A DNA stretch of 64,000 nucleotides from a phage. The position numbers were made by a program, and so were the translations under genes. This document shows positions 1 to 64,000 of this stretch, in pieces (positions within the stretch are counted from its first letter, which is position 1; each line of letters starts with the position of its first letter). Under the pieces are notes generated by a model. That model was not told where the DNA came from and made no database searches. It saw only the letters and a program-made list of their open reading frames with translations. The stretch lies in the sequence record PZ386958.1, one strand, 5' to 3'.

Positions 1-211
1 TCTCACCATTCAGGAACCATAAAGCTTCCCCAATAACTTGCCGTGTAAACACCTGTTTAGATGTTAAGAGCGGGAAACCAGTCCTCATATCAAAACGAAA
101 CTGAGGTGGAGCAAAAGCAGAGATAACATCTCCAGTTCGTGTAGTACGCAGTTCGCCAACTGATAAAACATGGTTCAGGATATTTTTGTAACTTGAATCT
201 GCTTGTGACAT
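1..211 (-). CDS. Thymidylate synthase, N-terminal part (gene continues beyond window edge)
   Basis: Minus-strand translation from ATG (plus 209-211) gives MSQADSSYKNILNHVLSVGELRTTRTGDVISAFAPPQFRFDMRTGFPLLTSKQVFTRQVIGEALWFLNGE, matching the ThyA N-terminal pattern (RTGTGT..FG..RF.L..GFPL.T.K....I..ELLWFL.G). Not in the ORF track because truncated. Confidence 0.6.
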   Translation of the reverse strand, partial: MSQADSSYKNILNHVLSVGELRTTRTGDVISAFAPPQFRFDMRTGFPLLTSKQVFTRQVIGEALWFLNGE

Positions 212-212
212 A

Positions 213-758
213 TCAAAAGTGTCCTTTTACTTGTGGAGCATAAGTTTCAAAAGTTGCTTTACCATCCTCTGATGGTTTTGACTGTACCTTTGTAAATATA
301 CGGTTATCATACAACTTTTCAAAGAAGTTTTCAAAAGGTAAATGAACAGTAGCCTCTTCAGTAACTTTATGGAAAACTGTATGGAACACTACATCAGCAT
401 ACGGTAAAGCATTGACAAGAACACCTGCACCACCAATTACAAAGACATCTTCATCAATAGAGCTATCAAGATACTTCAAAAATGCTCCAAATGACTCTTT
501 AGTGGCCTTAGCATACATTATCTCATCTTTGTCAAATTCTATGCCTAAATACGGTACAGAGTTTGTTAAGATAAGGTTTGCACGTTCTGGTAAAGGTTTA
601 CTACCCAGAGTCTTAAAAGTCTCGTTACCCATCACTACTAAGTTGTTTTTAGTGAGTCTCTTAAACTCTTGCATATCCTGTTTATGTCGAGGCCACGGCA
701 TACCAGTTGGAGTACCAAACTCACCGTTTTCACCACTTGCAAATATTAGCTTAATCAT
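213..758 (-). CDS. Dihydrofolate reductase
   Basis: 181 aa; N-terminus MIKLIFASGENGEFGTPTGMPWPRHKQDMQEFKRLT and VIGGAGV match DHFR hallmark motifs; adjacent to thymidylate synthase as in T4 frd-td. Confidence 0.8.
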   Translation of the reverse strand: MIKLIFASGENGEFGTPTGMPWPRHKQDMQEFKRLTKNNLVVMGNETFKTLGSKPLPERANLILTNSVPYLGIEFDKDEIMYAKATKESFGAFLKYLDSSIDEDVFVIGGAGVLVNALPYADVVFHTVFHKVTEEATVHLPFENFFEKLYDNRIFTKVQSKPSEDGKATFETYAPQVKGHF

Positions 759-1015
759 TTTGTAAACCCTTTCTTAATGAACCAATTGATAACATTCTTC
801 ACAGCTTTATTGCTATGGTAGATTAAGTGTGGTGTGGGTTGATATGAACCATAAGCCCAGAAAGCAATGATTTCACTACACCCTGTGCACCTCGTACTCT
901 CTTCAGCAATATGACCGTTGACTATTTCACTCACCTCACCTTGTAAGTCTGTACACCCACAATGTGGACAACGGATAGGTGTTCCATCAGACTCATAGCA
1001 GTGTTCAATTTTCAT
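755..1015 (-). CDS. Small zinc-ribbon protein (CPHCGC ... CTGCSE)
   Basis: 86-aa ORF with two CxxC pairs; function unknown. Confidence 0.35.
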   Translation of the reverse strand: MKIEHCYESDGTPIRCPHCGCTDLQGEVSEIVNGHIAEESTRCTGCSEIIAFWAYGSYQPTPHLIYHSNKAVKNVINWFIKKGFTK

Positions 1016-1534
1016 CTATTTAACCTCAAAAACTGGCTCAAGAACCAATATAAAGTCTACACAGTCATCTTCTTCATCCAGAATACCATCAAAGTTCTTA
1101 GGAACGAAGTCGAAGAGGCTCATAACAAAGCAGTCAGAAGTAACCCTAATAGTGCCTCCCATATTCTCTACAGTCAACACTGTACGGCTTTCTTTTACCT
1201 CTCTCAGAAGATTACTCACAAAGTCATCTAAGAAGTACTTCATCAGTGACTTAAAACCTTTAGGGTAATCTGTACCAGAGTATGTTTCAATCTGAGGCAC
1301 AAGCTTAACATTTATGCTAGTCTTTGCTAATAAGAATGTGCTAGAGAATATGCTATCAGGTAGCTTGCAAACAATCTTTCCAGTACCTTCATGTTCAATC
1401 TCAACAAAACCAGCTTCATCGCCACATGTAACTATTTTAAAAGATGCTTCATTCTCACACTGTGAAGCCATAAACTTCTTAAGCATCACTTTAAGGAAAT
1501 CTGCATGAGCATCTTGTAAGTAGATATCAATCAT
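1016..1534 (-). CDS. Hypothetical protein
   Basis: 172-aa ORF, tightly packed in minus-strand operon. Confidence 0.4.
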   Translation of the reverse strand: MIDIYLQDAHADFLKVMLKKFMASQCENEASFKIVTCGDEAGFVEIEHEGTGKIVCKLPDSIFSSTFLLAKTSINVKLVPQIETYSGTDYPKGFKSLMKYFLDDFVSNLLREVKESRTVLTVENMGGTIRVTSDCFVMSLFDFVPKNFDGILDEEDDCVDFILVLEPVFEVK

Positions 1535-1547
1535 AGTTAATCACCTA

Positions 1548-1907
1548 TTATGGGAACAGACACTTAATGTCGTCGTTTTTGAAAACGAAACTTGTGTAGT
1601 TGTGACCGTCAACATCCAGCCAAACAGCCTGAACATCTACACCATCAAGATTTTGGTAAAGCTCTTTGATGAAGTGGTCTTTTACAATCTGACTGCTAGT
1701 TGTTTCCAGTTTAATATTCGAGATTGCTGAACCTACAGCCATATAACCCATGACACGTTTCTTCTCAGTATGCTTAATCTTTCCATCTTTGTAAGCCATA
1801 ATGAGATTGGAAAGAATTTTTACACCATAATACTTTTCAAGGTGAGTAGGTACACCATAAAAGCCTAATGCGAAATTTTCAGAGTGGATAATGTTTTCAC
1901 GTTTCAT
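1548..1907 (-). CDS. Hypothetical protein
   Basis: 119-aa ORF in operon context. Confidence 0.4.
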   Translation of the reverse strand: MKRENIIHSENFALGFYGVPTHLEKYYGVKILSNLIMAYKDGKIKHTEKKRVMGYMAVGSAISNIKLETTSSQIVKDHFIKELYQNLDGVDVQAVWLDVDGHNYTSFVFKNDDIKCLFP

Positions 1908-1908
1908 A

Positions 1909-2238
1909 TTAATCTGCCAACCTTAAATTGAAATTAACACCAAATTTTTCACATACTGCCAACATATACTCAAGGGAAACATTCCCAGTAAGGTGGATTA
2001 TGTTGGATACACGAGCCTGAGAGATACCACAAATTTTAGCAACTTGCTCTTGAGAAAGACCTCTGGATTTAATCTCTCTCTTAAAACGATGTGCAACGAA
2101 ATCTCTCATTTCGTCTACATCCATTGGACAAATATAACTCTCCATTTCATCCTCTCTATCAGCCTCCCAATCATCTTGTGGGGCATAAGGGTCAAAAACC
2201 TCATTCATCTTTCTTCTTCCGTTTGCGTGAAGTGTCAA
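1909..2238 (-). CDS. Helix-turn-helix DNA-binding protein (XRE-like)
   Basis: 109 aa; segment LSQEQVAKICGISQARVSNII is a typical HTH motif. Confidence 0.45.
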   Translation of the reverse strand: MTLHANGRRKMNEVFDPYAPQDDWEADREDEMESYICPMDVDEMRDFVAHRFKREIKSRGLSQEQVAKICGISQARVSNIIHLTGNVSLEYMLAVCEKFGVNFNLRLAD

Positions 2239-2413
2239 TCAACGAATCTATGTTTGTAGCCCTAACCTTTTCACGTTCATCGTTAAGATAATCATCAAGA
2301 GCCTTTTCAATCTGTGAATCATCTTGACAGATAACTGTAAAGACTGTAAAGCCATCTGTATCGTCAATTATCTTACCATAACCGCTTCTGGGATGTAACT
2401 TTTTAAGAGCCAT
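2201..2413 (-). CDS. Hypothetical small protein
   Basis: 70-aa ORF, basic C-terminus; overlaps upstream ORF end. Confidence 0.3.
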   Translation of the reverse strand: MALKKLHPRSGYGKIIDDTDGFTVFTVICQDDSQIEKALDDYLNDEREKVRATNIDSLIDTSRKRKKKDE

Positions 2414-2414
2414 A

Positions 2415-2798
2415 TCAAATACCTGTGCAGCTTCTGTTTTCTAAGAAATACTCAACACCATACATAGCTTTTTGCATCAAATCTTCTTTAAACTGGATAC
2501 GGTGGTTGAGCATCGCCTGTACATCAATATCATCATGGTGCTTCTCTTTAATGTTTGCAGATTGCAGGAAATACTCTGCAAGAACACGATACTGATAGTC
2601 AGTTACCTTATCAGTCATCTCTGTTAAAGACTCTTCAGAGATTGGTTTAAGTAACTCACCATTAGTCAAAGCAACACCTTTAACAATCTGGCAAGTGTCT
2701 TTTGGAACACCTGATAAGTCCACATTTGGAAGTTCTGTTGCATTGACTGGTAAATTCATTGCCATAACCATTGCAGCAGCTAATAAAGTCTTTTTCAT
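2415..2798 (-). CDS. Secreted/periplasmic protein with signal peptide
   Basis: 127 aa; N-terminus MKKTLLAAAMVMAMNLPVNATE looks like a Sec signal peptide. Confidence 0.45.
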   Translation of the reverse strand: MKKTLLAAAMVMAMNLPVNATELPNVDLSGVPKDTCQIVKGVALTNGELLKPISEESLTEMTDKVTDYQYRVLAEYFLQSANIKEKHHDDIDVQAMLNHRIQFKEDLMQKAMYGVEYFLENRSCTGI

Positions 2799-3080
2799 AA
2801 TGACCTCAAAGTTATATTAAATTTTGTATTACATTGAGTATAAAAATAAGCTATAACACCTGACTTGTCAACAGATTTTATAGCTTATTTGGCAGATTTT
2901 TTATAAGGCTACTGCCACCCTTCCATACCAGACCACACCATGCAAAACCAGACTTCACATCACCCGACCGTGCAATACATCACTTAAAAACCCTCTTAGA
3001 AGACTCTTAAGTGATGCTGGTGAGTACCCGTTGGTTTATGCTGCTCAGTATACTCACCAAATTTTCTATGTCAACAACTT

Positions 3081-4181
3081 TTATTCATAATCTCGTATAA
3101 CTAACCCAACAGGGAACTGTAAAGACCCCTTACGAGTCATCTTCTGGAACTGAACCGTTAAAGGTTTCCCGATAAACTCTTCAGGATGTTCAGCAAGATA
3201 CTGTTTCTTCTCGTGTGTAGTTTTCCATGAAACATCTACAAAGACGTTAGGAAGAGTCTCTACAACGAACTTACCATGACCACGCTTATCAGTCTTTACA
3301 CCAGTCACTTTAAACTCTTCAGTGTGCATCTTCTTGTGTTTAATCAAGAAGTATGAACGGTGACAACACTCATAGAAGGAGTCTTCAGAGATTGAACGGT
3401 ACATTGCACCTTCAAACTGAGCTTCAACCCACTTATCATGGGCTTCATCAAACTCTTCCCAAGAATTTACACGACGAGACTTAACAGGAACAACTTTACA
3501 GCCGTCTCTGAAGTCATTCAATGGTGAAGTCTCAATAATATCTCTACGCTCAGGCCATGTCTTAGTGCTGTCACAGATATCGTACCAGTAGAACTGGAGT
3601 AGATGTCGGTCTGGATTGTCAGCATTCTTAATCATAGACACAATGTCTTCTAAGTCCCAGCCATGAGCATAAATCTCGCCATCAAAGTCTTCAACTTGTG
3701 GATGTAATTTAAGCAACAAAAGCAAATCTGGGATTAGTTCTGCTGGAACGTTGTAAACAGTATTCTCACGAGAATAAGCCGTGAAACTAACTGTATCAGC
3801 ATCTCTTGAAATTCTACAACGGACACCATCAAGTTTTGGTTGAGCATCAGCAGGAAACTTCAGATACTTTGCATGGCTAACCTTTGCAGCATCATGAGCA
3901 AGCTGTACACCTACCTTCTCAGTATTCTGTGCAGACTCTTTTGTGTAAGCATAGCCTTTGCGGTCAATTTGCTTTTTATACTTAGCAGCAACTTCAAAGA
4001 GAGCTTGCTGTTCAGCATTACGCTCATTCTTTTTACCGATGTTTTTAGGTTCTGCTGTGTACTCTTCAAACATCATCTTGCCATTTTCTTTACCGTAGGT
4101 TGTAATAACTTTGTCACCTACAGCAACGCATGACCAGACGTTAAAAGAACCATCTTTATTTTGTTTGTACAGTGTTGTCAT
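3081..4181 (-). CDS. ATP-dependent DNA ligase
   Basis: 366 aa; nucleotidyltransferase motif I KLDGVR (adenylated lysine), motif III FDGEIY, motif IV EGAMYR, motif V LIKHKK. Confidence 0.75.
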   Translation of the reverse strand: MTTLYKQNKDGSFNVWSCVAVGDKVITTYGKENGKMMFEEYTAEPKNIGKKNERNAEQQALFEVAAKYKKQIDRKGYAYTKESAQNTEKVGVQLAHDAAKVSHAKYLKFPADAQPKLDGVRCRISRDADTVSFTAYSRENTVYNVPAELIPDLLLLLKLHPQVEDFDGEIYAHGWDLEDIVSMIKNADNPDRHLLQFYWYDICDSTKTWPERRDIIETSPLNDFRDGCKVVPVKSRRVNSWEEFDEAHDKWVEAQFEGAMYRSISEDSFYECCHRSYFLIKHKKMHTEEFKVTGVKTDKRGHGKFVVETLPNVFVDVSWKTTHEKKQYLAEHPEEFIGKPLTVQFQKMTRKGSLQFPVGLVIRDYE

Positions 4182-4384
4182 TTTCTCTTACCACCAATCT
4201 CTACGTCGATAACTTGAACATCGCCAGCAACATCAAACTTATGAATGATGCTTTCCACAGTGTAAGTACAACCATCAATGCGAACCAACTCACCTTCTCG
4301 TGGGACGATTGGGTTACGTTGAGCTACGGTTGCAGTGGAGTGAATAACATCATAACAGTAGATATAGTTTACTAGGACTTCCAT
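4178..4384 (-). CDS. Hypothetical small protein
   Basis: 68-aa ORF, translationally coupled in operon. Confidence 0.3.
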   Translation of the reverse strand: MEVLVNYIYCYDVIHSTATVAQRNPIVPREGELVRIDGCTYTVESIIHKFDVAGDVQVIDVEIGGKRK

Positions 4385-4393
4385 AGTTTTCCC

Positions 4394-4627
4394 TTAAAAG
4401 ACTAAGTCAATATCAATACGTTCACCCTTAAGTACTCCAGTACGGTCTTTTGCAATCTTCCCTTCAACAATAAGAATGTGTGCAGACCTTAAAGTGTCGC
4501 TGTTAAAGGCTTTTACGAACTTGCTAGGCATCACTACAATACACATCTCCTGAATCAACTCTGGAGTATAGCAATTGTCGTGAAGTTGCTGAATAACGTC
4601 TGCAAGTGTCATTTTTGATGTCTCCAA
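4394..4627 (-). CDS. Hypothetical small protein
   Basis: 77-aa ORF. Confidence 0.3.
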   Translation of the reverse strand: METSKMTLADVIQQLHDNCYTPELIQEMCIVVMPSKFVKAFNSDTLRSAHILIVEGKIAKDRTGVLKGERIDIDLVF

Positions 4628-4818
4628 TATTCAATATCTACAAGTTCTTGTGCAATGCTTTTTAGATTACCTTTCAAGAAAACCTTCTCAGAACCTGAAA
4701 GAGATGAATTGTCAATTAACCTGTTCATTCTCTCAAACAACTTCTGCTTACGGTTCTTGATAGTTTCCTTTGAAGCACCTTTCATCATCGCTGCATGGGT
4801 TCTTCCACGGTGGCTCAT
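4609..4818 (-). CDS. Hypothetical small basic protein
   Basis: 69-aa ORF. Confidence 0.3.
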   Translation of the reverse strand: MSHRGRTHAAMMKGASKETIKNRKQKLFERMNRLIDNSSLSGSEKVFLKGNLKSIAQELVDIEYWRHQK

Positions 4819-4879
4819 AAGCCCTCCTATACAAGATATAGTATAAGGTACTCTTCCATGAGCACCTTGTCAATACTAA

Positions 4880-5436
4880 TTAGTGTACCTCATACCAGCT
4901 TTTACCAACCTTACCAGTACCTGTAACAAGTGTTTCTTTCTTAAGACCTAAGTTCTTAGAAGCTTGTCCATAATACCAGTCAGTAACTGCTTTCACTTCT
5001 GCCGTCATACTTTCTGGACATTCCCAACTCGTCTCGTCGTGATAGGAGCACAATAAACGAGCACCTATAGCTGGCTTGCGACCGTTCAACTTCATCAAAC
5101 CTTCGTCAATCATACGACGGCAAGCAAGGTTAATTGCTTCATTCTGAACCTGTGCTTCCGAACTCATCAGGAGGTAGTTCAGTAGTTTATGTGGAGATTT
5201 GCACCATATCCATGCTCCAGCGACCCTGATATAACCACCTTTAGCAATTGAAGAGTTCTTCCCGAAAACCTCTTCCAGAGCCTTTTTAGACGCCTTAAAA
5301 TCGGCTTCTAAGCTATCAAGTAACTTCTTAATCTTTGGCAGACGCATATAGTAAGTTTGTTTAGTCAATGCACCTTCTTCCGTAGATGATGCCTTGATAG
5401 TTTTTGCAAACTTCTCGTCACCTGCACCGAACAATA
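4880..5436 (-). CDS. DNA polymerase (family A, T7 gp5-like), exon 2
   Basis: Begins (L)FGAGDEKFA = end of O-helix/motif B (T7: FLYGAGDEK); contains motif C YHDE and C-terminal GKVGKSWYEVH (T7: GKMGPNWAICH). The track's start M is a TTG codon inside the exon. Confidence 0.8.
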
Positions 5437-5704
5437 CATCTGGTCAATACACTCGCAAGGTGTACCAGTTCTCTTATGAACTTCTCCGCATTTCTACGGA
5501 GTGTCGGACTATATCACGTAGTAGTAATACTACCGTTGCACTTGGGAATGGTCATTAGCTTACCACCCTACTCTACTCAGTTCATACATTAAGTATGCTT
5601 TTCGATAGTCTCTGAACGTTTCTCTTAAGAGGCTTCGCTGCTGATTACCATATCTTTACAGACTTAGGCTTCCAGCAATTCACAACGTTTTACATGCGCC
5701 ACTG
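5437..5704 (-). ncRNA. Group I self-splicing intron (ORF-less, 268 nt) interrupting the DNA polymerase gene
   Basis: RNA strand contains group I R element GUUCAGAGACUA (plus 5606-5617) and S element GAUAUAGUCC (plus 5505-5514) that can pair as P7; internal guide GCGCAU pairs with 5' exon end AUGCGU (terminal U.G); intron ends in G; removal fuses ...AKNGIYA to LLFGAGDEK in frame. Confidence 0.75.
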
Positions 5705-7877
5705 ACGCATAAATGCCATTTTTGGCTTTCTTACGACCTTTTGTAATCTCGTGGAGAAGTTCCTCATCCTGTGTCTCCCTACAACGAACAATATCTTCTT
5801 CCTTGTTCAGACCAAAGTAAATACTGTTCAGTGTATGCGCATCAGTCCCTGTGTAGACTTCATAGAGGTCGTTCTCAGCATCATAACGAAGATACTTGTC
5901 AGTTTCTGGATTAAGATACTTATCGAGATGCTTGCAATAGTATCTGCCATCATCCTGTTTAGTGAACTCTACAAACTCTTTACCCTCAGTTACTGCTTTA
6001 GTGAACTCTTTATCACCCATAAAGTTACAAAGGAGAACTAGCTGGGCTGAGTTCATATCAACGGAGACTACGTTGGTTCCCTCCTCACAAATCCAAACCT
6101 CCCTCATCGGTGCTCCATAGACAGCAGCACCAGACGGTACGTTTACAATGCCATATTGTGTCATACGTCCAGTTGAAGTACCAAACACCATTGCACCAGC
6201 ACTAAGGCGACCATCAGGACGAATCTGGTTCAACCAACCTTTTTCATCATCCTTTGAGTTCTCAATAGTTCTGCGTCGGTGCATCAAAGTGTAGTATTTA
6301 GCAATCTTCTGTCCAAGCTCACCTTCAATCGTATCATAAGATGATTCAGTAAGTTTTGGTGAAGTACGGATTAAGCAAGGCTCAAGCAAATCTGTGTATT
6401 TCTTCACAGACCAGTTATGCTCAATGTACTGTACACCTTCATGTTCAACATAACTCAAACCACACCGCTCAACCATTTCCTGCCACTTAGGATGTTTTGT
6501 AATCATCTTTTTATTGTCTTTGAAACGACAAACTTTGACAGGACGACCATCTGAGTCTTTCTTGTAGTTCCAGTCATCTGGAATCCAACCAACTGATTTC
6601 AAGTAGTCTTTAACAACGGCTACCTGAGTCATACGAGAAACTTCAAACTCAATTGGTGTATATGGTGCATCAATCAAACCTGTGTAGCGACTTGACTCAA
6701 GTTCAAAGTGGTTAACAACGTGGCTGTTATAGTACTTCACAGTCTTGACTGTTTTTACTGGTTTCCAGTCTTTGCATTTTTTGCCAATCTTTGCATTCAA
6801 CTCGTTGCAGATTGCACGAGCATCCTTCATTGCTACAAAGCCTTCCTTGTATTCTTCACCAGTTACAGTGTTGGTTGGCGTATAGCAATTCCTTTTTTCA
6901 ATGTTAAAAATCTTTGTAGTTGGCTTACCAAATGGCTTGATTTCATATGTCTGCATCTCACCGTTACGTACCTGCTGACGATACTTTGTCTTAGGGTACT
7001 TGGTAATTCTCTTCAGTCCATCTGCGTGACCAAATGCTTCAACATACTCATTCCAAGCTTTTGCAAACTCTTCTCCAGTAACTTTACCTTTGGTCTTAAT
7101 AGTTGGAGGTAGATGTGGTTCAACCTCTGAAGCAAGCTCATTAGTCAACTTGTCAAGTTCCTTTACATGGAACTCCATAAGCTCTTTATCAGCTTTCCAA
7201 CCATTGATAGCTTGTTGACTCATCCAGAAAGATGTTTCTTTAGCTCGCATGTAGGTTTCATAAGTGTCTATGCCACACTTCTTAAGCTTGAGATACTCGT
7301 TATCAAGTGCCCGTTTAGTTTTGGCGTTAATACGGATATCTTCTACAACACGAGTGAAGATTTCTGCATTCCACACACCCCAATGCTCAATCTCTGGCTT
7401 ACGAACACCAACACGAGCACCCCATGCAGCCAAGCCATGAGCACCTTTATAACCCTTTGGAGTTGGTCTATCCATCCACTGAACACGAGACTGAATAAGA
7501 GAATCCTGAAAGAAATTACTCCACGGCTTACATTTTGGATTATCAAAGTTCCATAAATCAGGTGCAATGTGATTGAAAACCCACCAGTCATAGCCGAGAC
7601 CATTATGGATGCAAAGACGTTTTGCCTTTAACGCAAATTCAACACCTTCACGTAAGCCGCCCTTGATGTACTTGGTATACTTGTGACCGAGGATAGGCTC
7701 GTCTGTAAAGACCCATACAGGCGGCTCTTCATCGTCAGATTTATAATCTGCGAAAGCCATTACGTGCACTTTAGTGAACTCAAGGAGTAAACCATCAGTT
7801 TCTGTATCACCAACCAAATGTAAGTTTTTAAAATCTACGTTTTCCATTTTTACTCCCTCTAAAATCATTAACCACAT
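5705..7877 (-). CDS. DNA polymerase (family A, T7 gp5-like), exon 1 (3'-5' exonuclease plus N-terminal polymerase domain)
   Basis: Exo I motif DTETDGL near N-terminus; ends with O-helix RKKAKNGIY (T7: RDNAKTFIYG). The track ORF reads 13 codons into the intron before a stop. Confidence 0.8.
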
Positions 7878-7907
7878 ACATTACTGCAAAAAATTATAAA
7901 AAGCAAG

Positions 7908-7930
7908 TTGACAATGTACTTGACAAGGTG
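7908..7930. promoter_or_regulatory. Conserved tandem -35-like element TTGACAATGTACTTGACAAGGTG in divergent intergenic region
   Basis: Two overlapping TTGACA hexamers in AT-rich region between divergent operons; near-identical 23-mer recurs at 56503-56528. Confidence 0.4.
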
Positions 7931-8104
7931 TTAATCTTTGCGAAGTGGGTTTTTACTTAAAAGGTTACTTAACAGTTTAACTATACAGATACTTTAAAAC
8001 TCTTAAAAGATTATTTAATAGCTTTTAAAAAGCTTTAAAGTATAACGTATAGAATACGTTAAGATAAAAGATTAAAACTTAATAGTTACTTAAAAGAGGC
8101 TTAC

Positions 8105-8527
8105 ATGCAGAAAATGTTTGTTCACCCAGACATAGCTGACTTTGTTAGAGCTTTGCAGAAGTTGGAAGAACTTGACATTGCTGCTCAACGAGAATATGCT
8201 CACCATCACAGGAGAATGGTTGATATACAACATGAAATAGAGTTGTCTGAAAACTATGAAGATGACTTAAAATGCTCTGTGTTTGAGCATATGAAAGATG
8301 TTGCTACAGCTAGACGTAAAGCTAAAGACACAGTTGCTTTACTAGATTCTCTTAAAAAGAGGTTGCAAAGTGGTACAGACCTGTGTAATCTAGCATCACT
8401 GATTAATGATGTTGAAACTTCTTGGGATAGACACTACTATCCACGTTCTGAAAAGACACTTGACTTTTCTTCATCTGAAAACTTAAAATGTTCTAGAAAG
8501 AAACTTAACCAACTGAGAGAGAAATAA
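8105..8527 (+). CDS. Hypothetical protein
   Basis: 140-aa ORF, first gene of rightward block. Confidence 0.4.
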   Translation: MQKMFVHPDIADFVRALQKLEELDIAAQREYAHHHRRMVDIQHEIELSENYEDDLKCSVFEHMKDVATARRKAKDTVALLDSLKKRLQSGTDLCNLASLINDVETSWDRHYYPRSEKTLDFSSSENLKCSRKKLNQLREK

Positions 8528-8528
8528 T

Positions 8529-9341
8529 ATGAATATCGATGTAGAAAAGATGCTTGAAGAGAAAGGTATTGACGAAGCGTTCTTAATCAATGCCGTAGAA
8601 AGCATGGCTATGATTCTTCGTGGGAACAACTACACAGAACAGTTTATGCCTGCAAGCTATAACTTGCCTGAAGACAAGTCTGATAACGGTGCTTTTGCAG
8701 AACAGGTTAACATGATGTTGTGTGATAAAACACTTGCTTTAGCATCTATCGTTGTAGGTGTTGATGCTCTTGCAGAGTTCATTTTTTATGAGATGCAGAA
8801 AAATGACTATATTGCCATGACCTCTGAAGAAAAAGACTCGCTACTGCTCTTAGGTTATGATGAGCTAGTTAACCTATTAATTTCGTCAACGAGTGCTGTT
8901 ATGGCTGCTCTTGAGAAGCGAATGGAAGAGAAGCTGTCACGATATGAAAAGCTTGATTGGGGTGTAGAAGAGTTAAACCCACGAATCAAAGAGATTATCC
9001 AGCAAACAAAAGATTCTTTGGAAGAAGCTGTGAAAAATGATTCTGTAGCTGACATAGAGCCACTTCAGGTGAAAGTTGCATTGATGATTCCAGCCATCTC
9101 CACGATGATGAATATCGTTGCACTAATCCAGCTTTCACAGATGATGGGCACAAGCATTGAGTTCATTGAGAGTATGACTTGTGGTGTGAGTATGCAAGCA
9201 ATCAATGATGTTCTGGTGAGCATTGGTGCTTCAATCATTGAAGAGAAGCTGCGCATTAACTTTGGTGATGATTTTGTGAAGCAAATCTCAGCTATGGCTG
9301 AAAAAGAGTATTCACAGACTAATACTGACCAACTGCACTAA
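8529..9341 (+). CDS. Hypothetical protein
   Basis: 270-aa ORF, start overlaps upstream stop. Confidence 0.4.
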   Translation: MNIDVEKMLEEKGIDEAFLINAVESMAMILRGNNYTEQFMPASYNLPEDKSDNGAFAEQVNMMLCDKTLALASIVVGVDALAEFIFYEMQKNDYIAMTSEEKDSLLLLGYDELVNLLISSTSAVMAALEKRMEEKLSRYEKLDWGVEELNPRIKEIIQQTKDSLEEAVKNDSVADIEPLQVKVALMIPAISTMMNIVALIQLSQMMGTSIEFIESMTCGVSMQAINDVLVSIGASIIEEKLRINFGDDFVKQISAMAEKEYSQTNTDQLH

Positions 9342-9402
9342 GTCTTTATAAATCTTACAAGCCTCCTTAGTTGGGGGCTTTTTAGTAATTAATGGAGATA
9401 AA

Positions 9403-10146
9403 ATGAGTAATATTATCGCGTTTACTGGAAAGGCACGTTCTGGAAAGGACACCTCTTGTTCTATTGTGAAGAACATCTTAGAAGATGAATACGGCTATAA
9501 TGTTGCTGTAATGGCTTATGCAGACAACCTTAAGCTATCTGCATCAAAGATATTTGACCTGACTTGGAATGACCTGTACGGTGAAACTAAAGAGACTCCA
9601 CAGGTTTTTGATTTAACATACTCTGAACTTATGCCTAAAGTTACGGAGGCTATCGAGTTCACCTTCAGAGATGAACGTTACCATATGGACTTTAAGCTTA
9701 TGTCAGAGTTAACCGGACGATTAGTCATGGAGCTTAAGAAGGTCGCTAAACCGACTCTATTGACACGTCTAGGGTTTAGTAAAAAGTATAAATTCTCATC
9801 AAGGCAAATTCAACAGATTTGGGGTACTGAAGTCATCCGTAAAGTTATGGGTGACAAATTCTGGGCTAAAGACCTTGAAAAACGAATGGCTCGCTTCTTT
9901 GAATCTTGTTCACTTATGAATCAAGAGGGTGTTGTTTTAATCAGTGACTTAAGGTTTGACTCTGAAGCTGAGTGGCTGAGTAGATTTGCACACCAGACTA
10001 TTGAAGTAAAAAGATACAATGTGGACAAAGTTTCATCACATGTTTCAGAAAATGGGATTTCTACAAAATATGAGCGTGACATTATTCATAATAATGGTAC
10101 TCTTGCAGACCTTGAGAGCAAGCTAAGAGCTATCCTTAAAATTTAA
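9403..10146 (+). CDS. P-loop kinase, likely deoxynucleoside monophosphate kinase (T4 gp1-like)
   Basis: N-terminus MSNIIAFTGKARSGKDT resembles T4 gp1 start (LSGVKRSGKDT), Walker A. Confidence 0.5.
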   Translation: MSNIIAFTGKARSGKDTSCSIVKNILEDEYGYNVAVMAYADNLKLSASKIFDLTWNDLYGETKETPQVFDLTYSELMPKVTEAIEFTFRDERYHMDFKLMSELTGRLVMELKKVAKPTLLTRLGFSKKYKFSSRQIQQIWGTEVIRKVMGDKFWAKDLEKRMARFFESCSLMNQEGVVLISDLRFDSEAEWLSRFAHQTIEVKRYNVDKVSSHVSENGISTKYERDIIHNNGTLADLESKLRAILKI

Positions 10147-10154
10147 AAGAGAGA

Positions 10155-10355
10155 ATGAAGATGAGAGTAAAAGACAATTTTAAAGTTATTGACCACCGTT
10201 TAGTGGAACTCTCATCTCTTTCCAATGAGGTAATGATTGAACGTCTTAAGAGAGTTGAATCACGAAGGAAAGAGATTGCAGATGAAATTCATGAACTGGA
10301 CAAGATTGAAAACGGATTGAAGGCAGAACTACAACGAAGAGGTGCTAATGTCTAA
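10155..10355 (+). CDS. Hypothetical small coiled-coil protein
   Basis: 66-aa ORF. Confidence 0.3.
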   Translation: MKMRVKDNFKVIDHRLVELSSLSNEVMIERLKRVESRRKEIADEIHELDKIENGLKAELQRRGANV

Positions 10356-12333
10356 AGGTCGTAAATTGAAAGAGGCTGGTCAGTTTATTGGTCATTGTGC
10401 ATGTCCACGTTGTGGTTCATCAGATGCTGGTTCAATCTACCACCATGACGATGATTCTTATTCGATGACTTGCTTTAGCTGTAACAAAGGTTTCCCAGAG
10501 TGGGATTTTGATAAAGGACAAATCGTGAGCACTTATTCTACTGGTTCAGATAACAAAAGCCGTACTTTCCGTGGAATGGATTTAGACGATGTAAAAGAAA
10601 ACCTAGAAGCAATGGACTTGAAAGATAGGAAGATTCCTGCAAAAGTCCTTGAACGCTTAGGTATCAAGGTTGACATTGACAGTGACGGTGAAATTGATGC
10701 GCACTTCTATCCAACTTACAAACGTAATGAAGATGGTAAGCTAGAACATGTTGGCTACCGTGTTCGTCACCGTTACCCAGAAGACCATCCAAAAGAGCAC
10801 CTACGTGGTAAGCTAAAAGACTTTTCTGGTGGTGTTGGGGACATTAAAGGTGAACTGGCAATGTTCGGTTCATGGATTGCTCCAGAAGGTGGTAACCGTC
10901 TATTCATTTGGGAAGGTGAGATGGAATGTGCGACAGCAATCTATATGACTTCTCTTGCGATTAAGGACAAATCTCGTCGTAAGAATTACTGTCACGTATC
11001 TGTTCCATCAGGTGCAAACATTAAGTCTATCAAAGACAACTATCAGTACATCACATCATTTGACGAGATTTACTTGTGTTTTGATAACGATGAAGCAGGT
11101 GCTAAAGCTACCAAAGAAGCTGCTGGTATCCTACCTATTGAGAAGGTTCGTTTATTCCAGTATCCAGAGGGTGTAAAAGACCTTAACGAATGGTGGACAA
11201 AGTTTTATAAAGAGAAAGATACAGTTCTGGAAGGATTCAAGCAGCGTATCTACAATGCACCTCGTTACTGCCCTGCTGGTATCAAGAACTTTGCAGACGG
11301 TTTTGAGGCAATGAAGAATCGTGGTCAGATTCCATTGATTCCTTTCCCAGAATCTTTCGGGGATTTGAACAGACTGACTTATGGTGGTTACGGTTTAGGC
11401 GAGATTACGACTATTGCAGCACCATCTTCAGTAGGTAAGTCAGCTTACACCCGTGAGATGATTTATTCAGCTTGGAAAGAAACTGATTATAATATTGGTG
11501 TAATTCCTGTAGAAGATACCTATGAAGAGTTGATGGAGATGCTCTGTGCAATCCACCTTAGCAAGCAGATTTCTGAGATTCCTTATGATGAACGTGATTG
11601 GGATGAATTGAAGGTGGCACACGCAGAGCTATCTAAAGGTCGTCGTATCCATATCGTTGACCATCAAGGGGCAATTGACCAAGATAACCTGCTGGAGTTT
11701 GTTGACTATCTTGTTAATAGTTTAGACTGTAAGATTATTATTCTTGACCCTATTACGTTAGCTCTGTCACGTTCTGATACGGATGAAGAGGAAGTATTGT
11801 CTGAACTATTGCGTCGTTGCAAACGCTACCAGTATGCACAGGTAAACGTCTGTCACGTTCGTAAGAGTGCAGGTGGTCAGAAAGCTAACTCTGAAGGTGG
11901 AGATATCTCTGAAGAGGATATTAAGGGTTCTGGTGCGTATTTCCAGATTTCCATGAACAACATTCTGTTAATGCGTAACAAGGTTGACCCAGACCCTGTT
12001 AAGAAAAACTTGACAAAAATCAAGTTAACTAAGTGTCGTCGTCATGGTAAGTCAACAGGTATTGCTGGTCATACTTGGTACAATCCAGACACAGGGCGTC
12101 TTATCAAAGCTTCTGGGTGTGGTGTTGACATTGATGGTGCAGCAGAAAATATCCGTCAACAGTTTGGTATTGGTGAAGCTGAAGACCATTATGACGACTC
12201 TTTACCTCATTATGAGGATGAAGTGTTTGACCGTGAGACTGGTGAAGTCTATACTGAAGAACAGCGTCAAAGCTCAATGATTCCACCTGTATTAAGCGAG
12301 GATGCAGATGACTGCCCATTCGAAACTGAGTGA
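10342..12333 (+). CDS. Bifunctional DNA primase-helicase (T7 gp4-like)
   Basis: N-terminal Cys4 zinc ribbon (CACPRCGSSD ... CFSCNKG), TOPRIM-like middle, C-terminal DnaB-type helicase with Walker A GLGEITTIAAPSSVGKSAYT. Confidence 0.8.
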   Translation: MLMSKGRKLKEAGQFIGHCACPRCGSSDAGSIYHHDDDSYSMTCFSCNKGFPEWDFDKGQIVSTYSTGSDNKSRTFRGMDLDDVKENLEAMDLKDRKIPAKVLERLGIKVDIDSDGEIDAHFYPTYKRNEDGKLEHVGYRVRHRYPEDHPKEHLRGKLKDFSGGVGDIKGELAMFGSWIAPEGGNRLFIWEGEMECATAIYMTSLAIKDKSRRKNYCHVSVPSGANIKSIKDNYQYITSFDEIYLCFDNDEAGAKATKEAAGILPIEKVRLFQYPEGVKDLNEWWTKFYKEKDTVLEGFKQRIYNAPRYCPAGIKNFADGFEAMKNRGQIPLIPFPESFGDLNRLTYGGYGLGEITTIAAPSSVGKSAYTREMIYSAWKETDYNIGVIPVEDTYEELMEMLCAIHLSKQISEIPYDERDWDELKVAHAELSKGRRIHIVDHQGAIDQDNLLEFVDYLVNSLDCKIIILDPITLALSRSDTDEEEVLSELLRRCKRYQYAQVNVCHVRKSAGGQKANSEGGDISEEDIKGSGAYFQISMNNILLMRNKVDPDPVKKNLTKIKLTKCRRHGKSTGIAGHTWYNPDTGRLIKASGCGVDIDGAAENIRQQFGIGEAEDHYDDSLPHYEDEVFDRETGEVYTEEQRQSSMIPPVLSEDADDCPFETE

Positions 12334-12585
12334 TAGTTATAAAAGAGAGGGGTTTATACCCTTCTTTGAAGAAAAAAGTTTAAATAAATTTCAGGAAGAG
12401 TGTTTGACAAAGATTGATAGGTTCTATAGAATGCTCCACATGAAATGCGATGGAGAAGTTGAAATAGAACAACAGTTCCATCAAAGTATAATTACAGTCA
12501 TCATTACACTGCCTCAGCATAATATTGGTTGGCTGTTTATAATGAAAGAAAATGTGTTTGAATATCAAGTATATCGGAGAATATC

Positions 12586-12735
12586 ATGAAACACTCTAAA
12601 GCATTTGAAAAAGTTTTTGGGGATTCCTTAAAAGCCACTGCTGGTAAACCAGCAAAATACTATGAAGAGAAGCGTGTAAGAACTGGAAAAACTGCACGTA
12701 AAGCAGCTTCTAAAGATAAGCACAACTTCCAGTAA
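12586..12735 (+). CDS. Small basic protein (49 aa), not in ORF track
   Basis: ATG preceded by GGAG; MKHSKAFEKVFGDSLKATAGKPAKYYEEKRVRTGKTARKAASKDKHNFQ; fills intergenic gap. Confidence 0.3.
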   Translation: MKHSKAFEKVFGDSLKATAGKPAKYYEEKRVRTGKTARKAASKDKHNFQ

Positions 12736-12807
12736 TTAATGTTTGACAATAGAGTATCAACAAATTAGAATTGGTACTCTTCATAAATTGAGATAGAGGT
12801 TTAAATA

Positions 12808-13665
12808 ATGTCTAAAGTTGTTAAAATGAAAGCTCCGGTAGAGAAGTACAATGGTACTGAACGTCAAACTCTGCGTTACCTTCTGAAAGATGTTTGGTTT
12901 TATTACCTGAACACTTCACCACGTCCGGGAAAAGGTAAATCCATTGACAAGAAATTCCCAGGCAAAGACTGTAACTACAGTGTTTCAATTCTGGCAGAAG
13001 ATGGTAATAAACTATTTAAAGAGTTTACTAAGTCTAAGAAAAACCCAGAAGGTTGGGATAAAGTTACTACTGAAGCAGTTGATGCAGATGACTTCGAAGA
13101 GAAGTTTGGTTGCAAACCACCATTTGAAGCAGACACTTACTACATCTTGAAAGTAAGTCGTGCAGCAGCTTATAAGGATGGTGCTGTGTGGACAGCTAAA
13201 CAGTCATTCCCTGTAATGCTGATTGAAGAAGTAAATGGTAAGCGTGTAGCTGTTAAACAGCCGATGAAGAAAATCAAAGCTCAAGCATCTGATAAACATG
13301 AAGATGACAAGAACTATGATGTAATTCATCCAGATATTGCAGTTGGTAACGGTTCTTTCGGTAGTGTGATTCTCTCTACTCACTTCTACACTTTTGAGAA
13401 CAATGTTCTGACAAAACCTATTCAGGAACAGTTTATCATTGACACTCTTGTACCTTACACTGGTGGTAACGGTGCTAATGGTGAACCTGAACTGGATGAA
13501 GATGAACTGGCTATGCTTGGTCTTGATGGTGTTGAAGATAACGGTGAAATCACTGAAGAAGATGCAAAAGACCACAAACCTTCGAATGATTCTGATGATG
13601 GTGACGATGAAGACTTGCCAGACCCAGACGACGAAGAAGATGAAGACTTCGATACAGAAGACTAA
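12808..13665 (+). CDS. Single-stranded DNA-binding protein-like (T7 gp2.5-like acidic tail)
   Basis: 285 aa; very acidic C-terminus DDGDDEDLPDPDDEEDEDFDTED as in gp2.5-type SSBs; sits between helicase and exonuclease. Confidence 0.45.
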   Translation: MSKVVKMKAPVEKYNGTERQTLRYLLKDVWFYYLNTSPRPGKGKSIDKKFPGKDCNYSVSILAEDGNKLFKEFTKSKKNPEGWDKVTTEAVDADDFEEKFGCKPPFEADTYYILKVSRAAAYKDGAVWTAKQSFPVMLIEEVNGKRVAVKQPMKKIKAQASDKHEDDKNYDVIHPDIAVGNGSFGSVILSTHFYTFENNVLTKPIQEQFIIDTLVPYTGGNGANGEPELDEDELAMLGLDGVEDNGEITEEDAKDHKPSNDSDDGDDEDLPDPDDEEDEDFDTED

Positions 13666-13683
13666 TCTTTAAAAGTTACTTTA

Positions 13684-13712
13684 AAGCCCTGTACTTAGTA
13701 TGGGGCTTTTTC
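13684..13712 (+). terminator. Hairpin plus T-run (aaagccctgtacttagtatggggcttttt)
   Basis: GC stem followed by TTTTT downstream of SSB-like gene. Confidence 0.4.
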
Positions 13713-13727
13713 ATATGGAGAGCCACA

Positions 13728-14774
13728 ATGGAGAAGTACACGCTAACAAAACTTCCCGATTCAGTTACACATGTCTTTATTGACTCTGATAGTATTGCCT
13801 ATAAAGGTGCTTGTGTAGTTGAGAAAGCAAAATATAAGTATGTCAATAAACTCACAGCAGAAGAATCTGAACCATTTGATAATGCAAAAGATGCCGCAAG
13901 ATGGTTAGCAGACCAGAGAATCCTTGTAGAAGAGCTTGGCCTAGCATTTGATGAAGATGAATGGGAAAGACAGACTTGGAAAGAAGCTAAGAGTGAAAAA
14001 GAAGCTATCATGGCTACTCAGCAGGTTCTTCAGGAATGGCTTAAGGTTGTTGGTAAAGAAAGAACTTGGGTAGGTTATTTAACAGAGAAGGGTGTGCATA
14101 AACATAAAGACATTAAAGGTCTTGAGCACCAATATCAAGGTAACCGTAAAGATGCCGTCACACCAACACACTTAGTCGCTTGTCGTGAATACCTTCTGTC
14201 AAGACCAGAGTTTAAGCTGATTCTTGATGGATTTGAAGCTGACTCTATCGTAATTGCTAAAGCTGAAAAGATGGGTAAAAAGGCTGCCTTAATGAGTATT
14301 GATAAAGACCTTCGACAAGCTGAAGGTACTTACTGCATTGATATGACCTATGAAAAATCACCTTTAATTTTTATTGCTGATAACAACGTTGGTGAAATTT
14401 GGGATTGCCCAATAAAATCGACACCAAAAGCTAAGAAGACAGTTGGGGTAGGTTTTAAATTTCTTTGTTATCAAGCTGTGTCTGGTGATAATGCAGATAA
14501 CTATTTTGGTTTAAAGGGCGTTGGTAAGGTTGCTGTAATGAAAGCCCTTGAGGGTAAAACCACTTACAAAGAGTGTCTTGATGCAATTTATGAGCTTTAT
14601 GCTAAGAAAGAGTCATACACTTATGTCTCGTGGGATGGTCAAACAATTACCAGAACACCCTTAGAGCTAATGCAGCAACATTTCTGGATAGCTTATCAGG
14701 AAAGAAATAAGAAAGATGATTTCACTTTTGATAAGTATGGGTGGACACCAAATGTTAACTCAACAAACTCTTAA
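13728..14774 (+). CDS. 5'-3' exonuclease / flap endonuclease (T7 gp6 / T5 D15-like)
   Basis: 348 aa; acidic clusters VFIDSDSIAY, SIDKDL and GDNADNYFGLKGVG resemble FEN-family metal-binding motifs. Confidence 0.55.
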   Translation: MEKYTLTKLPDSVTHVFIDSDSIAYKGACVVEKAKYKYVNKLTAEESEPFDNAKDAARWLADQRILVEELGLAFDEDEWERQTWKEAKSEKEAIMATQQVLQEWLKVVGKERTWVGYLTEKGVHKHKDIKGLEHQYQGNRKDAVTPTHLVACREYLLSRPEFKLILDGFEADSIVIAKAEKMGKKAALMSIDKDLRQAEGTYCIDMTYEKSPLIFIADNNVGEIWDCPIKSTPKAKKTVGVGFKFLCYQAVSGDNADNYFGLKGVGKVAVMKALEGKTTYKECLDAIYELYAKKESYTYVSWDGQTITRTPLELMQQHFWIAYQERNKKDDFTFDKYGWTPNVNSTNS

Positions 14775-15252
14775 AGAGTACCTACACTATGACCCCGAAA
14801 CAGGGGTCTTTACTTGGTTAGTTGATAGAAAAGGTAAGGCCAAAGCTGGTTCAGTGGCAGGTGTTAAACACCATAGTGGTTATATCTATATAAAACTCCT
14901 CGGAAAAAGATATGGAGCACACAGGCTGGCCTTCTTATACATGAAAGGCTACCTCCCAAAATTTGTTGACCATAAGAATTGTATCAGGTATGACAACTGG
15001 TTCGACAATTTGAGAGAATGTAGCAGGTCAGATAATAACTGTAATGCAGTCAAAAGAAGGGATAATAAGTCTGGCGTGAAGGGTGTATACTACCACAAGC
15101 TAACAGGTAGGTGGGCTGCACAAGTTAAGCATAATAAGGTTTGCTATCATCTAGGTCTGTTTGACTCTGTTGCTGATGCTGAATCAGTTGTCAAAAAGAA
15201 AAGAGAAGAACTACATAAAGAGTTTTCAAATCACGGAGAAGCTTATGAATGA
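14752..15252 (+). CDS. HNH homing endonuclease with AP2-type DNA-binding domain
   Basis: Start chosen at MLTQQT (track ORF begins 14716, overlapping exonuclease); LKEYLHYDPETGVFTW ... SGVKGVYYHKLTGRWAAQVKHNKVCYHLGLFDSVADAESV is the HNH_3/AP2 architecture. Confidence 0.6.
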   Translation: MLTQQTLKEYLHYDPETGVFTWLVDRKGKAKAGSVAGVKHHSGYIYIKLLGKRYGAHRLAFLYMKGYLPKFVDHKNCIRYDNWFDNLRECSRSDNNCNAVKRRDNKSGVKGVYYHKLTGRWAAQVKHNKVCYHLGLFDSVADAESVVKKKREELHKEFSNHGEAYE

Positions 15253-15746
15253 AGATTAAAGGATTTGGTAATTGCCCCACCTATGGTCATTGGGTATCTT
15301 TATGTGGGGAAGTTGACCCCACTAAACATTTTGGTTTTGTCTATTTAGTACACTGTAAGAAAACCGGACAATACTATATCGGAAAGAAACAGCTTAATAG
15401 TGTGACCAAAAGAAAAGTTGCTGGCAAGACTCGGAAGAAGGTAGTCACTAAGGAAAGTGATTGGATGACTTATGAGACTTCTTCTGAGTATATTAAAAAA
15501 GATATTGAGAGCTTTGGAAAAGAATTTTTTGACTTTTACATTATTCAGACCTACTACACAAAAGGTGGTCTAGTTTATGGTGAAGCAAACCTTCAACATA
15601 AGTTCGATGTAATGACAAAAAGGATTGACTCGAAGCTCAGACTCTTCTACAATGCCAATATTGCAGCAATTAAGTTTATTACTAAAGAAACTTATGAAGA
15701 TGCTGAAAAAAGAATCCATAAGGTAATGAAAGCAAATTGTACTTGA
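15249..15746 (+). CDS. GIY-YIG-like endonuclease
   Basis: 165 aa; FGFVYLVHCKKTGQYYIGKK resembles GIY-x10-YIG motif. Confidence 0.4.
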   Translation: MKIKGFGNCPTYGHWVSLCGEVDPTKHFGFVYLVHCKKTGQYYIGKKQLNSVTKRKVAGKTRKKVVTKESDWMTYETSSEYIKKDIESFGKEFFDFYIIQTYYTKGGLVYGEANLQHKFDVMTKRIDSKLRLFYNANIAAIKFITKETYEDAEKRIHKVMKANCT

Positions 15747-15752
15747 CAACTA

Positions 15753-16016
15753 TTGAGAGAGAATAAAATGTTTAACAAAAGTAAAGCTGTGAGTCATGTA
15801 GCAAAGGTTGACAGCAAGATTGAAGAACTTGAGCGCATTCTTGCAAATGCCAGAGAGTCAATAATTAAAGAGGTTGAAGCTGTTGAATCTCAAATGCAGC
15901 ACCTAATGCTTAAACGTCAAGAACTACGTGAGCATCTAGAATATATTGAAACACGAGAGCTAAAGGTTAACAAATATTTTAAGGAGTCCGAATGTTTAAC
16001 TCAAGAGAATCAGTAA
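15753..16016 (+). CDS. Hypothetical coiled-coil protein
   Basis: 87-aa ORF. Confidence 0.3.
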   Translation: MRENKMFNKSKAVSHVAKVDSKIEELERILANARESIIKEVEAVESQMQHLMLKRQELREHLEYIETRELKVNKYFKESECLTQENQ

Positions 16017-16747
16017 AAAACTGGAACCTGCGTTGTGGAAACACTCAAAAGCAACCTTACAGTAATGAGTATTGGGAATCTTTAAAATCTCAATCTCTGT
16101 GTATGCTTGAAGAAGCAAAAGAGCTTGTAAAAGCAATTGAAGAGAAAGACCCCATTGAGACACTGGATGCTCAGGCAGATTTGCAATATGTTCTTGACGG
16201 CTTGATTTATCTGTCACAACATGACCATAACGGTGCTATGAAAGCTGTTTGCCATAATAATGACCTGAAGTACACAGATGACTATGAAGAAGCTTTAAAA
16301 CGTCTTGCAGACATTGAAAAGCGTACTGGTCAAGAGTGTATTATCAGGATGTCAGTAGTTGACGGTAAAGAGTGGTATGCGATTGTTCGTGCAGCCGATG
16401 GGAAGACTATGAAGCAATCAAATCTACCTAAAGTACAGCTTGGTGAATACATTGTAGAACTTGAAAGCCAAGAACTTTTTGTGGTAGTATCTGAGACATG
16501 CGTTATCTGCAAAGGTATTGTAGGTAGCTTAAAGGATTTGGGTGTAGATGGTTTTGTAGAAGTTAATCCAATTACCTCTAAAGCAGATAAAGACTTCTGT
16601 AAAGAGAACGGACTATGGATTGCAGATATTGTCTACTATGATGGTGAGCAGTTCCATGTAACCTCATACCCGAAACTGAATTATGATGCTAATAACCTGA
16701 AGTGCTGGTTAAAAGGGGTTGGTTATAATGGATTCACAGAACATTAA
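15992..16747 (+). CDS. Hypothetical protein, possible MazG-like NTP pyrophosphohydrolase
   Basis: 251 aa; LEEAKELVKAIEEKDPIETLDAQADLQYVLDGL resembles MazG EExxE..D motif; weak. Confidence 0.3.
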   Translation: MFNSRESVKNWNLRCGNTQKQPYSNEYWESLKSQSLCMLEEAKELVKAIEEKDPIETLDAQADLQYVLDGLIYLSQHDHNGAMKAVCHNNDLKYTDDYEEALKRLADIEKRTGQECIIRMSVVDGKEWYAIVRAADGKTMKQSNLPKVQLGEYIVELESQELFVVVSETCVICKGIVGSLKDLGVDGFVEVNPITSKADKDFCKENGLWIADIVYYDGEQFHVTSYPKLNYDANNLKCWLKGVGYNGFTEH

Positions 16748-17051
16748 TAAAGAGGGTGTGGCTCAGAAGAGCCACTTCTCAAACTACAATATCTCTATGA
16801 CGGTGTTTATGAATGACCCGTTACTTGAGAAGTATGGTGAGACTCCAGATACACTTCTGGACAATGAACAAGTTTTAAAAGCAGTTCTGTACAAATACGG
16901 GATTGATATTGAGAAAGAGTATTCTTTTGAAATCTGTCAACACAGGAATACTTTTGGTAAAGTTGTGATGGCTCCACTTTTTATGGGTGTAGAAAGGACT
17001 GACTACGGTTGGTTATATCTAAAAAGAAACTTGGAGAAATACCGTGTTTAA
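16719..17051 (+). CDS. Hypothetical protein
   Basis: 110-aa ORF. Confidence 0.3.
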   Translation: MVIMDSQNINKEGVAQKSHFSNYNISMTVFMNDPLLEKYGETPDTLLDNEQVLKAVLYKYGIDIEKEYSFEICQHRNTFGKVVMAPLFMGVERTDYGWLYLKRNLEKYRV

Positions 17052-17379
17052 AGCAAAGAAGTTAGATTACGATGCCATTATCTCTGGTGCTAAATTAGGT
17101 GTTGACAGTCTCGGACGGGACGTTAAACACGGAGACACAGTTATGTACTGTGATGACCGAAGAGGAAGAAGTTCAATCTTGTTTGGAAAAGTTGTATGTA
17201 AAATACGCGGTAATTATGTTGTTTCAGATATGGATGGCAACGTCGCACAAAAGCTCAAAATAATCATGGATAGCAAGACTCCATCATGGCTCTTAAATTG
17301 TATGCACGCTTCGTCTATCACAAAAGTAAGTGATAAGTTTTACGATATGTGGCAGAATGAGCAAATTTTCAAGATTTAA
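17044..17379 (+). CDS. Hypothetical protein
   Basis: 111-aa ORF. Confidence 0.3.
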   Translation: MFKAKKLDYDAIISGAKLGVDSLGRDVKHGDTVMYCDDRRGRSSILFGKVVCKIRGNYVVSDMDGNVAQKLKIIMDSKTPSWLLNCMHASSITKVSDKFYDMWQNEQIFKI

Positions 17380-17383
17380 ACTA

Positions 17384-17409
17384 GGGAGCCTCTTCGGAGG
17401 CTCTTTTCA
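17384..17409 (+). terminator. Intrinsic terminator (gggagcctcttcggaggctcttttc)
   Basis: Perfect stem with TTCG tetraloop and T-run. Confidence 0.6.
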
Positions 17410-17425
17410 TCTGTAGGATTCGAAA

Positions 17426-19660
17426 ATGATTAAGACAATTAAAAAATCAAATGGTACAGTAGTAAGCTTTGACCCAGAAAGACTGAATAAGTGGGCATCA
17501 TGGGCAGATAAACGTGGAATTATCTGGTCAGAAGTCACTATGGAAGCTATGAAACGTGTCTATGAGGGTTGCACTACAAAAGAGATGCACCAAGCCATGA
17601 TTGATGTTTGTGTTGATAAACAAACTCAAGAGTACTCAGATATGGCTGGACGACTGCTTTTGGGTATTATCTACAAAGAAGCCTTTGGAGGCTTTACTAA
17701 GGTTCCTACGCTGATTACCTTCGTTAAAAATATGGAGAGAGCAGGACTTTGGGAGAAGATGGATTATTCACAGGAAGAGCTTGAATACCTGCAAGGTTAC
17801 ATCGTGCACTCAAAAGATATCTCTTACGGTTATGCAGTCCTGAAACAGTTCAGAGACAAGTATGGTATCCGTGATATTAAAACGGGAAGACTTTTTGAGT
17901 CACCACAATTTATGTTTATGGGTATGGCTATGAAAGCCTTTGAGAAGCAACCAAAGCACCGTAGACTGCAAGATGTTATCAAGCTGTACACTTACCTATC
18001 TGACCTGAAGATTAATGCTCCTACGCCTTATCTGAATGGTTTAAGAGCTACTAAATCAGGTTATGCGTCATGCTGTTTGATTAAAGCGAATGATACCGCT
18101 GAATCACTTGGTATTGCTGCAAAGGTTGCTTATGATATGACTACAAAGCAAGCTGGTATTGGTATGCTGATGGAGACTCGTACTATTGGTGATGGTATCC
18201 GTCAAAACACTATTGAGCACATGGGTAAGCTACCTTATTATAAGCTTGTACGTTCATCTGTAGAGGCAAATAAACAGAAGAGTCGTGGTGGTTCAGCTAA
18301 TAACTTCTACACTGCTCTAGACCCGCAGATTGAAGATTTACTGCGTTTGAAGCACCCTACAACGGTTCCTTCTAAACGTATTAACGAGATGGACTACTCA
18401 TTCGGTACAAACGATTATTTCTGGCAGTGTGTTCAGTATGATACAGATTGGTTGCTATTCTCTTACAAAGATGCACCAAAACTTTATGATATGTTCTACA
18501 CCGCATCTGCCGATGAGTTTGCTATGGCAGTTGGTCACGCAGTACATTCTGGTGTTAAACACAGACGAGTAAAGGCTCGTGAAATTGCTAAACTGTTTAT
18601 CCAGCAACGTTATGCAACAGGTCGTGTGTATCCATTCTTCACAAATAATGCAAACACACATACACCATTTAAAGAACCTTTGAAGATGTCAAATCTTTGT
18701 ATGGAAATTGTGTTGCCAGTGTACGGCTTTGAGAAGGAGACAGACCTTTACAGAGATGATGCTGTGAAAGAGGATGGTGAGGTGGCTCTTTGCTTCCTAG
18801 CTAGTTTGGTTGCAGGGAGAATTTCAGAAGATGAATACGCTGACGTTGCTTATTATGCTCTGGCAATGGTTGATTCCGTTATTGACCTTATGGATTATCC
18901 GTATCCGTCGATGCGTAACCATGTTCAGAAGCGTCGCTCTGTTGGCATTGGCCTTACAAATGTGGCTCATTACCTTGCGAAAAACTACGTGAACTATTCT
19001 TCAAGAGCAGGTAAGACAAAGCTTCACGAACTTGCAGAGATGCACTCTTACTATCTGCATGAAGCTTCTTTAAGACTTGCTAAAGAACGTGGTGTACCTG
19101 AGTATATGCAGTTCACTAAGTACCCTGAAGGCTGGGTTCCTCCGAAGACAGCTAACAAGAAGATTGATGAAAAGCATGATGCAAAACTACGATATGATTG
19201 GGATGACTTAGCACAACGTATCAAAGAAAATGGTGGAATCCGAAACTCTGTATTAGAGGCTTACATGCCTAATGAGAGTTCTTCACTAGCAACTAATACG
19301 ACAAATGGCTTGTACCCAATTCGTGACTTTATTTTAACTAAAAAGTCTGCAACTGGTAACGTGCTGTTTATTGTTCCAGATTATGAAGAGTTGAAGTATG
19401 TCTATGAAATTGCTTGGGATATCAACACCTTTGATATGATTGATTGTTATGCAATTGTTCAAAAGTTCACTGGTCAAGCTATCTCTTCGGATTTCTATGT
19501 TGACTATGCAAAGTCTAAGAAGGTATCATTGGCTCAAGCTCTGAAGTACATGATTTATGCCAACTCGGTAGGTATGAAAACCATGTACTACCTTAACAGT
19601 CGCATTGGTGTAGGCAAATCTGCACTGCAAGATGCTTATTGCGAGGGTTGTGGTGTTTAG
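17426..19660 (+). CDS. nrdA: Ribonucleotide reductase class Ia large subunit
   Basis: 744 aa; N-terminal ATP-cone (MIKTIKKSNGTVVSFDPERL), C-terminal cysteine pair CEGCGV. Confidence 0.85.
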   Translation: MIKTIKKSNGTVVSFDPERLNKWASWADKRGIIWSEVTMEAMKRVYEGCTTKEMHQAMIDVCVDKQTQEYSDMAGRLLLGIIYKEAFGGFTKVPTLITFVKNMERAGLWEKMDYSQEELEYLQGYIVHSKDISYGYAVLKQFRDKYGIRDIKTGRLFESPQFMFMGMAMKAFEKQPKHRRLQDVIKLYTYLSDLKINAPTPYLNGLRATKSGYASCCLIKANDTAESLGIAAKVAYDMTTKQAGIGMLMETRTIGDGIRQNTIEHMGKLPYYKLVRSSVEANKQKSRGGSANNFYTALDPQIEDLLRLKHPTTVPSKRINEMDYSFGTNDYFWQCVQYDTDWLLFSYKDAPKLYDMFYTASADEFAMAVGHAVHSGVKHRRVKAREIAKLFIQQRYATGRVYPFFTNNANTHTPFKEPLKMSNLCMEIVLPVYGFEKETDLYRDDAVKEDGEVALCFLASLVAGRISEDEYADVAYYALAMVDSVIDLMDYPYPSMRNHVQKRRSVGIGLTNVAHYLAKNYVNYSSRAGKTKLHELAEMHSYYLHEASLRLAKERGVPEYMQFTKYPEGWVPPKTANKKIDEKHDAKLRYDWDDLAQRIKENGGIRNSVLEAYMPNESSSLATNTTNGLYPIRDFILTKKSATGNVLFIVPDYEELKYVYEIAWDINTFDMIDCYAIVQKFTGQAISSDFYVDYAKSKKVSLAQALKYMIYANSVGMKTMYYLNSRIGVGKSALQDAYCEGCGV

Positions 19661-19716
19661 TTTTAACAACTATGAGGGTCGTAAAAGACCCTCTAAAAAT
19701 AACTTTGGAGAGACCA

Positions 19717-19973
19717 TGAAAGATTTAATAGAAAAACATGAGCGACCTATATACTTGCTCCACAAGCCTCGGAAAACGATGTACTATGTGAGTAGCACAG
19801 ACATGATGATAAAACAAAATGATGACTCATGGGTTGCTGGTATCTCTTACATCTCTACAGCAGATGGTAAAATCTACGCAAGACCTTATGAGATGTTTAA
19901 CAAAGAAAATTGGGAAGTTTTAGACAGAAAACAAGCCTTAGAAATGATAAAGAAAGGAGAAATCACGCTATGA
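19717..19973 (+). CDS. Hypothetical small protein
   Basis: Track ORF 19632-19973 overlaps nrdA; internal start MKDLIEK at about 19717 more plausible. Confidence 0.3.
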
Positions 19974-21043
19974 TTAACCAGCACCCAATCTTTTTAGGTG
20001 GTGAGAGAAAAACTTTTGACTCACTTAATAAGCACTACCCAAAAATCTTTGAACTTTATAAACAACAAAAAGCACAAGATTGGTCAGAAGATGAGTTCCC
20101 TTTTGAACAATCACGTCTTGATTTTGAGAGTGTACCAGCATCAATGTCAGGTGTAATGCTTGAGATTCTTAAGTGGCAGTGGGAAGCAGATACTCAAGTT
20201 GCTAAGAGCTTGGCATTTGCCTTTGCACCATTTATCTCTGATGACATCTATGCAACTGCAATTATGAAGCAGTCTGAGATTGAAAACCTACATGCTCTTA
20301 CTTACTCAGAGATTGTAAGGCAATGTATTAAAAACCCTGAAACAATCTTAGATGAGATTAACCAGAATGTTGCTGTACAAGACCGATTAAAAACTGTGAA
20401 TCGTGTTCTTGAAGAATTACTGGATGAAGGTATAAACTATCGTCTGAGTTATGTGCGTGATTCACTTCTGGACAAAGACCCTTTACACTTCCATAAAGTG
20501 ATTCTGAAAGGGCTATTTGCAGTGACTGCACTTGAAGGTATATCTTTTATGGCATCCTTTGCATGTACTTTTGCACTTGATGCTCAAGATAAATTTCAGG
20601 GTATTGCTCAAGCGGTACAAAAAATTATGCTTGACGAAATCCTTCACACCAAAATTGATATTGAAGTTTTAAAAGAAACTTTAAGAGATGATGAGTGGCA
20701 GAAAGCTTTTCAACAAATTCTTCCAGAGATTAAAGTAATCTTAGATGAAGTAGTTGAAAGTGAAGAGAAATGGTCGTATTATATCTTCTCCGAAGGGCGT
20801 GCTGTAGTTGGCTTAAATACAAAGCTTCTTCATGAGTGGGTTTACTATAATGCTGCCCCACTGTATGATATGTTTGGCATTCAAAGAGATTTTGTAGCTC
20901 CTAAAGAACCACCTTTGAAGTACATGATTAAGAAGATGGAAATTGATAAAGAGCAGAATGCTAATCAGGAGCAGCAGAACGGTGCGTATTTATTGAATAC
21001 TGTTGTAGATGATTTGAATAGTGGATTTTTAGAGGTTCCTTAA
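19970..21043 (+). CDS. nrdB: Ribonucleotide reductase class Ia small subunit
   Basis: Start MINQHPIF after AAAGGAGA RBS; ferritin-like di-iron protein length; follows nrdA. Confidence 0.75.
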   Translation: MINQHPIFLGGERKTFDSLNKHYPKIFELYKQQKAQDWSEDEFPFEQSRLDFESVPASMSGVMLEILKWQWEADTQVAKSLAFAFAPFISDDIYATAIMKQSEIENLHALTYSEIVRQCIKNPETILDEINQNVAVQDRLKTVNRVLEELLDEGINYRLSYVRDSLLDKDPLHFHKVILKGLFAVTALEGISFMASFACTFALDAQDKFQGIAQAVQKIMLDEILHTKIDIEVLKETLRDDEWQKAFQQILPEIKVILDEVVESEEKWSYYIFSEGRAVVGLNTKLLHEWVYYNAAPLYDMFGIQRDFVAPKEPPLKYMIKKMEIDKEQNANQEQQNGAYLLNTVVDDLNSGFLEVP

Positions 21044-21285
21044 TGACTTATGTAATTTACTCCAAAACTGGATGCCCTCAGTGTGAGACTGCAAAGAATT
21101 TTGCAAAGGCTCGTGGTATTGACCATGTTGTGAGAATGTTAGGGCAGGATTATGAGTTATCAGACCTGATGGATATTGCACAGATGCCAGTTCGTCAGAT
21201 GCCATTCATCATGAGAACTGATGGTCAAAATCTAAAACCTGTTGGAACACTACAGAATTTTATGGCAGAGGTGAATAATGCTTAA
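21043..21285 (+). CDS. Glutaredoxin-like redoxin (NrdH/Grx)
   Basis: 80 aa; CPQC active site near N-terminus, coupled to nrdB. Confidence 0.65.
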   Translation: MTYVIYSKTGCPQCETAKNFAKARGIDHVVRMLGQDYELSDLMDIAQMPVRQMPFIMRTDGQNLKPVGTLQNFMAEVNNA

Positions 21286-21484
21286 ACGCCTTTGGGAAGG
21301 TTTGGTTGTTGATGCGCCAGCTATTGTGATTGGTATGCTTGTTGTTAACCTATTTACTGATTTTGAACAAGGTTCATTGTTTGGAGCCATGTTACTATGG
21401 GTTATCTTTGAAATATTAGAGATACAGCTAGGCATTACTGAAAAACTAAGAAAACTCGTTTCAAAGTTTTCTAAAAAGATTTAA
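21278..21484 (+). CDS. Small membrane protein
   Basis: 68 aa with hydrophobic helices. Confidence 0.3.
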   Translation: MLKRLWEGLVVDAPAIVIGMLVVNLFTDFEQGSLFGAMLLWVIFEILEIQLGITEKLRKLVSKFSKKI

Positions 21485-21491
21485 AATGAAA

Positions 21492-21514
21492 GGGTCTCTT
21501 CGGAGACCTTTTTA
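21492..21514 (+). terminator. Intrinsic terminator (gggtctcttcggagacctttt)
   Basis: Stem, TTCG loop, T-run. Confidence 0.6.
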
Positions 21515-21532
21515 GCATGTAAAGGGGCAATA

Positions 21533-23677
21533 ATGAACAAAGTACAGATTATTAAAAAGAATGGCTCACTTGAAGAACCTGATATCAAAAAAGTTTTAGC
21601 AGCAGTAACTAAGTCAGCTAACAGGGTTGGTTATAAAGAACTTCCACCAGATGTTACCCAAGCTCTTGAGTCAGCATTTATGAGGATTCTGGTAAAGTCC
21701 ACTAAGCAGAATAATTTGCTCATCTCGGTAAATGACATTCACAGTATTGTTGAGGGTGCTTTGGCAGAAGTCAACCACGAGATTTACGAGTCTTACTCAA
21801 CATATAGAAATTACCGTAAAGAGGTTGCTCAAAATTGGGATGAGCTTTACCAAAAGACTAGAGATACACTCTTCTTAGGTGACCGTGAAAATGCTAACTT
21901 TGACAGTAGTCTAATTTCTACAAAAGGTTCAATTATTCGTGGTTATCTGACTAAAGAAATCTTTAAGCAGTACCATTTAACACCAGAGGAACTTGAAGCC
22001 ATTGAAAAAGGGTTTATCTATATTCATGATTTAAGAGACCTTATTTTTGGTGGTATCAACTGTTGCCTGTTTGACATTGGTAAAGTACTAAAAGGTGGCT
22101 TTGAGATGTCTGGAATTGAATACTGTGAACCGAAGTCTGTGCTGTCAGCCTTACAGGTTATTGGTGATGTAGTTCTTTCAGCAACTGCACAGCAATTTGG
22201 CGGCTTTACTTTAGCAGAGCTTGATAAGGTACTTGTACCGTATGCTAAGAAGTCTCTACGTTACCATGCTGAGAAAGCAGCATCTTATGGTATTCCTAAA
22301 GAACATTACCATAATTATGTCATGGAGCAGCTACAGCTTGAATTGACTCAAGGTTTTCAATCACTTGAGATGAAACTAAATACTGTACCTTGCAGCCGTG
22401 GTGATTTTGCATTCACAACTTTAACATTTGGTTTACTTGACTCAGACATGTCTAATGAAGACAACCGGCTACAATACATGATTGCAAACACTATTCTTGA
22501 TGTTCGTATGAATGGACAAGGTAAGAGTAAGAAGCCTGTTGTATTCCCTAAACTGGTTTATATTTATGACCAGAAGAGACACGATGAGAATATCTGTCAA
22601 GGCCAACTGTACAGTAAAGCTATTGAGTGTTGCTCTAAAGCAATGTATCCAGATTTCTTAAGTGTATCTGGTCATGGTGCTGTAGCAGAGGCTTTTGAGC
22701 GTTCTGGCAAGGTAATTTCACCGATGGGTTGCAGAGCTTTCTTATCCCCATATCTTAACGAGAATGGAGAAGAGTTCTACGTTGGTCGTGCTAACATTGG
22801 TGCTGTATCTTTGAACTTACCAATGATTTACCAGTATTCTAAAGAGAATGGTTTAGATTTCTGGAAAGAGCTTGATAAGTACCTAGAGATGATTCGCAGC
22901 TTCCACAAGAAACGCTACGAAATGATTGCTAATATGCCAGCAAGTTCTAACCCTCTTGCATTCACACAAGGTGGTCTGTACAAAGGGACTAAGAAACCTA
23001 CTGACAAGGTTGGTTGGGATATCGTGAAGTCCTTCACAGCTTCTTTTGGGGTTACTGCGCTTGATGAGTTATCTGTTCTTGCTGAAGGTAAACGACTTCA
23101 TGAAGTTGGAAGTTCTAGTTTTGCATACGATGTTCTGGCATACATTAACATGAAAACTGAAGAGTTTAAGAATGAAGATGGCTTCCTGTATGCAGTATAT
23201 GGCACTCCAGCAGAGTCATTGTGTGGAACTCAGCTAAAACAGTTCAGAGATATGTTTGGCGTTATCAAAGGTGTTTCTGATAAGGAATACTTTACAAACA
23301 GTTTCCATATGAATGTTGCAGCAGATATCTCACCATTTGAGAAGCAGGACTTAGAAGAACCATTCTTCCATATCTGTAGAGGCGGCAGAATCCAGTATGT
23401 AAGGGTAGCTAACCCAGAAAACTTAACAGCACTTAAAAGTTGTATTACAAGAGGGATGTTGAAAGGTTTCTATCAGGGACTTAACTTTGACTTAGCAATC
23501 TGCGAACATTGTGGCAACAGACCAAAGGCTGATGTTGAAGAATGTGAGGTTTGCCATTCACATGACATCTCTGTGATTAACAGAGTGTGTGGGTATCTTG
23601 GGTGGACTAAGATTAAAGGTGAATCCCGAATGAATGATGCAAAAATTGCTGAGATTCGTGATAGGGTTTCTATGTAA
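21533..23677 (+). CDS. nrdD: Anaerobic ribonucleoside-triphosphate reductase (class III)
   Basis: 714 aa; N-terminal ATP-cone, C-terminal Zn ribbon CEHCGN..CEVCHS and glycyl-radical motif RVCGYLG. Confidence 0.85.
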   Translation: MNKVQIIKKNGSLEEPDIKKVLAAVTKSANRVGYKELPPDVTQALESAFMRILVKSTKQNNLLISVNDIHSIVEGALAEVNHEIYESYSTYRNYRKEVAQNWDELYQKTRDTLFLGDRENANFDSSLISTKGSIIRGYLTKEIFKQYHLTPEELEAIEKGFIYIHDLRDLIFGGINCCLFDIGKVLKGGFEMSGIEYCEPKSVLSALQVIGDVVLSATAQQFGGFTLAELDKVLVPYAKKSLRYHAEKAASYGIPKEHYHNYVMEQLQLELTQGFQSLEMKLNTVPCSRGDFAFTTLTFGLLDSDMSNEDNRLQYMIANTILDVRMNGQGKSKKPVVFPKLVYIYDQKRHDENICQGQLYSKAIECCSKAMYPDFLSVSGHGAVAEAFERSGKVISPMGCRAFLSPYLNENGEEFYVGRANIGAVSLNLPMIYQYSKENGLDFWKELDKYLEMIRSFHKKRYEMIANMPASSNPLAFTQGGLYKGTKKPTDKVGWDIVKSFTASFGVTALDELSVLAEGKRLHEVGSSSFAYDVLAYINMKTEEFKNEDGFLYAVYGTPAESLCGTQLKQFRDMFGVIKGVSDKEYFTNSFHMNVAADISPFEKQDLEEPFFHICRGGRIQYVRVANPENLTALKSCITRGMLKGFYQGLNFDLAICEHCGNRPKADVEECEVCHSHDISVINRVCGYLGWTKIKGESRMNDAKIAEIRDRVSM

Positions 23678-23688
23678 AACTTGACAAG

Positions 23689-23701
23689 GTGGTGTGAGTC
23701 T
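23689..23701 (+). promoter_or_regulatory. CTTGACAAGGTGG promoter-like element
   Basis: Same TTGACAAGGTG core as at 7918 and 56517. Confidence 0.3.
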
Positions 23702-23830
23702 TGATAGGCTTACATCACCTTTTTATTGGATGTTAGATATGGCAGAGAGCATCATTGGCCTGTTCATAGGTTCTGTCTTACTGGGGTTCTTTTTAGGACT
23801 CTCTTATTGTGAGTTGAGAGATAAGTTAAA

Positions 23831-24031
23831 ATGTTTAAAATATCAAAAACGTTGATATACATACTTCACATTCTAATCTTCTTCTTTGGAGTTAGTGTTA
23901 TGGTATGGGGTTTTTCAGACCCACAATGGAGTTTCACATATCATGGTCAGATGGATTTATGGTCATGCTTCAAACCATTTTTAGGGTTAGCTATAGCATT
24001 CAGTGTATTGCCAACTAAGGTGAAATTATGA
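23831..24031 (+). CDS. Small membrane protein
   Basis: 66 aa, hydrophobic N-terminal half. Confidence 0.3.
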   Translation: MFKISKTLIYILHILIFFFGVSVMVWGFSDPQWSFTYHGQMDLWSCFKPFLGLAIAFSVLPTKVKL

Positions 24032-24423
24032 TTAAGTTGAACAAAAAACAGTTAGAGTGGATTAAAGATTACGCCTCAGAGTGTGACTCTTGCGAAAAGA
24101 ATCACGTAAGATACTCAACATTCCATACGGTCTTCACATTGTACATAGGTGACAACGTTCTAAGTGATTCCGTAGAAGATGGTGTAGCGTTGCCTAATGA
24201 ATTGCTTGACAAATTAGCTATAGTCACTGGAACTTGGTCTGAAGAAGACGGTCATGAATTATTTGACAATGTTGTCTTCTACACCATTGAAAATATTATG
24301 AATCCAGAGTACATTATGCTAATGACGTGTGCACAAGACTGTGTGCCATTACAAAACTTCATTAAAGAACACTGTGAAGAATTTATTACTAAACAAGTTC
24401 CTTGTCAGGTAGTGTTTGAATGA
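24028..24423 (+). CDS. Hypothetical protein
   Basis: 131-aa ORF. Confidence 0.35.
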   Translation: MIKLNKKQLEWIKDYASECDSCEKNHVRYSTFHTVFTLYIGDNVLSDSVEDGVALPNELLDKLAIVTGTWSEEDGHELFDNVVFYTIENIMNPEYIMLMTCAQDCVPLQNFIKEHCEEFITKQVPCQVVFE

Positions 24424-24458
24424 GTAAAACAATTAAATAATATTGGTGAGGTAACGAG

Positions 24459-24944
24459 ATGAATTACATGGAGATTCGACCATTTGACACAGCTAATGGT
24501 GAAGGGGTTCGGATAAGCCTCTTCGTAGCTGGCTGTAAACATCACTGTGAAGGCTGCTTTAACAGGGAGTCTTGGAAGTTTAATGCTGGTAAAGGGTTTA
24601 CTTATGCAAACCTCTACGGCATCATTAAGTTAATGGATGATGAGGCCATAAGTGGGTTGTCAATACTCGGTGGAGAACCTCTGGATGATAGAAATATTCG
24701 AGAGGTCACCAACATTTGTAAACGTATTAAAACTGTTTACCCAGAAAAGTCTATCTGGCTCTGGACAGGTTTCCAGTTACACGAAAAAATCCACCTAGAT
24801 GTGATGAAATATGTTGACGTGGTGATTGATGGTAAGTATGATTCATCTAAACCAACAGTTAAACCATATCGTGGTTCAGACAACCAAAACTTGTGGAGAA
24901 AAGAGTATGGATGGCAAGGTGATTGTCAATGGCGAGCAGAATAA
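24459..24944 (+). CDS. nrdG: Anaerobic RNR activating protein (radical SAM)
   Basis: 161 aa; CKHHCEGC cysteine cluster; downstream of nrdD. Confidence 0.75.
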   Translation: MNYMEIRPFDTANGEGVRISLFVAGCKHHCEGCFNRESWKFNAGKGFTYANLYGIIKLMDDEAISGLSILGGEPLDDRNIREVTNICKRIKTVYPEKSIWLWTGFQLHEKIHLDVMKYVDVVIDGKYDSSKPTVKPYRGSDNQNLWRKEYGWQGDCQWRAE

Positions 24945-25284
24945 ATCTCGTCGTAAAATTGGCTACGGTAAAGGTGAGATAATGATTATCTCTTTTAATA
25001 GTGCTTTATTAGGCACTTATAAGGTCAAGACCGAACTCCTTGATGAGTGGAAAAAGTATACAAACTCACTGTTCGGTAATGTTGGAATGGAAGCTTTAGC
25101 AGAGATTGAGAAGGCGGGAACATTCGAAGTTGTTGGTAAAGGCCACTTTACAATGTTCTACAGAACAAACCTAAACGTTGGTGACAGTATTGTTGGTGTC
25201 ACTGAAGAAGAACTTAAAACATTTTGTGAAAAGATTGAGAGAGATACGAAATGGGAATCTGGAACAGTTTTAAATCAAAAATAA
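24826..25284 (+). CDS. Hypothetical protein (true start probably internal)
   Basis: 152-aa ORF overlapping nrdG 3' end. Confidence 0.3.
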   Translation: MMVSMIHLNQQLNHIVVQTTKTCGEKSMDGKVIVNGEQNKSRRKIGYGKGEIMIISFNSALLGTYKVKTELLDEWKKYTNSLFGNVGMEALAEIEKAGTFEVVGKGHFTMFYRTNLNVGDSIVGVTEEELKTFCEKIERDTKWESGTVLNQK

Positions 25285-25499
25285 AAGCAGCACTGGCATC
25301 ACTAGGTATGCTCACTGGTGTTGACGTTACTCATCTCATGCAGAACTTCAAGATGGATGAGAAACTAGCTAATGAGATTATGGAAAGCATCTACGTAGGT
25401 CGTGGAAAAGGTGGTAAAAAACAAGCACATCGACCAACTGGTGCAGCAGCAATTAAACGTGCAGCTAAGAAAGCTCGTAACCGTAAACGTAACAAATAA
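25251..25499 (+). CDS. Small protein with highly basic C-terminus
   Basis: 82 aa; C-terminus GRGKGGKKQAHRPTGAAAIKRAAKKARNRKRNK. Confidence 0.3.
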   Translation: MGIWNSFKSKIKAALASLGMLTGVDVTHLMQNFKMDEKLANEIMESIYVGRGKGGKKQAHRPTGAAAIKRAAKKARNRKRNK

Positions 25500-25510
25500 G
25501 GGTAGCTAAC

Positions 25511-25822
25511 ATGAAAAAGATTTATAACACTCGTAAGATTCAGATTGCAGTTCTGTGTCAGTTTATGGTTGAGCAACATAACGCACATTATTGTGGTACG
25601 GGATTTCTAACCTTTGGTGGTGAACACATCCCATTTAAGAAAGCTGTGAAGATGTACAATGAATCTCTTGATGGTAGTAAAGAGCTAGAACAGCTTAAAC
25701 TAACTTACAACAAGAAAGACAAGAAGATTGTATGTCTAAACCATTCTATTAAACCTACAAATTACATTATAAGCAACATTGGTGAAGAAGGATTCCTCAA
25801 AGTGTTGAAAATCTCACAGTAA
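25511..25822 (+). CDS. Hypothetical protein
   Basis: 103-aa ORF. Confidence 0.35.
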   Translation: MKKIYNTRKIQIAVLCQFMVEQHNAHYCGTGFLTFGGEHIPFKKAVKMYNESLDGSKELEQLKLTYNKKDKKIVCLNHSIKPTNYIISNIGEEGFLKVLKISQ

Positions 25823-25834
25823 GACTATATGATT

Positions 25835-25862
25835 AGGGAACTGTAAAGGTTCCCTTTTTATT
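25835..25862 (+). terminator. Intrinsic terminator (gggaactgtaaaggttcccttttt)
   Basis: Stem-loop plus T-run. Confidence 0.5.
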
Positions 25863-25876
25863 TTTATGGAGGCACT

Positions 25877-26392
25877 ATGTATCTGTCAAACCTGAAACGT
25901 TCGGCTGCAATGTCAGTTCTAAGACTCAGTTTTGAGGAACGTCAAGAGTTCATTGACTCCCACCAATACGACCCTTCTAACTCAAATCACATGATTCTTT
26001 GGAATCGTGATAACTTCCGTGAAAGAGCACTTGTCCGTTATTACCCACACTACACAATAGACAACCTGTATGAATGGTGTGTCGTGAAGAACACTATTGC
26101 AACACTGAACAATCTTTGCAGGTATACAGGTAAGCAAACATTCACACTAGGCCATCATAAACCTGTTACAAAAGGTGGTGAGCATCACTGTGCGAACTGG
26201 TTTATCCAAACTAAAGCTGATAACCAGAAGCAAGGAGATAACCTCCTAAGCACTCCTAAGATGACCTATGAAGAGCAAGAGAAATATATCAAAAATAATA
26301 TGCCAGATGTGCTTGACAACAACTATACAGATTTGGCAATATCTCTCCTGTTGAAGTTCGAGACAGTTTATAGGGCAACTTACAATGGCTAA
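25877..26392 (+). CDS. HNH endonuclease
   Basis: 171 aa; LGHHKPVTKGGEHHCANW resembles HNH motif. Confidence 0.45.
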   Translation: MYLSNLKRSAAMSVLRLSFEERQEFIDSHQYDPSNSNHMILWNRDNFRERALVRYYPHYTIDNLYEWCVVKNTIATLNNLCRYTGKQTFTLGHHKPVTKGGEHHCANWFIQTKADNQKQGDNLLSTPKMTYEEQEKYIKNNMPDVLDNNYTDLAISLLLKFETVYRATYNG

Positions 26393-26663
26393 AGAGAAGT
26401 GGGAGATTTTACCACTAGTCAGTGAGGGTGGGAATGGTTGTGAAATGTACATAATACGTGGTCATGTTCCAGAACCAATTGCACTTGAGATGATAAACAA
26501 TTTTACAGATGGTTCTTACAAAGATTTAGGAGAGCCAACTATAAAGCATCAATGGGTCAAACCTGTACCAGACAGCACAGGTAACTGTAGTGTACTTTAT
26601 CACGTTGTAGACCCTGCAAAATGCAAATCTGCAATGGCAGTAACAAACATAACCTTTGATTGA
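26385..26663 (+). CDS. Hypothetical protein
   Basis: 92-aa ORF. Confidence 0.3.
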   Translation: MAKEKWEILPLVSEGGNGCEMYIIRGHVPEPIALEMINNFTDGSYKDLGEPTIKHQWVKPVPDSTGNCSVLYHVVDPAKCKSAMAVTNITFD

Positions 26664-27556
26664 GAGAGAAAACTATGAAAACTGTTATTGAAGTCGTTGT
26701 CACCGCACAAGAGAAATTCTTCCACACAGAAAAATTTAATATCATCCAATTCCCATCTGGAGAAATTGGTGGAAACTTCTCTGAAGATTTTGTTAAGTTT
26801 ACTGAGCGTAATGCTGGTAAGGTTGACAATGTTATACTTACTGTGCAGGGATATGATAAAGATACACTGTTTGCATTAGCTTTGGCTAAGGATGCCGTTG
26901 ACAGTCTTGTCCCACATAAATCAGCGATGAAAACCGTTGTTTTCGGGTTCTTACCGAATGCTCGATATGACCGACATATGTTCAAAGGTGATTCAGCAGC
27001 ACTGAAAGCTTTTGCCAACCTCGTTAATGCAATGGGCTTTGATGCAGTATGTGCTCTTGACCCTCACAGTAATGTTGCAGAAAACTTATTTAAGTGCTTT
27101 CAGAGCATGAAGCAAAAAGATGTGGCAGTACACTTTGCAAGTGACCCGCGCATTGATTTCTTGGTAGCCCCAGATGCAGGTGCAGCTAAGAAGACTGAAG
27201 AGACTGCTAAAGAGGTGGATAAACCATACATCACAATGACTAAAATGCGTAACCTTAAGACTGGTGAAATTACTGGTATGCGAATCCTTGATGATGTTGA
27301 TTTGACCGATAAAACTGTTATGATTCTCGACGATATCTGTGATGGTGGTCGAACCTTCATAGAAGCAGCTAAACATCTTCGTGAAGCAGGTGCAAAACGT
27401 GTGGAACTCTATGTAACTCATGGCATTTTCTCTAAAGGTGTTGAAAGCTTACTTGACAATGGCATTGACCATATCTACACTACAAACACTTTAGGTGAAG
27501 CTAAAGACCGTGGCTTAACACATTATGGCCAAGTTACTGTAGCAACCATTGATTAG
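26660..27556 (+). CDS. Ribose-phosphate pyrophosphokinase (PRPP synthetase)-family protein; candidate ADPR-pyrophosphate synthetase
   Basis: 298 aa; PRPP-binding loop VMILDDICDGGRTF and RVELYVTHGIFS resemble Prs (VDDMIDTGGT ... RVFAYATHPIFS). Confidence 0.7.
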   Translation: MREKTMKTVIEVVVTAQEKFFHTEKFNIIQFPSGEIGGNFSEDFVKFTERNAGKVDNVILTVQGYDKDTLFALALAKDAVDSLVPHKSAMKTVVFGFLPNARYDRHMFKGDSAALKAFANLVNAMGFDAVCALDPHSNVAENLFKCFQSMKQKDVAVHFASDPRIDFLVAPDAGAAKKTEETAKEVDKPYITMTKMRNLKTGEITGMRILDDVDLTDKTVMILDDICDGGRTFIEAAKHLREAGAKRVELYVTHGIFSKGVESLLDNGIDHIYTTNTLGEAKDRGLTHYGQVTVATID

Positions 27557-27564
27557 GTAACAGT

Positions 27565-28056
27565 ATGAATAAGGGTTATTTTGAAAAATACCTAATATAT
27601 GAACCAGATACAGGTTTATTAATTTGGAGAGTAACCCTTTGCAGTACCGCTATTGCTGGTAATGTGGCTGGCACAAGGTCTAAGAAGGGTTATATCCAAG
27701 TCCAGATAAATAAGAAGAGGTACTATGCACATAATATTGCATGGATTATGTCTGGAGGTGAGATACCAAGTGGATATGAGGTAGACCACATAGACCTTGA
27801 TAAAGCTAATAATAAGTTGGAGAACTTAAGACTTAGCACAAAGTCACAAAATCAGAGGAATAGAGGTATATACAAGAATAATAAAACTGGTGTGAAGGGT
27901 GTAAGTTTTTGTAAACAAACAGGTCTTTACAAAGCAAGAGTCATGCTTTACCATAAAGAATACTTTTGTGGAAGATTTAAAACGGTAGAAGAAGCAAAAG
28001 AAGCTGTAATTAAAAAGCGAATAGAACTTCATGGTGAGTTTGCAAGACATAACTAA
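27565..28056 (+). CDS. HNH homing endonuclease with AP2-type domain
   Basis: 163 aa; paralog of 14752-15252 (YEPDTGLLIWRV ... TGVKGVSFCKQTGLYKARV); inserted between Prs-like and NAMPT-like genes. Confidence 0.6.
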   Translation: MNKGYFEKYLIYEPDTGLLIWRVTLCSTAIAGNVAGTRSKKGYIQVQINKKRYYAHNIAWIMSGGEIPSGYEVDHIDLDKANNKLENLRLSTKSQNQRNRGIYKNNKTGVKGVSFCKQTGLYKARVMLYHKEYFCGRFKTVEEAKEAVIKKRIELHGEFARHN

Positions 28057-28070
28057 GAGAGAGATAAAAT

Positions 28071-29852
28071 ATGAGTAAGTCACTTTACGCAGTACCAGCA
28101 GGTCTTAATGCAGATGCTTACAAGGCATCACATATATATCAGTATCCAGATGCTACGCAATATCTTATGTTGAACCTGACACCACGTAGTGACAAATGGT
28201 TTAACAGTCCCTTAGCAATTGATGGTGTAGTGGCTTTTGGTATTCAACGTTTTGTTAAAGATTACTTGATAGACCACTGGAATACCACCTTCTTTGAACG
28301 TGACAAAAAAGAAGCAATTGACGAAATCTTAGAAGTCATGAATGGTGTTCTGGGTAAAGATGCTATTGGTCGAGAACATTGGGAAGCACTTCACGACTTA
28401 GGTTATCTACCAGTTGAAGTATACGCTGTAGAAGAAGGCACAGTTGTCCCTATGCGTGTACCAATGATTGTCTTCCAGAACACTGTTTCGGGTTTCCATT
28501 GGGTAGCGGGGTATCTGGAAGATGCTTTCTCTGCTGAGATTTGGAAGGCTTGTACCATTGCAACTATTGCATTGCACTACAAACGTATCTGTAAGAAGTG
28601 GGCTGACCTTACTTGTGACAACGCCTTACATTTACCTTACCAGTGCCATGACTTTGCCATGCGTGGTATGTCTGGCTTTACTGATGACGCATTTAACGCT
28701 GTAGGTCACTTAACCAGCTTTAAAGGGACTGATAGCTTCCCTGCTGTGTATACAGCTAAACGCATCTATGGACAGTCCTACCCAATCTCTGATATTGGTA
28801 GTTCTGTACCAGCCACTGAACACTCTGTAATGTGTGCAAACATTGCTTGGGAAGGTGGTAACGAGTTGATTGAAGAAGAAAGACGCTTTAAAGGTGAGTT
28901 ACAAACCTTCCGTCGTTTCTTAACAGAGACTTACCCGACTGGTATTGCAAGTGTTGTTTCAGACACTTATAACTTCTGGAGAACTGTATCAGTCATATTA
29001 CCAGAACTCCGTAAAGAGATTATGGAACGTGATGGAAAACTGGTAATTCGTCCTGACTCTGGAGACCCTGTACATATTGTCACAGGCTATAAAGCAATCC
29101 ACTTAGAGTGTGCTAAAAAGGCTTATTACGAACACCTAAGCAAGCTGGAAGCCAGCGACACAATGTTGAATGCTGTTCTGAACATGAAGCTTGAAAACAT
29201 CAATTATGGTATTGCTGGATGGCTATTGTCAGAAGGCTACGAAATGGTTGTTGACAGAGAAGACTTTGAAGTTGCTGATACAGTGCTGTTGAAAAATGCT
29301 TATATGGTTGGTTCTGCAAACGTTGTAACACGTCCTGTAGCGGAGATTGATGGAGCTATCAAGACACTGTATAACATCTTTGGAGGAACTATCAACGCTA
29401 AAGGTTTTAAAGTACTGGATGAGCATATCGGACTTATTTATGGTGACTCTATCACGTTGGAACGTGCAAACGAAATCCTGAAGCGTTTGTATGAAATGGG
29501 TTTTGCAAGCTCTAACGTAGTGTTTGGTGTAGGTTCTTACACTTACCAGTACATGACTCGTGACACCTTTGCATTTGCTGTCAAAGCAACTCTTGCAAGC
29601 ATTGGTGGTAAAGAGATTATGCTTGCAAAAGACCCTAAAACAGATAGCGGTGTTAAGAAGTCTGCTTTTGGTGGTGTAGCACCTATGTGGGATGGTGATA
29701 AACTGAAAGCTGTAGATGGCTATGGATTCCAGAGCTTTGCAGATGTGCTTGAACATCCAGCTTGTGCTTTACGTTTAGTCTTTAGCGACTCTGAGCAGTT
29801 CGGTTACACAACTCTTGGTGATATTCGAAATAATATTGACAAGCAACTTTAA
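28071..29852 (+). CDS. Nicotinamide phosphoribosyltransferase (NAMPT)-family protein
   Basis: 593 aa; N-terminal YKASHIYQYPD..T and overall architecture resemble NAMPT/NadV; longer than typical. Confidence 0.65.
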   Translation: MSKSLYAVPAGLNADAYKASHIYQYPDATQYLMLNLTPRSDKWFNSPLAIDGVVAFGIQRFVKDYLIDHWNTTFFERDKKEAIDEILEVMNGVLGKDAIGREHWEALHDLGYLPVEVYAVEEGTVVPMRVPMIVFQNTVSGFHWVAGYLEDAFSAEIWKACTIATIALHYKRICKKWADLTCDNALHLPYQCHDFAMRGMSGFTDDAFNAVGHLTSFKGTDSFPAVYTAKRIYGQSYPISDIGSSVPATEHSVMCANIAWEGGNELIEEERRFKGELQTFRRFLTETYPTGIASVVSDTYNFWRTVSVILPELRKEIMERDGKLVIRPDSGDPVHIVTGYKAIHLECAKKAYYEHLSKLEASDTMLNAVLNMKLENINYGIAGWLLSEGYEMVVDREDFEVADTVLLKNAYMVGSANVVTRPVAEIDGAIKTLYNIFGGTINAKGFKVLDEHIGLIYGDSITLERANEILKRLYEMGFASSNVVFGVGSYTYQYMTRDTFAFAVKATLASIGGKEIMLAKDPKTDSGVKKSAFGGVAPMWDGDKLKAVDGYGFQSFADVLEHPACALRLVFSDSEQFGYTTLGDIRNNIDKQL

Positions 29853-29865
29853 AAGTATATGATAA

Positions 29866-29889
29866 GAGGCTCCTACGGGAGCCTTTTTA
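29866..29889 (+). terminator. Intrinsic terminator (gaggctcctacgggagccttttt)
   Basis: Stem-loop plus T-run. Confidence 0.6.
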
Positions 29890-29905
29890 ATTTCTGGAGA
29901 AGATT

Positions 29906-30241
29906 ATGAAAATCAAAGAGATGAACATCAACATTGTCTTAGAAGAACGTTGGGAGAACATCAAGAAGCCTGAAGATGGTCATAAGTTCCTTAACAAAAT
30001 CTTGGTAGCAGCTAAAGAAGAACTGACTGGCAAGGTCTCAGCAGCAATCACAATAAAGGTCTGCGTAAAAGGTCTTCCGCAACATCACCAATTTGCACTT
30101 GACGAGTTTAAAGAGAGCTTCTATAATCCAAACAAACAGATGCTTGAAAGTAACTTTGCAGTGTCTACAAGTATCGTCCATGACAGAAGCTTTATCCTTT
30201 ACAAAAATATGAGAGGTGAGTCATGCAAGCATATTGGATAG
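29906..30241 (+). CDS. Hypothetical protein
   Basis: 111-aa ORF. Confidence 0.35.
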   Translation: MKIKEMNINIVLEERWENIKKPEDGHKFLNKILVAAKEELTGKVSAAITIKVCVKGLPQHHQFALDEFKESFYNPNKQMLESNFAVSTSIVHDRSFILYKNMRGESCKHIG

Positions 30242-30399
30242 AAATTTTACTGTCACTTGGTAGTGTAGCAGTATTTGTTTACCTTCTTTGCAAGTACTAT
30301 GCAGAACACAAAAAATGTGACTTCTGTAATGGGGAAGGTTATACAAGAGCAGGTTGCTGCCCTATGTGTGGTGGTTCTGGTAAAATGTTTAATAAGTAA
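30223..30399 (+). CDS. Small membrane-anchored zinc-finger protein (58 aa), not in ORF track
   Basis: MQAYWIEILLSLGSVAVFVYLLCKYY then CDFCNGEGY...CCPMCGGSG (DnaJ-type CxxCxGxG repeats). Confidence 0.3.
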   Translation: MQAYWIEILLSLGSVAVFVYLLCKYYAEHKKCDFCNGEGYTRAGCCPMCGGSGKMFNK

Positions 30400-30427
30400 T
30401 TTAACAGTAAACTAAGAGGAAAGTATT

Positions 30428-32794
30428 ATGCGCATGGTAAACGACCACGCAGAAGTGATTAAGAGTTCAACTTCTTTAGAGACGTCTCAAGCACAGATTA
30501 CAATGACACCTGAAATGTTCAGCCTTTTGAGTTCTGGTGTATATACCTTTAAAGAAAGGGCAGTGATTCGTGAACTGTCATGTAACGCAGTAGATGCTCA
30601 GAAAGAAGCTGGAAAAGAGAATATTCCGTTCCATGTGCATTTACCTACTCGTTTTGAACCTTACTTTGAAGTCCGTGATTTTGGAACTGGATTGACTCAT
30701 GATAAAGTTATGAGTTTGTACCTAAACTACGGGGCTTCTACGAAGAATGACTCTAATGACTACATTGGTGCAATGGGTATCGGCTCAAAATCACCATTTG
30801 CAATTGCTCAGTCATTCACAGTGTCTAGCTATGTTGACGGTGTTGTTAATAAGTACTCTGTTTATCTTGAGAATGGTATCCCTCAAGTAACTAAACTGAC
30901 CACTAACCCAACAAAAGAACCTAATGGTTTAGCTGTACGTGTAGCAGTTGCTGACCACCGTATCTCAAAGTTCTTTGAAGAAGCTGGTCATGTATACTCA
31001 TACTTTGCTGTAAAACCAGAAAGTAATATCGAGTATGATGATGTATTAGCAGATATGAATGTCATTGCCCGTGAAGAAGGTGTTTATGATGCCATGATTC
31101 ATAAGCAAAGCTGGCGTTCTAGTGGTAACAGGACAGAGTTTAACGTGGTAATGGGTAACATTGCCTATCCAGTGAATATGGAAGCATTACTTGGTGATGA
31201 TTTCTTCAAAGTATTGCCAGAATTTTTCCGTAGGAGCGTAGACCTTGTAAACATATACATGCCTATTGGTTCAGTTGCTATCGCAGCTTCTCGTGAAGCA
31301 TTGCAGATGAATGACACGACAAAAAATGTTATCATCGAGGCTACTAAAAAGATAACTGAAGCAATTACAAAGGATGTTATCAAGAAAGTTAACAGTCAAC
31401 CTACACTCATGGATGCTGCACAGGCTTATGCTGAGTTACGTTTGAACTCACGAGAGATGTTTAATGCTGTGTGTCCAAAGCTAGAGTGGGGAGGCGTTAA
31501 GCTTGATTCTCTGGAAGAAGAATTGCTAAACATTCGTCGTGGAATTATCTACGCAGAAGACGGCTCAGTCATCTATGAACGTGATGGTAAGGGTAATATT
31601 AAGGTTGACAGCAAAGGAAACAATATCCCTAAAGTTGACTACCTATACAATCCAGTTGCTTATGTTAAGTTTAACTCTTTAGAGAGTAAGATTCGTGCAA
31701 CAGCACTTTCCTACACTCAAGAGGCGAGCATGTTCAATATCTTTGGTGCAATGCGTAAAAGCCAAATTGAACAGTTTTTGTTCGTGATTAATGACCGTCG
31801 CAATAAAAACGGTACTGAGAAGACTGTAGGCCGCAATCAGATTCTGCGTGGTGCATGTCGAGACTACGCCAGTGAGTCCAGTCTGTTTCACAGATATAAT
31901 GGTATTGTGTTTGTATTCTCGACTGAAAAAGAGTTAGATGATTTAATCAATCTACACAAACTTGATAAAAGCTTGCTAAAGATTGTGAAAATGTCTGATA
32001 AGGAACACCATTACCAGCGTAAAGAAGCTGTAAGAGGTGTTGTAAAACTCTGGAAAGCTGTTCCAGCAGAAGGTGTAGCCTCCTACAAAGAGGTGTCAGA
32101 GGACTTAGACACAATTGAAGAACCTCAGCTTTACATTAAGGCAATTGGTGACACAGTTGATGGTGAATGTTTTTGCTCATCCCCAGAAGATGTAGCTAAG
32201 TCAGTTGCTAATGTTATTGGAAAGACAGTCTATGTTTTCCGAAAAGCAAATTGGAAAAAGATACCAGAAGACTGGATTGAAGTAGATGAGAAGCTCTTGA
32301 ACGACAGCTTAACTGATGTTCATTGGATTAATCATAACAGGTATATGACACGCATCTACATGAATGGTGTTCTTGACCTTACAAGTAGCTGGATTATTGC
32401 CAGAAACTTTACATTCAATAATAGGAAGATTTCTCGTGGTTATTGCTATTCACGGGATACAAACAAAACTATCTTCCTAGAAGGTAATGAAGAGGCTGTA
32501 GAGGCAATGTTCGGTAAAATCCAATACGTTGCTGCACCGTTTGCATACACTTACACTGTTAGTAGATTGCAAACTTTGAAAGAATGCCTTGACAATGATA
32601 CAAAGCTGTACAAGAAAATTAAGAAAGCTGGTGACCGTATGGTCATTAAGGTGACAAACTATCTTTCAAAAAGAAAACAAGAAAACTTCTTGCTTTCTCA
32701 TTTAGATTGGAATAAAGTGTCACCCATCGAAGTGAGTAAGTTCTTAGGTTTTGATGTGAAGTGTGTTCCAGAGGGGACTACAATTTACGATTAA
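30428..32794 (+). CDS. rIIA-like protein (GHKL ATPase-fold N-terminus)
   Basis: 788 aa; PEMFSLLSSGVYTFKERAVIRELSCNAVDAQ, RDFGTGL and SNDYIGAMGIGSKSPF parallel T4 rIIA N-terminal motifs as recalled. Confidence 0.65.
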   Translation: MRMVNDHAEVIKSSTSLETSQAQITMTPEMFSLLSSGVYTFKERAVIRELSCNAVDAQKEAGKENIPFHVHLPTRFEPYFEVRDFGTGLTHDKVMSLYLNYGASTKNDSNDYIGAMGIGSKSPFAIAQSFTVSSYVDGVVNKYSVYLENGIPQVTKLTTNPTKEPNGLAVRVAVADHRISKFFEEAGHVYSYFAVKPESNIEYDDVLADMNVIAREEGVYDAMIHKQSWRSSGNRTEFNVVMGNIAYPVNMEALLGDDFFKVLPEFFRRSVDLVNIYMPIGSVAIAASREALQMNDTTKNVIIEATKKITEAITKDVIKKVNSQPTLMDAAQAYAELRLNSREMFNAVCPKLEWGGVKLDSLEEELLNIRRGIIYAEDGSVIYERDGKGNIKVDSKGNNIPKVDYLYNPVAYVKFNSLESKIRATALSYTQEASMFNIFGAMRKSQIEQFLFVINDRRNKNGTEKTVGRNQILRGACRDYASESSLFHRYNGIVFVFSTEKELDDLINLHKLDKSLLKIVKMSDKEHHYQRKEAVRGVVKLWKAVPAEGVASYKEVSEDLDTIEEPQLYIKAIGDTVDGECFCSSPEDVAKSVANVIGKTVYVFRKANWKKIPEDWIEVDEKLLNDSLTDVHWINHNRYMTRIYMNGVLDLTSSWIIARNFTFNNRKISRGYCYSRDTNKTIFLEGNEEAVEAMFGKIQYVAAPFAYTYTVSRLQTLKECLDNDTKLYKKIKKAGDRMVIKVTNYLSKRKQENFLLSHLDWNKVSPIEVSKFLGFDVKCVPEGTTIYD

Positions 32795-32876
32795 AAATGT
32801 TTGACAAGGGGCTTCAAAGCCCCTTAGAATAACCTCACAAAATGATTTATTAACTAACAAAAGAGAGAGTAACAAG

Positions 32877-33986
32877 ATGACTACTAAAACTAAAGCACAG
32901 ATTGACGCAGAAATTTACAAACTGGTTAAAGAAGGCAAGCTGACTAAAACAGCTATTGCACAGAAGTTCAATACTTCAACCCGTTCAGTTGGTCGTGCTG
33001 TAGAGCGTCATGAAGCAACCTTAAAGGGTAAGAAAAAGGCAACTTCTACACCAGCTACGAAGACTTTGAAACAAGTTGCTAAGACTTTTAAAAAGAAAGC
33101 TGGCAAACCAGTTGAAAAGGTTGTTAAAGATGCTGTACAGAAAGCTCCAGTAAATAAACTGCATGAAGCTATGCAGAATGGCGACCAGATTGAGTACATG
33201 ATTACTGGTGACTCTGTTATCATGACTTTCGGTGCAGATTCTGAAATTGTTGAATCTACCCATCCGAACTACAAAGAAATCGTGATGGCTGTTGTATCCG
33301 GTGAGTATAAGAAAGCTTTCGAACTGATGAACATTCGTAAGTCTATCGAAAACTTCACTCAGGGTGCTATCACCATCAAAGGTGACAAGTTATTCTACGG
33401 TGCTGTTGAGATGCGTTCTACTCTGGTTGACCGTATTCTTCACATGATGAAGACTGGAGATAAAGGTTTTGAACGCCTTGTGATGTTCTTCGAAAAACTG
33501 ATGGAAAACCCATCTAAAGATTCTGTAGAACAACTTTGGGGATTCGTATCTCACCTTGATGTTGAAATTGATGAAGAAGGTTACATCATTGGTTGGAAGA
33601 AAGTCTCTACTCATGAAGGCAAGCTGGTTGACTCCCACACCTACAGAGTACCTAATGATTTGGGTAACATTGTAGAAATGCCACGTTGGATGGTTGATAA
33701 TAACCGTAACGTGACTTGCTCTCAGGGTCTTCACGTTGGTGCTTGGGATTATGTTCGTTGCTTCTCAGGTGATACAATCCTGAAGGTTCGTGTCCATCCA
33801 CGAGATGTTGTATCTGTTCCAACTGATTACAACGATATGAAGATGCGTTCGTCTCGTTATGAAGTTGCAGCAATCGTTGATAATCAACGTAAAGTGCTGA
33901 AAGAATGGGATGGCAAGACTGAAGCTTTGCATGTCATCGTTGGCACTGCTGGTGAACTAATCTCCCAACGTAAACGTGAAATCTAA
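32877..33986 (+). CDS. rIIB-like protein (by position after rIIA; lysine-rich N-terminus)
   Basis: 369 aa; assignment mainly by synteny. Confidence 0.35.
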   Translation: MTTKTKAQIDAEIYKLVKEGKLTKTAIAQKFNTSTRSVGRAVERHEATLKGKKKATSTPATKTLKQVAKTFKKKAGKPVEKVVKDAVQKAPVNKLHEAMQNGDQIEYMITGDSVIMTFGADSEIVESTHPNYKEIVMAVVSGEYKKAFELMNIRKSIENFTQGAITIKGDKLFYGAVEMRSTLVDRILHMMKTGDKGFERLVMFFEKLMENPSKDSVEQLWGFVSHLDVEIDEEGYIIGWKKVSTHEGKLVDSHTYRVPNDLGNIVEMPRWMVDNNRNVTCSQGLHVGAWDYVRCFSGDTILKVRVHPRDVVSVPTDYNDMKMRSSRYEVAAIVDNQRKVLKEWDGKTEALHVIVGTAGELISQRKREI

Positions 33987-34002
33987 TAAGTAATTTCTTA
34001 AA

Positions 34003-34027
34003 AGGCTGCTTCGGCGGCCTTTTTTAT
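34003..34027 (+). terminator. Intrinsic terminator (aaaggctgcttcggcggccttttttat)
   Basis: Stem, TTCG loop, T-run. Confidence 0.6.
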
Positions 34028-34086
34028 TTGTATTTTGTGCAGAGTGCTGTATAATTGTTGTCACGATAAACTAAACAGGAGAACCA

Positions 34087-34635
34087 ATGAAGAAATTGAT
34101 TCTAGGTTTGTGCTTAATGTTTACAGCACACTTATCTTATGCAGTTGACTGCCCAGAGCTATCAATTAGTCAAAAAGTAAACATGTTAAAAGCTTACCAG
34201 TATGGTGAGAATAACATGGGCAAAGGTTGGGGTATCACTCTAGCTGCTATAGCCTTACAAGAGTCAGAGTTAGGTCTGAAGGTAGAGAATAAAAAGACAC
34301 ATGATTATGGTATTTTCCAGAATCACTTGAAGACTGTTGTAAAGCGTAACAAAATTAGTCCTAATGTGGCTAAAAAGAAACTTTTAAAAGACTTTGACTA
34401 TGCTGCGAAGGAAACCCACAAAGAACTTGAGTTTTGGACAAAGGTGCATGGTCAGCCAAAGTCAAAGAAAACTTTACAAAAAGTTTTAGCATCATATAAT
34501 GCTGGGTATTCGTACAGAATCCCTAAAGCTAAGAAATATTCTCAAGATGTTTATAACAACATGAAAGTTATTGCCCAATGTGAATTTGCAACAAACATTT
34601 CTAAGGTAAACCATGAAAAAATTAAGAAAGTCTGA
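34087..34635 (+). CDS. Secreted protein, possible lytic transglycosylase-like
   Basis: 182 aa; signal peptide MKKLILGLCLMFTAHLSYA; ALQESELG...YGIFQ resembles SLT catalytic region; weak. Confidence 0.35.
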   Translation: MKKLILGLCLMFTAHLSYAVDCPELSISQKVNMLKAYQYGENNMGKGWGITLAAIALQESELGLKVENKKTHDYGIFQNHLKTVVKRNKISPNVAKKKLLKDFDYAAKETHKELEFWTKVHGQPKSKKTLQKVLASYNAGYSYRIPKAKKYSQDVYNNMKVIAQCEFATNISKVNHEKIKKV

Positions 34636-35308
34636 TGAAGTATTGTGCCATGCTTATGACTTGCATCCTCATGAGTTAGGTCTTGATTCCTGTGTATGGA
34701 CTCCAGAACAGTGTAGGGATTTTGAAGACACCGCAAGAGAAGTTGTATGCTCACTTGAAGAGTTCCACACATCAGAACCAATTGTGAACGTTGTGGACAA
34801 AGAGACTGGACAATCCATAGGTGTAAAACGTGACAGTTTAGTCATAGTCAATAAAGACCTTGTAGAAAAAGGGAATCTTATCTTAGCAGATATTGATGGT
34901 GTTCTTACAAATTTTAATCACGAAGATTGTTCAACAGAATTGACTGATGGTTCATTTTCACAGTACACTAATCTTCTTGACTCTGTAAGAGCAAAACCAA
35001 CGTATGTTTTCAATATCATTGATGCAATTGCTAATCATGCTGCTGTTGGACTCTTGACAGCCAGAGGTGATTCTCAGAGAATACCTACTGAGATGTTCTT
35101 GAGGCACAATATAGAGCATGATTACATGCTTTTTATGCGTGGTTTTGGAACTAACTCTCTAAGTGCAGAAAGTTTAAAAGTGAGGATGATTCAGTCTTGC
35201 ATTCTTCCTTACTTTAATATAGTATGTTTTATAGAAGATACAGAGAAGAATGTTCAGAAGGTAAACAGAATCCTTCCACACATCAAAACCATGTTAGTTA
35301 AACATTGA
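34613..35308 (+). CDS. HAD-superfamily hydrolase-like protein (possible nucleotidase)
   Basis: 231 aa; LADIDGVLTNFN resembles HAD motif I DxDGxL. Confidence 0.35.
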   Translation: MKKLRKSDEVLCHAYDLHPHELGLDSCVWTPEQCRDFEDTAREVVCSLEEFHTSEPIVNVVDKETGQSIGVKRDSLVIVNKDLVEKGNLILADIDGVLTNFNHEDCSTELTDGSFSQYTNLLDSVRAKPTYVFNIIDAIANHAAVGLLTARGDSQRIPTEMFLRHNIEHDYMLFMRGFGTNSLSAESLKVRMIQSCILPYFNIVCFIEDTEKNVQKVNRILPHIKTMLVKH

Positions 35309-35318
35309 GAGAAAACTT

Positions 35319-35783
35319 ATGAACAATATCATTACGGTAGCACTGGACGTTACGGAAAACAAATCTGAAGTAGTTCGTAACATTATCAAGAGCAACTTTG
35401 AGGGTAAAATCTTCCGCGCTGTCAATGTAAAAGCAGACGGCAATATCCGAGAGTATCGTGCTCTTCTGAATGTTAAGAAACACGTCAAAGGTGCTGGTTC
35501 AACGACAGCACACAAAGAAAATTTGATGACAATCTATGATATGGGTATGGCTTCAGAGTTAGGTGCTGAAGGTATCGTTAAAGAAGGTGCTCCGTATCGC
35601 TCTTTCAATCTGGAAACTGCTCTTATGCTTTCCTTTACAAGTGGTTCTAAAACAACTACTTATCTCTTTACTGATGCTGCAACGGTATCTGCTATTAAGG
35701 ATAGCACTGTCAAAGCTGGGGTAGCTGCTGCTGCAAAAGCTTCTTCGATGGCTGCAAATGTCCTTGCTAAAGTCCTCAGTTAA
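35319..35783 (+). CDS. Hypothetical protein
   Basis: 154-aa ORF. Confidence 0.35.
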   Translation: MNNIITVALDVTENKSEVVRNIIKSNFEGKIFRAVNVKADGNIREYRALLNVKKHVKGAGSTTAHKENLMTIYDMGMASELGAEGIVKEGAPYRSFNLETALMLSFTSGSKTTTYLFTDAATVSAIKDSTVKAGVAAAAKASSMAANVLAKVLS

Positions 35784-35794
35784 GGTTAAGATAC

Positions 35795-35817
35795 AGGCTC
35801 CTTCGGGAGCCTTTTTA
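35795..35817 (+). terminator. Intrinsic terminator (caggctccttcgggagccttttt)
   Basis: Stem, TTCG loop, T-run; same hairpin recurs at 37549. Confidence 0.6.
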
Positions 35818-35834
35818 AATTTCAAGGAGTATTA

Positions 35835-36719
35835 ATGAAACCAATGTTCAAATATCTTGGTGGTAAAACAAGAATATTAAAAGAGTATGAGCGTTTAGGT
35901 GTCTTTCCAGACAACTGTAAAAACTTCTATGACCTGTTTTCAGGTGGTGGTTCAGTAGCTATCTGGGCTTATAACAGATACCCAGAGGCAAAAGTGTTTA
36001 TTAATGAGATAAATAAACATATTATAGGTCTTTACACAACTTTCAGAGATGACTATGAAAACTTCATGGAAGAATTTGAGTACTTGTCAAAGAGGTACTT
36101 AGCCTTACCTATGCAGGAAGAGTATGCCGTGAAAGGCCAGCGTCATAACCGTCTACGCTATAAAATGTATTACAGTGTAAGAGAAGAACTTCTTTTGCTT
36201 GGTGAAGAAGGAACATATGACTACAGGTACTATGCCAGACAGTTTTTCCTTCAAAAACTAAGTTTTGGTGGAGTATGGCAGACTACTAAAGAGATGAGAG
36301 GTCACTATGCAACACCTTGTGGGTATTTACTGGAAGAAGAGATTTTCTTCACAAAAACTAAAAAATCACTATCCGAGTTTTACAGTTTTATCACCGATGA
36401 AAGGGTAATACTTAGCAGTGAACCTTATGACAGGGTTGACATAAAACATGGAGAAGACACAGTTATTTACTGTGACCCTCCATATATCAACACCAACCAG
36501 AAATATGGTGTAAAGTTTGACATTGAGATGTCTGTAAAATTATGCGAAGATATGGTTTCTTGGGGGGAGTTAGGCTCTAAAGTTTTGATGTCAAACTCTC
36601 AGTGGGATGGATGGGCAAACCTAATTCCTGAAAATTTTAACTTGACAGAGGTTAGTCATTCATACACAATACATGCACAGAGAAGCAAAGATATTAGCGA
36701 AGTAATTATTCACAACTAA
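35835..36719 (+). CDS. DNA N6-adenine methyltransferase (Dam-like)
   Basis: 294 aa; N-terminal FKYLGGK and catalytic DPPY (VIYCDPPYINT). Confidence 0.65.
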   Translation: MKPMFKYLGGKTRILKEYERLGVFPDNCKNFYDLFSGGGSVAIWAYNRYPEAKVFINEINKHIIGLYTTFRDDYENFMEEFEYLSKRYLALPMQEEYAVKGQRHNRLRYKMYYSVREELLLLGEEGTYDYRYYARQFFLQKLSFGGVWQTTKEMRGHYATPCGYLLEEEIFFTKTKKSLSEFYSFITDERVILSSEPYDRVDIKHGEDTVIYCDPPYINTNQKYGVKFDIEMSVKLCEDMVSWGELGSKVLMSNSQWDGWANLIPENFNLTEVSHSYTIHAQRSKDISEVIIHN

Positions 36720-36730
36720 GGTATCAAGTT

Positions 36731-37543
36731 ATGGCAAACAGCATCAATGTAGCACTGAATGGCAAGGTTGTTAAAATTCACACTAAGATTATCAGTGTCG
36801 AGGATTTTCTTAATGAAAAACGTTACAAAGAAAACCCTCGTCAACGAAATACACTTAAGCGTCTGAAAAGCAAACACCTTAATGGTGACGTATCACCAGA
36901 CCAAACAGTAGTTCATGTGGCTAAGTTCGGTAGTTCACTGTTCATCATTGATGGGCACTCACGTCGAGAGGCATGGAAAGTTGGTAACCTGACACGACCA
37001 GAAAACTTGATTGCAGTTATATACCATGTGAACTCCATATTGGATGTCACAGATTTGTACACTCATTTTGACTCTGAGTTAGCAAGAGAAAAACCTTCAG
37101 AAGTTTATTACGGAAATATGAAGATGATTTCTTTCAACCCAGAGTCAGAACTGATGAAAGCATCTTGGGCAACTGCTATTAAGTATGTTGCTGCATATTA
37201 CGGTGTGCAACAAGTCTCTAACACTGAAACAGTTAAATACCTTAATGACTTTAAAAATGAGCTGGAACAAATTGATTCTCTTGAAGTACAGCTTAAAGGT
37301 GTAGTAAACGCAAAACGGAAGTATTCTTCTGGGATTCGTGCAGCAATGTTAATTACACTACGCCTATATGGTGATGCTGCATTTTCCTTTTGGGAAGACT
37401 ATAATGACTACTGTGAAGGTATGTCTAACAAATATGTTACAGAGGCATACCAACTTGCATTACAAGCTGGTCGCGGAGCACAGGCTGATAAGTTGTTGAT
37501 GAATCAAGCGATTTCACTTGTCAACTATTACAGTCAAGAATAA
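36731..37543 (+). CDS. ParB/Srx-like nuclease domain protein
   Basis: 270 aa; FIIDGHSRREAW resembles ParB-type DGxHR motif. Confidence 0.4.
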   Translation: MANSINVALNGKVVKIHTKIISVEDFLNEKRYKENPRQRNTLKRLKSKHLNGDVSPDQTVVHVAKFGSSLFIIDGHSRREAWKVGNLTRPENLIAVIYHVNSILDVTDLYTHFDSELAREKPSEVYYGNMKMISFNPESELMKASWATAIKYVAAYYGVQQVSNTETVKYLNDFKNELEQIDSLEVQLKGVVNAKRKYSSGIRAAMLITLRLYGDAAFSFWEDYNDYCEGMSNKYVTEAYQLALQAGRGAQADKLLMNQAISLVNYYSQE

Positions 37544-37548
37544 TACAC

Positions 37549-37571
37549 AGGCTCCTTCGGGAGCCTTTTTC
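37549..37571 (+). terminator. Intrinsic terminator (caggctccttcgggagcctttttc)
   Basis: Stem, TTCG loop, T-run. Confidence 0.6.
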
Positions 37572-37589
37572 ATTTCAGGAGATTGTTAA

Positions 37590-37937
37590 ATGACATTTAA
37601 AGAGTTCTGTCAAGCTACTTTCATAATTGTTTTCTTAGTTGGTGCAGGTGTCTGGGGAGGATACTCTTACAGAGACTATCAAGTTGCTGAAACTGAGCTA
37701 AACAATCAAAAGCTCATAAGTGTTGCTAAAGATGCTTATCAGGAAGGATTAGTTACACTGAGCACCAATTACAAAAATGATTTGAAAGATGTGCTTGCTA
37801 AGAATAAGCATACAAAAGAGGTACTAACATATGAAAAAACTAAGCCAGAGTTTTATAATGTTTGTGTTACTGATAACTATGTCAGGGTGTTCAACGAACA
37901 AAGTGAGCAGTACATTCAAAAACTCCCAAGTAAGTGA
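37590..37937 (+). CDS. Membrane-anchored protein (N-terminal TM helix)
   Basis: 115 aa; FIIVFLVGAGVWGG hydrophobic segment. Confidence 0.35.
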   Translation: MTFKEFCQATFIIVFLVGAGVWGGYSYRDYQVAETELNNQKLISVAKDAYQEGLVTLSTNYKNDLKDVLAKNKHTKEVLTYEKTKPEFYNVCVTDNYVRVFNEQSEQYIQKLPSK

Positions 37938-38100
37938 GAGCGATAAGTACACTCAAGAAGAATCACGGTATATCATCAAAGGCAACACAGGCAGCGATGT
38001 AGCAGCAGCCCTTGAGTTCTATCGTGACGGCTTTTACCAGTGCACAATCAAAGCTAATAACCTTATTGATATGATTTTATTAGGAAACAAACAGCAATGA
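37831..38100 (+). CDS. Putative lipoprotein (overlaps preceding gene in another frame)
   Basis: 89 aa; signal and lipobox-like LITMSGCS. Confidence 0.35.
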   Translation: MKKLSQSFIMFVLLITMSGCSTNKVSSTFKNSQVSESDKYTQEESRYIIKGNTGSDVAAALEFYRDGFYQCTIKANNLIDMILLGNKQQ

Positions 38101-38366
38101 CAGAGAATGAAGACACTTTCTATGTAGAAGGGTACTTACTGCTACCACGACCAAAAGAAACTTATATGCGGTTTGATTTCTCACCAACCATTATGGATAA
38201 TGTGATGTGTCATATCTTTATGCAAGGTGTCACAGCACAGCTTAAGCATGTTGGTAAAGAGTGCAAAATAAAGGTTGACACTCATCCAGAAATCAAAGAG
38301 AATCACTACACATGGTTCTTACCAGACTCTAAAGAAATCTTAGCAGTTCTAAAAACGAGGAAGTAA
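38097..38366 (+). CDS. Hypothetical small protein
   Basis: 89-aa ORF. Confidence 0.3.
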   Translation: MTENEDTFYVEGYLLLPRPKETYMRFDFSPTIMDNVMCHIFMQGVTAQLKHVGKECKIKVDTHPEIKENHYTWFLPDSKEILAVLKTRK

Positions 38367-38368
38367 CT

Positions 38369-38692
38369 ATGCAGATTAATGGAAGAGACTTTGTAGCCGT
38401 TTACTATGAGAACGATAAAGAAGTTGGTGTAGCACAGGTAACCTATGGCAATGGTAAGTGGCTATATGGAACAATCGCAGTAGTTGGAACAAGAAGTGAT
38501 ACAAAAACTTTTAAAGATTGTGTTGACCTTCTTGAAGAATCCATCCACAATCATTGGTGTCTGATATGGATGACTGATAACGAAGTGATAGAACGCTTCA
38601 AAAAGATTGGTATCAACATTGATAGCATTGAGCATGTTGATTTGTATGAGCTAACTGAGAAGGTAAGCTATGAAAGCTCTAGAGGTAATTGA
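38369..38692 (+). CDS. Hypothetical small protein
   Basis: 107-aa ORF. Confidence 0.3.
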   Translation: MQINGRDFVAVYYENDKEVGVAQVTYGNGKWLYGTIAVVGTRSDTKTFKDCVDLLEESIHNHWCLIWMTDNEVIERFKKIGINIDSIEHVDLYELTEKVSYESSRGN

Positions 38693-38897
38693 CAAAGATA
38701 CTGGAGAAGTCACGTCAGCATGTGTTTTCGTGAGTCACGACACAGTGATACCATTTTACAGCCTCGACAGTTTTAGTTTTACAGGGACAACTCCAGAGGA
38801 ATACTTTGAAGACCTCACCTTTGCCAGAATCTCTATAGACACATTCTATAAATGCTTCTATGATGAAGGTAAAGAATTACGAGAAACTGAACTATAA
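38670..38897 (+). CDS. Hypothetical small protein
   Basis: 75-aa ORF. Confidence 0.3.
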   Translation: MKALEVIDKDTGEVTSACVFVSHDTVIPFYSLDSFSFTGTTPEEYFEDLTFARISIDTFYKCFYDEGKELRETEL

Positions 38898-38909
38898 GGT
38901 GTATATTAT

Positions 38910-39110
38910 ATGGCTGACTTCTGCAAAGACTGTTCTATCGAAATGTTCGGACGTGATACAGGTGACTTAAAAGGTCTCATCACTGAAGATGACTTTAAAG
39001 CTGGTTATGCAATGCCAGTAATCTGTGAAGGTTGCGGGTGTATCTGGGTAGACCACGAAGGACAACGTGTAAAACCTTCAGAAGATAAAGAATCTTGGGA
39101 GAGATGTTAA
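38910..39110 (+). CDS. Small cysteine-containing protein
   Basis: 66 aa; CKDC ... CEGCGC. Confidence 0.3.
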   Translation: MADFCKDCSIEMFGRDTGDLKGLITEDDFKAGYAMPVICEGCGCIWVDHEGQRVKPSEDKESWERC

Positions 39111-39896
39111 ATGGGTATTGTAAAAATCATCAATGGGGATATCTTCTCCGCATTTGATAAAGGTAAGTTTGATATCATTGGTCACGGTTGCAACTGTATG
39201 AACTTAATGGGTTCAGGTATCGCTGACAAGATTTCTAAACTTTACCCAAAAGTGTATGATACTGACACAGAAGTTTACCTGTTTGCAGGCGGCATTCGTC
39301 ACAAACCCTGTGAAAATTTACTAGGTAATTTATCTGTAGCACGTTTAAAACAAGGTCGTATAGCTAACCTTTACACCCAACTTCATACTGGTAAAGATGC
39401 CCGATATAGTGCTTTAGAGTCATCTTTGAAACAGCTTAACAGATACTGTGAAGTCAATCAGTTGAAGAAAGTCGGGTTACCTATGATTGGTGCAGGCATC
39501 GGTGGGCTAGACCCTCAAGCCGTCACAGTTATCATTAATCAAGTGATGAAGAGTGTAGATGTGTATCTGTATGTCTATGAAGGAGAGATGTACCACAAGT
39601 TACGCTCAGGTTGGAAGAACTACTGTGAACCAGAATACTTTGCAGGTGTAGTAACGTTCACAGACAATACAGTTACCCTCTTCAGACGAAGAAAAGGTAA
39701 GATACATCAAAGTAACCCTCCGGTTGAAAAGATGTCTCTTAGTAACGCTCTAGTTACCCACCTGTCGAAGAGCAATCACAGGATTGCAGTAACATTTGGT
39801 AGTGATGCAGACACTTATATCTATGCAAGAACTGATGAGGATATCGAGACAGTTTTCTCTTCGCCAGAAGTTACCTTCTTAGACGCAAAGAACTAA
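39111..39896 (+). CDS. Macrodomain protein (TARG1/OARD1-like ADP-ribose hydrolase fold) with C-terminal extension
   Basis: 261 aa; GDIFSAFDKGKFDIIGHGCNCMNLMGSGIADKI parallels the TARG1-type segment (EGDLF...LAHCIS.DC.MGAGIA). Confidence 0.5.
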   Translation: MGIVKIINGDIFSAFDKGKFDIIGHGCNCMNLMGSGIADKISKLYPKVYDTDTEVYLFAGGIRHKPCENLLGNLSVARLKQGRIANLYTQLHTGKDARYSALESSLKQLNRYCEVNQLKKVGLPMIGAGIGGLDPQAVTVIINQVMKSVDVYLYVYEGEMYHKLRSGWKNYCEPEYFAGVVTFTDNTVTLFRRRKGKIHQSNPPVEKMSLSNALVTHLSKSNHRIAVTFGSDADTYIYARTDEDIETVFSSPEVTFLDAKN

Positions 39897-39974
39897 GAAA
39901 CTCTGTAGAGTATTCACAATAGACTAAGCCTTTCTTATCTGGTAAATTTTTCAGGTAAGGAGGGCTTTTTCATT

Positions 39975-40180
39975 TCAGGATTGTGCAGGTAGAGTTCTGT
40001 AGAGAAATCTGTAGAGAGAATTTTGAACTCCAAAGAGAAAATTCATTTTCAAACTGTGCAGGTAATCTCCAAAGAGCTTTTTCATTTTCAAAACGTGCAG
40101 ACCCCGCTCAGGTCGGGCAAGAAAAATCATTTTAGAATTGTGCAGGTAGGTGGGTGCAGGTGGGGATGTCGCCATTTCTC
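39975..40180. repeat. Direct-repeat (iteron-like) cluster: about 4 copies of TCATTTTCA(A/G)(A/G)N(T/C)GTGCAGGTA plus TCTGTAGAG triplet
   Basis: Visible at about 39962-39995, 40043-40075, 40080-40105, 40125-40170 inside a 508-bp gene-free region. Confidence 0.5.
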
Positions 40181-40379
40181 ACAAGGCTACCACATCTGGA
40201 AATAAAAGTCAACAGAAAAATTTGTAGTGGATTGAAAAATAATTCTTGATTGTAGTTCTGTTTTGTGGTAGTCGCGCGCACCCGTTTCATTACAATCTTT
40301 GCAAAAAATATTTTTAAAATTCCTATTGACTCTTTGAGTATGGTTATCTAATATTTGCATCAGACGGGCAATCAAGCCC

Positions 40380-40404
40380 ACTTCCTAAACTGGAGAATCT
40401 AAAA
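40380..40404 (+). promoter_or_regulatory. Conserved translation-initiation module CCTAAACTGGAGAATCTAAAAATG (first copy)
   Basis: Same 3' module as the cassette-array repeat units. Confidence 0.4.
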
Positions 40405-40611
40405 ATGCTTTACAGTCGCGAATTGATGGTTACAACTAACGTTAACACAAAGGCAAAACGTTTTTACATGCAAATCTGTGGCGTATGGTCCAGAATATCA
40501 GAAGCTGACTATTGCAACTATGTAGAAACGGCTATTAATTCTAATTGCTATCTGACAAGAAATACAAGAAAGTACATAAGACAGACAGCAATTTACTACT
40601 ACGATAAATAA
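40405..40611 (+). CDS. Cassette-array small protein
   Basis: 68 aa; followed immediately by repeat unit. Confidence 0.4.
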   Translation: MLYSRELMVTTNVNTKAKRFYMQICGVWSRISEADYCNYVETAINSNCYLTRNTRKYIRQTAIYYYDK

Positions 40612-40697
40612 AGTACTTTACAATGGGCTTATAGTTCGATAAAGTAAGCCCCAGATAAAGAGCTTTACCACTCAATCCTAAATTGGAGAACTAAAAA
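40609..40697 (+). repeat. Cassette repeat unit, class A (hairpin GGGCTTAT..ATAAGCCCC plus RBS)
   Basis: TAAAGTACTTTACAATGGGCTTATAGTTCGATAAAGTAAGCCCCAGATAAAGAGCTTTACCACTCAATCCTAAATTGGAGAACTAAAAA; begins at stop codon of upstream gene. Confidence 0.7.
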
Positions 40698-41078
40698 ATG
40701 GCATATCGTGCACCTAAATTCATCAACAAAGACAACTTTCGCAACGCACTGGAGAAGTCACTTGATGAAAATTTTAAAGGTAACATTATTGTTGTTCACT
40801 CGTTTAATTTCAAGTATGATATCAACGGGAATAGAATCAACCATTACACGGCAACCATGTTAGATGGCACACTATCAAGTGAAAAAGCCGTACTGAATGC
40901 ACTTGCTGGACGTGGTAAAAACCTGATAAAATGCGATAAGAGACGTTATCAGGGTGGCGCATATGGTTATGATGATGCTGTTTATCATCTTGAAAATATG
41001 GGCTATCAAGTAGAAAAAGCTGGAGTGTCTCAAATAATCGGTAGTGATGGTTATGTAACAATCTTCAAAATTAAATAA
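40698..41078 (+). CDS. Cassette-array small protein
   Basis: 126 aa. Confidence 0.4.
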   Translation: MAYRAPKFINKDNFRNALEKSLDENFKGNIIVVHSFNFKYDINGNRINHYTATMLDGTLSSEKAVLNALAGRGKNLIKCDKRRYQGGAYGYDDAVYHLENMGYQVEKAGVSQIIGSDGYVTIFKIK

Positions 41079-41164
41079 AGTACTTTACAAGGGGCTTATA
41101 GTTCGATAAAGTAAGCCCCAGATAAAGAGCTTTACCACTCAATCCTAAATTGGAGAACTAAAAA
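41076..41164 (+). repeat. Cassette repeat unit, class A
   Basis: Near-identical to 40609-40697. Confidence 0.7.
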
Positions 41165-41422
41165 ATGGCTATTATCAAAAACGTTGTAATTGCTGCAAAA
41201 ACTCGTGATGACGCTCGCGTTATGGCTAAAAAGTTATGCGGAAAAGTGGTTGACAACGGAAAACAATCTGCTGTAAGGTGGGGCGTGAAGGCTGATAAAC
41301 AGTTAACTTTAAAACGCAGTTCAAACAACCTTTTTAAAGGTGTAAAATCACTCGGTAAAGTGAACGTTTTTACCAAAAAAGGCTATAAAATGCACTTATC
41401 ATTAACTGGCAATTTAATCTGA
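41165..41422 (+). CDS. Cassette-array small basic protein
   Basis: 85 aa. Confidence 0.4.
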   Translation: MAIIKNVVIAAKTRDDARVMAKKLCGKVVDNGKQSAVRWGVKADKQLTLKRSSNNLFKGVKSLGKVNVFTKKGYKMHLSLTGNLI

Positions 41423-41510
41423 TAAAGTACTTTACAAGGGGCTTAAAAGTTGATATCTTAAGCCCCAGATAAAGAGCTTTACCACTAAATCCTAAACTGG
41501 AGATTCAAAA
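41420..41510 (+). repeat. Cassette repeat unit, class A variant
   Basis: Hairpin GGGGCTTAAAAGTTGATATCTTAAGCCCC then CAGATAAAGAGCTTTACCACTAAATCCTAAACTGGAGATTCAAAA. Confidence 0.65.
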
Positions 41511-42023
41511 ATGAAAACTGTAGACGCTACCTTTGAAGTTGTAAAAGAAAAATTCACCATTATTTATGAAGCTGTCAATTGCTTTGAAGCAAGCCATAAT
41601 CTTGATAATTGGAAGTTTACAGATGACCATCAAGGCGGTGTGACGATTAAAAATCCTAACTGTCAGCGTAATGATTTTAAATATGCAATTCCTTTAAATT
41701 ATAGCCTTAAGCAGCTTTCTAGTGACTATGCAAAACAAGGCCGGGAAAACCCATCAAAAGAGGCTTATATCAGCTTACAGAAAGAACTAGAAAGAGATTT
41801 AGAGGCTTCAGAGTACAACCTTGCCGCGAAAGTTGTGGATGCAAACGGTAACACGGTTTTAGAAAGTTTTTATCTTGGTTATGCTTTCGATTGGTGCTAT
41901 CGTGACGGCGATGATTTAGAGGATAGACTAAAAGAAGAGGTGAGCAATTCAGACGCAGAAACTGAAGTATTAGAACGTTTGGAATCGTTGAAAGACTCAG
42001 TGATGAATATCTTTAAGAACTAA
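41511..42023 (+). CDS. Cassette-array protein (acidic)
   Basis: 170 aa. Confidence 0.4.
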   Translation: MKTVDATFEVVKEKFTIIYEAVNCFEASHNLDNWKFTDDHQGGVTIKNPNCQRNDFKYAIPLNYSLKQLSSDYAKQGRENPSKEAYISLQKELERDLEASEYNLAAKVVDANGNTVLESFYLGYAFDWCYRDGDDLEDRLKEEVSNSDAETEVLERLESLKDSVMNIFKN

Positions 42024-42115
42024 ATAGATTTCTTTACACGGGGCTAACAAGCTGATATAATAGCCCCAGATAAAGAGATTTATCAAATAAAACCCTTAAA
42101 CTAGGAGATTCTAAA
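42021..42115 (+). repeat. Cassette repeat unit, class A variant
   Basis: Hairpin GGGGCTAACAAGCTGATATAATAGCCCC then CAGATAAAGAG...CTTAAACTAGGAGATTCTAAA. Confidence 0.6.
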
Positions 42116-42412
42116 ATGAAATTATCAAATCAAGTGCGTGAAAATCTGAGCAAATTACTCAACAAAATTGATTTCATTGAAACATCAAGAAATAGTCATG
42201 ATGTTATGGAATGGTTACACGGCAAAATAAAAGGCCGTCGTGTAGTGATTTGTTTATGGAATAGTTGCAGGGAGTATAAAAAACCTGTATTGCAAGTAAA
42301 TATTTATGATGATACTTTTAAAAGTCCAGTAAAGTCTAAAAGCGATTTATTAGAATCCTATGAGATAACTTTAAATGGCAAAGTATCACGTAAAGAGGAA
42401 ACACCATGTTAA
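42116..42412 (+). CDS. Cassette-array small protein
   Basis: 98 aa. Confidence 0.4.
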   Translation: MKLSNQVRENLSKLLNKIDFIETSRNSHDVMEWLHGKIKGRRVVICLWNSCREYKKPVLQVNIYDDTFKSPVKSKSDLLESYEITLNGKVSRKEETPC

Positions 42413-42738
42413 TGACTGGTATCACTGCAATCATTGCCATTTTCGCGCTATATAAGGCATATAAAGCCTATAATCTAGCAAATAAGGCAATCACACAGCA
42501 GGTTAGCAATAACCTTGTAGAAAGCTTTCTAGGGCGCCTCAGTGATGAGCAAATAAAGCGGCTAGAGATGAGCTTTAGATTTAAAGCGAAAACCTATCAG
42601 ATTAGTGACATTTTCAAAGATGACTATCAACTTATTGATGATTATAATTCACTGATAAACGCTTTAAATATCAGTGACTTAAAAGACTACTACGCTGTAA
42701 TTGTTCAAGAATTGAGCAAACGAAAACAAAGTGTTTGA
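42406..42738 (+). CDS. Cassette-array small membrane protein
   Basis: 110 aa; N-terminal hydrophobic helix; overlaps previous stop. Confidence 0.4.
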   Translation: MLMTGITAIIAIFALYKAYKAYNLANKAITQQVSNNLVESFLGRLSDEQIKRLEMSFRFKAKTYQISDIFKDDYQLIDDYNSLINALNISDLKDYYAVIVQELSKRKQSV

Positions 42739-42827
42739 CACTGATTTTTAGATAGGCTAAATTACACATCAACGGGGAGGGAATGACCTTCCCCACTAAA
42801 TAAAGTCCTAAACTGGAGATTCTGAAA
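42736..42827 (+). repeat. Cassette repeat unit, class B (TTGACA box plus GGGGAGGGAATGACCTTCCCC hairpin plus RBS)
   Basis: TGACACTGATTTTTAGATAGGCTAAATTACACATCAACGGGGAGGGAATGACCTTCCCCACTAAATAAAGTCCTAAACTGGAGATTCTGAAA. Confidence 0.7.
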
Positions 42828-43100
42828 ATGTATACTACTAACAACGGTCGCACCTTAAATGTCACCTTGCGTCACTATGTAGACGGTGTGATGTGCTTTG
42901 AAGATTTACGGGCTGAGCAACACATCTTAAATTGGCAAGTTGCAGGACTCCAAAAAACTGCTACAGGATACGGGAAAAAGATTCCAACCAGTTGGAAAGT
43001 ATACTACGAAGGACGTTTGCGCAGAATTTATCAGGATGTGCAAAGCAATAGTGCATCTAGTTACATCATAGTAAAAGGTAAAAAGCTGCATTTAGTATAA
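42828..43100 (+). CDS. Cassette-array small protein
   Basis: 90 aa. Confidence 0.4.
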   Translation: MYTTNNGRTLNVTLRHYVDGVMCFEDLRAEQHILNWQVAGLQKTATGYGKKIPTSWKVYYEGRLRRIYQDVQSNSASSYIIVKGKKLHLV

Positions 43101-43186
43101 AGTACTTTACAAGGGGCTTATAGTTCGATAAAGTAAGCCCCAGATAAAGAGCTTTACCACTCAATCCTAAATTGGAGAACTAAAAA
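43098..43186 (+). repeat. Cassette repeat unit, class A
   Basis: Near-identical to 40609-40697. Confidence 0.7.
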
Positions 43187-43591
43187 ATGGCTATTAATAA
43201 CCGTGAATTATCAATTTTAAAAGCACGTTTGACCGTTAACCGGATTAATGTTATCACATCATCAGCACCAGATAAAACACTGCAAAACATTATTGGGAAG
43301 ATTCAAAGTGTTATCTTAGACGTTGAAAGCGTAAAAAATTCATTGGCTGACGTTGCAGCAGGTATCACACTAGACGGTGCGCAATATGAAATGTCCGACA
43401 TGTTAGGCAAATCTAAGGTAATGAATATAGAGTTAGATTTGAAAATGTTCCGATTTGCTGTTAAAGTGTGGCTATCTGTCGAGTATGATGCTAACTTTGC
43501 AATCGCTGACTTTTTCGCCACTTGGTTGCAGCGTAATTTGACTAATCATGACTTCCGCGATATCTGTGATGCAATTTATGCAGAACTCTAA
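43187..43591 (+). CDS. Cassette-array protein
   Basis: 134 aa. Confidence 0.4.
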   Translation: MAINNRELSILKARLTVNRINVITSSAPDKTLQNIIGKIQSVILDVESVKNSLADVAAGITLDGAQYEMSDMLGKSKVMNIELDLKMFRFAVKVWLSVEYDANFAIADFFATWLQRNLTNHDFRDICDAIYAEL

Positions 43592-43699
43592 AAAAAAAAA
43601 AATTTTGTTGACACTGATTTTTAGATAGGCTAAATTACACATCAACGGGGAGGGAATGACCTTCCCCACTAAATAAAGTCCTAAACTGGAGATTCAAAA
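43589..43699 (+). repeat. Cassette repeat unit, class B (preceded by A13 run)
   Basis: Identical core to 42736-42827. Confidence 0.7.
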
Positions 43700-43903
43700 A
43701 TGGCTATTATTAATGGTTTAACCATTGAAACTACACACATCAAAGATGTCAAAGTTGGTGATATAGTCCTTTCCCACGGCGTAGAAAAAACTGTCACTGC
43801 AAAGGATATCAAAGAGGATTCTTTCATGGGTAGGACTCTCTTCGGTGATTCTTATTGCTTAGGCTATCTTGCAGTTTTAAAAGTTGTCAAAAATAACAAA
43901 TAA
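43700..43903 (+). CDS. Cassette-array small protein
   Basis: 67 aa. Confidence 0.4.
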   Translation: MAIINGLTIETTHIKDVKVGDIVLSHGVEKTVTAKDIKEDSFMGRTLFGDSYCLGYLAVLKVVKNNK

Positions 43904-43990
43904 AGTACTTTACAAGGGGCTTATAGTTCGATAAAGTAAGCCCCAGATAAAGAGCTTTACCACTCAATCCTTAAACTAGGAGATTCAAAA
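43901..43990 (+). repeat. Cassette repeat unit, class A
   Basis: Near-identical to 40609-40697 (3' part CCTTAAACTAGGAGATTCAAAA). Confidence 0.7.
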
Positions 43991-44239
43991 ATGATGAACT
44001 ATTTCAATATCCCTGATACCTGCCGACTGTTGACACAAGAAGAAAATTTGGGTAAACCTTTTCTTTACCACATGCCAGATAGCACACCAAAAACTTATAG
44101 TTACAATGTTAACCGTTTTACCGCATACGCTGCAAAGAACGGTTATAAGTTGGTTACTCAAAAAGTAATGCTGGTTACAAGCGCTGACGAGATTCCTACG
44201 GTTGCAGTTAAACTAATTTTCTCAAAGAAAGTTAAATAA
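43991..44239 (+). CDS. Cassette-array small protein
   Basis: 82 aa. Confidence 0.4.
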   Translation: MMNYFNIPDTCRLLTQEENLGKPFLYHMPDSTPKTYSYNVNRFTAYAAKNGYKLVTQKVMLVTSADEIPTVAVKLIFSKKVK

Positions 44240-44326
44240 AGTACTTTACAGGGGGCTTATAGTTCGATAAAGTAAGCCCCAGATAAAGAGCTTTACCACT
44301 CAATCCTTAAACTAGGAGATTCAAAA
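44237..44326 (+). repeat. Cassette repeat unit, class A
   Basis: Near-identical to 43901-43990. Confidence 0.7.
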
Positions 44327-44868
44327 ATGAAATGTTTTCACGGTACTACTCAAGAAAATTTCCTCAACCTTATTAATAACGGTGATAAACCATCAGGCGC
44401 ATGGAATTGTTCTGATATGGATGGGAATTTTTACGTTTACCAGAGAATAAAATCTATGGCGACGATGAGGAAGAAATAATCTTTGAAGGTATCCAGCAAG
44501 CTCTGGGCAATGCCACTATCACCGCAGCTTTTCAGATGAAAACTCAAAACATTGTTATCTTGGAACTTGAGATTCCAGAAGATGAGCTAAACGATGATTA
44601 TTCTTGTGATAATATGTCGAGCGTGGCAAGTTTTACAGAATATTTCGATTTAAATTGGATTAAAAAGGTTTACATCACTGAATTTAATGCTATGTATTCG
44701 CCTTTTTGTCTTCCTTCACTGGATAACCCAAATATGAATTATCTTGATGAGACATTAGAACTACTTGCTAAAAGTGTTCAACAATCGGACAGTATTCAGG
44801 TTTTTTGTGACATCATGGACACACTAACGGAAAACATCGCAGAAGAGGATTTAAAGAGCTTTTTCTAA
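44327..44868 (+). pseudogene. Cassette gene split across two frames (frameshifted gene or programmed -1 frameshift candidate)
   Basis: ATG at 44327 opens a 50-codon frame (MKCFHGTTQENFLNLINNGDKPSGAWNCSDMDGNFYVYQRIKSMATMRKK) that stops at 44479; the -1 frame is open from about 44393 to the stop of the track ORF 44536-44868; no repeat unit between the parts. Confidence 0.4.
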
Positions 44869-44899
44869 AAACCTATGCAATCACCTTATAAACACTATT

Positions 44900-44920
44900 C
44901 AGCCCCTTGTAGGGGCTTTT
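44900..44920 (+). terminator. Hairpin (cagccccttgtaggggctttt)
   Basis: GC stem followed by T-run. Confidence 0.45.
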
Positions 44921-44934
44921 AAGAGGCTTAAATC

Positions 44935-45168
44935 ATGCTTACAACCGTTTATCTTATCCTTTCTATATGTAATGGTCATTCATGCGATTTTAAAGGGCTT
45001 GAAGAGTTTACAGGAAGTAAAGAAAATGCTATTCAAGTTTGCCAGATAGCGAGACAAGACTACCCCGCCAGTGATGACATACAATGCTACTTTAAGACAG
45101 AAGATGAAGACGGTATCTATTTCGATAGTGTAGATGGTCAATATGAAATAATTATAGAAAAAGACTAG
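44935..45168 (+). CDS. Cassette-array small protein
   Basis: 77 aa. Confidence 0.4.
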   Translation: MLTTVYLILSICNGHSCDFKGLEEFTGSKENAIQVCQIARQDYPASDDIQCYFKTEDEDGIYFDSVDGQYEIIIEKD

Positions 45169-45257
45169 ACAAGCCTGATAAAAATCTGTAAATTATCAAT
45201 CAACGGGGAGGGGATGACCTTCCCCACTAAATAAAATCCTAAACTGGAGATTCTAAA
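45166..45257 (+). repeat. Cassette repeat unit, class B variant
   Basis: ...ATCAATCAACGGGGAGGGGATGACCTTCCCCACTAAATAAAATCCTAAACTGGAGATTCTAAA. Confidence 0.65.
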
Positions 45258-45599
45258 ATGGCTTATGTAACTGTAATTACCAATAAAGAAAATTCATCTT
45301 GGTCAACTCAAGTCAGTGATAAGATGTCACCTATGCAGTGCCTAAAATACTTTGAGCAGTGGAACAAAGGCGAGGATGTCAGCCCCTTTCAAGTAATGCA
45401 GATTATCCATACAGATAACGAAGGAAACAAAACGACACTTAATAGCGAGTATTACGCAAATCGTTTTGAGAGTCGAGTTGAAACGATGAAGGGGCTGCGT
45501 GAGGCCGGATATGGGCACATTGCCGCCTTGTTATGGGATAGCCTGCTAAAAAATCAGCGTATCAGCTATGTAAAACCTGAAAAAATATTCATCAGTTAA
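45258..45599 (+). CDS. Cassette-array protein
   Basis: 113 aa. Confidence 0.4.
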   Translation: MAYVTVITNKENSSWSTQVSDKMSPMQCLKYFEQWNKGEDVSPFQVMQIIHTDNEGNKTTLNSEYYANRFESRVETMKGLREAGYGHIAALLWDSLLKNQRISYVKPEKIFIS

Positions 45600-45628
45600 T
45601 CAACAACTTACAAAAAACTTTTAAAAAA

Positions 45629-45665
45629 GTGTTGACAATACCCCTTGACATTGGTAACTTTGTTC
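45629..45665 (+). promoter_or_regulatory. Promoter-like tandem TTGACA boxes (gtgttgacaataccccttgacattggtaact)
   Basis: Two -35-like hexamers in intergenic region. Confidence 0.35.
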
Positions 45666-45749
45666 GAGGGGGTTTATCTAAAAGGGATTCACTTAAAAGA
45701 TTCTTTATAGATAAGCTCAAAAAATTACTTGCAATCAACTATCAAAACA

Positions 45750-45819
45750 AGTAAATTACTAATCAACGGGGAGGGATAACCTCCCTACTAAGTAAAGTCC
45801 TTAAACTAGGAGATTCAAA
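45750..45819 (+). repeat. Cassette repeat unit, class C (GGGGAGGGATAACCTCCC hairpin plus RBS)
   Basis: GTAAATTACTAATCAACGGGGAGGGATAACCTCCCTACTAAGTAAAGTCCTTAAACTAGGAGATTCAAA. Confidence 0.65.
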
Positions 45820-46350
45820 ATGAACAAGTTCAAAGCTATCAACTTCATTCGTTCAAATGCTGTAATGTCAAAGCCTGTTAAAGATACCTATGAATTTCGT
45901 TGCAATGGTGTACACTTTGCAACCATCACTAAATCAGAAAACGGGGCTTATTACGTCCATCGTCGTAATGTTTCTACTGTTGTAGTTTCTCATTTTATGC
46001 AAGCTGTCGCGGAACTTCTCCCGATGTTTTTAGGTCTTTACTTAGATGAGTGTAAAAACGTTCACAACCACGTTAAAAACCTTTTAAACGGTTATAAAAT
46101 GGCTTATGAACGTTCTATCAAGTCACTAAACAAGTTTTACAATGCACCTGAAAATACTGTATCAATAGCCTATGCTGCAAATGGTGAGATGGTAAACTTA
46201 TCCAATGTGGAAGAAATCAAGCTGCATGATTTACGCCCTAGCGGTTACTCTAAGACTCTCGGTGAAGGTTTAACGTTCAATATCAAGAACTTAGAGAAAA
46301 CTTTAAAAGATATTGAAAAAGATATTGACGAGACAACCAAAAATCTGTAA
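45820..46350 (+). CDS. Cassette-array protein
   Basis: 176 aa. Confidence 0.4.
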   Translation: MNKFKAINFIRSNAVMSKPVKDTYEFRCNGVHFATITKSENGAYYVHRRNVSTVVVSHFMQAVAELLPMFLGLYLDECKNVHNHVKNLLNGYKMAYERSIKSLNKFYNAPENTVSIAYAANGEMVNLSNVEEIKLHDLRPSGYSKTLGEGLTFNIKNLEKTLKDIEKDIDETTKNL

Positions 46351-46416
46351 ATTGTCAATCAACGGGGAGGGAATGACCTTCCCCACTAAATAAAGTCCTA
46401 AACTGGAGTTATCAAG
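46346..46416 (+). repeat. Cassette repeat unit, class B
   Basis: CTGTAAATTGTCAATCAACGGGGAGGGAATGACCTTCCCCACTAAATAAAGTCCTAAACTGGAGTTATCAAG. Confidence 0.65.
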
Positions 46417-46680
46417 ATGGAAAACGTAGAATTAACCACACTTTTACAAATTGCAACCGATAAAGAAGACGTAGCTTTATTTCACCGCATCGAAAGTGAT
46501 TTGTTCAATGGTGAAATCATCAAAGAATCTTACGAAGTTGTCGGATTCAAAGACGGTAAAGCGTTTGGCTTTTTTGACCTCGACAAAGGCAAAGCGGTTA
46601 CAAAATATGATGTTTTATCTTGTGAAATTCTGACAAAATACAACGAAAAAAGGCTTGCAACATACGCCAATATGCAGTAA
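46417..46680 (+). CDS. Cassette-array small protein
   Basis: 87 aa. Confidence 0.4.
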   Translation: MENVELTTLLQIATDKEDVALFHRIESDLFNGEIIKESYEVVGFKDGKAFGFFDLDKGKAVTKYDVLSCEILTKYNEKRLATYANMQ

Positions 46681-46746
46681 ATTACTAATCAACGGAGAGG
46701 GATAACCTCCCTACTAAGTAAAGTCCTTAAACTAGGAGATTCAAAA
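46678..46746 (+). repeat. Cassette repeat unit, class C
   Basis: Near-identical to 45750-45819. Confidence 0.65.
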
Positions 46747-46995
46747 ATGGCAACTATCCGCGCAACTGTCAATGCTTATGGCTGTTATACTCTGGATGTT
46801 AAATTCGATATTGGTGGGACTGACGAGTGTTTTTCATTAGTGAAGACAGTTATCAAGCAAGTTATCCCAGATTATAACCCTACTGATGACTTCTGGAAAG
46901 ACGCCGTAAAAGAGGCATTAAACGACGAGCATCACTATCATTACTGGGGTGACTTGATTATCTCACTGTACTACAATAAACAAGGTTACAACTAA
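46747..46995 (+). CDS. Cassette-array small protein (last gene of rightward block)
   Basis: 82 aa. Confidence 0.4.
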   Translation: MATIRATVNAYGCYTLDVKFDIGGTDECFSLVKTVIKQVIPDYNPTDDFWKDAVKEALNDEHHYHYWGDLIISLYYNKQGYN

Positions 46996-47002
46996 TCGAC
47001 GC

Positions 47003-47060
47003 AGCGGGGCTAAATAGCCCCAGATACCTGAACAGCCCCTATTTAAAGGGGCTTTTTTAC
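47003..47060 (+). terminator. Tandem hairpins ending in T-run (cggggctaaatagccccag ... cagcccctatttaaaggggctttttt)
   Basis: Two GC-rich stem-loops, second followed by TTTTTT. Confidence 0.55.
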
Positions 47061-48720
47061 GTCTATGTAATAACCTCTATACAATCCCTTTCCTTTCCTT
47101 TCCAGAATCTATCCCACTAATTCGATAGAATCTATCTCGTACCTTAAAAAGCAATAACTCTATAGTCTACTCTATAACCTTTTATCAAATCAACTTAAAT
47201 ATAAGCCCATAACCCGAAAGGGAAGGGCAACCGTTTAAACGCTCTATAAAGCCCTATAACAGCCTTATCAACCTAACTTAAGGGATTGCATTAACTCACC
47301 CTTAAAAGCTCTTTACAGGGCTTTATAGAGGCTTAAAAGAATCTTATAAGGTTATAAGCTTTATTATCTCGTTAGTATCTTGTGAATATCTAAAAAGGGC
47401 TTGTTAGTGTCTTAAAAGTATGTTATAGGGGCTTAAAAGTTACTTTGAAGTAGCTTAAAAGTTACGTAAAAGGGGCTATAAAGTTACGTAAATACTAGCC
47501 CCCTTAACATTTTCTTAACAATTTCTTAACAAACCCTACATAGTTATACTTTTAAGGCACTTGTTAGCAACTTGTTAGCCCCTTGTTAAATCTCTGTTAA
47601 GACCACGTAAAAGCCTTGTAAGAGTCTTTGACATAGCCTTTAAAGCTCCTGTAAAGCCCTATAAAGAGCTTTCTTCATAGTTGGGGTGTAATTACTAGGA
47701 AGAGGCTTAAAAGAGCTTACAAAGAGCTATAGAGAGCTTTTAAGAGGTATGTTTAGAGAATCACTAAGAGGGAAAGGGAACGATAAGAAAAGAGATAGTG
47801 ACCATGTTAACAGCTTGTTAAAAAGATTAAACACTTGTTAGAAACTTGTTAATTATCTTAATTGGTATTGTTACCAATCCCTACAAAATAACTCTTAAAA
47901 ATTAACTTGTTAGCTCTTGTTAGTCATCTGTTAAGATTCTGTAAAGACTATGTATCAACTGTTAAGAAACTGTTACACCCTTGTTAGTTCTGTTAAGAAT
48001 CTGTTAAGACCTTTGAAGAGTTGTTAAGAAGGTGTGAGAACTGTTAAGAGATTGTTAATGATATTTTAAAATTTTGCAAAGGGGGTGTTAAGGAGCTGTT
48101 AAGGGCTACCAAGCAGATATACATCTTCTACAGATATTTTTCAGTTCCTTCAAAGACCATAAAAAATGACTTGACAGTCTTATTTTATAAAAATTTTAAG
48201 ATTCTGAATAATTACCTATACAGTCTTTCAAAAATACAGGTAGGAACAGGCTTATAAGATACCTTGTTAGTACCGTGTTAGACCTTGTGAGATAAGGTCT
48301 GTAAAGATATTCCTGTTAAGTTTATTAAAACAGTCTATATAGAGGCTTAGTAATACCTAGTGAACAACTATAGAGAGTCACATAGCTAACCTAATGGGTT
48401 ACTGTTAAGTAACACAGGTAACCTAGAGATTAAGAGGTGTATAGGAGCTTCTAAGAGGCTATAGAGAGATGGTTAAGGTGATTGTATAGGTTGTTAAGAA
48501 GGCTTGTTAGAGGGCTTGTTAGAAGGGTTATACAGAGGGCTATTAAGACCACTAGATAGCTACTAAGATACTATATAGTACTATATAACTATATAGAGAG
48601 TAAGATTAAGAAGGTTGTTAAGAAGGATAGATATTTTGTTCACATATGATGGTGACCCAGAGGTTGGGACAACCGATAAAATTTTATAAAAAATATAAAT
48701 TTCGTAAATTTTACTCAATA
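47061..48720. repeat. Non-coding repeat-dense region: 30 or more degenerate copies of (C/T)TGTTA(A/G) plus purine-rich AGAG/TAAGAG and TATATAG runs
   Basis: No ORF of 60 aa or more on either strand; motifs CTTGTTAG, CTGTTAAGA, GGGCTTAAAAGTTAC recur throughout, often in tandem. Confidence 0.6.
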
Positions 48721-48754
48721 AAAAGCCCCCAATTAAGGAGGCTCTTAAGATATT

Positions 48755-49348
48755 TTAAATCAGTGTTTCCAGAACTGTTTTTAGGGATGACTTAGTTGTC
48801 TGATAAAAATGAGTAAAGCCATTGTTGTTATCAAATACCTGCATCATGATATCATCTCCCTTGATTGGGTACACTCGGATATCATAGTGAAAACCACTAA
48901 AGACAGTAGAACCATTACAGAACACACTAAAATCACTTGCTGAGATATACTCTTCATGACCTGTGATTTTTATACAGACACCTTTACTCGGTCTCTTAGG
49001 GTTGATATCTTCCATAATAGACATACTCTGTCCACCAAGAGATACCATAGTGACCACTTTACGGTTCTTCTGTTTAAAGTACATTTTAACTTTCTGTAAA
49101 GTACCTTCATAGAACGGATAAGACTTCTCTACAAAGATTCCTTCAAGTGGCTCTTTACCATTTTTAACTTCTCTGATATGTCTTACTGAGAAGACAAGCT
49201 GCTCTAGTATGTCAAGGCTTTCTTTGGATAATGCTTCTCGAACATCACTCCAGTCAAGGACTAGGTAGTTACCTTCAACTTCTTTTAAGTTATCTTTTTC
49301 CATATCTATCACACCATTATCGTAAAACTTGGTAAGCTGGTACTGCAA
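48755..49348 (-). CDS. Hypothetical protein
   Basis: 197-aa ORF; last gene of leftward block. Confidence 0.4.
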   Translation of the reverse strand: MQYQLTKFYDNGVIDMEKDNLKEVEGNYLVLDWSDVREALSKESLDILEQLVFSVRHIREVKNGKEPLEGIFVEKSYPFYEGTLQKVKMYFKQKNRKVVTMVSLGGQSMSIMEDINPKRPSKGVCIKITGHEEYISASDFSVFCNGSTVFSGFHYDIRVYPIKGDDIMMQVFDNNNGFTHFYQTTKSSLKTVLETLI

Positions 49349-49781
49349 ACTTGTTGCTATTGTTCCTAATAAGGTCTTCTTCTGTTACTAAGAATGTAAT
49401 CCCACATAAGTGCGTATAGTGGCTGTCATACTCGAATATTTTAAGTAAGTATTTACCATCATGATAAACAGATTCTACTACACCTTTTGCAACAATCTTT
49501 CCAGTCTTGAAGTCTTTAAGAGGGTATGTATTACCAATTTTAGGGACTGTTTTCATCTCAGGTTCTTTTAGTTTCTCACCAGCTTCTACATCACCTAGTA
49601 AGTGAGAACTTTCAAATGCTACATATTGCATATAAGCTTCTGAGCATTCCCAAATAAAGCAATGTACAAGAACCTTAGCAGCATGTCTTGAACAGTTCAA
49701 CTTATCACAAATTTCTGTGTACATTTCATCTTTAGTTGAGTTGTCAAGCATTGCTTTTTGGACTACTTCTTTAATTTTCAT
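49317..49781 (-). CDS. Hypothetical protein
   Basis: 154-aa ORF. Confidence 0.4.
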   Translation of the reverse strand: MKIKEVVQKAMLDNSTKDEMYTEICDKLNCSRHAAKVLVHCFIWECSEAYMQYVAFESSHLLGDVEAGEKLKEPEMKTVPKIGNTYPLKDFKTGKIVAKGVVESVYHDGKYLLKIFEYDSHYTHLCGITFLVTEEDLIRNNSNKFAVPAYQVLR

Positions 49782-50199
49782 AAGCTCTCCGAATAACCCT
49801 ATTAAGCATCTCTAAAGTCAGCTTTCCAGACTCTAAATGTGGCATAACAAGCTTTAAAGCTTTTTCAACATCATGCACAACATCTATTATACCTTCTTCA
49901 TAGGCTTCTACAAGGATATCTTTTACGTTTTGTGGATTACCTTTTTGTGGTATCACTAGGCACATATCAAACTCATTTGCTTGAGGATGGTTCTTACCTT
50001 GCCAATAACCGTCTTTGTTAAAGCTGATGTAGTCACCGTGGTAAAAGTGTACACCATTAGCTTTAAACTTCTCCAGCACAAGGCATTGAATTGGGTATTC
50101 AGTATTCCACTCCCTGACTCCTATAACCTTCACTGTTGCGATGTACTCCTGTGTTTTTGCATCTATGATGTCAAGTTCTTGACCAGCTATGATTTGCAT
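49771..50199 (-). CDS. Hypothetical protein
   Basis: 142-aa ORF. Confidence 0.4.
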   Translation of the reverse strand: MQIIAGQELDIIDAKTQEYIATVKVIGVREWNTEYPIQCLVLEKFKANGVHFYHGDYISFNKDGYWQGKNHPQANEFDMCLVIPQKGNPQNVKDILVEAYEEGIIDVVHDVEKALKLVMPHLESGKLTLEMLNRVIRRAYEN

Positions 50200-50253
50200 A
50201 TTCGCTACCTTCTAAGTTTCTACAAAGGGGCTATCAAGTAACCCCTCAAGTTA

Positions 50254-50478
50254 TTACTCAGACTTTTCAGTCTTCTTATCGGATTTCTTACTAGTCTTCT
50301 TCTCAGCTTTCTGCTCAGGTTCCTTCTCAGAAGTTGCCTTGATAACCATATCAAGAAGTTCTGATAAGTCACTCTTCAGTAAAGTAACAGGCTGCTCATT
50401 ATAGAAGTTTTTGTCAAGATAATCTTTGAACTCTTCTATAGAAGGAAATCCAAAAATTGGTACAGGTGTCTTAATCAT
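50254..50478 (-). CDS. Hypothetical small protein with lysine-rich C-terminus
   Basis: 74-aa ORF. Confidence 0.3.
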   Translation of the reverse strand: MIKTPVPIFGFPSIEEFKDYLDKNFYNEQPVTLLKSDLSELLDMVIKATSEKEPEQKAEKKTSKKSDKKTEKSE

Positions 50479-50554
50479 TACTTAGTCTCTCCATAGGCAT
50501 CTTTTAAGATTGCCTTGTTAATCATTTCAGCTATTGCAAAACGAACACATACAG

Positions 50555-51088
50555 CTATAATTGTAGGTTGCATTCTTTACTTACCTCTTCAAGTTTAACC
50601 TCAGAATCCTTAAGTCGTTTCTTATGAACTCTGAACCTTATTAGTGAGATGATGATAACAGCTAAAGGAACAGCATACAAGTACCAAACATCATATACCT
50701 TTGCAGTAATCTGTGTAATTGTCAAATCTTGAGCTATGCAGCTAATTGCTGATACTGCCAGTAGCATTGCTAAGAAGAACGCCAGTACCATAACAATACT
50801 TAGGCATCCTCTAGTATGGTGTTCATGCTTAATGCACTTATTCTTTTCGTCAACAACCCTGTTGTAGTCGTTTGTAAAGTCTCTGTAGAAAGCTTTCAAG
50901 TATTCTTTATTGTAGCCTTCAAAGCAACCTGTACCGTACCAATAATCACCACCAAAATGTGCTATGATACCGGTATCTCCATTTGGTTTAGTTACTCTCA
51001 AAGATGTGTGATGACGAGTATCTTGATAGTCTATTTTGTATCTTTCTTCGTAAATCATTTCCCAACCCCTCTCAATCGTTTGTTCCAT
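50555..51088 (-). CDS. Membrane protein (two predicted TM helices)
   Basis: 177 aa; hydrophobic stretches LSIVMVLAFFLAMLLAVSAISCIA and VWYLYAVPLAVIIISLI. Confidence 0.4.
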   Translation of the reverse strand: MEQTIERGWEMIYEERYKIDYQDTRHHTSLRVTKPNGDTGIIAHFGGDYWYGTGCFEGYNKEYLKAFYRDFTNDYNRVVDEKNKCIKHEHHTRGCLSIVMVLAFFLAMLLAVSAISCIAQDLTITQITAKVYDVWYLYAVPLAVIIISLIRFRVHKKRLKDSEVKLEEVSKECNLQL

Positions 51089-51273
51089 TCAAGGTCAACA
51101 AATCTTTGCAGGACTTTCCCTCTAGGTGTTACACCTTTTAAATCTGCATCGTAACAATGGTAAAAATCACCTTCAGCGTGCTTACCATAGCATTTTCTGA
51201 TGTTCTGACTCCTACGATACTGCTCTAATAGGGAGAGTCTGTAGTAATCTTCAACTGTAGTTAACTTTTTCAT
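51055..51273 (-). CDS. Hypothetical small protein
   Basis: 72-aa ORF. Confidence 0.3.
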   Translation of the reverse strand: MKKLTTVEDYYRLSLLEQYRRSQNIRKCYGKHAEGDFYHCYDADLKGVTPRGKVLQRFVDLEWNKRLRGVGK

Positions 51274-51935
51274 TCTTTCACCGTAGCATTTCTGAACTGA
51301 CGTTGAGTTTCTCTTGTAATTTCGTCTGGAGTAAACCCTGCTTTCAGCATATCTCTGAAAAGAACTTCTAAATGGTTCCTCTCAATGATGTAAATGGCAT
51401 TCTGAATAGCTGTTTTGCGCTCCTTCAGGTCACTACTAATCTCTTCGCACTTACTGGTAAGTTCTGTGTCAGTTTTCTTATAGACTGGCATAACATGTGC
51501 GTAGCAACCTTTATTAGTCTCCATGAAAAATTTAAAAGATTCCTCAGAGTCCTTTAAAGCAATACCTATAAAGTTCTTGTAAGCACCTGTGAAAGATAAG
51601 GACTCAATCTCAGCAGTCGAGTATACAGTTCCAGCACACAGTCTTGCAGAAGTACTAAATGTGTGGTTTGGTGTTGTGTCAAAGTCTAAGTTCTTCAGTG
51701 GCCTGAAATAAACAATACCGTTGTGTGAGATATGTGTTACAACAGCCTCAACACTCTTTGACGGATTCTGTTTAACGTACAAAATTATTTTATCTTTTTC
51801 TTTCACTGTAGCCATATATTCTCCAGAAACTAAAAAGGGAACTACCTCTCGATAGCTCCCATCATAATCAATATTGTATACTCGGTCAAGAGTATTTTTT
51901 AGGCAGTAATGCGCTACGCTTGTTACTCTCTTCAC
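51270..51935 (-). CDS. Hypothetical protein
   Basis: 221-aa ORF. Confidence 0.4.
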   Translation of the reverse strand: MKRVTSVAHYCLKNTLDRVYNIDYDGSYREVVPFLVSGEYMATVKEKDKIILYVKQNPSKSVEAVVTHISHNGIVYFRPLKNLDFDTTPNHTFSTSARLCAGTVYSTAEIESLSFTGAYKNFIGIALKDSEESFKFFMETNKGCYAHVMPVYKKTDTELTSKCEEISSDLKERKTAIQNAIYIIERNHLEVLFRDMLKAGFTPDEITRETQRQFRNATVKE

Positions 51936-52467
51936 TCAATAGTGCGATAAATTCATCACCTTTCCCTTTCCACGGACTGAATGTAGGGATGTGCTCTCTG
52001 ATAGCCTCAATCACTGTTTTCAGGGCATTGTTCTTTAACCACCAATCAGACACTGCCGAAGCTACGATGTAGTAAGCACCGTCATCTGTGAAGATTGGCT
52101 CAGAGATACATGGTGAAATCATAGTGGTGATGATAGAGCCATTATTCATGTAATATGTTCTTTTTTCAACCTTATCAAGAAGCTTGTGAAGGTCTGCAAA
52201 GAGACTTACCACCTCTTTATGGTCAATATCTTTTTCAAGATTTGCTCTATACTTTAATAGTGCAGCATCAACCTCTTTATCATTAAATTTGAAGTACTGG
52301 ACTTCTTCATTCACACATACACTGATGTTGTTGGTGTTTATCGTCAATTTGCACAGTTTGACTGGAGAGTTAATGTTGGTCTGAAAAAGTGCTACACAGC
52401 CTTCTACATTCCCGAAATGTTTGACTAATGTAACTTCTGGTTGGATGTGCTCATGTTCTTCTGACAT
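51886..52467 (-). CDS. Hypothetical protein
   Basis: 193-aa ORF. Confidence 0.4.
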   Translation of the reverse strand: MSEEHEHIQPEVTLVKHFGNVEGCVALFQTNINSPVKLCKLTINTNNISVCVNEEVQYFKFNDKEVDAALLKYRANLEKDIDHKEVVSLFADLHKLLDKVEKRTYYMNNGSIITTMISPCISEPIFTDDGAYYIVASAVSDWWLKNNALKTVIEAIREHIPTFSPWKGKGDEFIALLSEESNKRSALLPKKYS

Positions 52468-52811
52468 TATAGTTTCCTCATTAAATACTTTTTAAGTTGT
52501 GTGTTAGGTTTCTCAAAAACTTCTATAGAAGATATCTTGACAGATTCACCACGCATACCTGTATGTTTGAATATATAGTACTCTAACATCCCTATGGACT
52601 TTGCTGGTAAGTCATGCTTGACATACACCGTTACAGAATCTTCAAATTCAACAACTTTTGTACCATCTTTGTAGTTGAACTCTTTAGGATGGTCGTAGTT
52701 GTCGATATCGTACATTAAAAAGAGTCTTTTCCGTTGCATGTCAAGCTTATTGGTTAAAGACTCTTTGATGTCTGAGAAGTTTTTGTACACTGTGACATGG
52801 AGCTTACTCAT
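52467..52811 (-). CDS. Hypothetical protein
   Basis: 114-aa ORF. Confidence 0.35.
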   Translation of the reverse strand: MSKLHVTVYKNFSDIKESLTNKLDMQRKRLFLMYDIDNYDHPKEFNYKDGTKVVEFEDSVTVYVKHDLPAKSIGMLEYYIFKHTGMRGESVKISSIEVFEKPNTQLKKYLMRKL

Positions 52812-53097
52812 CGTTAAACTCTCTGACGAAGAAATAGTTGACTTTGTTATTACCTACCATAAGGTCAAAGCAGGTATTCTCAAAAGGCTTGTTGTAGGCA
52901 TCGTATGAAGTGTACGTATCAGCTACTTGTTTAGTGTTGAGCTTTTTACTTGATGGATTTAAGAGGCCACCATACAGTTTCTTGATAGCCTCTTCTACAA
53001 CAGACCAGATAATTTCGTCAGTAATTTCTTCGTACAGGTCAAGTTCACGCTCTAGTGAGAAGTCACAAATAGGGAATACAACCTGTACTTTGCTCAT
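52804..53097 (-). CDS. Hypothetical protein
   Basis: 97-aa ORF. Confidence 0.35.
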   Translation of the reverse strand: MSKVQVVFPICDFSLERELDLYEEITDEIIWSVVEEAIKKLYGGLLNPSSKKLNTKQVADTYTSYDAYNKPFENTCFDLMVGNNKVNYFFVREFNDE

Positions 53098-53492
53098 TAA
53101 CGAATAACCTGTGAGACTTGAATTGCTTCGGTTACTGACAAGTCACCTACTTTCTCTTCTTTGATAAAAGTGAAGGTAAGTTCAACAGGTTCTTGCTCTT
53201 CTTGCTCAACCGGAAGAGCATTAAGCTCATCAAAGATTGCTTGGGTAGTCCAGTCTTCCCCACCATCTGGATAATGGATTGCGTAAAGTGGAAACTCTAA
53301 ATTATACCAAGCAAAAACAGGGCAACCATCTGCATCATCTCGACATCTGTGGAGATATGTGTTTGTACCTTCAAAATGCAAATGGAGGTTACCATTCTTC
53401 TCAAAGAGAAGAGCATCTTTCAGGTCTAGTTCCTCATTTTTGCTGTAACGGCTGACATCAACTTTAACGTGAATATGACTGTTATTATTCAT
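53097..53492 (-). CDS. Hypothetical protein
   Basis: 131-aa ORF. Confidence 0.35.
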   Translation of the reverse strand: MNNNSHIHVKVDVSRYSKNEELDLKDALLFEKNGNLHLHFEGTNTYLHRCRDDADGCPVFAWYNLEFPLYAIHYPDGGEDWTTQAIFDELNALPVEQEEQEPVELTFTFIKEEKVGDLSVTEAIQVSQVIR

Positions 53493-53883
53493 AAAAACCT
53501 CTCTCTGCTTGTTCGATTTTCGCTTTTAGAACTTCACACCGTTCAATGTGATATCTGGCTTCATGTTCATGTGTCGCCAAAGTTCTTTCAAGAATGGTTT
53601 TATAGTAACCTGCAAGTTGCTCTCTTGTCAATGGGTTCTCTGAAATAATATCAAGACCACTTTCACCTAGAGTATTAAATTGCCCATGCTCATTTACATG
53701 ATAAGTCTCAAACTTGAATAAACCGTTATTAGCAGATTCAATAGATGATAGTTCAACCAACTCAACAGTGAACATTGTATGCACCCTATCACCAACTGTA
53801 ACAATGTTACTTCCAATGATGCGTACAAGCGAACCATTACGAGTGTACTTAAAAGTTCCAAAGTCACTAGCCCAAAGTTTCAT
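53485..53883 (-). CDS. Hypothetical protein
   Basis: 132-aa ORF. Confidence 0.35.
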   Translation of the reverse strand: MKLWASDFGTFKYTRNGSLVRIIGSNIVTVGDRVHTMFTVELVELSSIESANNGLFKFETYHVNEHGQFNTLGESGLDIISENPLTREQLAGYYKTILERTLATHEHEARYHIERCEVLKAKIEQAERGFYE

Positions 53884-53896
53884 AGTTTTCTCCTTA

Positions 53897-53925
53897 GAAA
53901 ATAAAAAGGCTCCCGAAGGAGCCTA
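53897..53925 (-). terminator. Intrinsic terminator on minus strand (ggctccttcgggagcctttttatttt)
   Basis: Reverse complement of plus 53897-53925 gives stem, TTCG loop, T-run. Confidence 0.55.
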
Positions 53926-53933
53926 TGAAGATA

Positions 53934-54398
53934 TTACTTTGGGTATACACTGTCAAGATAAATGTCAGCTTCCATTCTACGTCTGTTTTTCAGTCCGTTT
54001 GAAGTGACCTTCTGACCTTTGACTGTAACCTTGTTCCACCACTGCATAGCTTCTGCACAACCTACCTTATTACCAGCGTTGTGGCGCTTGATAAATGTAG
54101 AGTCCTGCATAGCTGTGATACCAATGTTGTATGTTTCACTTACAAGTGCATCAAACTCGTTCTGAGAAGTTGGAACCTTGATGGCTTTGTTCACTGCTGC
54201 AACGAACTTTTCAACATCTGCGAGAAGATACTGTTCAGCTTGTTCAGCCGTGATTCTCATACCCATCTTAACAGGTTTACCAGCAATACGGATTGTTCCA
54301 TACCCAATTGTAGGGATTCCAGCAGAATCTTCGTAAGCCTCTAGCTTAAGACCTTCAAAGAACTTAATAGCTTCTAAACCTTTTCTTGAGAGTTGCAT
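53934..54398 (-). CDS. Lysozyme (T4 e-type, glycoside hydrolase family 24)
   Basis: 154 aa; FEGLKLEAYEDSAGIPTIGYGT matches catalytic E..D..T region of T4 lysozyme. Confidence 0.75.
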   Translation of the reverse strand: MQLSRKGLEAIKFFEGLKLEAYEDSAGIPTIGYGTIRIAGKPVKMGMRITAEQAEQYLLADVEKFVAAVNKAIKVPTSQNEFDALVSETYNIGITAMQDSTFIKRHNAGNKVGCAEAMQWWNKVTVKGQKVTSNGLKNRRRMEADIYLDSVYPK

Positions 54399-55030
54399 TA
54401 TGCCCCTCCTACTGGACTAACTGTAACTGTTGCTGCATTGGATGTTACAGAGCCACCTGCACCAGTAACTACACAGGTGTAGCTTCCTGAATCAGCAGCA
54501 GTTGCACCTTCTTTGGTGTAAGTTGCAGTAGTTGCATCGAGGATGTCTTCCTCACCTTTCTTCCATTGGTAACCTGTCGCACCTGTTGCAGCCACTACCA
54601 AGTTGATGTTTCCACCCTCATTGACTGTTTGACCTGTTGGTTGCTGAGTAATTGCTGGTGGCTTAATAGCATCCTTCAACTTAGCATTCAACATTGAGAA
54701 CGGCTTAACTCTTGCCAACCATTCACAGTAAATTGTGTCAACATCTTTACCATTGATGATTGCATACTGCAAATCCATGAAGAAATCAGCAGTTCTCATC
54801 TGTGCACCAACACTGTAAAGCAATTCATCACTAAATGGAACTTTGTAGTCTGGTTTGTAGTCAAACTTCTCAACTTCTGCAATATCAGCTTCAGGCCAAT
54901 ACGAACTATAGGTGAGTGGTAAAATAATCTCTTGATATGTTCTAAAATCATATCTCTTACCAGCTTTTACGTTTGCAATGAAGCCCTTCACAAACTCTTT
55001 GAAGTCTGGGTAAGTCTTTGCTTTAATCAT
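54398..55030 (-). CDS. Hypothetical protein with C-terminal Ig-like domain; paralog of next gene
   Basis: 210 aa; N-terminal 120 aa alignable to 55027-55398 product; C-terminus PPAITQQPTGQTVNEGGNINLVVAATGATGYQWKKGEEDILDATTATYTKEGATAADSGSYTCVVTGAGGSVTSNAATVTVSP is Ig-like. Confidence 0.4.
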   Translation of the reverse strand: MIKAKTYPDFKEFVKGFIANVKAGKRYDFRTYQEIILPLTYSSYWPEADIAEVEKFDYKPDYKVPFSDELLYSVGAQMRTADFFMDLQYAIINGKDVDTIYCEWLARVKPFSMLNAKLKDAIKPPAITQQPTGQTVNEGGNINLVVAATGATGYQWKKGEEDILDATTATYTKEGATAADSGSYTCVVTGAGGSVTSNAATVTVSPVGGA

Positions 55031-55398
55031 TTCTTTTTAGCCTCTAAATGTGCGTTTAGTCTAAAATAACCTTTGTGGTGTGGAGATACATCACCAACAA
55101 CAACACCTTTAACCTTATAACCTTTACCAATTACATACTGGATATCCATAAGGAATCTACCAAGACCAACAATATGGAACATTGGATATAATAGATTCTC
55201 AGAGTCTGGAATATTGATTTCAGGTTTGTAGGTGCGTTGTTCGATTGTTGGTGTAATATCTTCTTCAGGCCATTTACTGAGTCTCCATGTCAAAGGTGTT
55301 GGGATAACATCATTAAGGTTGTACCTTTCACCATTTTTCACGGAATTGATATAGGATTGTAGGAAGCAATAAAAGTCTTTTGCACTCTTAGCTTTCAT
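55027..55398 (-). CDS. Hypothetical protein (paralog of 54398-55030 N-terminal domain)
   Basis: 123 aa; shared pattern KxKxxxDFxxFxxxxIxxVKxGxRY ... WPEEDI ... YKP. Confidence 0.4.
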   Translation of the reverse strand: MKAKSAKDFYCFLQSYINSVKNGERYNLNDVIPTPLTWRLSKWPEEDITPTIEQRTYKPEINIPDSENLLYPMFHIVGLGRFLMDIQYVIGKGYKVKGVVVGDVSPHHKGYFRLNAHLEAKKK

Positions 55399-55445
55399 TA
55401 AATATCCTTATAAATAGTTAAAGGGGCATCAGCCCCTATTCACAC

Positions 55446-56036
55446 TTAAGCTTTTGTCTTAAGTAGGTTCTTAAGTTTTTTAAGATTCATACTCTCATCA
55501 AACTTAAAACCAAATCCATTGACATAATCAATGAACTCGGATTTCTTACTTAGTGACAATGCGTAACTCATATCAAAGTTCTTACTTGTTTCTGCGTCTG
55601 GACTAGAGTTCACATCAAATGAAATTTCTGTAGGCTCTTGCTTGCTGCTTCTCATATTATCAATTAATAGGCATGTATAGTTCGCTGGATAGAAGTTTGC
55701 ACTGCCATCAACATACCCATACTTATTGTTGTGAATAAGGTTTGAAAATACCTTAAGAAATGTTTCTGAGTCGTGGCATACAAGTTTGAATTGACTGCAC
55801 TCTCCAAGAGCCACTAAAGAGTAAGGACTTTCACTATCAAAGTCATAATTTGGATTCGATGACGTCACTGTTACACGCATCAAGTTATTAGCAATAGTCT
55901 TCTGTTTAAAAGAATTTGAAACATAGTGAAGACCTCTATTGCACTGATTGACTAGCTCTTTAAGTAGGTCATTTGCATATGGTGAGTTAATTGATACAGA
56001 GCCATCACTATTGTAATTAAAACTTACTGTTAACAT
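55446..56036 (-). CDS. Hypothetical protein
   Basis: 196-aa ORF. Confidence 0.4.
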   Translation of the reverse strand: MLTVSFNYNSDGSVSINSPYANDLLKELVNQCNRGLHYVSNSFKQKTIANNLMRVTVTSSNPNYDFDSESPYSLVALGECSQFKLVCHDSETFLKVFSNLIHNNKYGYVDGSANFYPANYTCLLIDNMRSSKQEPTEISFDVNSSPDAETSKNFDMSYALSLSKKSEFIDYVNGFGFKFDESMNLKKLKNLLKTKA

Positions 56037-56263
56037 TTTTCAGTTCTCCTGCGATTTATAATTTTGCTGCAATAGAGAAACGAAGTAAACTCACTGGAAG
56101 AAACCATTAAGTGTTGTTCACTAGATTGAGCCATTGCCCTGAAATACATTCCAGTCAAAGCATCATAGTGACTATTCTTTCCAATTGAGGTTATATAGCC
56201 ATGACTCTTTGCAGTTTGATATAAATCTATAATATCTGCGATTTCTAATTGGGAACTACACAT
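56030..56263 (-). CDS. Hypothetical small protein
   Basis: 77-aa ORF. Confidence 0.3.
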   Translation of the reverse strand: MCSSQLEIADIIDLYQTAKSHGYITSIGKNSHYDALTGMYFRAMAQSSEQHLMVSSSEFTSFLYCSKIINRRRTEKC

Positions 56264-56502
56264 AGATAATCCTCTTGTCTTCTGTAATTTTGAAAGAACA
56301 GGTACAGACCAATTTCAGAGGATGAATAGTAGATTAACTCTACCCTTTTTGATTCCTTACAGTGATTGGTATTCTTACCTTTCTTCGGTTTATTTGATTT
56401 TCTCATTAAGTCTCCTTTGTAGAACAAGGCAGACCTACAGCTTTAAGTAAGATGGTACAGTAATCCATACAACAAGTCAAGAACTATTGCAAGTTAAAAA
56501 AG

Positions 56503-56528
56503 TTGTTGACAAAGTACTTGACAAGGTG
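56503..56528. promoter_or_regulatory. Conserved tandem -35-like element TTGTTGACAAAGTACTTGACAAGGTG in divergent intergenic region
   Basis: Near-identical to 7908-7930. Confidence 0.4.
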
Positions 56529-56655
56529 TAGGCTTATAAATACTTAGAAGATAACTTAAAAGGTTCCTCTAAAAAGGCTATTTAAACAGATATCTTTCTG
56601 GATATCTATCTTTTATCTTAAAAGCCTTTTAAGAGGTCTTATAAGAGGCATACCA

Positions 56656-57027
56656 ATGAAAAACAGAACAAACAAAGGCCAGTTTAAAAAAGGCCAGTCT
56701 GGAAACCCATCTGGAAGACCAAAAGGCTCTCGTAACAAAAGCTCACTCGTAAAAGCTCAACTGACCATTGATAATTCTGCTGAGTTTGCTGCAAAGTTGT
56801 TTGAAGCGATTGTTACAAGGGACGCTGCTAAGCTTGCAGAGTTCGGTTTGACGACTGACGATGTAAACCTGAAGTCGATGATGGAAGCTGGTAAAACTAT
56901 CATGACCCACTCAGCAGGTGAGATGAAAGCAATTGCAGCAGACACTAAGAAGACCCCTGATAATGGTGGTCAGTCTCAGACAGATAACAAACCAACGTTC
57001 TCTGCTGTAGCGACTCTCAAAAAATAA
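56656..57027 (+). CDS. Small protein with AT-hook-like motif (KGQSGNPSGRPKGSRNK)
   Basis: 123 aa; GRP core in basic, glycine-rich N-terminus. Confidence 0.4.
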   Translation: MKNRTNKGQFKKGQSGNPSGRPKGSRNKSSLVKAQLTIDNSAEFAAKLFEAIVTRDAAKLAEFGLTTDDVNLKSMMEAGKTIMTHSAGEMKAIAADTKKTPDNGGQSQTDNKPTFSAVATLKK

Positions 57028-57109
57028 TTTTAAAAGGTGTTGACAGACTCTACAAAGTTGCTCTAAAGTCTGTCACATCAACAAACAAAATGAGAGAAGA
57101 GAGTAAAAT

Positions 57110-58486
57110 ATGAGCGAATTATTTAAACATGCGCACCTTCATGCAGGTCGAACTGAAAATGGTGCTGTAAACCATACTTCATCAATGTCTGCTCTTGTAG
57201 ACTTTTACAAAGCTGCTGGTTCAAGCCGTAGCAACGTAGAAATCTTACCAGACCTGTTCTACAAAGCTTTGCGTGAGGATGTTGATGTTGCAGTTCGTAT
57301 TTTGCTTCATATGCGAGATGTGCGAGAAGGTATGGGTGAGCGTAAAGCCTTCAGAACTGTTTTGCTTCAAGCAATTGAAGATAAAGTTTTAGAGCCTACA
57401 CAGGTTCTTCGCATTATGGATAAGATTGCAGAACTTGGTCGTTTTGATGACTTCAAAATCTTCGTAGGTACTCGTTTCGAGACGGATGCCTTCAAACATT
57501 TAGAAGCAGCATTACTAGACCCTGCAACAGCAGGTTTGGCAGCTAAGTGGTTACCACGAGTCAAACCACGTCATAAGCAGTTTGTAAAACGTTTCTGCAA
57601 GTTTGCCAACTTGAGTGAGAAAGAGTACCGCACACTGTTATCTGCACTGTCTGATACAGTTGAGCAAAAAATCTCTGCTAATGAGTTTGGTAAGATTGAC
57701 TACAGCAAGATTCCTTCACTTGCTGCTGCACGTTACCAAAAACTGTTTAACCGTAAAGATGGAGAACGCTACAAAGCTTATATTGAGTCTTTATCAAAAG
57801 GTGAGGCTAAGATTAACGCTGGTGCTGTTTACCCATACGATGTGATTAAGTCTATCAAGCATGGTAATGCAGATGTTGCCAATGAGCAGTGGAAAGCACT
57901 ACCAAACTGGATGGCAGAAGGTGAGAACATCTTGTGTATGACTGATGTTTCAAGCTCAATGTCTTGGGTGAATCTTGGCTCAATCACCGCCCTTGATATT
58001 GGTGTATCACTTGCCTTGTATGTAGCAGAACGCAATACAGGCTGCTTTAAGAATGAGTTAATGGTTTACTCAACAAACCCTCACTTCATCGAACTGAGTG
58101 GTGATTTACGAAATCGTCATCGTCAGGTGATGCGACACGTTGAATATGGTTCAACTAACTTACAAGCAGCTTTTGACCGCATTCTTGAGGTAGGTAAGAG
58201 AAACAACTTGACTCAGAAAGATATGCCAAGTAAGCTTATTATCTTCTCTGATATGGAGTTCAATCAGGTTGATGGTGCAAATGGTCGTACAAACTTTGAA
58301 GCAATTCAGAGTAAGTACAAAAAAGCTGGATACGAAATGCCTCAACTGGTATTCTGGTACTTAGCAAACCGTAATGGTACTTGCGAAGTGTCTGTTAAGG
58401 ATAACGGTGTAGCAATGGTATCAGGGTTCTCTCCAGCCACTTTAAAAGCTCTGCTTGGTGGTGAGAAGTTTGACCAATCAGCGTAA
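57110..58486 (+). CDS. von Willebrand factor A (vWA) domain protein with N-terminal helical domain (possible TROVE/Ro60-like or DUF2828-like)
   Basis: 458 aa; MIDAS motif DVSSS in LCMTDVSSSMSW; N-terminal 270 aa helical; directly upstream of tRNA cluster. Confidence 0.45.
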   Translation: MSELFKHAHLHAGRTENGAVNHTSSMSALVDFYKAAGSSRSNVEILPDLFYKALREDVDVAVRILLHMRDVREGMGERKAFRTVLLQAIEDKVLEPTQVLRIMDKIAELGRFDDFKIFVGTRFETDAFKHLEAALLDPATAGLAAKWLPRVKPRHKQFVKRFCKFANLSEKEYRTLLSALSDTVEQKISANEFGKIDYSKIPSLAAARYQKLFNRKDGERYKAYIESLSKGEAKINAGAVYPYDVIKSIKHGNADVANEQWKALPNWMAEGENILCMTDVSSSMSWVNLGSITALDIGVSLALYVAERNTGCFKNELMVYSTNPHFIELSGDLRNRHRQVMRHVEYGSTNLQAAFDRILEVGKRNNLTQKDMPSKLIIFSDMEFNQVDGANGRTNFEAIQSKYKKAGYEMPQLVFWYLANRNGTCEVSVKDNGVAMVSGFSPATLKALLGGEKFDQSA

Positions 58487-58540
58487 TGCTCAAAGCAGTA
58501 ATGATTGACCGTTATATCTGGTAAAAAGTTTTAAAAAGGG

Positions 58541-58575
58541 TATTGACAATGTGTTTAATACCCTTTAATATGTTC
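58541..58575 (+). promoter_or_regulatory. Promoter-like element (gggtattgacaatgtgtttaataccctttaatatg)
   Basis: TTGACA then TAATAT-like box at appropriate spacing upstream of tRNA cluster. Confidence 0.35.
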
Positions 58576-58689
58576 TACATAGAAACGAAATGAGAGCTTT
58601 TCTAAGATACTGAAAAATATTTTAAAAAAGTTCTTGACAACCACTAAAAAATAATGTTAAAGTGGTTACATAGAGTTTGAAAAGTTTAT

Positions 58690-58766
58690 CTCTGTTTAGC
58701 TCAGCTTGGTAGAGCGTTCCGTTTGGGGCGGTAAGGCCGGAGGTTCAAGTCCTCCAACAGAGACCA
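58690..58766 (+). tRNA. tRNA-Pro (anticodon TGG)
   Basis: Acceptor CTCTGTT/AACAGAG, T-arm GGAGG-TTCAAGT-CCTCC, loop TTTGGGG, 3' CCA encoded. Confidence 0.6.
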
Positions 58767-58773
58767 AATTAAT

Positions 58774-58851
58774 GTTCCAGTAGACAAAATGGTATAGTCA
58801 CCACTCTTTCAAAGTGGATATCTGAGGGTTCAAATCCCTTCTGGAACGCCA
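58774..58851 (+). tRNA. tRNA-Glu (anticodon TTC)
   Basis: Acceptor GTTCCAG/CTGGAAC, anticodon stem CCACT/AGTGG loop CTTTCAA, T-loop TTCAAAT, CCA encoded. Confidence 0.6.
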
Positions 58852-58857
58852 GTTTTG

Positions 58858-58931
58858 ACAGAAGACCAATTACAGCAAACTTAATCTTATTCATCTGAAG
58901 GTAAATCGGACAAAGAAGAGATTTGGTCTGG
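58858..58931 (+). ncRNA. Bracket stem-loop element a (ACAGAAGACCaatTACAGCAA ... tTTGGTCTGG)
   Basis: 5' AGACCAA pairs with 3' TTGGTCT; conserved TACAGCAA; one of four copies with compensatory changes. Confidence 0.45.
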
Positions 58932-58942
58932 TCATTAAGAAT

Positions 58943-59019
58943 TGCGGGTATAGAGAAAGGGCGTCTCACATGTCTCATTAGCATGGTATCGGCAGGTTCG
59001 ACTCCTGCACCCGCCTCCA
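58943..59019 (+). tRNA. tRNA with CAT anticodon (Met or Ile-lysidine)
   Basis: Anticodon stem CATGT/GCATG loop CTCATTA; T-arm GCAGG-TTCGACT-CCTGC; 1-72 mismatch; CCA encoded. Confidence 0.5.
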
Positions 59020-59024
59020 AATTT

Positions 59025-59090
59025 ACAGAAGACCGTTTACAGCAATATTTATTAAATTTTTAGCGGAAAAATTGAAAGATACGGTCTGGT
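59025..59090 (+). ncRNA. Bracket stem-loop element b
   Basis: ACAGAAGACCGTTTACAGCAA ... ACGGTCTGG; AGACCGT pairs with ACGGTCT. Confidence 0.45.
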
Positions 59091-59102
59091 AATACTAAAC
59101 AT

Positions 59103-59179
59103 GGTTAGGAAGCACATAAGGTATGTGCGGTCGCCTGTTAAGCGAATGGCACAGGGTTCGAATCCCTGACTAACCGCCA
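59103..59179 (+). tRNA. tRNA-Asn (anticodon GTT)
   Basis: Loop CTGTTAA; T-arm CAGGG-TTCGAAT-CCCTG; acceptor 3' ACTAACC-G-CCA. Confidence 0.55.
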
Positions 59180-59248
59180 AATTTAGGAGAGAAGCGATTG
59201 CTCACCGATTTGTAAGGTGCAAGTCCTTAGCCTGAATAGAAATTAAAT

Positions 59249-59336
59249 GTGTCGTTATCCCGTAGATGGTAGCGGTGGGGACTGTAAATCCCTTGTCATT
59301 GAGACTCGGTAGGTTCTACTCCTACACGGCACACCA
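59249..59336 (+). tRNA. tRNA-Tyr (anticodon GTA), long variable arm
   Basis: 88 nt; anticodon stem GGGGA/TCCCT loop CTGTAAA; acceptor GTGTCGT/ACGGCAC; CCA encoded. Confidence 0.55.
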
Positions 59337-59341
59337 ATAAA

Positions 59342-59419
59342 GGTTATGTAGTTTAATTTGGTTAAAATACTCCCCTGTCACGGGAGATGATGAGGGTTCA
59401 AATCCCTTCGTAACCGCCA
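59342..59419 (+). tRNA. tRNA-Asp (anticodon GTC)
   Basis: Anticodon stem CTCCC/GGGAG loop CTGTCAC; T-arm GAGGG-TTCAAAT-CCCTT; CCA encoded. Confidence 0.6.
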
Positions 59420-59450
59420 ATTTTGAGAGGGCTATTTAGCCCCTCCCTTA

Positions 59451-59478
59451 AATGGTTCTTACGAGTATCCTTTAAAGG
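59451..59478 (+). ncRNA. Conserved small hairpin GGTTCTTACGAG(T/A)(A/G)TCCTT(T)AAA (copy 1)
   Basis: Second copy at 62447-62474. Confidence 0.3.
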
Positions 59479-59480
59479 AG

Positions 59481-59553
59481 CAGAAGACCAAATACAGCAA
59501 GAACGTATGAAATTTCAAGCCAATTTAATTTTGAAAATTTAAACTTGGTCTGG
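59481..59553 (+). ncRNA. Bracket stem-loop element c
   Basis: CAGAAGACCAAATACAGCAA ... CTTGGTCTGG. Confidence 0.45.
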
Positions 59554-59565
59554 CTCAACAAATTT

Positions 59566-59698
59566 ACAGAAGACCGTCTACAGCAAAACTTAAACAATCT
59601 ATTTCTCCGGTAAAGAAAAGGCGAAGGTTCGATTCCTTCACTCGGCAGATGTCGAGTTGGTGTAATGGTAGCACTTAAGATGATAAACAACGGTCTGG
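59566..59698 (+). ncRNA. Bracket element d enclosing a permuted tRNA-like module (T-arm, acceptor-like hairpin, D-arm); candidate Y-RNA-like ncRNA
   Basis: Closing stem AGACCGT(C)/ACGGTCT; inside: GAAGG-TTCGATT-CCTTC, hairpin ACTCGGC-AGAT-GTCGAGT, then TGGTGTAATGGTAGCAC; no anticodon arm. Confidence 0.45.
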
Positions 59699-59701
59699 TA
59701 A

Positions 59702-59841
59702 TTATCTTTGTAGATAAGTTATTAAGCTTACCTGTGAGTATGCGACCACAAAGGGTGAAAGGGTAAATTCTAGATTTAAACCCAAAAAGGCACATCGCTA
59801 CAGACCTTAAGCAAGTCTGGGTAGCTTATCTACAAAGATAA
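59702..59841 (+). ncRNA. Structured element closed by a perfect 17-bp inverted repeat (TTATCTTTGTAGATAAG / CTTATCTACAAAGATAA)
   Basis: Enclosed ~106 nt has internal hairpins (CAGACCTTAAGCAAGTCTG; AGCTTACC...GGTAGCTT); no ORF. Confidence 0.4.
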
Positions 59842-59847
59842 TTTAAT

Positions 59848-59923
59848 GGAAGTGTAGCAGAATGGTGATGCGGCAGACTTTTAATCTGACAGGCGATGGG
59901 TTCGAATCCCTCCACTTCTACCA
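59848..59923 (+). tRNA. tRNA-Lys (anticodon TTT)
   Basis: Acceptor GGAAGTG/CACTTCT; D-loop AGCAGAATGGTGATGC; loop CTTTTAA; T-loop TTCGAAT; CCA encoded. Confidence 0.55.
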
Positions 59924-59927
59924 AAAT

Positions 59928-60004
59928 GGTTCAGTCGCAGATAAGGTAATGCAGGGGTCTCATAAGCCCTATGAATGTGGGTTCGATTCCCATCTGAACC
60001 TCCA
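59928..60004 (+). tRNA. tRNA with CAT anticodon (second copy; Met or Ile-lysidine)
   Basis: Acceptor GGTTCAG/CTGAACC; anticodon stem GGGGT/GCCCT loop CTCATAA; T-loop TTCGATT; CCA encoded. Confidence 0.5.
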
Positions 60005-60006
60005 AT

Positions 60007-60081
60007 TGTGGGTTAGCATAAATGGTAATGCAAACGGCTGATAACCGTTAGAAGAGGGTTCGATACCCTCACCTACAACCA
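60007..60081 (+). tRNA. tRNA-Ile (anticodon GAT)
   Basis: Anticodon stem AACGG/CCGTT loop CTGATAA; T-arm GAGGG-TTCGATA-CCCTC; CCA encoded. Confidence 0.6.
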
Positions 60082-60095
60082 ATTTCAATAAAGTT

Positions 60096-60130
60096 GTTGA
60101 CATTAAGATGTGACTACTTTATAGTAACCT
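60096..60130 (+). promoter_or_regulatory. Sigma70-like promoter inside tRNA cluster (gttgacattaagatgtgactactttatagtaacc)
   Basis: TTGACA - 17 nt - TATAGT. Confidence 0.5.
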
Positions 60131-60328
60131 TAGTTTTCGTTGCGTAGCGTCTATTTTGCAAATTTAAAATAAATGCAAACGACAATGTTTTTCTGGCAGT
60201 AGCTTGATAGGCTAAACACCAGTGAGGTCTTCCAATCCCTCATCAAAGAATTTGGCGTACTCGCCCACGGTATGATTAATAAGGTGGGCATCTTTAAGGG
60301 CTTTCTAAGAGAGTCTTTAAAGATTAAT

Positions 60329-60403
60329 GCTCCGTTAGTCTAAAGGATAGGCATCTGTCTTCTAAACAGATTGATATAGGTTCGAGTCCTATACGGAGTG
60401 CCA
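60329..60403 (+). tRNA. tRNA-Arg (anticodon TCT)
   Basis: Acceptor GCTCCGT/ACGGAGT; anticodon stem TCTGT/ACAGA loop CTTCTAA; T-loop TTCGAGT; CCA encoded. Confidence 0.6.
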
Positions 60404-60519
60404 TATTTAGAGTGTCTCCAAATGGAGGTGGTCTGTATCTCATGTTTTCCAGAACATGTAAATAATCTGAGAAGGGGCTTTACAGTGTTGAGATAATACG
60501 GTAAGCTTCGAATTATAAT

Positions 60520-60602
60520 ATGGGACGATGTTAAGACTCTAAGGCATGAGCAACGGCTTCCAACACCGTTTCAAAGGGGTTCAACTCCTCCGTCCCATGC
60601 CA
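60520..60602 (+). tRNA. Atypical 83-nt tRNA (possible anticodon CCA, Trp) or tRNA-like gene
   Basis: Acceptor ATGGGAC/GTCCCAT and T-arm AGGGG-TTCAACT-CCTCC clear, CCA encoded; D/anticodon region too long and folds ambiguously. Confidence 0.35.
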
Positions 60603-60615
60603 AAGTCTTATTAGG

Positions 60616-60703
60616 GGTAGGTAGCGGCTAATGGTAGCCAAACTGTCTTGAAAACAGTTGCCACTGTAGAGATACGGTGAGGGTTCGACTCCTTTACTTA
60701 CCG
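60616..60703 (+). tRNA. tRNA-Ser (anticodon TGA), long variable arm; CCA apparently not encoded
   Basis: Anticodon stem ACTGT/ACAGT loop CTTGAAA; long extra arm; T-arm GAGGG-TTCGACT-CCTTT; acceptor 3' ACTTACC-G then CCT. Confidence 0.45.
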
Positions 60704-60859
60704 CCTAATAAGATTTTAAAGCCAAGCTTCATTCGGATGTTGCTTTGGCATCCCTCGTGTTGTCGTACACACTAATAAAGCACCTAGTAGGTGTCATGGA
60801 GAAGAGATAATATCAAGCTCTCCAAAGGTTCTAGTCACCGGATTAAACAAGACTATGCA

Positions 60860-60880
60860 AAGACCAATTTAGGTCTTTTT
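60860..60880 (+). terminator. Hairpin plus T-run (aagaccaatttaggtcttttt)
   Basis: Stem AGACC/GGTCT followed by TTTTT within tRNA cluster. Confidence 0.45.
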
Positions 60881-60959
60881 AGAGGGCTTCTAAGGTTATT
60901 ACAGCTTGTTGTGGAACCTTGTTGCTTAGGTTCTTAGAAGTTCTCTAAAAAGATTTAAT

Positions 60960-61036
60960 GCACCTATAGCCCAACTGGTAGAGGCAGCAGACTTAGAATC
61001 TGCTCAGTGTGAGTTCGAATCTCTCTAGGTGTACCA
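60960..61036 (+). tRNA. tRNA with anticodon TAG (Leu-decoding), short variable arm
   Basis: Acceptor GCACCTA/TAGGTGT; anticodon stem GCAGA/TCTGC loop CTTAGAA; T-loop TTCGAAT; CCA encoded. Confidence 0.45.
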
Positions 61037-61043
61037 AATTAAT

Positions 61044-61119
61044 GCAGGTGTAGCAGAATGGTGATGCGGCTGACTCTTAATCAGTAAGACGATGGGTTCA
61101 ATTCCCTCCACCTGTACCA
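61044..61119 (+). tRNA. tRNA-Lys (anticodon CTT)
   Basis: Paralog of 59848-59923; loop CTCTTAA; acceptor GCAGGTG/CACCTGT; CCA encoded. Confidence 0.55.
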
Positions 61120-61125
61120 AACATT

Positions 61126-61201
61126 GGGGATGTAGTTTACATGGTTAAAACATAAGTTTTGCAAACTTAAGTACAGGGTTCAATTCCCTGCTTCTCCACC
61201 A
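61126..61201 (+). tRNA. tRNA-Ala (anticodon TGC)
   Basis: Anticodon stem TAAGT/ACTTA loop TTTGCAA; G3:U70 wobble in acceptor; T-arm CAGGG-TTCAATT-CCCTG; CCA encoded. Confidence 0.55.
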
Positions 61202-61207
61202 ATTAGT

Positions 61208-61282
61208 GCATCCATAGTTTAAACGGGAAAATTACAGTCTTCCAAACTGAGGTTGAGGGTTCGATTCCCTCTGGATGCTCCA
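61208..61282 (+). tRNA. tRNA-Gly (anticodon TCC)
   Basis: Acceptor GCATCCA/TGGATGC; loop CTTCCAA; T-loop TTCGATT; CCA encoded. Confidence 0.6.
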
Positions 61283-61288
61283 AATAAA

Positions 61289-61365
61289 GCTGCTTTCGTA
61301 TAATTGGCTATTACACATCCCTTGTAAGGATGGAAATGCAGGTTCGAGTCCTGTGAGCAGCACCA
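61289..61365 (+). tRNA. tRNA-Thr (anticodon TGT)
   Basis: Acceptor GCTGCTT/GAGCAGC; anticodon stem CATCC/GGATG loop CTTGTAA; T-loop TTCGAGT; CCA encoded. Confidence 0.6.
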
Positions 61366-61367
61366 AT

Positions 61368-61455
61368 TCAGAGGTCAAGTGAAAGACCGCTGGTGTCAAC
61401 TGAAGACCGTAACAAATTCCACGGAGTTGAGTTAGCGGCACAACTTCAGACCTCT
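61368..61455 (+). ncRNA. Structured non-tRNA element with nested stems (CAGAGGTC...GACCTCT outer stem)
   Basis: Inner pairs TCAACT/AGTTGA and CCGCTG/AGCGG; contains bracket-like GAAGACCG; no ORF. Confidence 0.35.
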
Positions 61456-61460
61456 TTCAC

Positions 61461-61541
61461 ACTCGCTTAGTTTATATGGTAAAACATCACCCTTACAAGA
61501 TGAAGATGAAGAAAAAGGTTCAAGTCCTTTAGTGAGTACCA
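61461..61541 (+). tRNA. tRNA-like gene, atypical (possible anticodon TAC, Val) with enlarged variable region
   Basis: Acceptor ACTCGCT/AGTGAGT, T-arm AAAGG-TTCAAGT-CCTTT, CCA encoded; anticodon stem has a C-A mismatch. Confidence 0.35.
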
Positions 61542-61542
61542 T

Positions 61543-61620
61543 GTTCCAGTATCCCAATTGGCAGAGGATGCAAGCTCAAACCTTGTATTAGTGACGGTTC
61601 GAATCCGTCTTGGAACACCA
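61543..61620 (+). tRNA. tRNA with anticodon CAA (Leu-decoding), short variable arm
   Basis: Acceptor GTTCCAG/TTGGAAC; anticodon stem GCAAG/CTTGT loop CTCAAAC; T-loop TTCGAAT; CCA encoded. Confidence 0.45.
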
Positions 61621-61638
61621 ATTTAAAGAGGCTATTTA

Positions 61639-62196
61639 ATGAGATATTTGAAGTACGCTTCATGGATTTTCTTAGCTTTACTAGACCCAATTGCAGCAAC
61701 CCTAGCAGTTATCTTAGCACCTTTCGTAGTTCCATTCTACAGTGAAAAGAAAGGACACTTACCTTTTGGATTCAGATGGATGGAGACTTATGACAACCCG
61801 ATTGATGGTGATGAAGGCCACGTTAAAAGATGGGCTAAGATTAGAAAGATTGGTAAGCTTGGTGTCTACATGCAGAGAGTTGGATGGCTCTGGAGAAACA
61901 AAGCTTATAACTTCTCTTACCATGTATTAGGAAGAGATGTAAAAGATGTTACTAAGTGGAAAGGTAATATCAACGTAAGTTCTAACCCTGAAGATAATCA
62001 GACTGGTTATCTCCTAATGTGGAACAGTAATGCTTGGGGATTATTCGCTTTTATCCCATCAATTAAAGTCTTTGGTAAACAGTTTTACTGGAGAATTTAT
62101 ATTGGATGGAAACTAAAAAGTGTTGTCCCAGAAGAAAGAGCATTCTCAAGGGAAAGAGTTATGTTGGCATTCTTTATTCATCCACTGAGAAAGTAA
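61639..62196 (+). CDS. Membrane protein embedded in tRNA cluster
   Basis: 185 aa; hydrophobic N-terminus WIFLALLDPIAATLAVILAPFVVPF; flanked by tRNA genes. Confidence 0.45.
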   Translation: MRYLKYASWIFLALLDPIAATLAVILAPFVVPFYSEKKGHLPFGFRWMETYDNPIDGDEGHVKRWAKIRKIGKLGVYMQRVGWLWRNKAYNFSYHVLGRDVKDVTKWKGNINVSSNPEDNQTGYLLMWNSNAWGLFAFIPSIKVFGKQFYWRIYIGWKLKSVVPEERAFSRERVMLAFFIHPLRK

Positions 62197-62204
62197 AGAT
62201 TTAA

Positions 62205-62280
62205 AGGGGATTAGTTTACAAGGTTAAAACCTCGGTCTTTGAAATCGAAGAAGTTGGTTCAATTCCAACATCCCCCGCCA
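62205..62280 (+). tRNA. tRNA-Gln (anticodon TTG)
   Basis: Anticodon stem TCGGT/ATCGA loop CTTTGAA; T-arm GTTGG-TTCAATT-CCAAC; 1-72 mismatch; CCA encoded. Confidence 0.5.
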
Positions 62281-62282
62281 AT

Positions 62283-62361
62283 GCTCCATTACTCCAATTG
62301 GCAGAGAGGCCAGACTTAAAATCTGTGTTATGTATCGGTTCGAATCCGATATGGAGTACCA
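62283..62361 (+). tRNA. tRNA with anticodon TAA (Leu-decoding), short variable arm
   Basis: Acceptor GCTCCAT/ATGGAGT; loop CTTAAAA; T-arm ATCGG-TTCGAAT-CCGAT; CCA encoded. Confidence 0.45.
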
Positions 62362-62366
62362 AATTT

Positions 62367-62442
62367 AGCGGTATAGCATAACTGGCAATGCAGCAGTCTC
62401 TGAAGCTGTCTTATTAAGGTTCAAATCCTTATGCCGCTGCCA
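62367..62442 (+). tRNA. tRNA-Gln (anticodon CTG)
   Basis: Acceptor AGCGGTA/TGCCGCT; loop CTCTGAA; T-arm TAAGG-TTCAAAT-CCTTA; CCA encoded. Confidence 0.5.
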
Positions 62443-62446
62443 CTTC

Positions 62447-62474
62447 TAAGGGTTCTTACGAGAGTCCTTAAATG
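62447..62474 (+). ncRNA. Conserved small hairpin TAAGGGTTCTTACGAGAGTCCTTAAATG (copy 2)
   Basis: Stem TAAGG/CCTTA; same loop as 59451-59478. Confidence 0.3.
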
Positions 62475-62549
62475 TGGCCTTATCATAAATGGTAATGACC
62501 CATGCTGTGAACATGGTCTATACGGGTTCAAATCCCGTAGGTCACCCCA
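62474..62549 (+). tRNA. tRNA-His (anticodon GTG)
   Basis: Acceptor GTGGCCT/AGGTCAC; anticodon stem CCATG/CATGG loop CTGTGAA; T-arm ACGGG-TTCAAAT-CCCGT; CCA encoded. Confidence 0.6.
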
Positions 62550-62554
62550 ATTTA

Positions 62555-62631
62555 TAGTCCAAGTAGCTTATATGGTTAAAGCGCGTGTCTGAAAAACATG
62601 AGAAGAGGGTTCAAATCCCACTGGACTACCA
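62555..62631 (+). tRNA. tRNA-Phe (anticodon GAA)
   Basis: Anticodon stem CGTGT/ACATG loop CTGAAAA; T-loop TTCAAAT; acceptor AGTCCAA/CTGGACT (one mismatch); CCA encoded. Confidence 0.5.
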
Positions 62632-62647
62632 ATTTCAAAGGTGCTTA

Positions 62648-63382
62648 ATGAAAGAGATGACAGAACAAGGTAAGGAGATTTTTAATCTCTTAAAAACCGG
62701 TAGAGGGTTTTCTAATCCCCTTATTACTGGTGCAGCAGTTCTAGGTGGAACCGTGGCTGCCTCTACATCACTTGTAAGCTCTATTAGCTCTGTAACAGAC
62801 CCTACAATAAAGGATAAACTTATTGCTGCTGGACTTACAACAGTTCTGCTTAATAGCTTTACAACGAGTCTGACAAGCACTACATCAACTACTAAGACCC
62901 TAACAGACTATGGTCAAAAGTCTATTGATGAGTTTTCATCACGTATGCAGGTAGCAAAGGGATACTCCAATGTTATGGGTGCAGCAGGAGAACAAGTCGG
63001 TTGTACACCATTCAGTGGTATTATGGGTGTTGCTACAGAGTATGGTCAAAAAGCTATTGATATGATTAACAGTGCACTAGACGGTGTTAATGATGTATTA
63101 AGTGACTTACAAGACGCTATTGACAAAGGTCTTGATACTATTTCTGATTTAGCTAACCAAGCTGTTAGTAAGATTAATGAAGGTATCTCGAAGATTACAG
63201 CTTATGCAGATGAAGTTGTGCAGATGATTGAAGAAGAAGCTGCCCTTATTGCAGAGTACCTTAAAACGAATATCAATGGGTTCTTAGCAGGTATCTTACC
63301 AGACTGGTTTGATGATGCTTGTAAAACTGGTGTAATTGATACTATTGCAACACCAGAAATGAAGAACGCATTACAGAAATAA
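62648..63382 (+). CDS. Hypothetical protein embedded in tRNA cluster (Ser/Thr-rich N-terminal region)
   Basis: Start MKEMTEQGKE chosen downstream of tRNA-Phe (track ORF 62585 would overlap the tRNA); about 244 aa. Confidence 0.45.
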   Translation: MKEMTEQGKEIFNLLKTGRGFSNPLITGAAVLGGTVAASTSLVSSISSVTDPTIKDKLIAAGLTTVLLNSFTTSLTSTTSTTKTLTDYGQKSIDEFSSRMQVAKGYSNVMGAAGEQVGCTPFSGIMGVATEYGQKAIDMINSALDGVNDVLSDLQDAIDKGLDTISDLANQAVSKINEGISKITAYADEVVQMIEEEAALIAEYLKTNINGFLAGILPDWFDDACKTGVIDTIATPEMKNALQK

Positions 63383-63383
63383 T

Positions 63384-63476
63384 GGAAGATTAACCCTAAA
63401 AGGTAAGGGAGCAGTTTGCTAAACTGCCAGTAGCTGAGAAATCGGTGTACCAGTTCAAGTCTGGTATCTTCCTCCA
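63384..63476 (+). tRNA. tRNA-Ser (anticodon GCT), long variable arm
   Basis: Acceptor GGAAGAT/ATCTTCC; anticodon stem GCAGT/ACTGC loop TTGCTAA; long extra arm; T-arm ACCAG-TTCAAGT-CTGGT; CCA encoded. Confidence 0.55.
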
Positions 63477-63480
63477 ATTT

Positions 63481-63556
63481 GAATCCGTGACAGAAATGGC
63501 TATGTGCCTGTCTGCAAAACAGGTTTATAAGGGTTCGAGTCCCTTCGGATTCTCCA
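63481..63556 (+). tRNA. tRNA-Cys (anticodon GCA)
   Basis: Acceptor GAATCCG/CGGATTC (perfect); anticodon stem CCTGT/ACAGG loop CTGCAAA; T-arm AAGGG-TTCGAGT-CCCTT; CCA encoded. Confidence 0.6.
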
Positions 63557-63593
63557 ATTTATTTTACTCTCTCTCAATTAAAATAATAATAAT

Positions 63594-63653
63594 GCCCTGC
63601 TATAAGTATTCTTCCTTTCGCTACCGAAGAGTATTTTTAGACAGGGCTTTTTT
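63594..63653 (+). terminator. Long hairpin terminator (GCCCTG ... CAGGGC + TTTTTT) ending the tRNA cluster
   Basis: Outer stem GCCCTG/CAGGGC followed by TTTTTT. Confidence 0.5.
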
Positions 63654-63778
63654 ACAGAGTTATACTTTATAGGAAGACTTATACAGTATGTCTCTGACGT
63701 ACATTGTGGTTTCTCCTTGACGGTCTCTGTGCCGTCTTTTTTAAGGGGAAACAATATTAATTATTTGGAGAAAACATA

Positions 63779-63979
63779 ATGAGCGAGAACGTTTATAAAG
63801 AACTTTATGAAGCTAACAAGAAGCTAGAGTTTATGCAGAATACTATCATGGCAATTGCAGACAGACTATCTGTAGCAACAGGTATTGATATTAAAGAAGC
63901 ATCTATGGATGCACTTCTTGATGCTGTTGATGCAAAGTTCGAAGTTAAGAAAGAAGAGACTGCTACAGACTCTGAATAA
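63779..63979 (+). CDS. Hypothetical small acidic protein
   Basis: 66-aa ORF preceded by GGAG. Confidence 0.4.
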   Translation: MSENVYKELYEANKKLEFMQNTIMAIADRLSVATGIDIKEASMDALLDAVDAKFEVKKEETATDSE

Positions 63980-64000
63980 TTCTATTTGCGGAGGTGCTTA

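What the first reader, a model, noticed from the sequence alone, without database searches (positions are those of the whole stretch)
39111..39896. TARG1/OARD1-like macrodomain protein with a ~100-aa C-terminal extension
The N-terminal 150 aa carry the TARG1-type macrodomain signature (GDIF...FD.IGHGCNCMNLMGSGIA). Macrodomains of this type remove ADP-ribose from proteins or nucleic acids, as the DarG antitoxin does, so a phage copy could reverse ADP-ribosylation by host toxins or defence systems. It lies in the same early block as the NAD+ module, suggesting a shared NAD/ADP-ribose countermeasure theme.
Basis: partly seen in the sequence, partly recalled or inferred. Interest (0 to 1): 0.5.

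Follow-up and report, generated by a model that had tools for sequence, protein, structure and literature searches.

The report
Phage DarG-like macrodomain with orphan tail
This FelixO1-type phage gene encodes an enzyme domain that most likely strips ADP-ribose off DNA to defeat the bacterial DarTG defence, as its T4 relative Tk.4/AdfM appears to do, fused to a conserved 105-residue domain of unknown fold found almost only in this phage group.

Summary
Window 39111..39896 (+) is an intact 261-aa ORF in a Felixounavirus genome. Residues 1-156 form a confident macrodomain, and residues 157-261 form a linker plus a separately folded extension.

The macrodomain belongs to the ALC1-like/TARG1/DarG/Poa1p class. 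Its closest characterised relative is T4 Tk.4 (same PHROG, 35% identity, E=1e-23). A 2025 preprint named Tk.4 AdfM because deleting it sensitises T4 to DarTG2.

The "TARG1 signature" is only partly right. The TARG1/DarG catalytic lysine is an invariant glutamine here (Q90, motif NLYTQ), and TARG1 D125 is a glycine. That matches the Gln-type active site of SCO6735, which still cleaves thymidine-linked ADP-ribose.

The link to the NAD+ salvage genes, 9 kb upstream, is unsupported.

Verdict: a new two-domain variant of a recently described phage counter-defence family. Moderate interest.

The parts
39111..39896 (+). Complete CDS, 261 aa plus stop: macrodomain protein with a C-terminal extension (phrog_335)
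   Evidence: ORF list. phrog_335 E=5e-112 over aa 1-260. About 258 phage records carry a full-length orthologue.
39111..39578 (+). Macrodomain, aa 1-156. Key residues: H25-G-C-N28-C, G34-x-G36-I-A38, N86-L-Y-T-Q90, P124-x-I-G127-A-G129-I-G131
   Evidence: Pfam Macro. AF2 plus Foldseek to DarG/TARG1/Poa1p. Residues invariant in 82 bacterial and phage homologues. 35% identity to T4 Tk.4/AdfM.
39378..39380 (+). Codon for Q90, at the position of TARG1 K84, DarG K80 and SCO6735 Q85
   Evidence: HMMER alignments to TARG1. BLASTP to PhiKZ gp104 'PTK'. A family member aligned to both DarG structures puts TQ on TK. SCO6735 equivalence comes from PMC9411070.
39192..39194 (+). Codon for N28, equivalent to DarG N22, PhiKZ AdfM N23 and SCO6735 N27
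   Evidence: Alignment to Mtb DarG 'VNTVNCVGVMGKGIA' and Poa1p 'IHSCNCNGSWGGGIA'. Mutant data are from PMC5179494, PMC13309987 and PMC9411070.
39579..39635 (+). Linker, aa 157-175: a short helix followed by a low-confidence segment
   Evidence: AF2 pLDDT below 50 at aa 167-173; helix at 158-166.
39636..39893 (+). Orphan C-terminal domain, aa 176-261: six beta strands plus one helix, near-neutral charge
39097..39103 (+). Shine-Dalgarno-like GGGAGAG, 7 nt before the ATG and inside the upstream ORF. That ORF's stop (39108-39110) abuts the start codon.
   Evidence: Sequence read directly.
39926..39967 (+). Intrinsic-terminator-like hairpin plus T-run, 30 nt after the stop. The macro gene appears to be the last gene of its transcription unit.
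   Evidence: Terminator scan. A 'terminator' feature is also annotated in the matched 3-kb region of Escherichia phage Barry.

Best explanation
The gene encodes a two-domain phage counter-defence enzyme of the T4 Tk.4/AdfM lineage. The N-terminal macrodomain binds the ADP-ribose that a host DarT2-type toxin attaches to thymidine in single-stranded phage DNA. It hydrolyses the base-ribose bond and so restores a template that can be replicated. Catalysis probably follows the Gln-type mechanism described for SCO6735. In that mechanism the glutamine (here Q90), held in place by the conserved asparagine (here N28), positions the distal ribose and the transition state, and an activated water does the chemistry. 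This differs from the lysine nucleophile of TARG1 and DarG. The 105-residue C-terminal part is a separately folded, lineage-restricted accessory domain. It is not basic and it evolves about twice as fast as the catalytic domain. It therefore more likely mediates a protein-protein contact (with a host toxin, a replisome or SSB component, or itself) than DNA binding. What is shown here: the fold, the family, the residue equivalences, the conservation, the selection and the distribution. What is inferred: the substrate, the anti-DarTG2 role and the role of the C-terminal domain.
For: The protein is in the same PHROG (335) as T4 Tk.4 and matches it at 35% identity, E=1e-23, across the whole macrodomain. 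A tk.4 knockout sensitises T4 to DarTG2 (preprint). The best solved-structure neighbours are the DarG macrodomains and TARG1. The DarG HMMs of PADLOC and NCBIfam match at E~1e-13. H25, N28, N86, T89, Q90, P124, G127 and G129 are invariant in 82 homologues, and N86/T89/Q90 were not part of the search patterns. SCO6735 has Gln at the equivalent site, removes dT-ADPr from DNA and rescues DarT toxicity; its Q85A mutant is dead and N27S is nearly dead (PMC9411070). The macrodomain has pI ~9, which fits a nucleic-acid substrate. Both domains are under purifying selection (dN/dS 0.07 and 0.18). One FelixO1-like contig shows a whole-gene allelic replacement (flanks 92-94% identical, protein 40%), as is common for arms-race genes.
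Against: No activity or phenotype has been measured for any FelixO1-type protein, and I found no paper on it. Identity to Tk.4 is only 35%, and the Tk.4 result is a preprint with genetics only and no biochemistry. The biochemically proven phage AdfM (PhiKZ gp104) is a different, Lys-type lineage that barely aligns with Tk.4. The H-x-C-N-C motif is shared with Poa1p, an ADP-ribose-1''-phosphate phosphatase. SCO6735's Val25 position is Gly here. Nothing shows what the C-terminal domain binds. Inter-domain geometry was not assessed (pTM 0.62).
Confidence: 0.6

Rival explanations
1. The protein is a small-molecule ADP-ribose-derivative hydrolase, either a Poa1p-like ADP-ribose-1''-phosphate phosphatase or an O-acetyl-ADP-ribose deacetylase. 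It would act in nucleotide or NAD+ metabolism alongside the phage's Nampt/PRS salvage genes.
For: The N-terminal motif IGHGCNCMNLMGSGIA aligns best with Poa1p IHSCNCNGSWGGGIA. Poa1p structures are among the top fold matches. Public records annotate the gene as 'phosphatase' or 'O-acetyl-ADP-ribose deacetylase'. The phage carries Nampt and a PRS-like gene. In Vibrio phage AG74 a homologue sits next to a PRS-like gene.
Against: Profile scores are stronger to TARG1 and DarG than to Poa1p. The only experimental datum in this subfamily is anti-DarTG2. The NAD genes lie 9 kb away across unrelated genes. The public annotations are transferred names, not tests.
Confidence: 0.15
2. The protein is an eraser of protein- or RNA-linked ADP-ribose. 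It would reverse modification of host or phage proteins or mRNA by other ADP-ribosyltransferase toxins or defence systems, with the C-terminal domain selecting the target.
For: ALC1-like macrodomains (TARG1, SCO6735) act on both protein and DNA substrates (PMC9411070). A variable accessory domain could confer target choice.
Against: There is no direct evidence. No ADP-ribosyltransferase is annotated in the two stretches of the related phage HMD-P8 that I inspected (record 1-50000 and 56072-83070). The closest functional datum concerns DNA.
Confidence: 0.15
3. The macrodomain is non-catalytic and acts as a binder or sponge for ADP-ribose-derived molecules such as immune signals. The argument is that the catalytic Lys/Asp dyad is missing.
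For: TARG1 K84 and D125 are replaced by Q90 and G131.
Against: The same Gln is essential for catalysis in SCO6735. N28, Q90 and the glycine loops are strictly invariant in 82 homologues, as expected for an enzyme. T4 Tk.4 carries the same Gln and is required against DarTG2.
Confidence: 0.05

Closest known systems
T4 Tk.4 = AdfM (anti-DarT factor Macrodomain), bioRxiv 10.1101/2025.11.20.689424
   Same: Same PHROG (335). 35% identity over the whole macrodomain. The same HGCNC, NLYTQ and P-x-IGAGIG motifs, including Gln at the DarG-K80 position.
   Different: Tk.4 is 155 aa and macrodomain only. The FelixO1-type protein adds a 105-aa linker plus orphan domain. The genomic neighbourhood also differs: tk.4 lies next to vs and tk in T4.
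PhiKZ gp104 = AdfM (PMC13309987)
   Same: A phage stand-alone macrodomain that removes DarT2 ADP-ribose from DNA. It shares the conserved Asn (N23 there, N28 here).
   Different: Only 24% identity (E=1e-4). It keeps the DarG-type lysine ('FPTK') and is a single domain imported into the phage nucleus. It barely aligns with Tk.4. It is therefore a separate lineage that carries the same name.
DarG antitoxin of DarTG2 (Taq 5M31/5M3E, Mtb 5M3I; NCBIfam NF048014)
   Same: Best structural match. The macrodomain is followed by a second domain, so the overall two-domain logic is shared.
   Different: Gln replaces the catalytic K80. The score of 50.7 bits is far below the equivalog cut-off of 250. The C-terminal domain shows no sequence or fold similarity to the DarG C-terminal domain. 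No darT gene is present.
SCO6735 of Streptomyces coelicolor (PDB 5E3B; PMC9411070)
   Same: An ALC1-like macrodomain with Gln at the catalytic-lysine position and the supporting Asn. It is stand-alone, not part of a TA pair, and cleaves dT-ADPr.
   Different: Val25, which is SCO6735-specific, is Gly26 here. The family uses an H-G-C-N-C motif. There is no C-terminal domain in SCO6735.
Human TARG1/OARD1 (4J5R etc.)
   Same: Best sequence-profile match (E=8e-16) and the same fold class.
   Different: The catalytic dyad K84/D125 is replaced by Q90/G131.
Yeast Poa1p (6LFQ)
   Same: Shares the H-x-C-N-C...G-x-G-I-A N-terminal motif and the fold.
   Different: Weaker overall profile score. Poa1p is known as a small-molecule phosphatase. 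It has no C-terminal domain.

Membership tests
Macrodomain superfamily (Pfam PF01661) | Sequence profile match above the curated threshold | tested here: met
   31.4 bits against a cut-off of 22, aa 25-141.
Macrodomain superfamily (Pfam PF01661) | Alpha/beta/alpha macro fold | tested here: met
   Confident AF2 model (most blocks of aa 11-130 at pLDDT 86-96). Foldseek TMt 0.8-0.86 to DarG and TARG1.
Macrodomain superfamily (Pfam PF01661) | ADP-ribose binding | not testable with these tools
   Needs ITC, thermal shift or a co-crystal structure.
TARG1/OARD1 | Catalytic Lys84-Asp125 dyad | tested here: not met
   Q90 and G131 occupy these positions in HMMER alignments.
DarG antitoxin (NF048014 equivalog) | Whole-protein score at or above the curated cut-off | tested here: not met
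   50.7 bits against 250. Only profile positions 4-153 of 338 are matched.
DarG antitoxin | Catalytic Lys80 | tested here: not met
   Gln at this position.
DarG antitoxin | C-terminal DarT-binding domain | tested here: not met
DarG antitoxin | Adjacent darT toxin gene | tested here: not met
   tblastn with P. aeruginosa DarT2 finds nothing in the window. This used a single query, so sensitivity is limited.
AdfM, T4 Tk.4 type | Homology to Tk.4 across the macrodomain with shared motifs | tested here: met
   E=1e-23, 35% identity, same phrog_335.
AdfM, T4 Tk.4 type | Protects the phage against DarTG2 | not testable with these tools
   Needs plaque assays with a deletion mutant.
Gln-type ALC1-like hydrolases (SCO6735-like) | Gln at the catalytic-lysine position plus the supporting Asn | tested here: met
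   Q90 and N28 are invariant in 82 homologues. The equivalence runs through the TARG1 and DarG alignments and the structural alignment in PMC9411070.
Gln-type ALC1-like hydrolases (SCO6735-like) | Val/Ile at the SCO6735 Val25 position | tested here: not met
   If N28 equals N27, position 26 is an invariant Gly. The proposed role of Val25 is through its backbone, so this does not exclude the mechanism.
Poa1p-like | H-x-C-N-C ... G-G-G-I-A N-terminal motif | tested here: met
   Direct alignment to 6LFQ/6LFT.
Poa1p-like | ADP-ribose-1''-phosphate phosphatase activity | not testable with these tools
   Needs an enzyme assay.

The most novel reading that the evidence does not exclude
The orphan C-terminal domain is a second, non-enzymatic neutralisation module. 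It would bind and inhibit DarT2 or another ADP-ribosyltransferase toxin directly, or tether the eraser to the phage replisome. In that case FelixO1-type phages would have independently re-created the two-layer logic of the DarG antitoxin (hydrolysis plus stoichiometric inhibition) using an unrelated fold. The domain's faster evolution and the allelic replacement would then reflect tracking of variable host toxins.
Probability: 0.15. Interest if true: 0.6.

Novelty: new variant of a known kind. Interest (0 to 1): 0.4.

Why it matters
Phage macrodomains that erase DNA ADP-ribosylation were recognised only in 2025-2026, in T4 Tk.4 and PhiKZ gp104. This protein matters in two ways. First, it extends the T4-type lineage to the FelixO1 group, which is widely used in Salmonella and E. 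coli phage therapy and typing, and it predicts that these phages resist DarTG2. Second, it shows that the T4-type lineage uses a Gln-type active site rather than DarG's lysine. The two proteins now called AdfM are therefore mechanistically distinct families. The fused orphan domain is a tractable handle for asking whether phage erasers also use toxin binding or localisation. If the macrodomain alone suffices, the domain remains an unexplained but conserved addition.

Tried and rejected
1. C-terminal domain as a known family. Pfam gave only a sub-threshold NAC hit at E=0.09. NCBIfam, PADLOC and PDB sequence searches (single sequence and profile) gave nothing significant.
3. C-terminal domain elsewhere as a stand-alone or differently fused protein. 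An exhaustive hmmsearch returned only FelixO1-like proteins and fragments, plus two spurious repetitive eukaryotic proteins, a retrotransposon polyprotein and a WSC-repeat protein.
4. Homology of the C-terminal domain to the DarG C-terminal domain. Rejected at the sequence and fold level, as above.
5. Bacterial homologues as DarTG antitoxins. No DarT2 lies within +-4 kb of 80 loci. This is a weak negative because only one query was used.
6. Hypervariability of the locus in general. The orthologues that are 62-68% identical sit in equally diverged flanks (70-80% DNA identity), so they are ordinary orthologues. Only contig L003 is mosaic.
7. Internal translation start at the invariant M160. AAGGAG precedes it, but only 2 nt before the ATG, and the other genera encode EDKM or EDVM there. 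Judged unlikely.
8. An RNA gene in the 508-bp gap after the gene. Rfam found nothing.
9. Literature on FelixO1 macrodomains or on DarTG sensitivity of Felixounavirus. None found, and LeRoux 2022 is not held.

Full report
**What is there.** Window 39111..39896 (+) is an intact 261-aa ORF. The stop codon of the upstream 66-aa ORF (39108-39110) abuts its ATG, and a GGGAGAG Shine-Dalgarno-like element lies 7 nt upstream. A terminator-like hairpin with a T-run follows at 39926-39967. The gene therefore looks like the last cistron of a rightward transcription unit.

The window is a Felixounavirus genome. A 3-kb stretch around the gene is 92-95% identical to more than 200 FelixO1-like Escherichia, Salmonella, Shigella and Citrobacter phages. 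In those records the gene is called 'phosphatase', 'O-acetyl-ADP-ribose deacetylase' or 'hypothetical protein'.

**The macrodomain.**
- Pfam Macro is matched above threshold.
- The whole protein matches phrog_335 at E=5e-112.
- A profile of 17 homologues hits TARG1 (8e-16), Mtb DarG (1e-13), Taq DarG, Poa1p, BT_1257 and SCO6735 in the PDB.
- PADLOC DarG and NCBIfam antitoxin_DarG match at about 1e-13, but only over the macrodomain part of those profiles and far below the equivalog cut-off.
- AlphaFold2 (17-sequence alignment, mean pLDDT 83.6) gives a confident macro fold for aa 1-156. Foldseek ranks Taq DarG first (E=1.9e-10), then TARG1, Mtb DarG and Poa1p.

**The closest characterised relative.** tblastn shows about 2,800 phage records with a homologue. 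Only 258 of them cover at least 80% of the protein. The rest, including T4, match aa ~3-160 only.

T4 Tk.4 is in the same PHROG and aligns at 35% identity, E=1e-23, over the entire macrodomain. A 2025 preprint found tk.4 as the single T4 gene depleted in a transposon screen on a DarTG2 host. It showed that a clean knockout becomes DarTG2-sensitive and named the gene adfM.

A 2026 Cell Reports paper independently named PhiKZ gp104 AdfM. It showed in vitro removal of DarT2 ADP-ribose from DNA and reduced activity in the N23A mutant. However, gp104 is only 24% identical to the present protein and barely aligns with Tk.4. The two 'AdfM' proteins are different macrodomain lineages, and the window protein belongs to the T4 type.

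**The active site.** Alignments to TARG1, to PhiKZ gp104 and of a bacterial family member to both DarG structures all give the same result. The family's invariant 'T-Q' (Q90 here) sits on the catalytic lysine (TARG1 K84, DarG K80, gp104 'PTK'). TARG1 D125 corresponds to G131. The TARG1 dyad is thus absent.

This is not a sign of inactivity. SCO6735, another ALC1-like macrodomain, has Gln85 at this position. It efficiently cleaves thymidine-linked ADP-ribose and rescues DarT toxicity. Its Q85A mutant is inactive, and N27S (the Asn that positions the Gln) is nearly so (PMC9411070). DarG N22A and K80A data are in PMC5179494.

The equivalent Asn is N28 here. Across 80 bacterial and 2 phage short-form homologues retrieved from GTDB genomes and IMG/VR, the residues H25, G26, C27, N28, C29, N86, T89, Q90, P124, G127 and G129 are invariant. 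HGCNC and IGAGI were search patterns, so their invariance is partly built in. N86, T89 and Q90 were not patterns, so their invariance is informative.

The N-terminal H-x-C-N-C motif is shared with yeast Poa1p. The family therefore combines a Poa1p-like N-terminal motif with an SCO6735-like Gln, and it differs from each characterised branch. The macrodomain is basic (pI ~9).

**The C-terminal extension.** Residues 157-261 form a short helix, a low-confidence linker (aa 167-173) and a six-strand plus one-helix domain. The model has mean pLDDT 76, with core blocks at 74-87.

It has no significant match in any library searched:
- Pfam, NCBIfam, PADLOC and PDB sequences, by single sequence or profile.
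- BFVD, which returns only its own orthologue from phage SUSP2.
- A profile search that read all 1.84 billion cluster representatives. It found five proteins: three FelixO1-like macro proteins or fragments and two spurious repetitive eukaryotic proteins.
- The 80 bacterial homologues, none of which carries it.

The domain is nevertheless real and constrained. All 27 IMG/VR orthologues keep the frame. Nei-Gojobori dN/dS is 0.18 among close relatives, against 0.07 for the macrodomain. Among the other Ounavirinae genera it is 0.29-0.35 against 0.14.

It evolves about twice as fast as the macrodomain (44-53% against 74-79% identity) and is near-neutral to acidic (pI 4.6-8.7). That pattern fits a protein-protein interaction module better than a DNA-binding one, although this is inference.

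DarG also carries a second domain, which binds DarT (PMC5179494; PMC11825919). No sequence or fold similarity to it was detected, so any analogy would be convergent.

**Evolutionary context.** Orthologues at 62-68% identity sit in equally diverged flanks and are ordinary orthologues of other Ounavirinae genera. One metagenomic FelixO1-like contig (L003) is 92-94% identical to the window up to about position 39252 and again from 40082. Its macro protein (P0009, which stands for 96 member sequences) is only 40% identical, so the gene was replaced as a cassette.

A more distant two-domain relative (P0010) lies in an unrelated uncultured phage. Its C-terminal homology is weak (about 23% identity).

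**The NAD+ module.** A PRS-like gene (26660-27556) and Nampt (28071-29852) are confirmed. They lie 9.3 kb upstream, separated by rIIA/B, a transglycosylase, PNK, a DNA methyltransferase, a ParB-like ORF, spanins and small ORFs. Nothing links them functionally to the macro gene beyond shared orientation.

**Conclusion.** The most likely function (confidence about 0.6) is a T4-Tk.4-type anti-DarT2 ADP-ribosyl-DNA glycohydrolase that uses a Gln-type active site, fused to a lineage-restricted accessory domain of unknown role. The rivals are a Poa1p-like metabolite phosphatase or deacetylase (0.15), a protein or RNA de-ADP-ribosylase (0.15) and a non-catalytic binder (0.05).

It is not a DarG and not a TARG1 by their defining features. 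It is best filed as a new two-domain variant of the AdfM (Tk.4) family. Interest is moderate. The kind of system is already described, but two points are not in the literature I could search: the orphan domain, and the Gln-versus-Lys split between the two proteins called AdfM.

Noticed in passing
window 40608-44335: Six copies of a ~90-100-nt intergenic cassette, each directly upstream of a small ORF. It starts ATAAAGTACTTTACAAGGGGCTTATAGTTCGATAAAGTAAGCCCC and runs on to GGAGA..ATG. It contains a promoter-like TTTACA-17-TAAAGT whose -10 element lies inside a GGGGCTTA/TAAGCCCC hairpin, followed by an RBS. It resembles the promoter-early stem-loop repeats reported from memory for hyperplastic regions of T4-like phages. 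A second repeat family occurs at 42718-46417.
   Followed up: partly
window 39897-40404: A 508-bp non-coding gap after the macro gene holds three tandem ~34-nt repeats (40028-40145). The segment 40082-40338 is conserved at 82% in the otherwise mosaic contig L003. There is no Rfam match.
   Followed up: partly
L003 (Logan SRR18206799) against window 35830-37532 and 39252-40082: This FelixO1-like contig lacks the DNA methyltransferase and the ParB-like ORF of the window (an indel cassette). It carries a 40%-identical replacement allele of the macro gene between flanks that are 92-94% identical.
   Followed up: partly
window 38910-39110: A 66-aa Cys-rich ORF (CxxC ... CxxCxC, phrog_2210, no Pfam match) is apparently translationally coupled to the macro gene, and the pair is conserved in L003. 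Its function is unknown.
   Followed up: partly
window 27565-28056, 14716-15252, 15249-15746: Probable homing-endonuclease genes. One ORF annotated HNH lies between the PRS-like gene and Nampt. An HNH_3+AP2 ORF and a SegE-type GIY-YIG ORF lie further upstream.
   Followed up: partly
window 58690-63556: A cluster of 25 tRNA genes on the + strand.
   Followed up: no
NC_055848.1 (Vibrio phage AG74) 107847-108263: A short-form homologue of the macrodomain is annotated next to a 'ribose-phosphate pyrophosphokinase' gene. This is the only hint seen of a physical macro and NAD/PRPP gene linkage.
   Followed up: no
P0014 (339 aa, metagenomic): A macrodomain of the same HGCNC/TQ family is fused to a cREC_REC (cyclic-phosphate processing receiver) domain, PF20274. 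This is a different C-terminal fusion partner.
   Followed up: no
L033 3001-3486: In an uncultured phage, a short-form (161 aa) homologue lies between a dCMP-deaminase-like ORF and a family-A DNA polymerase (both judged by eye from the translations, not scanned). That places it in a DNA-metabolism module.
   Followed up: no
window 39580-39590: AAGGAG lies 2 nt before the codon of M160, a Met that is invariant at the start of the linker. An internal start is unlikely, because the spacing is too short and the SD-like sequence is not conserved in other genera.
   Followed up: partly

Follow-up and report, generated by a model that had tools for sequence, protein, structure and literature searches.

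A gene-free spacer in a Felixounavirus genome carries an array of directly repeated sites that, as judged from sequence comparison, is ancient, unique within the genome and more conserved than its neighbours, and behaves as a signal at the level of DNA. The spacer occupies positions 39897–40404 of the window, the whole 64,000-nt stretch of Felixounavirus DNA analysed here. It is flanked on its 5′ side by the stop codon of a macro-domain 'phosphatase' gene (39111–39896, + strand; gp012 in phage wV8) and on its 3′ side by the ATG at 40405 of the first cassette gene (40405–40611, + strand), which starts a run of small + strand genes. Over 2.5 kb around the spacer, the window is 92–95% identical to many Felixounavirus genomes of Escherichia and Salmonella, such as warpig and JohannRWettstein. 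At 35835–37543, the window holds a gene for a D12-class (Dam-like) N6-adenine methyltransferase (35835–36719) together with a 270-aa ORF (36731–37543), both placed between a 154-aa gene and the spanin genes. In the close relative JohannRWettstein, the 154-aa gene is followed there directly by i-spanin, and the 35835–37543 segment thus appears to be a 1.7-kb insertion.

A preliminary description of this DNA had counted four or more copies of a motif of about 20 bp in the spacer, and four copies are indeed found, all on the + strand and with 0–3 mismatches (39970–39991, 40043–40064, 40082–40103 and 40127–40148), along with a partial fifth copy, GTGCAGGTGG, at 40154–40163. The four are the sole matches to the motif in the 64-kb window, against 0.01 expected by chance, and chance is thereby excluded as an explanation of the array. 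The conserved unit exceeds the 20-mer first described: a purine-rich 6–7-mer is followed by a site of about 24 bp, composed of W4–5, in the form of an A5 or T5 tract, and then TCATTTY-N6-YGTGCA-KR. Taken with their tracts, the + strand repeats are R1 (39965–39991), which reads CTTTTT-TCATTTCAGGATTGTGCAGGTA; R2 (40038–40064), AAAAT-TCATTTTCAAACTGTGCAGGTA; R3 (40077–40103), CTTTT-TCATTTTCAAAACGTGCAGACC; and R4 (40122–40148), AAAAA-TCATTTTAGAATTGTGCAGGTA. The sequence CTCCAAAGAG stands just before both R2 and R3, and GGCAAGAAAAATCATTTT forms the left flank of R4. All sites of the array face the same direction. Some copies have A5 before the site and others T5, with the remainder of the site keeping its orientation throughout; such a swap at fixed site orientation is what a protein that recognises DNA shape would allow, and does not suit a promoter, a peptide or an RNA.

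The array is a single-locus feature. Searched genome-wide, the motif is not scattered before many genes, the distribution that the preliminary description had associated with a phage-specific promoter, and forms one cluster only in the window, and likewise one in each of two relatives with complete genomes, Pr103Blw (88,421 bp) and Erwinia phage M7 (84,694 bp). No match to the array motif was found in E. coli genomes or plasmids. A scan of IMG/VR with a single site returned mostly chance matches, whereas a two-site pattern proved specific; the two-site scan covered IMG/VR, JGI/ENA metagenomes and 185,579 species genomes. It recovered no true array from bacterial assemblies, and true arrays came solely from Ounavirinae-type contigs, the remaining matches being tail-fibre coding repeats or unrelated tandem repeats. 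One unrelated metagenome contig, Ga0049105_1006888, carries about nine tandem 38-nt units, GTGTTGACTGWTCATTTYGTACCTGTGCAG, at 4990–5330, and the TCATTT...GTGCAG spacing common to these units and to the array is a matter of chance or convergence. Two GenBank records under other host names, 'Staphylococcus phage SA1' (GU169904.1) and 'Campylobacter phage A132' (MG065664.1), carry a Felixounavirus spacer at 88–98% identity and are likely contaminated or mislabelled. In IMGVR_UViG_3300045988_004180, the last ~150 nt, after repeat R3, are unlike the phage spacer and are probably a chimeric join.

Across the Felix O1-type (Ounavirinae) phages, the position, order and orientation of the array are constant in Felixounavirus, Suspvirus, Mooglevirus, Kolesnikvirus and one uncultured deep lineage, and its copy number ranges from 3 to 5. 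The repeats of Felixounavirus, Suspvirus and Mooglevirus are spaced at 73–77, 39–41 and 45 nt, with shifts of +2 nt between genera, and phages finno and Si3 lack R2 and so have three copies. The Kolesnikviruses M7 (Erwinia) and SB18 (Salmonella) carry four copies of TTTTTCATTTTCAATTTGTGCATAG at spacings of 37, 37 and 39 nt. The inter-repeat spacers are likewise conserved across genera, and short flanking sequences are shared over the same distances: GGCAAGAAAAATCATTTT is the identical left flank of R4 in the window and of repeat 3 in M7, and CCGGATAG precedes one site in Si3 and finno and in M7 alike. Between the window and Erwinia phage M7, the array DNA is 73% identical over 105 bp, as compared with only 32% for the phosphatase protein, and the array is among the few stretches of the region that blastn can still align between the two genomes.

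The deepest comparison comes from the uncultured contig IMGVR_UViG_3300045988_063805 (88,375 bp), which has a sister contig, IMGVR_UViG_3300045988_048813. Five R-like sites lie downstream of its macro-domain gene, followed by ~6.5 kb of small + strand genes, a gene-free region of TTAACA/TGTTAA repeats and then − strand genes. This contig has no DNA match among GenBank phages and shares 30–44% protein identity with Ounavirinae in syntenic genes; on these comparisons it is probably a new lineage of genus level or higher. Half of the window's cassette proteins (8/16) have a homologue in M7 and none (0/16) in the uncultured contig. The cassette genes are thus replaced among lineages, and the array outlives the genes that surround it.

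Conservation of the array across genera, over a distance at which the flanking protein has lost most of its identity, argues strongly for a cis-acting protein-binding array. From this pattern, we consider it very probable that the array acts as double-stranded DNA and docks one sequence-specific DNA-binding protein, possibly a core protein of the phage or a factor of the host. The preliminary description had suggested a replication origin or a multi-site operator; conservation bears out the general class, a cis-acting array of protein-binding sites, and the computations do not single out the origin within it. A simple operator of the cassette promoters is a poor fit, since the sites lie 190–390 bp upstream of the first promoter only. 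As for the protein itself, Pfam and PHROGs scans found no initiator-like protein adjacent to the array or among ~50 window proteins, and no other DNA-binding family among the latter except one HTH_3 protein (1909–2235, − strand). That protein has no homologue in M7 and was rejected as the binding partner of the array on this ground. The genes that flank the array encode the macro-domain phosphatase and small ORFs without family annotation, and sequence searches of the PDB with two replication-module proteins gave no match. When the consensus sequences of IHF, Fis, CRP, OmpR, ops, Chi and KOPS were compared by eye with the sites, none fitted consistently across lineages.

It is very improbable that the repeats are instead read in transcription or as RNA, be it as tandem phage-specific promoters, as a repeat-module small RNA or as a short repetitive protein gene. 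Several GenBank records do annotate small ORFs over the array, including gp013 of wV8, which runs across it, and TAnnnT-like hexamers follow R1 (TAGAGT) and R2 (TAATCT). However, these hexamers lack conservation, with GACCCC in R3 and CATAGG in M7, and a consensus scan finds no sigma-70-type match inside the array, its only promoter in the spacer being that at 40326. The motif is also missing from the rest of the genome and hence does not represent a class of promoter, and the promoter reading was rejected. The coding reading fares no better. The ORF calls of GenBank annotators in the spacer disagree in strand and extent from record to record, and the spacer is gene-free, as first described: only ORFs of at most 66 aa lie inside it and none is conserved in frame among relatives, because the 2-nt differences in spacing between genera break every frame. 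Nor does the spacer resemble a structured RNA or a CRISPR-like array, since an Rfam search yields no family match in it, fold stability against shuffled sequence gives no signal on either strand (z = −0.6 and +0.1) and the inter-repeat spacers are conserved. The exchange of A5 and T5 tracts is, moreover, incompatible with a conserved RNA or peptide.

The array sits within an ordered series of transcription signals. Upstream, a consensus scan places an intrinsic (rho-independent) terminator hairpin at 39926–39967 (+ strand), with a 17-pair stem followed by TTTTT, at the same place as the terminator annotated in the GenBank records of wV8, KhF1 and Barry. The hairpin closes the long rIIA-to-phosphatase operon, and its T-tract is at the same time the T5 tract of repeat R1. 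The 3′ arm of the terminator, CAGGTAAGGAGGG, is conserved; in Mooglevirus the 5′ arm is altered with pairing still possible, as read by eye from the alignment. The triplet cluster of the preliminary description also lies in this part of the spacer, in the form of TCTGTAGAG at 39902, 39996 and 40008 (+ strand), with five copies in the whole window against 0.74 expected, but only the pair at 39996 and 40008 is partly kept in relatives. The first copy (39902–39910, + strand), directly 3′ of the phosphatase stop codon, is poorly conserved in relatives and probably not functional. The pair (39996–40016, + strand), in which the 9-mers are 12 nt apart, has as its counterparts a TCTGTACAGA palindrome in finno and Si3 and CTCTGGACAGA in Mooglevirus, and resembles the repeats TCTGTTAAG and TCTGTAAAG of the terminal region.

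Downstream of R4 lies a variable tract (40149–40205), which in the window is a G-rich allele that includes the partial fifth copy and which many relatives replace with an unrelated C-rich allele, CCCCTCTCCCCCTCTTACTCCCC. It is followed by a conserved AT-rich block (40206–40262; AAAAGTCAACAGAAAAATTTGTAG..TTGAAAAATAATTCTTGA) and by an AT-rich UP-like stretch with a sigma-70-type promoter (40299–40354, + strand). The UP-like part reads AAAAAATATTTTTAAAA, and the promoter found by consensus scan, TTGACT-17-TAATAT at 40326–40354, is the first of the cassette array. The spacer ends as TCCTAAACTGGAGA-N8-ATG; positions 40383–40407 (+ strand) comprise the RBS module TCCTAAACTGGAGAATCTAAAAATG and the first cassette gene's start codon. 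This agrees with the earlier observation that the RBS module is shared with the downstream cassettes: TCCTAAAYTGGAGA, at 40383, occurs nine times, all within 40383–46409, and each copy precedes a small + strand gene. In the wV8 record the cassette repeats are annotated as DR_1 to DR_9. These promoter, hairpin and RBS modules between small early genes recall the mobile promoter/stem-loop cassettes (PeSL) of T4; the likeness concerns the downstream modules, with their nine copies of TCCTAAAYTGGAGA, and not the array, for the modules are another sequence family and the spacer merely ends with the first of them. Within the cassette block, the adjacent small ORFs 44327–44479 (50 aa) and 44536–44868 (110 aa) match one family, phrog_3303 (186 aa), the former over its N-terminal residues 1–47 and the latter over its C-terminal residues 75–184; going by these matches, the two ORFs are a single cassette gene, either split or frameshifted.

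Such a layout could mean that the protein bound at the array keeps read-through from the 37-kb operon upstream out of the terminal early cassettes, or that it modulates the first cassette promoter remotely, either as an activator or as a shut-off repressor acting by looping. The array does stand exactly where the conserved intrinsic terminator gives way to the first UP-element promoter, a single T-tract serves both R1 and the terminator, and every lineage keeps the array at the border of the cassette block. Still, we regard a role of this kind, at the boundary or in regulation, as unlikely. The distance of the sites from the promoter (190–390 bp) is large, the other cassette promoters, eight or more, lack the motif, and a boundary function leaves unexplained why this spacer alone has sites, while insulation could be achieved by the terminator without them. 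The sites, read by eye, also show no dyad symmetry of the HTH-repressor type, and the one HTH_3 protein of the phage is not conserved in M7.

It is next to excluded that the spacer is a physical end of the genome or a signal for packaging, in the form of a direct terminal repeat or of a pac site. Direct terminal repeats in Felix O1-like phages measure 0.4–0.6 kb (PMC4837284, PMC8303462), among them the 608-bp repeat of UAB_Phi87, for which Bal31 digestion and run-off sequencing gave the evidence (PMC4837284), and the repeats of 581 bp in Pr103Blw and 613 bp in Ro111lw as defined by PhageTerm. In addition, the KhF1 record and several metagenome contigs have a terminus within the spacer. The PhageTerm-defined repeat of Pr103Blw, however, aligns to 47498–48110 of the window and not to the spacer, and the M7 record has identical ends of 444 bp that lie 7.4 kb from its array. 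The ends of KhF1 are low-quality sequence with Ns, the GenBank record turning to Ns at the C-rich allele after R4; two IMG/VR contigs stop at ...CTCTTACTCC in the same allele, one of them running on into Nextera adapter. Records and contigs therefore end in the spacer because the C-rich allele of the tract after R4 causes assembly breaks, which could stem from a polypyrimidine tract being hard to sequence or from strain heterogeneity there. On these grounds the reading as a terminal repeat or pac site was refuted. The true terminal region is 47000–48300, where genes switch strand. The terminal repeat at 47498–48110 lies there inside a gene-free stretch of ~1.2 kb rich in short repeats (CTTGTTAR, CTGTTAAG, CTTAAAAG and CTATAAAG) with 11-bp spacing.

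With the right end so placed, the array always lies 6.9–8.1 kb from it, on the inner border of the early cassette block. For Pr103Blw the distance is 6.9 kb, or 7.8% of genome length; M7 gives 7.85 kb (9.3%), the window about 8.1 kb, and the uncultured lineage about 7.6 kb as measured to terminal-type repeats. Between the array and the right end, every gene points outward and is served by repeated promoter/RBS modules, and these modules are confined to the terminal segment. The arrangement calls to mind phage T5, in which the first-step-transfer segment makes up 7.9% of the genome and has at its border a non-coding region of repeats whose conservation exceeds that of the genes beside it (bioRxiv 10.1101/866236). 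By analogy, DNA entry could proceed in two steps, with the right-terminal 7–8 kb of early cassettes entering first and the array serving as a stop or pause signal, at which a membrane-associated or virion protein would hold transfer until early or host take-over proteins had been made. What speaks for a pause is that the array-to-end distance is a similar fraction of genome length (7.8–9.3%) for Pr103Blw, M7 and the window, that this distance holds even though the cassette genes are half replaced in M7 and wholly in the uncultured lineage, and that all the common promoter/RBS modules are confined to the segment that the array bounds.

The array resembles the T5 injection stop signal (iss) in these respects: both are untranslated repeats, better conserved than their neighbours, placed some 8% of genome length from one end at the border of a set of small early genes, and conserved non-coding repeats at the inner boundary of a terminal cassette segment of ~8% are present here. 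There are also differences. The T5 region lies inside a 10-kb terminal repeat, as compared with 0.6 kb here, and its elements are palindromes, inverted repeats and DnaA boxes in pairs, whereas the array is made of simple direct repeats and paired DnaA boxes in inverted repeats were not found. A near-consensus likeness to the DnaA box (CTATGCACA) overlaps the sites only in the Erwinia phage M7 and is seen in none of the sites of Felixounavirus or Mooglevirus, so that DnaA boxes were rejected as a general property of the sites. T5 also needs its A1 and A2 proteins to resume transfer; comparison of the cassette proteins with functionally annotated PHROG families gave no match, and no function of the A1/A2 type was seen. 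No literature report of two-step DNA transfer was found for any Felix O1-like phage, the distance from array to end ranges over more than 1 kb, and the position is accounted for just as well by ordinary synteny. An entry pause at the array is accordingly improbable on the comparison with T5.

Among the specific roles that a protein-binding array might have, origin-type iterons are the single most likely by analogy, though we put this forward only tentatively. The bound protein would oligomerise on the four sites and distort or open neighbouring AT-rich DNA, possibly aided by transcription from the adjacent promoter, and a T7-like primase-helicase and a family A polymerase would then start replication ~8 kb from the right genome end. 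The putative origin anatomy, direct repeats in a gene-free spacer beside AT-rich DNA and a promoter, is shared by lambda ori, T4 oriE and lactococcal phage origins, and the array has at least three direct, asymmetric sites of 17–24 bp at one locus per replicon (four in the window). If the array were an essential site present once per genome, such as an origin, its conservation would be explained. The comparison with iteron origins as a class (lambda ori, T4 oriE with RepEA/RepEB, P1 oriR, lactococcal phage ori/Per) extends to clustered ~20-bp asymmetric sites in the same orientation, non-coding, in one place per genome, beside AT-rich DNA and a promoter and at the boundary of a transcription unit. 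It fails in that the array has no initiator gene adjoining or overlapping its sites, no conserved DnaA or IHF boxes, and a spacing that is not strictly phased (37–77 bp, with a drift of ~2 bp between genera, against about 22 bp), classical iterons being more tightly phased.

Several further observations weaken the origin-iteron reading. The replisome is T7-like, with a Toprim + DnaB_C primase-helicase and a family A polymerase (Pol A), and T7 replication starts from promoters and not from iterons; moreover, three copies of the repeat suffice in some phages. On an AT-rich unwinding element the evidence points both ways: the stretch at 40284–40330 is in the 99th percentile of instability in the window, which speaks for the reading, and is at the same time the promoter UP element. 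The least stable DNA of the window is found in the divergent spacer between polymerase and primase (~7981–8084) and in the terminal region at 48.2–48.7 kb, just inside the left end, and both may be considered competing candidates for an origin. The former, at ~8.0 kb, is a better AT-rich candidate than the DNA beside the array. In full, the divergent spacer between the DNA polymerase and primase-helicase genes spans 7878–8104, with its instability extreme in an 80-bp window at 8004; it carries GTTACTTAAAAG and CTTAAAAG repeats of the same family as those of the terminal region and could be an origin in place of the array or else a regulatory hub. The cumulative GC/AT skew of Pr103Blw turns at about 8, 40 and 50 kb and has no inflection at the array, and skew was set aside as an indicator of the origin, given that it merely tracks gene orientation.

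The head-to-tail arrangement also invites comparison with sopC of the F plasmid, which consists of tandem 43-bp units; the unit of the array is ~37–45 bp with one binding site in each. The sites of sopC, in contrast, are inverted repeats, and the ParB-type protein that binds them is encoded by a neighbouring gene; no ParA or ParB genes were seen here, and partition would serve no evident need of a virulent phage. Titration of a host factor and genome organisation are among the residual possibilities for what a protein docked at the array might do.

As far as the accessible literature shows, the array is previously undescribed. No description of it is found in the genome papers of Felix O1, wV8 and UAB_Phi87, and that of Felix O1, which treats promoters and terminators, lists only repeats of at least 24 bp. 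Felix O1-like phages are classical Salmonella typing phages that are widely used in biocontrol and therapy and, increasingly, as chassis for engineering. For work with these phages, the array could be used as bait for its binding protein, as a candidate origin and as a candidate entry signal, and it marks a region to be left intact when the adjoining variable cassette block is deleted or replaced. If the array titrates an essential factor, a plasmid-borne copy might act as a decoy that gives resistance.

Follow-up and report, generated by a model that had tools for sequence, protein, structure and literature searches.

The closest described counterparts of the locus reported here are the PeSL (promoter-early stem-loop) cassettes of T4-type phages, for which both the anatomy and a crossover zone between the -10 box and the ATG have been documented (PMC2839356, PMC4122927). 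The window that we analyzed (64,000 nucleotides of sequence record PZ386958.1) belongs to a Felixounavirus, a Felix O1-like myovirus, and the intergenic units of its small-gene array share the anatomy and behavior of PeSLs, but their sequences were found only in the Ounavirinae (four genera). The cassette design is known from T4-type phages, with no report for the Felix O1-like group, and the Felix O1 genome paper lists the units merely as direct repeats. We consider it likely that the array is a variable small-gene region built of self-contained expression cassettes of the PeSL kind, which recombine within the units.

The array holds 16 small ORFs over 6.6 kb and lies between two canonical intrinsic terminators (all features described here are on the + strand). 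Felix O1 "t13" (39926..39977; a 17-pair stem followed by TTTTTCATTT), identical in sequence to its entry in Table 2 of PMC3185647, ends the upstream operon and forms the left boundary; "t23" (47034..47059) forms the right. Directly after the last gene, a vestigial class A hairpin (GGGGCTAAATAGCCCC followed by AGATA; 47006..47026) without the promoter loop is also kept in Felix O1. The original prediction had counted about 17 genes, two of which (ORFs 44327-44479 and 44536-44868) make up a single gene, W11, split by a 1-nt deletion. Its claim that a conserved unit precedes nearly every gene was borne out for 14 of the 16 (seven units of class A, four of class B, two of class C and one unclassed). 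Without a unit of their own are W6, which overlaps W5, and W12, preceded by a different, promoterless hairpin in the W11-W12 gap (AGCCCCT/AGGGGCT then TTTAAG; 44901..44917). A weak terminator-like hairpin (CCCCTTGAC...GAGGGGG then TTTATCT; 45641..45672; fold z -2.5) lies 3' of W13; the record of phage ASO1A labels its counterpart a terminator.

As had been claimed, the genes have no recognizable domains: none gave a Pfam match, and each ORF falls into a PHROG of its own with function unassigned. They comprise W1 (40405..40611; 68 aa, phrog_5293; in 17 of 27 related arrays), W2 (40698..41078; 126 aa, phrog_4495), W3 (41165..41422; 85 aa, phrog_5089), W4 (41511..42023; 170 aa, with a homologue annotated in Erwinia phage phiEa21-4), the overlapping W5 (42116-42412; 98 aa) and W6 (42406-42738; 110 aa), which share one unit and together span 42116..42738, W7 (42828..43100; 90 aa, phrog_3436; in 27/27 arrays) and W8 (43187..43591; 134 aa, phrog_4327; in 27/27 arrays), the counterpart of Felix O1 ORF20. 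The second half of the array carries W9 (43700..43903; 67 aa, phrog_3623; in 20/27 arrays), W10 (43991..44239; 82 aa, phrog_9030; in only 9/27), W11 (44327..44868; phrog_3303, 180 aa when intact in relatives; comparison with three relatives placed the deletion near 44441), W12 (44935..45168; 77 aa, phrog_4640), W13 (45258..45599; 113 aa, phrog_4318; in 27/27), W14 (45820..46350; 176 aa, phrog_4725), W15 (46417..46680; 87 aa, phrog_7022; in 17/27) and W16 (46747..46995; 82 aa, phrog_4559). Sequence searches with W4, W8, W11 and W14 gave no functional lead, anti-defense or host takeover included. W4 and W14 have confident predicted folds with no relative in the PDB, and structure searches with their models likewise returned no relative and no lead on either role.

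Each repeated unit spans the entire stop-to-ATG gap, and units are confined to the array in one orientation, 60 to 100 nt of near-identical sequence recurring about every 400 nt. The 24-nt class A core occurs seven times (0.00 expected) and the RBS module six times (0.22 expected). The predicted copy numbers of all three classes were confirmed. Class A comprises units at 40609..40697 (-35 TTTACA 40617-40622; -10 TAAAGT 40640-40645; hairpin across the spacer and -10, 40625-40651; Shine-Dalgarno [SD] 40685), 41076..41164 (-35 41084-41089; -10 41107-41112; hairpin GGGGCTTAT/GTAAGCCCC 41091-41119; SD 41152; z -4.1; 100 nt identical to the unit at 43097), 41423..41510 (a variant; -35 41431-41436; -10 TATCTT 41454-41459 with TG upstream; hairpin GGGGCTTAA/TTAAGCCCC 41438-41466), 42024..42115 (divergent; TTTACA 42033-42038, a 17-nt spacer and TG-TATAAT 42056-42061, giving 11/12 promoter matches; hairpin GGGGCTA/TAGCCCC 42040-42067), 43098..43186 (-35 43106; -10 43129; hairpin 43113-43141), 43901..43990 (-35 43909; -10 43932; hairpin 43916-43944) and 44237..44326 (-35 44245; -10 44268; hairpin 44252-44280).

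Class B comprises units at 42735..42827 (-35 TTGACA 42735-42740, which overlaps the stop codon of W6; -10 TAAATT 42758-42763; hairpin GGGGAGGG/CCTTCCCC 42774-42794; SD 42815), 43592..43699 (an A/T run, then -35 TTGACA 43608-43613; -10 TAAATT 43631-43636; hairpin 43647-43667; SD 43688; z -3.1), 45166..45257 (-35 TAGACA 45166-45171, including the W12 stop codon; -10 TAAATT 45189-45194; hairpin 45205-45225) and 46325..46416 (-35 TTGACG 46325-46330 within W14; -10 TAAATT 46348-46353, its TAA being the W14 stop codon; hairpin 46364-46384). The TTGACA box attributed to this class is therefore exact in two of the four copies, but reads TAGACA and TTGACG in the others. The class C units lie at 45729..45819 (-35 TTGCAA 45729-45734; -10 TAAATT 45752-45757; hairpin GGGGAGG/CCTCCCT 45768-45786) and 46655..46746 (-35 TTGCAA 46655-46660 within W15; -10 TAAATT 46678-46683, its TAA being the W15 stop codon; hairpin 46698-46712). 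W1 has a unit of the same build that had been left unclassed (40326..40404; TTGACT 40326-40331, 17-bp spacer, TAATAT 40349-40354), with a downstream hairpin (GGGC/GCCC 40366-40379; fold z -2.9) and SD GGAG at 40392; it matches the uB profile (E = 1.3e-6) and is predicted to drive W1. In the leaders, the Shine-Dalgarno sequence (GGAG) is half-paired with a UCC or CCU that precedes it, and the initiation module, described as invariant, exists in three variants (CCTAAATTGGAGAAC, CCTAAACTGGAGATTC and CCTTAAACTAGGAGATTC). The -35/-10 sites are also marked as promoters by the submitters of the phage ASO1A record.

Reading the unit as a hairpin plus RBS was correct in that both are present, but it missed the promoter, the TTGACA box having been noticed in class B only. 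As judged from its boxes, the unit is first of all a predicted sigma70-type promoter. A -35 box (TTTACA, TTGACA or TTGCAA) is followed after a 17-bp spacer by TAnnnT, the spacing being exact in 14/14 units of the window. The 27 phages yielded 71 distinct class A sequences, in all of which cTTTACA and three positions of the -10 box (T, A and final T) are invariant, while the three middle -10 positions and the remaining loop vary freely, a combination that is the signature of sigma70. When 125 distinct B-type units were aligned on the hairpin only, TTGACA and TAAATT emerged at fixed distances. The class A -10 boxes TAAAGT and TATCTT have only four of six consensus matches. Coarse RT-PCR in Felix O1 detected ORFs 16, 20, 21 and 22 of the block at 5 min and ORFs 17, 19 and 23 of the same block at 25 min (PMC3185647).

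The GC-rich hairpins occupy one of two fixed positions, within the spacer and over the -10 box (class A) or downstream (classes B and C and the W1 unit). Class A-type hairpins start 21-22 nt before the -10 end in 145 of 152 units, and B-type hairpins start 11-12 nt after the -10 box in 122 of 167, which is some 3-4 nt past the predicted transcript start. Stem cells of class A are paired in 94.5% of cases (18-63% with partners slid), with compensatory changes (GGTG/CACC, U-A for C-G) and 29 U.G wobbles, and B-type stems exchange GC, AT and CG at depths 4-5 and carry G.U at depth 6 in 59/98, counts drawn from distinct sequences related by descent that overstate independent events. An Erwinia phage has the same architecture with different stems, and folding was better for the sense than for the antisense strand in 38/58 (A) and 46/66 (B) comparisons. 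By these patterns the hairpins are real sense-strand structures, whose predicted pairing works only on that strand.

A plain rho-independent terminator between genes, with the rest of the unit a conserved leader, would place these hairpins where they are, 10-25 nt past the upstream stop codon; class B hairpins are labeled "rho-independent terminator" in the GenBank records of ASO1A, XTG1 and KhF1, and one T4-type PeSL stem-loop lowered lacZ expression about as much as rrnB T1 (PMC2839356). However, the XTG1 and KhF1 labels are on the wrong strand relative to the genes, the hairpin tails (AGATAAAGAG or ACTAAATAAA) never include a U-tract, and a consensus terminator scan of 9.5 kb returned only the two flanking terminators. 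B and C hairpins, about 4 nt past their own predicted start, would also abort their own transcripts, and the invariant -35 and TAnnnT pattern would be left without explanation. As predicted structures, the hairpins are not canonical terminators, and we regard this account of the units as unlikely. It is similarly improbable that the inverted repeats are DNA operators at which a dimeric phage regulator, bound over the -10 box (A) or +1 (B/C), shuts off all early cassettes together. Both are classic repressor positions, the surroundings of the boxes are conserved beyond the needs of a promoter (e.g., invariant CCCCAGATAAAGAG), Bas63 encodes a "putative transcriptional regulator," and Felix O1 transcription timing is without a known mechanism (PMC3185647). 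Yet stems differ among classes and genera with pairing retained, in a DNA palindrome the frequent G.U pairs would amount to A.C mismatches, B-type loops of 3 to 13 nt leave half-site spacing unfixed, and folding favors the sense strand.

Comparison with 27 related arrays plus Felix O1 agreed with the predicted gain and loss at unit boundaries. Relatives carry 9-20 array genes in a fixed order; genes are gained and lost, but the free swapping implied by a modular system was not seen, since order is collinear in 27/27 arrays and x16, found in two different slots, is the sole exception among 29 families. Among 14 well-resolved single-gene indels (at least 90% junction identity), the crossover fell within the 5'UTR part of the unit in 13, from -37 to +4 relative to the ATG and spread over about 40 nt of leader, and the genome without the gene retained exactly one unit. 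Felix O1 has a single unit in place of the W2-W3 block and likewise of the W9-W12 block. Selection against disrupted genes, and not the recombination mechanism, might in part explain why the intergenic junctions are clean. The 5' half of the unit tracks the upstream gene (95% of cases; 100% of informative cases), while the three RBS variants show no linkage to either neighbor; contrary to the suggestion that each gene travels with its own hairpin, the promoter/hairpin half goes with the gene upstream and not with the one it is predicted to drive. As the 5' half is tied to the upstream gene and crossovers lie mainly in the shared leader, the mobile segment would consist of the RBS part, the ORF and the next promoter/hairpin.

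Units were said to be far better conserved than genes, which is true from copy to copy (the genes are mutually unrelated) but by only a modest margin by position: within Felixounavirus units show about 90% identity and genes 73-93%, and between genera the values are about 80% and 61-77%. Inside one phage group, units from different positions resemble each other more closely (85%) than do same-position units from different groups (80%), whereas within Felixounavirus identity by position (90%) exceeds that by genome (84%), which points to slow homogenization. A reading of the units as selfish elements or elements of site-specific recombination, either MITE-like or attC-like with a dedicated recombinase and mini-circles, seems to us very improbable. 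For RB49 and phi1, mini-circles formed between PeSLs have been found, and the authors considered a GGGG...CCCC-binding protein (PMC2839356); the two slots of x16 and the vestigial half-unit at the array end would fit; but crossovers spread over the leader instead of meeting at a single hairpin site, units fill the stop-to-ATG gap exactly in one orientation within the array, and the genes other than x16 keep their order. A search for target-site duplications was negative, as was one for an integrase-like domain among the ORFs tested. RNase III requires about 20 bp, or two helical turns, so that processing of a long early transcript by this or another endonuclease, as in the T7 early region and as originally suggested, is hardly credible for regularly placed intergenic hairpins with stems of 7-9 bp (extendable to 14 bp, interrupted by an internal loop, in class A read-through RNA, via CUUUA-UAAAG pairing), and is unneeded for single-gene messages given a promoter in each unit; an Rfam search matched no family, and tests of 20 ORFs revealed no RegB-like nuclease.

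In the PeSL-kind cassettes that we favor, host RNA polymerase would start at each unit early in infection, so that every small gene is expressed separately. Predicted starts are the A of CCCC-A-GATAAAG in class A (e.g., ~41120 and ~43142) and ATCAAC before the hairpin in B and C (e.g., ~43643-43645). The hairpin may work as RNA, capping the 3' end of the upstream message by attenuating transcription or blocking exonucleases, with no U-tract involved, and in B and C it may additionally form a 5'-terminal stem-loop that shields its own message from 5'-end-dependent decay. In class A the gene's own predicted transcript begins within the hairpin's 3' arm, making such 5' stabilization inapplicable to half of the units, and no one role is established for all hairpins. 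Because near-identical sequence recurs at short intervals in one orientation, homologous recombination between units, mostly in the common leader, would insert or delete whole genes while leaving the expression of their neighbors unbroken.

Between 40300 and 47100, the window matched 257 phage records by megablast, essentially all of them Felix O1-like myoviruses of Escherichia, Salmonella, Shigella and Citrobacter; the top match was phage XTG1 (92% identity over 98% of the query), and by its sequence the window is a Felixounavirus. The array of small genes (40380 to 46995) lies on the + strand, where it closes a long replication and nucleotide-metabolism block (primase/helicase, NrdA, rIIA, rIIB, polynucleotide kinase, spanins). 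The gene adjoining it upstream (39111 to 39896), annotated as a phosphatase in relatives, carries a Macro domain (PF01661, E = 2e-7). A consensus scan of 9.5 kb returned just two canonical intrinsic terminators, one on each side of the array (39926 to 39967 and 47034 to 47053), which correspond to t13 and t23 of Felix O1 (PMC3185647). Four copies of a ~28- to 34-nt repeat ending in TTCATTTTCAAA-NN-GTGCAG(GT) separate t13 from the array's first promoter (39961 to 40145), and a hairpin remnant without the promoter loop directly follows the last array gene (47006 to 47026). Further 3′, 1.7 kb without ORFs (47060 to 48750) is dense in the short repeats CTTGTTAG, CTGTTAAG and GGCTTAAAAG; YTGTTARR has 55 matches in the window, 19 of them between 47514 and 48622. 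Relatives annotate a “repeat_region” at the matching place and UAB_Phi87 has terminal repeats of 608 bp; this region could represent a genome end or an origin of replication.

The original prediction described about 17 small genes, nearly all preceded by a conserved unit of one of three classes (A, seven copies; B, four; C, two). These classes and copy numbers were borne out (0.00 chance matches expected for the 24-nt class A core), and the first gene, W1, was found to have its own unit, previously unclassed, built like the others. All 14 copies are confined to 6.6 kb: a unit profile search found none elsewhere in the 64-kb window, and 11 of 13 matches in an architecture scan fell in the array, where 1.05 were expected for the whole window. 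The gene count was corrected to 16 (W1 to W16, 5′ to 3′), as the ORFs at 44327 to 44479 and 44536 to 44868 are one gene, W11, broken by a 1-nt deletion at 44441. W11 is intact in relatives (180 aa), and the split copy would be either a pseudogene in the window phage or a sequencing error. With 14 units, most genes do follow one, but W6 overlaps W5 and W12 follows a different, promoterless hairpin. The initiation module that had been called invariant occurs in three variants. As predicted, the genes have no recognizable domains: all 16 ORFs lacked a Pfam domain, and each belongs to a separate PHROG of unknown function. The repeat observation is confirmed with these corrections, and the interpretation first placed on it is partly supported.

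Every one of the 14 window units contains a sigma70-type promoter with a spacer of exactly 17 bp. Class A reads TTTACA-17-TAAAGT (TATCTT or TATAAT in two copies), class B combines TTGACA, TAGACA or TTGACG with TAAATT over the same 17 bp, class C reads TTGCAA-17-TAAATT, and the W1 unit TTGACT-17-TAATAT. Units wholly occupy the intergenic gaps (66 to 108 nt), with the stop codon in or beside the −35 or −10; class B and C units have one of these boxes overlapping the preceding stop codon. An AT-rich tract lies 5′ of the −35 at 43592 (an A11T4 run), and the other units are preceded by coding sequence or a few AT-rich bases. With the phosphatase gene and the distal terminator as limits, 27 homologous arrays (from the window, 18 IMG/VR contigs and eight GenBank relatives) were segmented into 361 units, which fall into two architectures of rigid geometry. 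In “inside” units (the class A type), the hairpin starts 21 to 22 nt before the end of the −10 (145 of 152), and in “downstream” units (classes B and C plus the W1 unit) it starts 11 to 12 nt past the −10 (122 of 167). Across 71 distinct class A sequences, cTTTACA and the T, A and final T of the −10 are invariant, and the three middle −10 positions and the remainder of the loop vary, which is a sigma70 signature. When 125 distinct downstream-type units were aligned on the hairpin alone, TTGACA and TAAATT emerged at fixed distances, with a conserved ATCAAC where the start is expected.

With a start 7 to 8 nt past the −10, class B and C transcripts would open 2 to 4 nt before an 8-bp GC-rich stem, and class A transcripts would open within the 3′ arm of the hairpin (CCCC-A-GATAAAG). 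For class A we rejected an alternative in which the −10 is the upstream TAAAGT at the stop codon, an arrangement that would make the hairpin 5′-terminal like that of class B. No −35 is conserved in the coding sequences upstream, which differ, and the internal TTTACA-17-TAnnnT, unlike the upstream box, is retained in the divergent unit at 42024 and in the variants of SUSP2 and Erwinia phage. A promoter/hairpin of the same design and unrelated sequence was also observed between rIIA and rIIB (32801 to 32830), where the 18 nt separating TTGACA from TAGAAT are themselves the hairpin AGGGGCTTCAAAGCCCCT.

The unit hairpins are selected structures on the sense strand. In class A, 94.5% of stem cells pair, compared with 17.8 to 62.6% when partners are slid, and compensatory changes (G-C to U-A, C-G to U-A) occur along with U.G pairs in 29 distinct sequences. 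Complementarity is likewise kept across 34 stem variants of the downstream type, for which full pairing of stem cells follows from the construction of the hairpin finder and pair types by depth are the informative part: these switch between GC, AT and CG at depths 4 and 5, with G.U at depth 6 in 59 of 98. The sense strand gives the more stable fold in 38 of 58 distinct class A and 46 of 66 distinct downstream-type hairpins, and folding gave z-scores of −4.1 for class A and −3.1 for class B. On the opposite strand, or in a palindrome of DNA, each G.U would become an A.C mismatch; a role of the inverted repeats as DNA operators fits poorly with both these pairs and the variable loops. RNase III processing of the T7 early-region type, suggested in the original prediction, is unlikely, since such sites should have stems of at least ~20 bp and those here have 7 to 9 bp, the class A maximum of 14 bp being broken by a 3x3 loop. 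GenBank records label the hairpins as terminators, but the 9.5-kb scan picked out the two flanking terminators only, and the tails of the unit hairpins hold 1 to 2 T per 8 to 10 nt. As no U-tract stands behind any of them, they are not canonical terminators. A search of the array against Rfam found no family at E ≤ 1. Elsewhere in the window, Rfam identified a group I intron on the − strand (5484 to 5767; RF00028, 63.3 bits, E = 1e-13), which interrupts a family-A DNA polymerase gene to leave ORFs at 5664 to 7877 and 4880 to 5434. Three homing-endonuclease-like ORFs (two HNH_3 + AP2, one SegE-type GIY-YIG) lie at 14716 to 15746 and 27565 to 28056, and 25 tRNA genes are clustered on the + strand at 58690 to 63556.

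We infer that host polymerase would initiate at each unit, and that in RNA the hairpin would act as a 3′-end cap or attenuator for the upstream message. The class B and C hairpin could also be a 5′-terminal stabilizer by analogy with ompA-type 5′ stem-loops. A stable hairpin near the 5′ end protects against 5′-end-dependent decay (RNase E), and the stem-loop of the ompA 5′ UTR was reportedly described as an mRNA stabilizer by Emory, Bouvet and Belasco in 1992. The class B and C hairpin would resemble it in beginning ~2 to 4 nt from the predicted 5′ end, whereas class A falls outside the analogy, its own transcript being predicted to start within the hairpin. In read-through RNA of class A, CUUUA of the −35 could pair with the invariant UAAAG past the hairpin, which may be why AGATAAAGAG never varies.

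A second, very small hairpin half-covers the Shine-Dalgarno (SD) in the unit leaders (window 40383 to 46746), reading UCC[UAAACU]GGA or UCCU[UAAACU]AGGA, that is, 3 to 4 bp over a loop of UAAACU. It occurs in 161 of 214 distinct array RBS regions, compared with ~31 once the sequences are shuffled and 1 of 24 window genes outside the array. In Erwinia phage phiEa21-4 the SD is different (AAGGA) and its complement CCUU again lies upstream.

Comparison with related phages revealed gain and loss of genes at unit boundaries, as the original prediction of cassette swapping had anticipated; however, order is collinear in all 27 arrays, and presence or absence alone varies. Array ORFs clustered into the 16 window families and 13 accessory families; gene number ranges from 9 to 20 across these arrays and Felix O1, and array length from 5.3 to 8.1 kb. 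Six families (W5, W7, W8, W11, W12 and W13) were present in all 27 arrays, and others were patchier (W4 and W9 in 20 each, W1 and W15 in 17 each, W10 in 9). Felix O1 has only nine of the genes, with a single unit in place of the W2-W3 block and likewise of the W9-W12 block. The sole order conflict among the 29 families concerns x16 (62 to 65 aa), an accessory family that opens the array in five phages and has a 40% identical homologue elsewhere, between W12 and accessory family x22, in one Michonne-like contig (L032 11296 versus L001 740).

Crossover intervals were mapped for each presence/absence event in the closest genome pair, with junction identity of ≥90% required to class an event as resolved. 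This gave 14 resolved events; accessory family x24 was set aside as a 1-nt gene-calling difference with no real indel. The interval lay between hairpin and ATG (−37 to +4) in 13 of the 14, and in the remaining one (W2) at the 5′ edge of the unit. In every resolved event the genome lacking the gene retains one unit of normal length. The promoter/hairpin half of the unit tracks the upstream gene: behind W8 stands a B-type half in all 27 arrays regardless of the next gene, and whether W10 or W11 has an A or B half is set by the left neighbor alone. The three RBS variants are tied to neither neighbor (modal share 61 to 63%). This linkage pattern indicates that the leader is the exchange zone and that the mobile segment comprises the RBS part, the ORF and the next promoter/hairpin. 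Because crossovers are spread over ~40 nt, and occur within the shared leader even between units of different class, recombination is probably homologous rather than site-specific.

The claim that units are far better conserved than genes held when copies were compared with one another, the genes being mutually unrelated, but for a given position in different phages the margin is modest. Within Felixounavirus, identity is 90% for same-position class A units and 73 to 93% for array genes. Between Felixounavirus and the Sf13/Michonne/SUSP group, genes are 61 to 77% identical, whereas units reach ~80% also where their positions are non-orthologous. Two units of one group resemble each other more closely across positions (85%) than do position-matched units of different groups (80%), which points to concerted evolution of units over the longer term. 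Rapid homogenization of units within genomes was rejected for Felixounavirus, in which units agree better by position (90% identity) than by genome (84%), and is seen between groups only. In sensitive blastn searches, single units matched 254 to 289 records, all of Felix O1-like (Ounavirinae) phages, among them 29 Erwinia phiEa21-4-like phages at 76 to 80% identity, and gave no match in T4-type phages. The Erwinia phage has a corresponding array behind the corresponding gene, with the architecture kept and the stems altered, and two distant loci (L037 and L038; anchor identity 40%) showed no comparable repeats.

Judged by sequence features, the array is a promoter/hairpin cassette array of the promoter-early stem-loop (PeSL) type, in a phage subfamily where it has not been described before; its anatomy and its gene turnover agree with those of PeSLs in nearly every respect. 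PeSLs are known from the T4-type phages RB49/phi1, T4/PST and KVP40/nt-1 (Arbiol et al. 2010, PMC2839356; Comeau et al. 2014, PMC4122927). They carry a sigma70 promoter with a stem-loop, often GGGG...CCCC, between the boxes, over the −10 or after it, run from the stop codon to the SD and ATG, and are clustered in hyperplastic regions, with indels and mapped mini-circle crossovers located between −10 and ATG (PMC2839356; PMC4122927). Array units share the sigma70-like −35/−10 with 17-bp spacing, the SD at the 3′ end, a stem-loop at a defined place relative to the promoter (two fixed positions here) and occupation of the whole stop-to-ATG gap. Many copies are likewise gathered among small genes of unknown function, and indels of close relatives end in units, with crossovers from −10 to ATG; the multi-gene deletions of Felix O1 end in units too. 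In contrast to PeSLs, the host lineage is Ounavirinae rather than T4-like, the class B and C hairpin would lie within the transcript (~+4) and not before the start, the leader is uniform with an anti-SD/SD mini-hairpin, and gene order is rigid with almost pure presence/absence. Array units are also without sequence similarity to T4-type phages, so that the kinship is one of design and not of demonstrated descent. Promoter and terminator activity and mini-circles were demonstrated by reporter assays and inverse PCR for the PeSLs of T4-type phages (PMC2839356). Our literature search found no paper linking PeSLs to Felixounavirus or Felix O1-like phages, and nothing usable on transcript mapping in the latter.

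In PAK_P1-like phages, a promoter repeat specific to the clade and almost uniform in sequence (TTGACA-N17-TAgAAT) recurs several times within a short region thought by position to be early (2015, PMC4309531). Conservation there also reaches past the two promoter boxes, but those repeats are fewer (2 to 6 copies), unrelated in sequence, and have no described hairpin or link to gene gain and loss. The Felix O1 genome paper reported a 57-bp direct repeat, CTTTACATGGGGCTTAAAAGTCTGTAAAGTAAGCCCCAGATAAAGAGCTTTACCACT, and a 39-bp direct repeat, TTGACACTGGTTTTTAGATAGATTAAATTACACATCAAC (Whichard et al. 2010, PMC3185647), which are literally the array elements, the first being class A and the second the class B promoter. 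That paper lists them as direct repeats only, leaves them out of its promoter predictions, and did not recognize them as promoters, hairpins or recombination substrates. It states temporal regulation of transcription in Felix O1 to be unknown and, by RT-PCR, assigned 5 min to ORFs 16, 20, 21 and 22 and 25 min to ORFs 17, 19 and 23 (PMC3185647). The 5-min ORFs are W4, W8, W13 and W14, and this timing lends weak support to early expression of the array.

Like integrons, the array combines small, individually dispensable genes in one orientation with structured repeats between them and variable cassette content. Integron cassettes are promoterless, and their attC sites are recombined at a fixed point by an adjacent integrase, IntI; array cassettes, in contrast, carry promoters, cross over along a homology tract of ~40 nt without a fixed site, and keep their order. 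No integrase domain was found in the array and window ORFs tested. We consider it improbable that, beyond passive homology, hairpin and uniform leader are recognized by a dedicated phage factor. Such a factor could be a recombination function, specific for structure, that would release cassettes as circles traded between co-infecting phages, which could amount to integron-like exchange without an integrase. It could also act on the anti-SD/GGAG mini-hairpin and turn off all early cassettes together. If true, the array would be a purpose-built platform for gene exchange or regulation common to four Ounavirinae genera. The idea of a T4 RegB-type nuclease, raised because every SD is GGAG, the target of RegB, was unsupported: Pfam searches of 20 mid-sized window ORFs found no RegB-like domain.

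Homologues of W4 (52) and W14 (60) occurred only on Felix-like contigs of 85 to 90 kb, and their AlphaFold models were confident (pLDDT 92 and 93, respectively), with no significant PDB neighbor in a structure search; these results speak neither for nor against the anti-defence role suggested in the original prediction. The array supplies 16 to 29 small conserved ORF families that could be screened for interaction with the host, and its units could become natural, context-insulated expression parts in phage engineering. Felix O1-like phages are widely used in typing, biocontrol and therapy of Salmonella and E. coli. Reading their “direct repeats” as one-promoter-per-gene cassettes provides a concrete, testable map of 14 predicted early start sites and would account for the presence of 9 to 20 genes here among otherwise near-identical therapeutic phages. 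The PeSL design, previously documented in T4-type phages only, recurs with unrelated sequences in another myovirus subfamily, and its appearance in two lineages suggests a general solution by which accessory genes may be added or dropped with their neighbors undisturbed.
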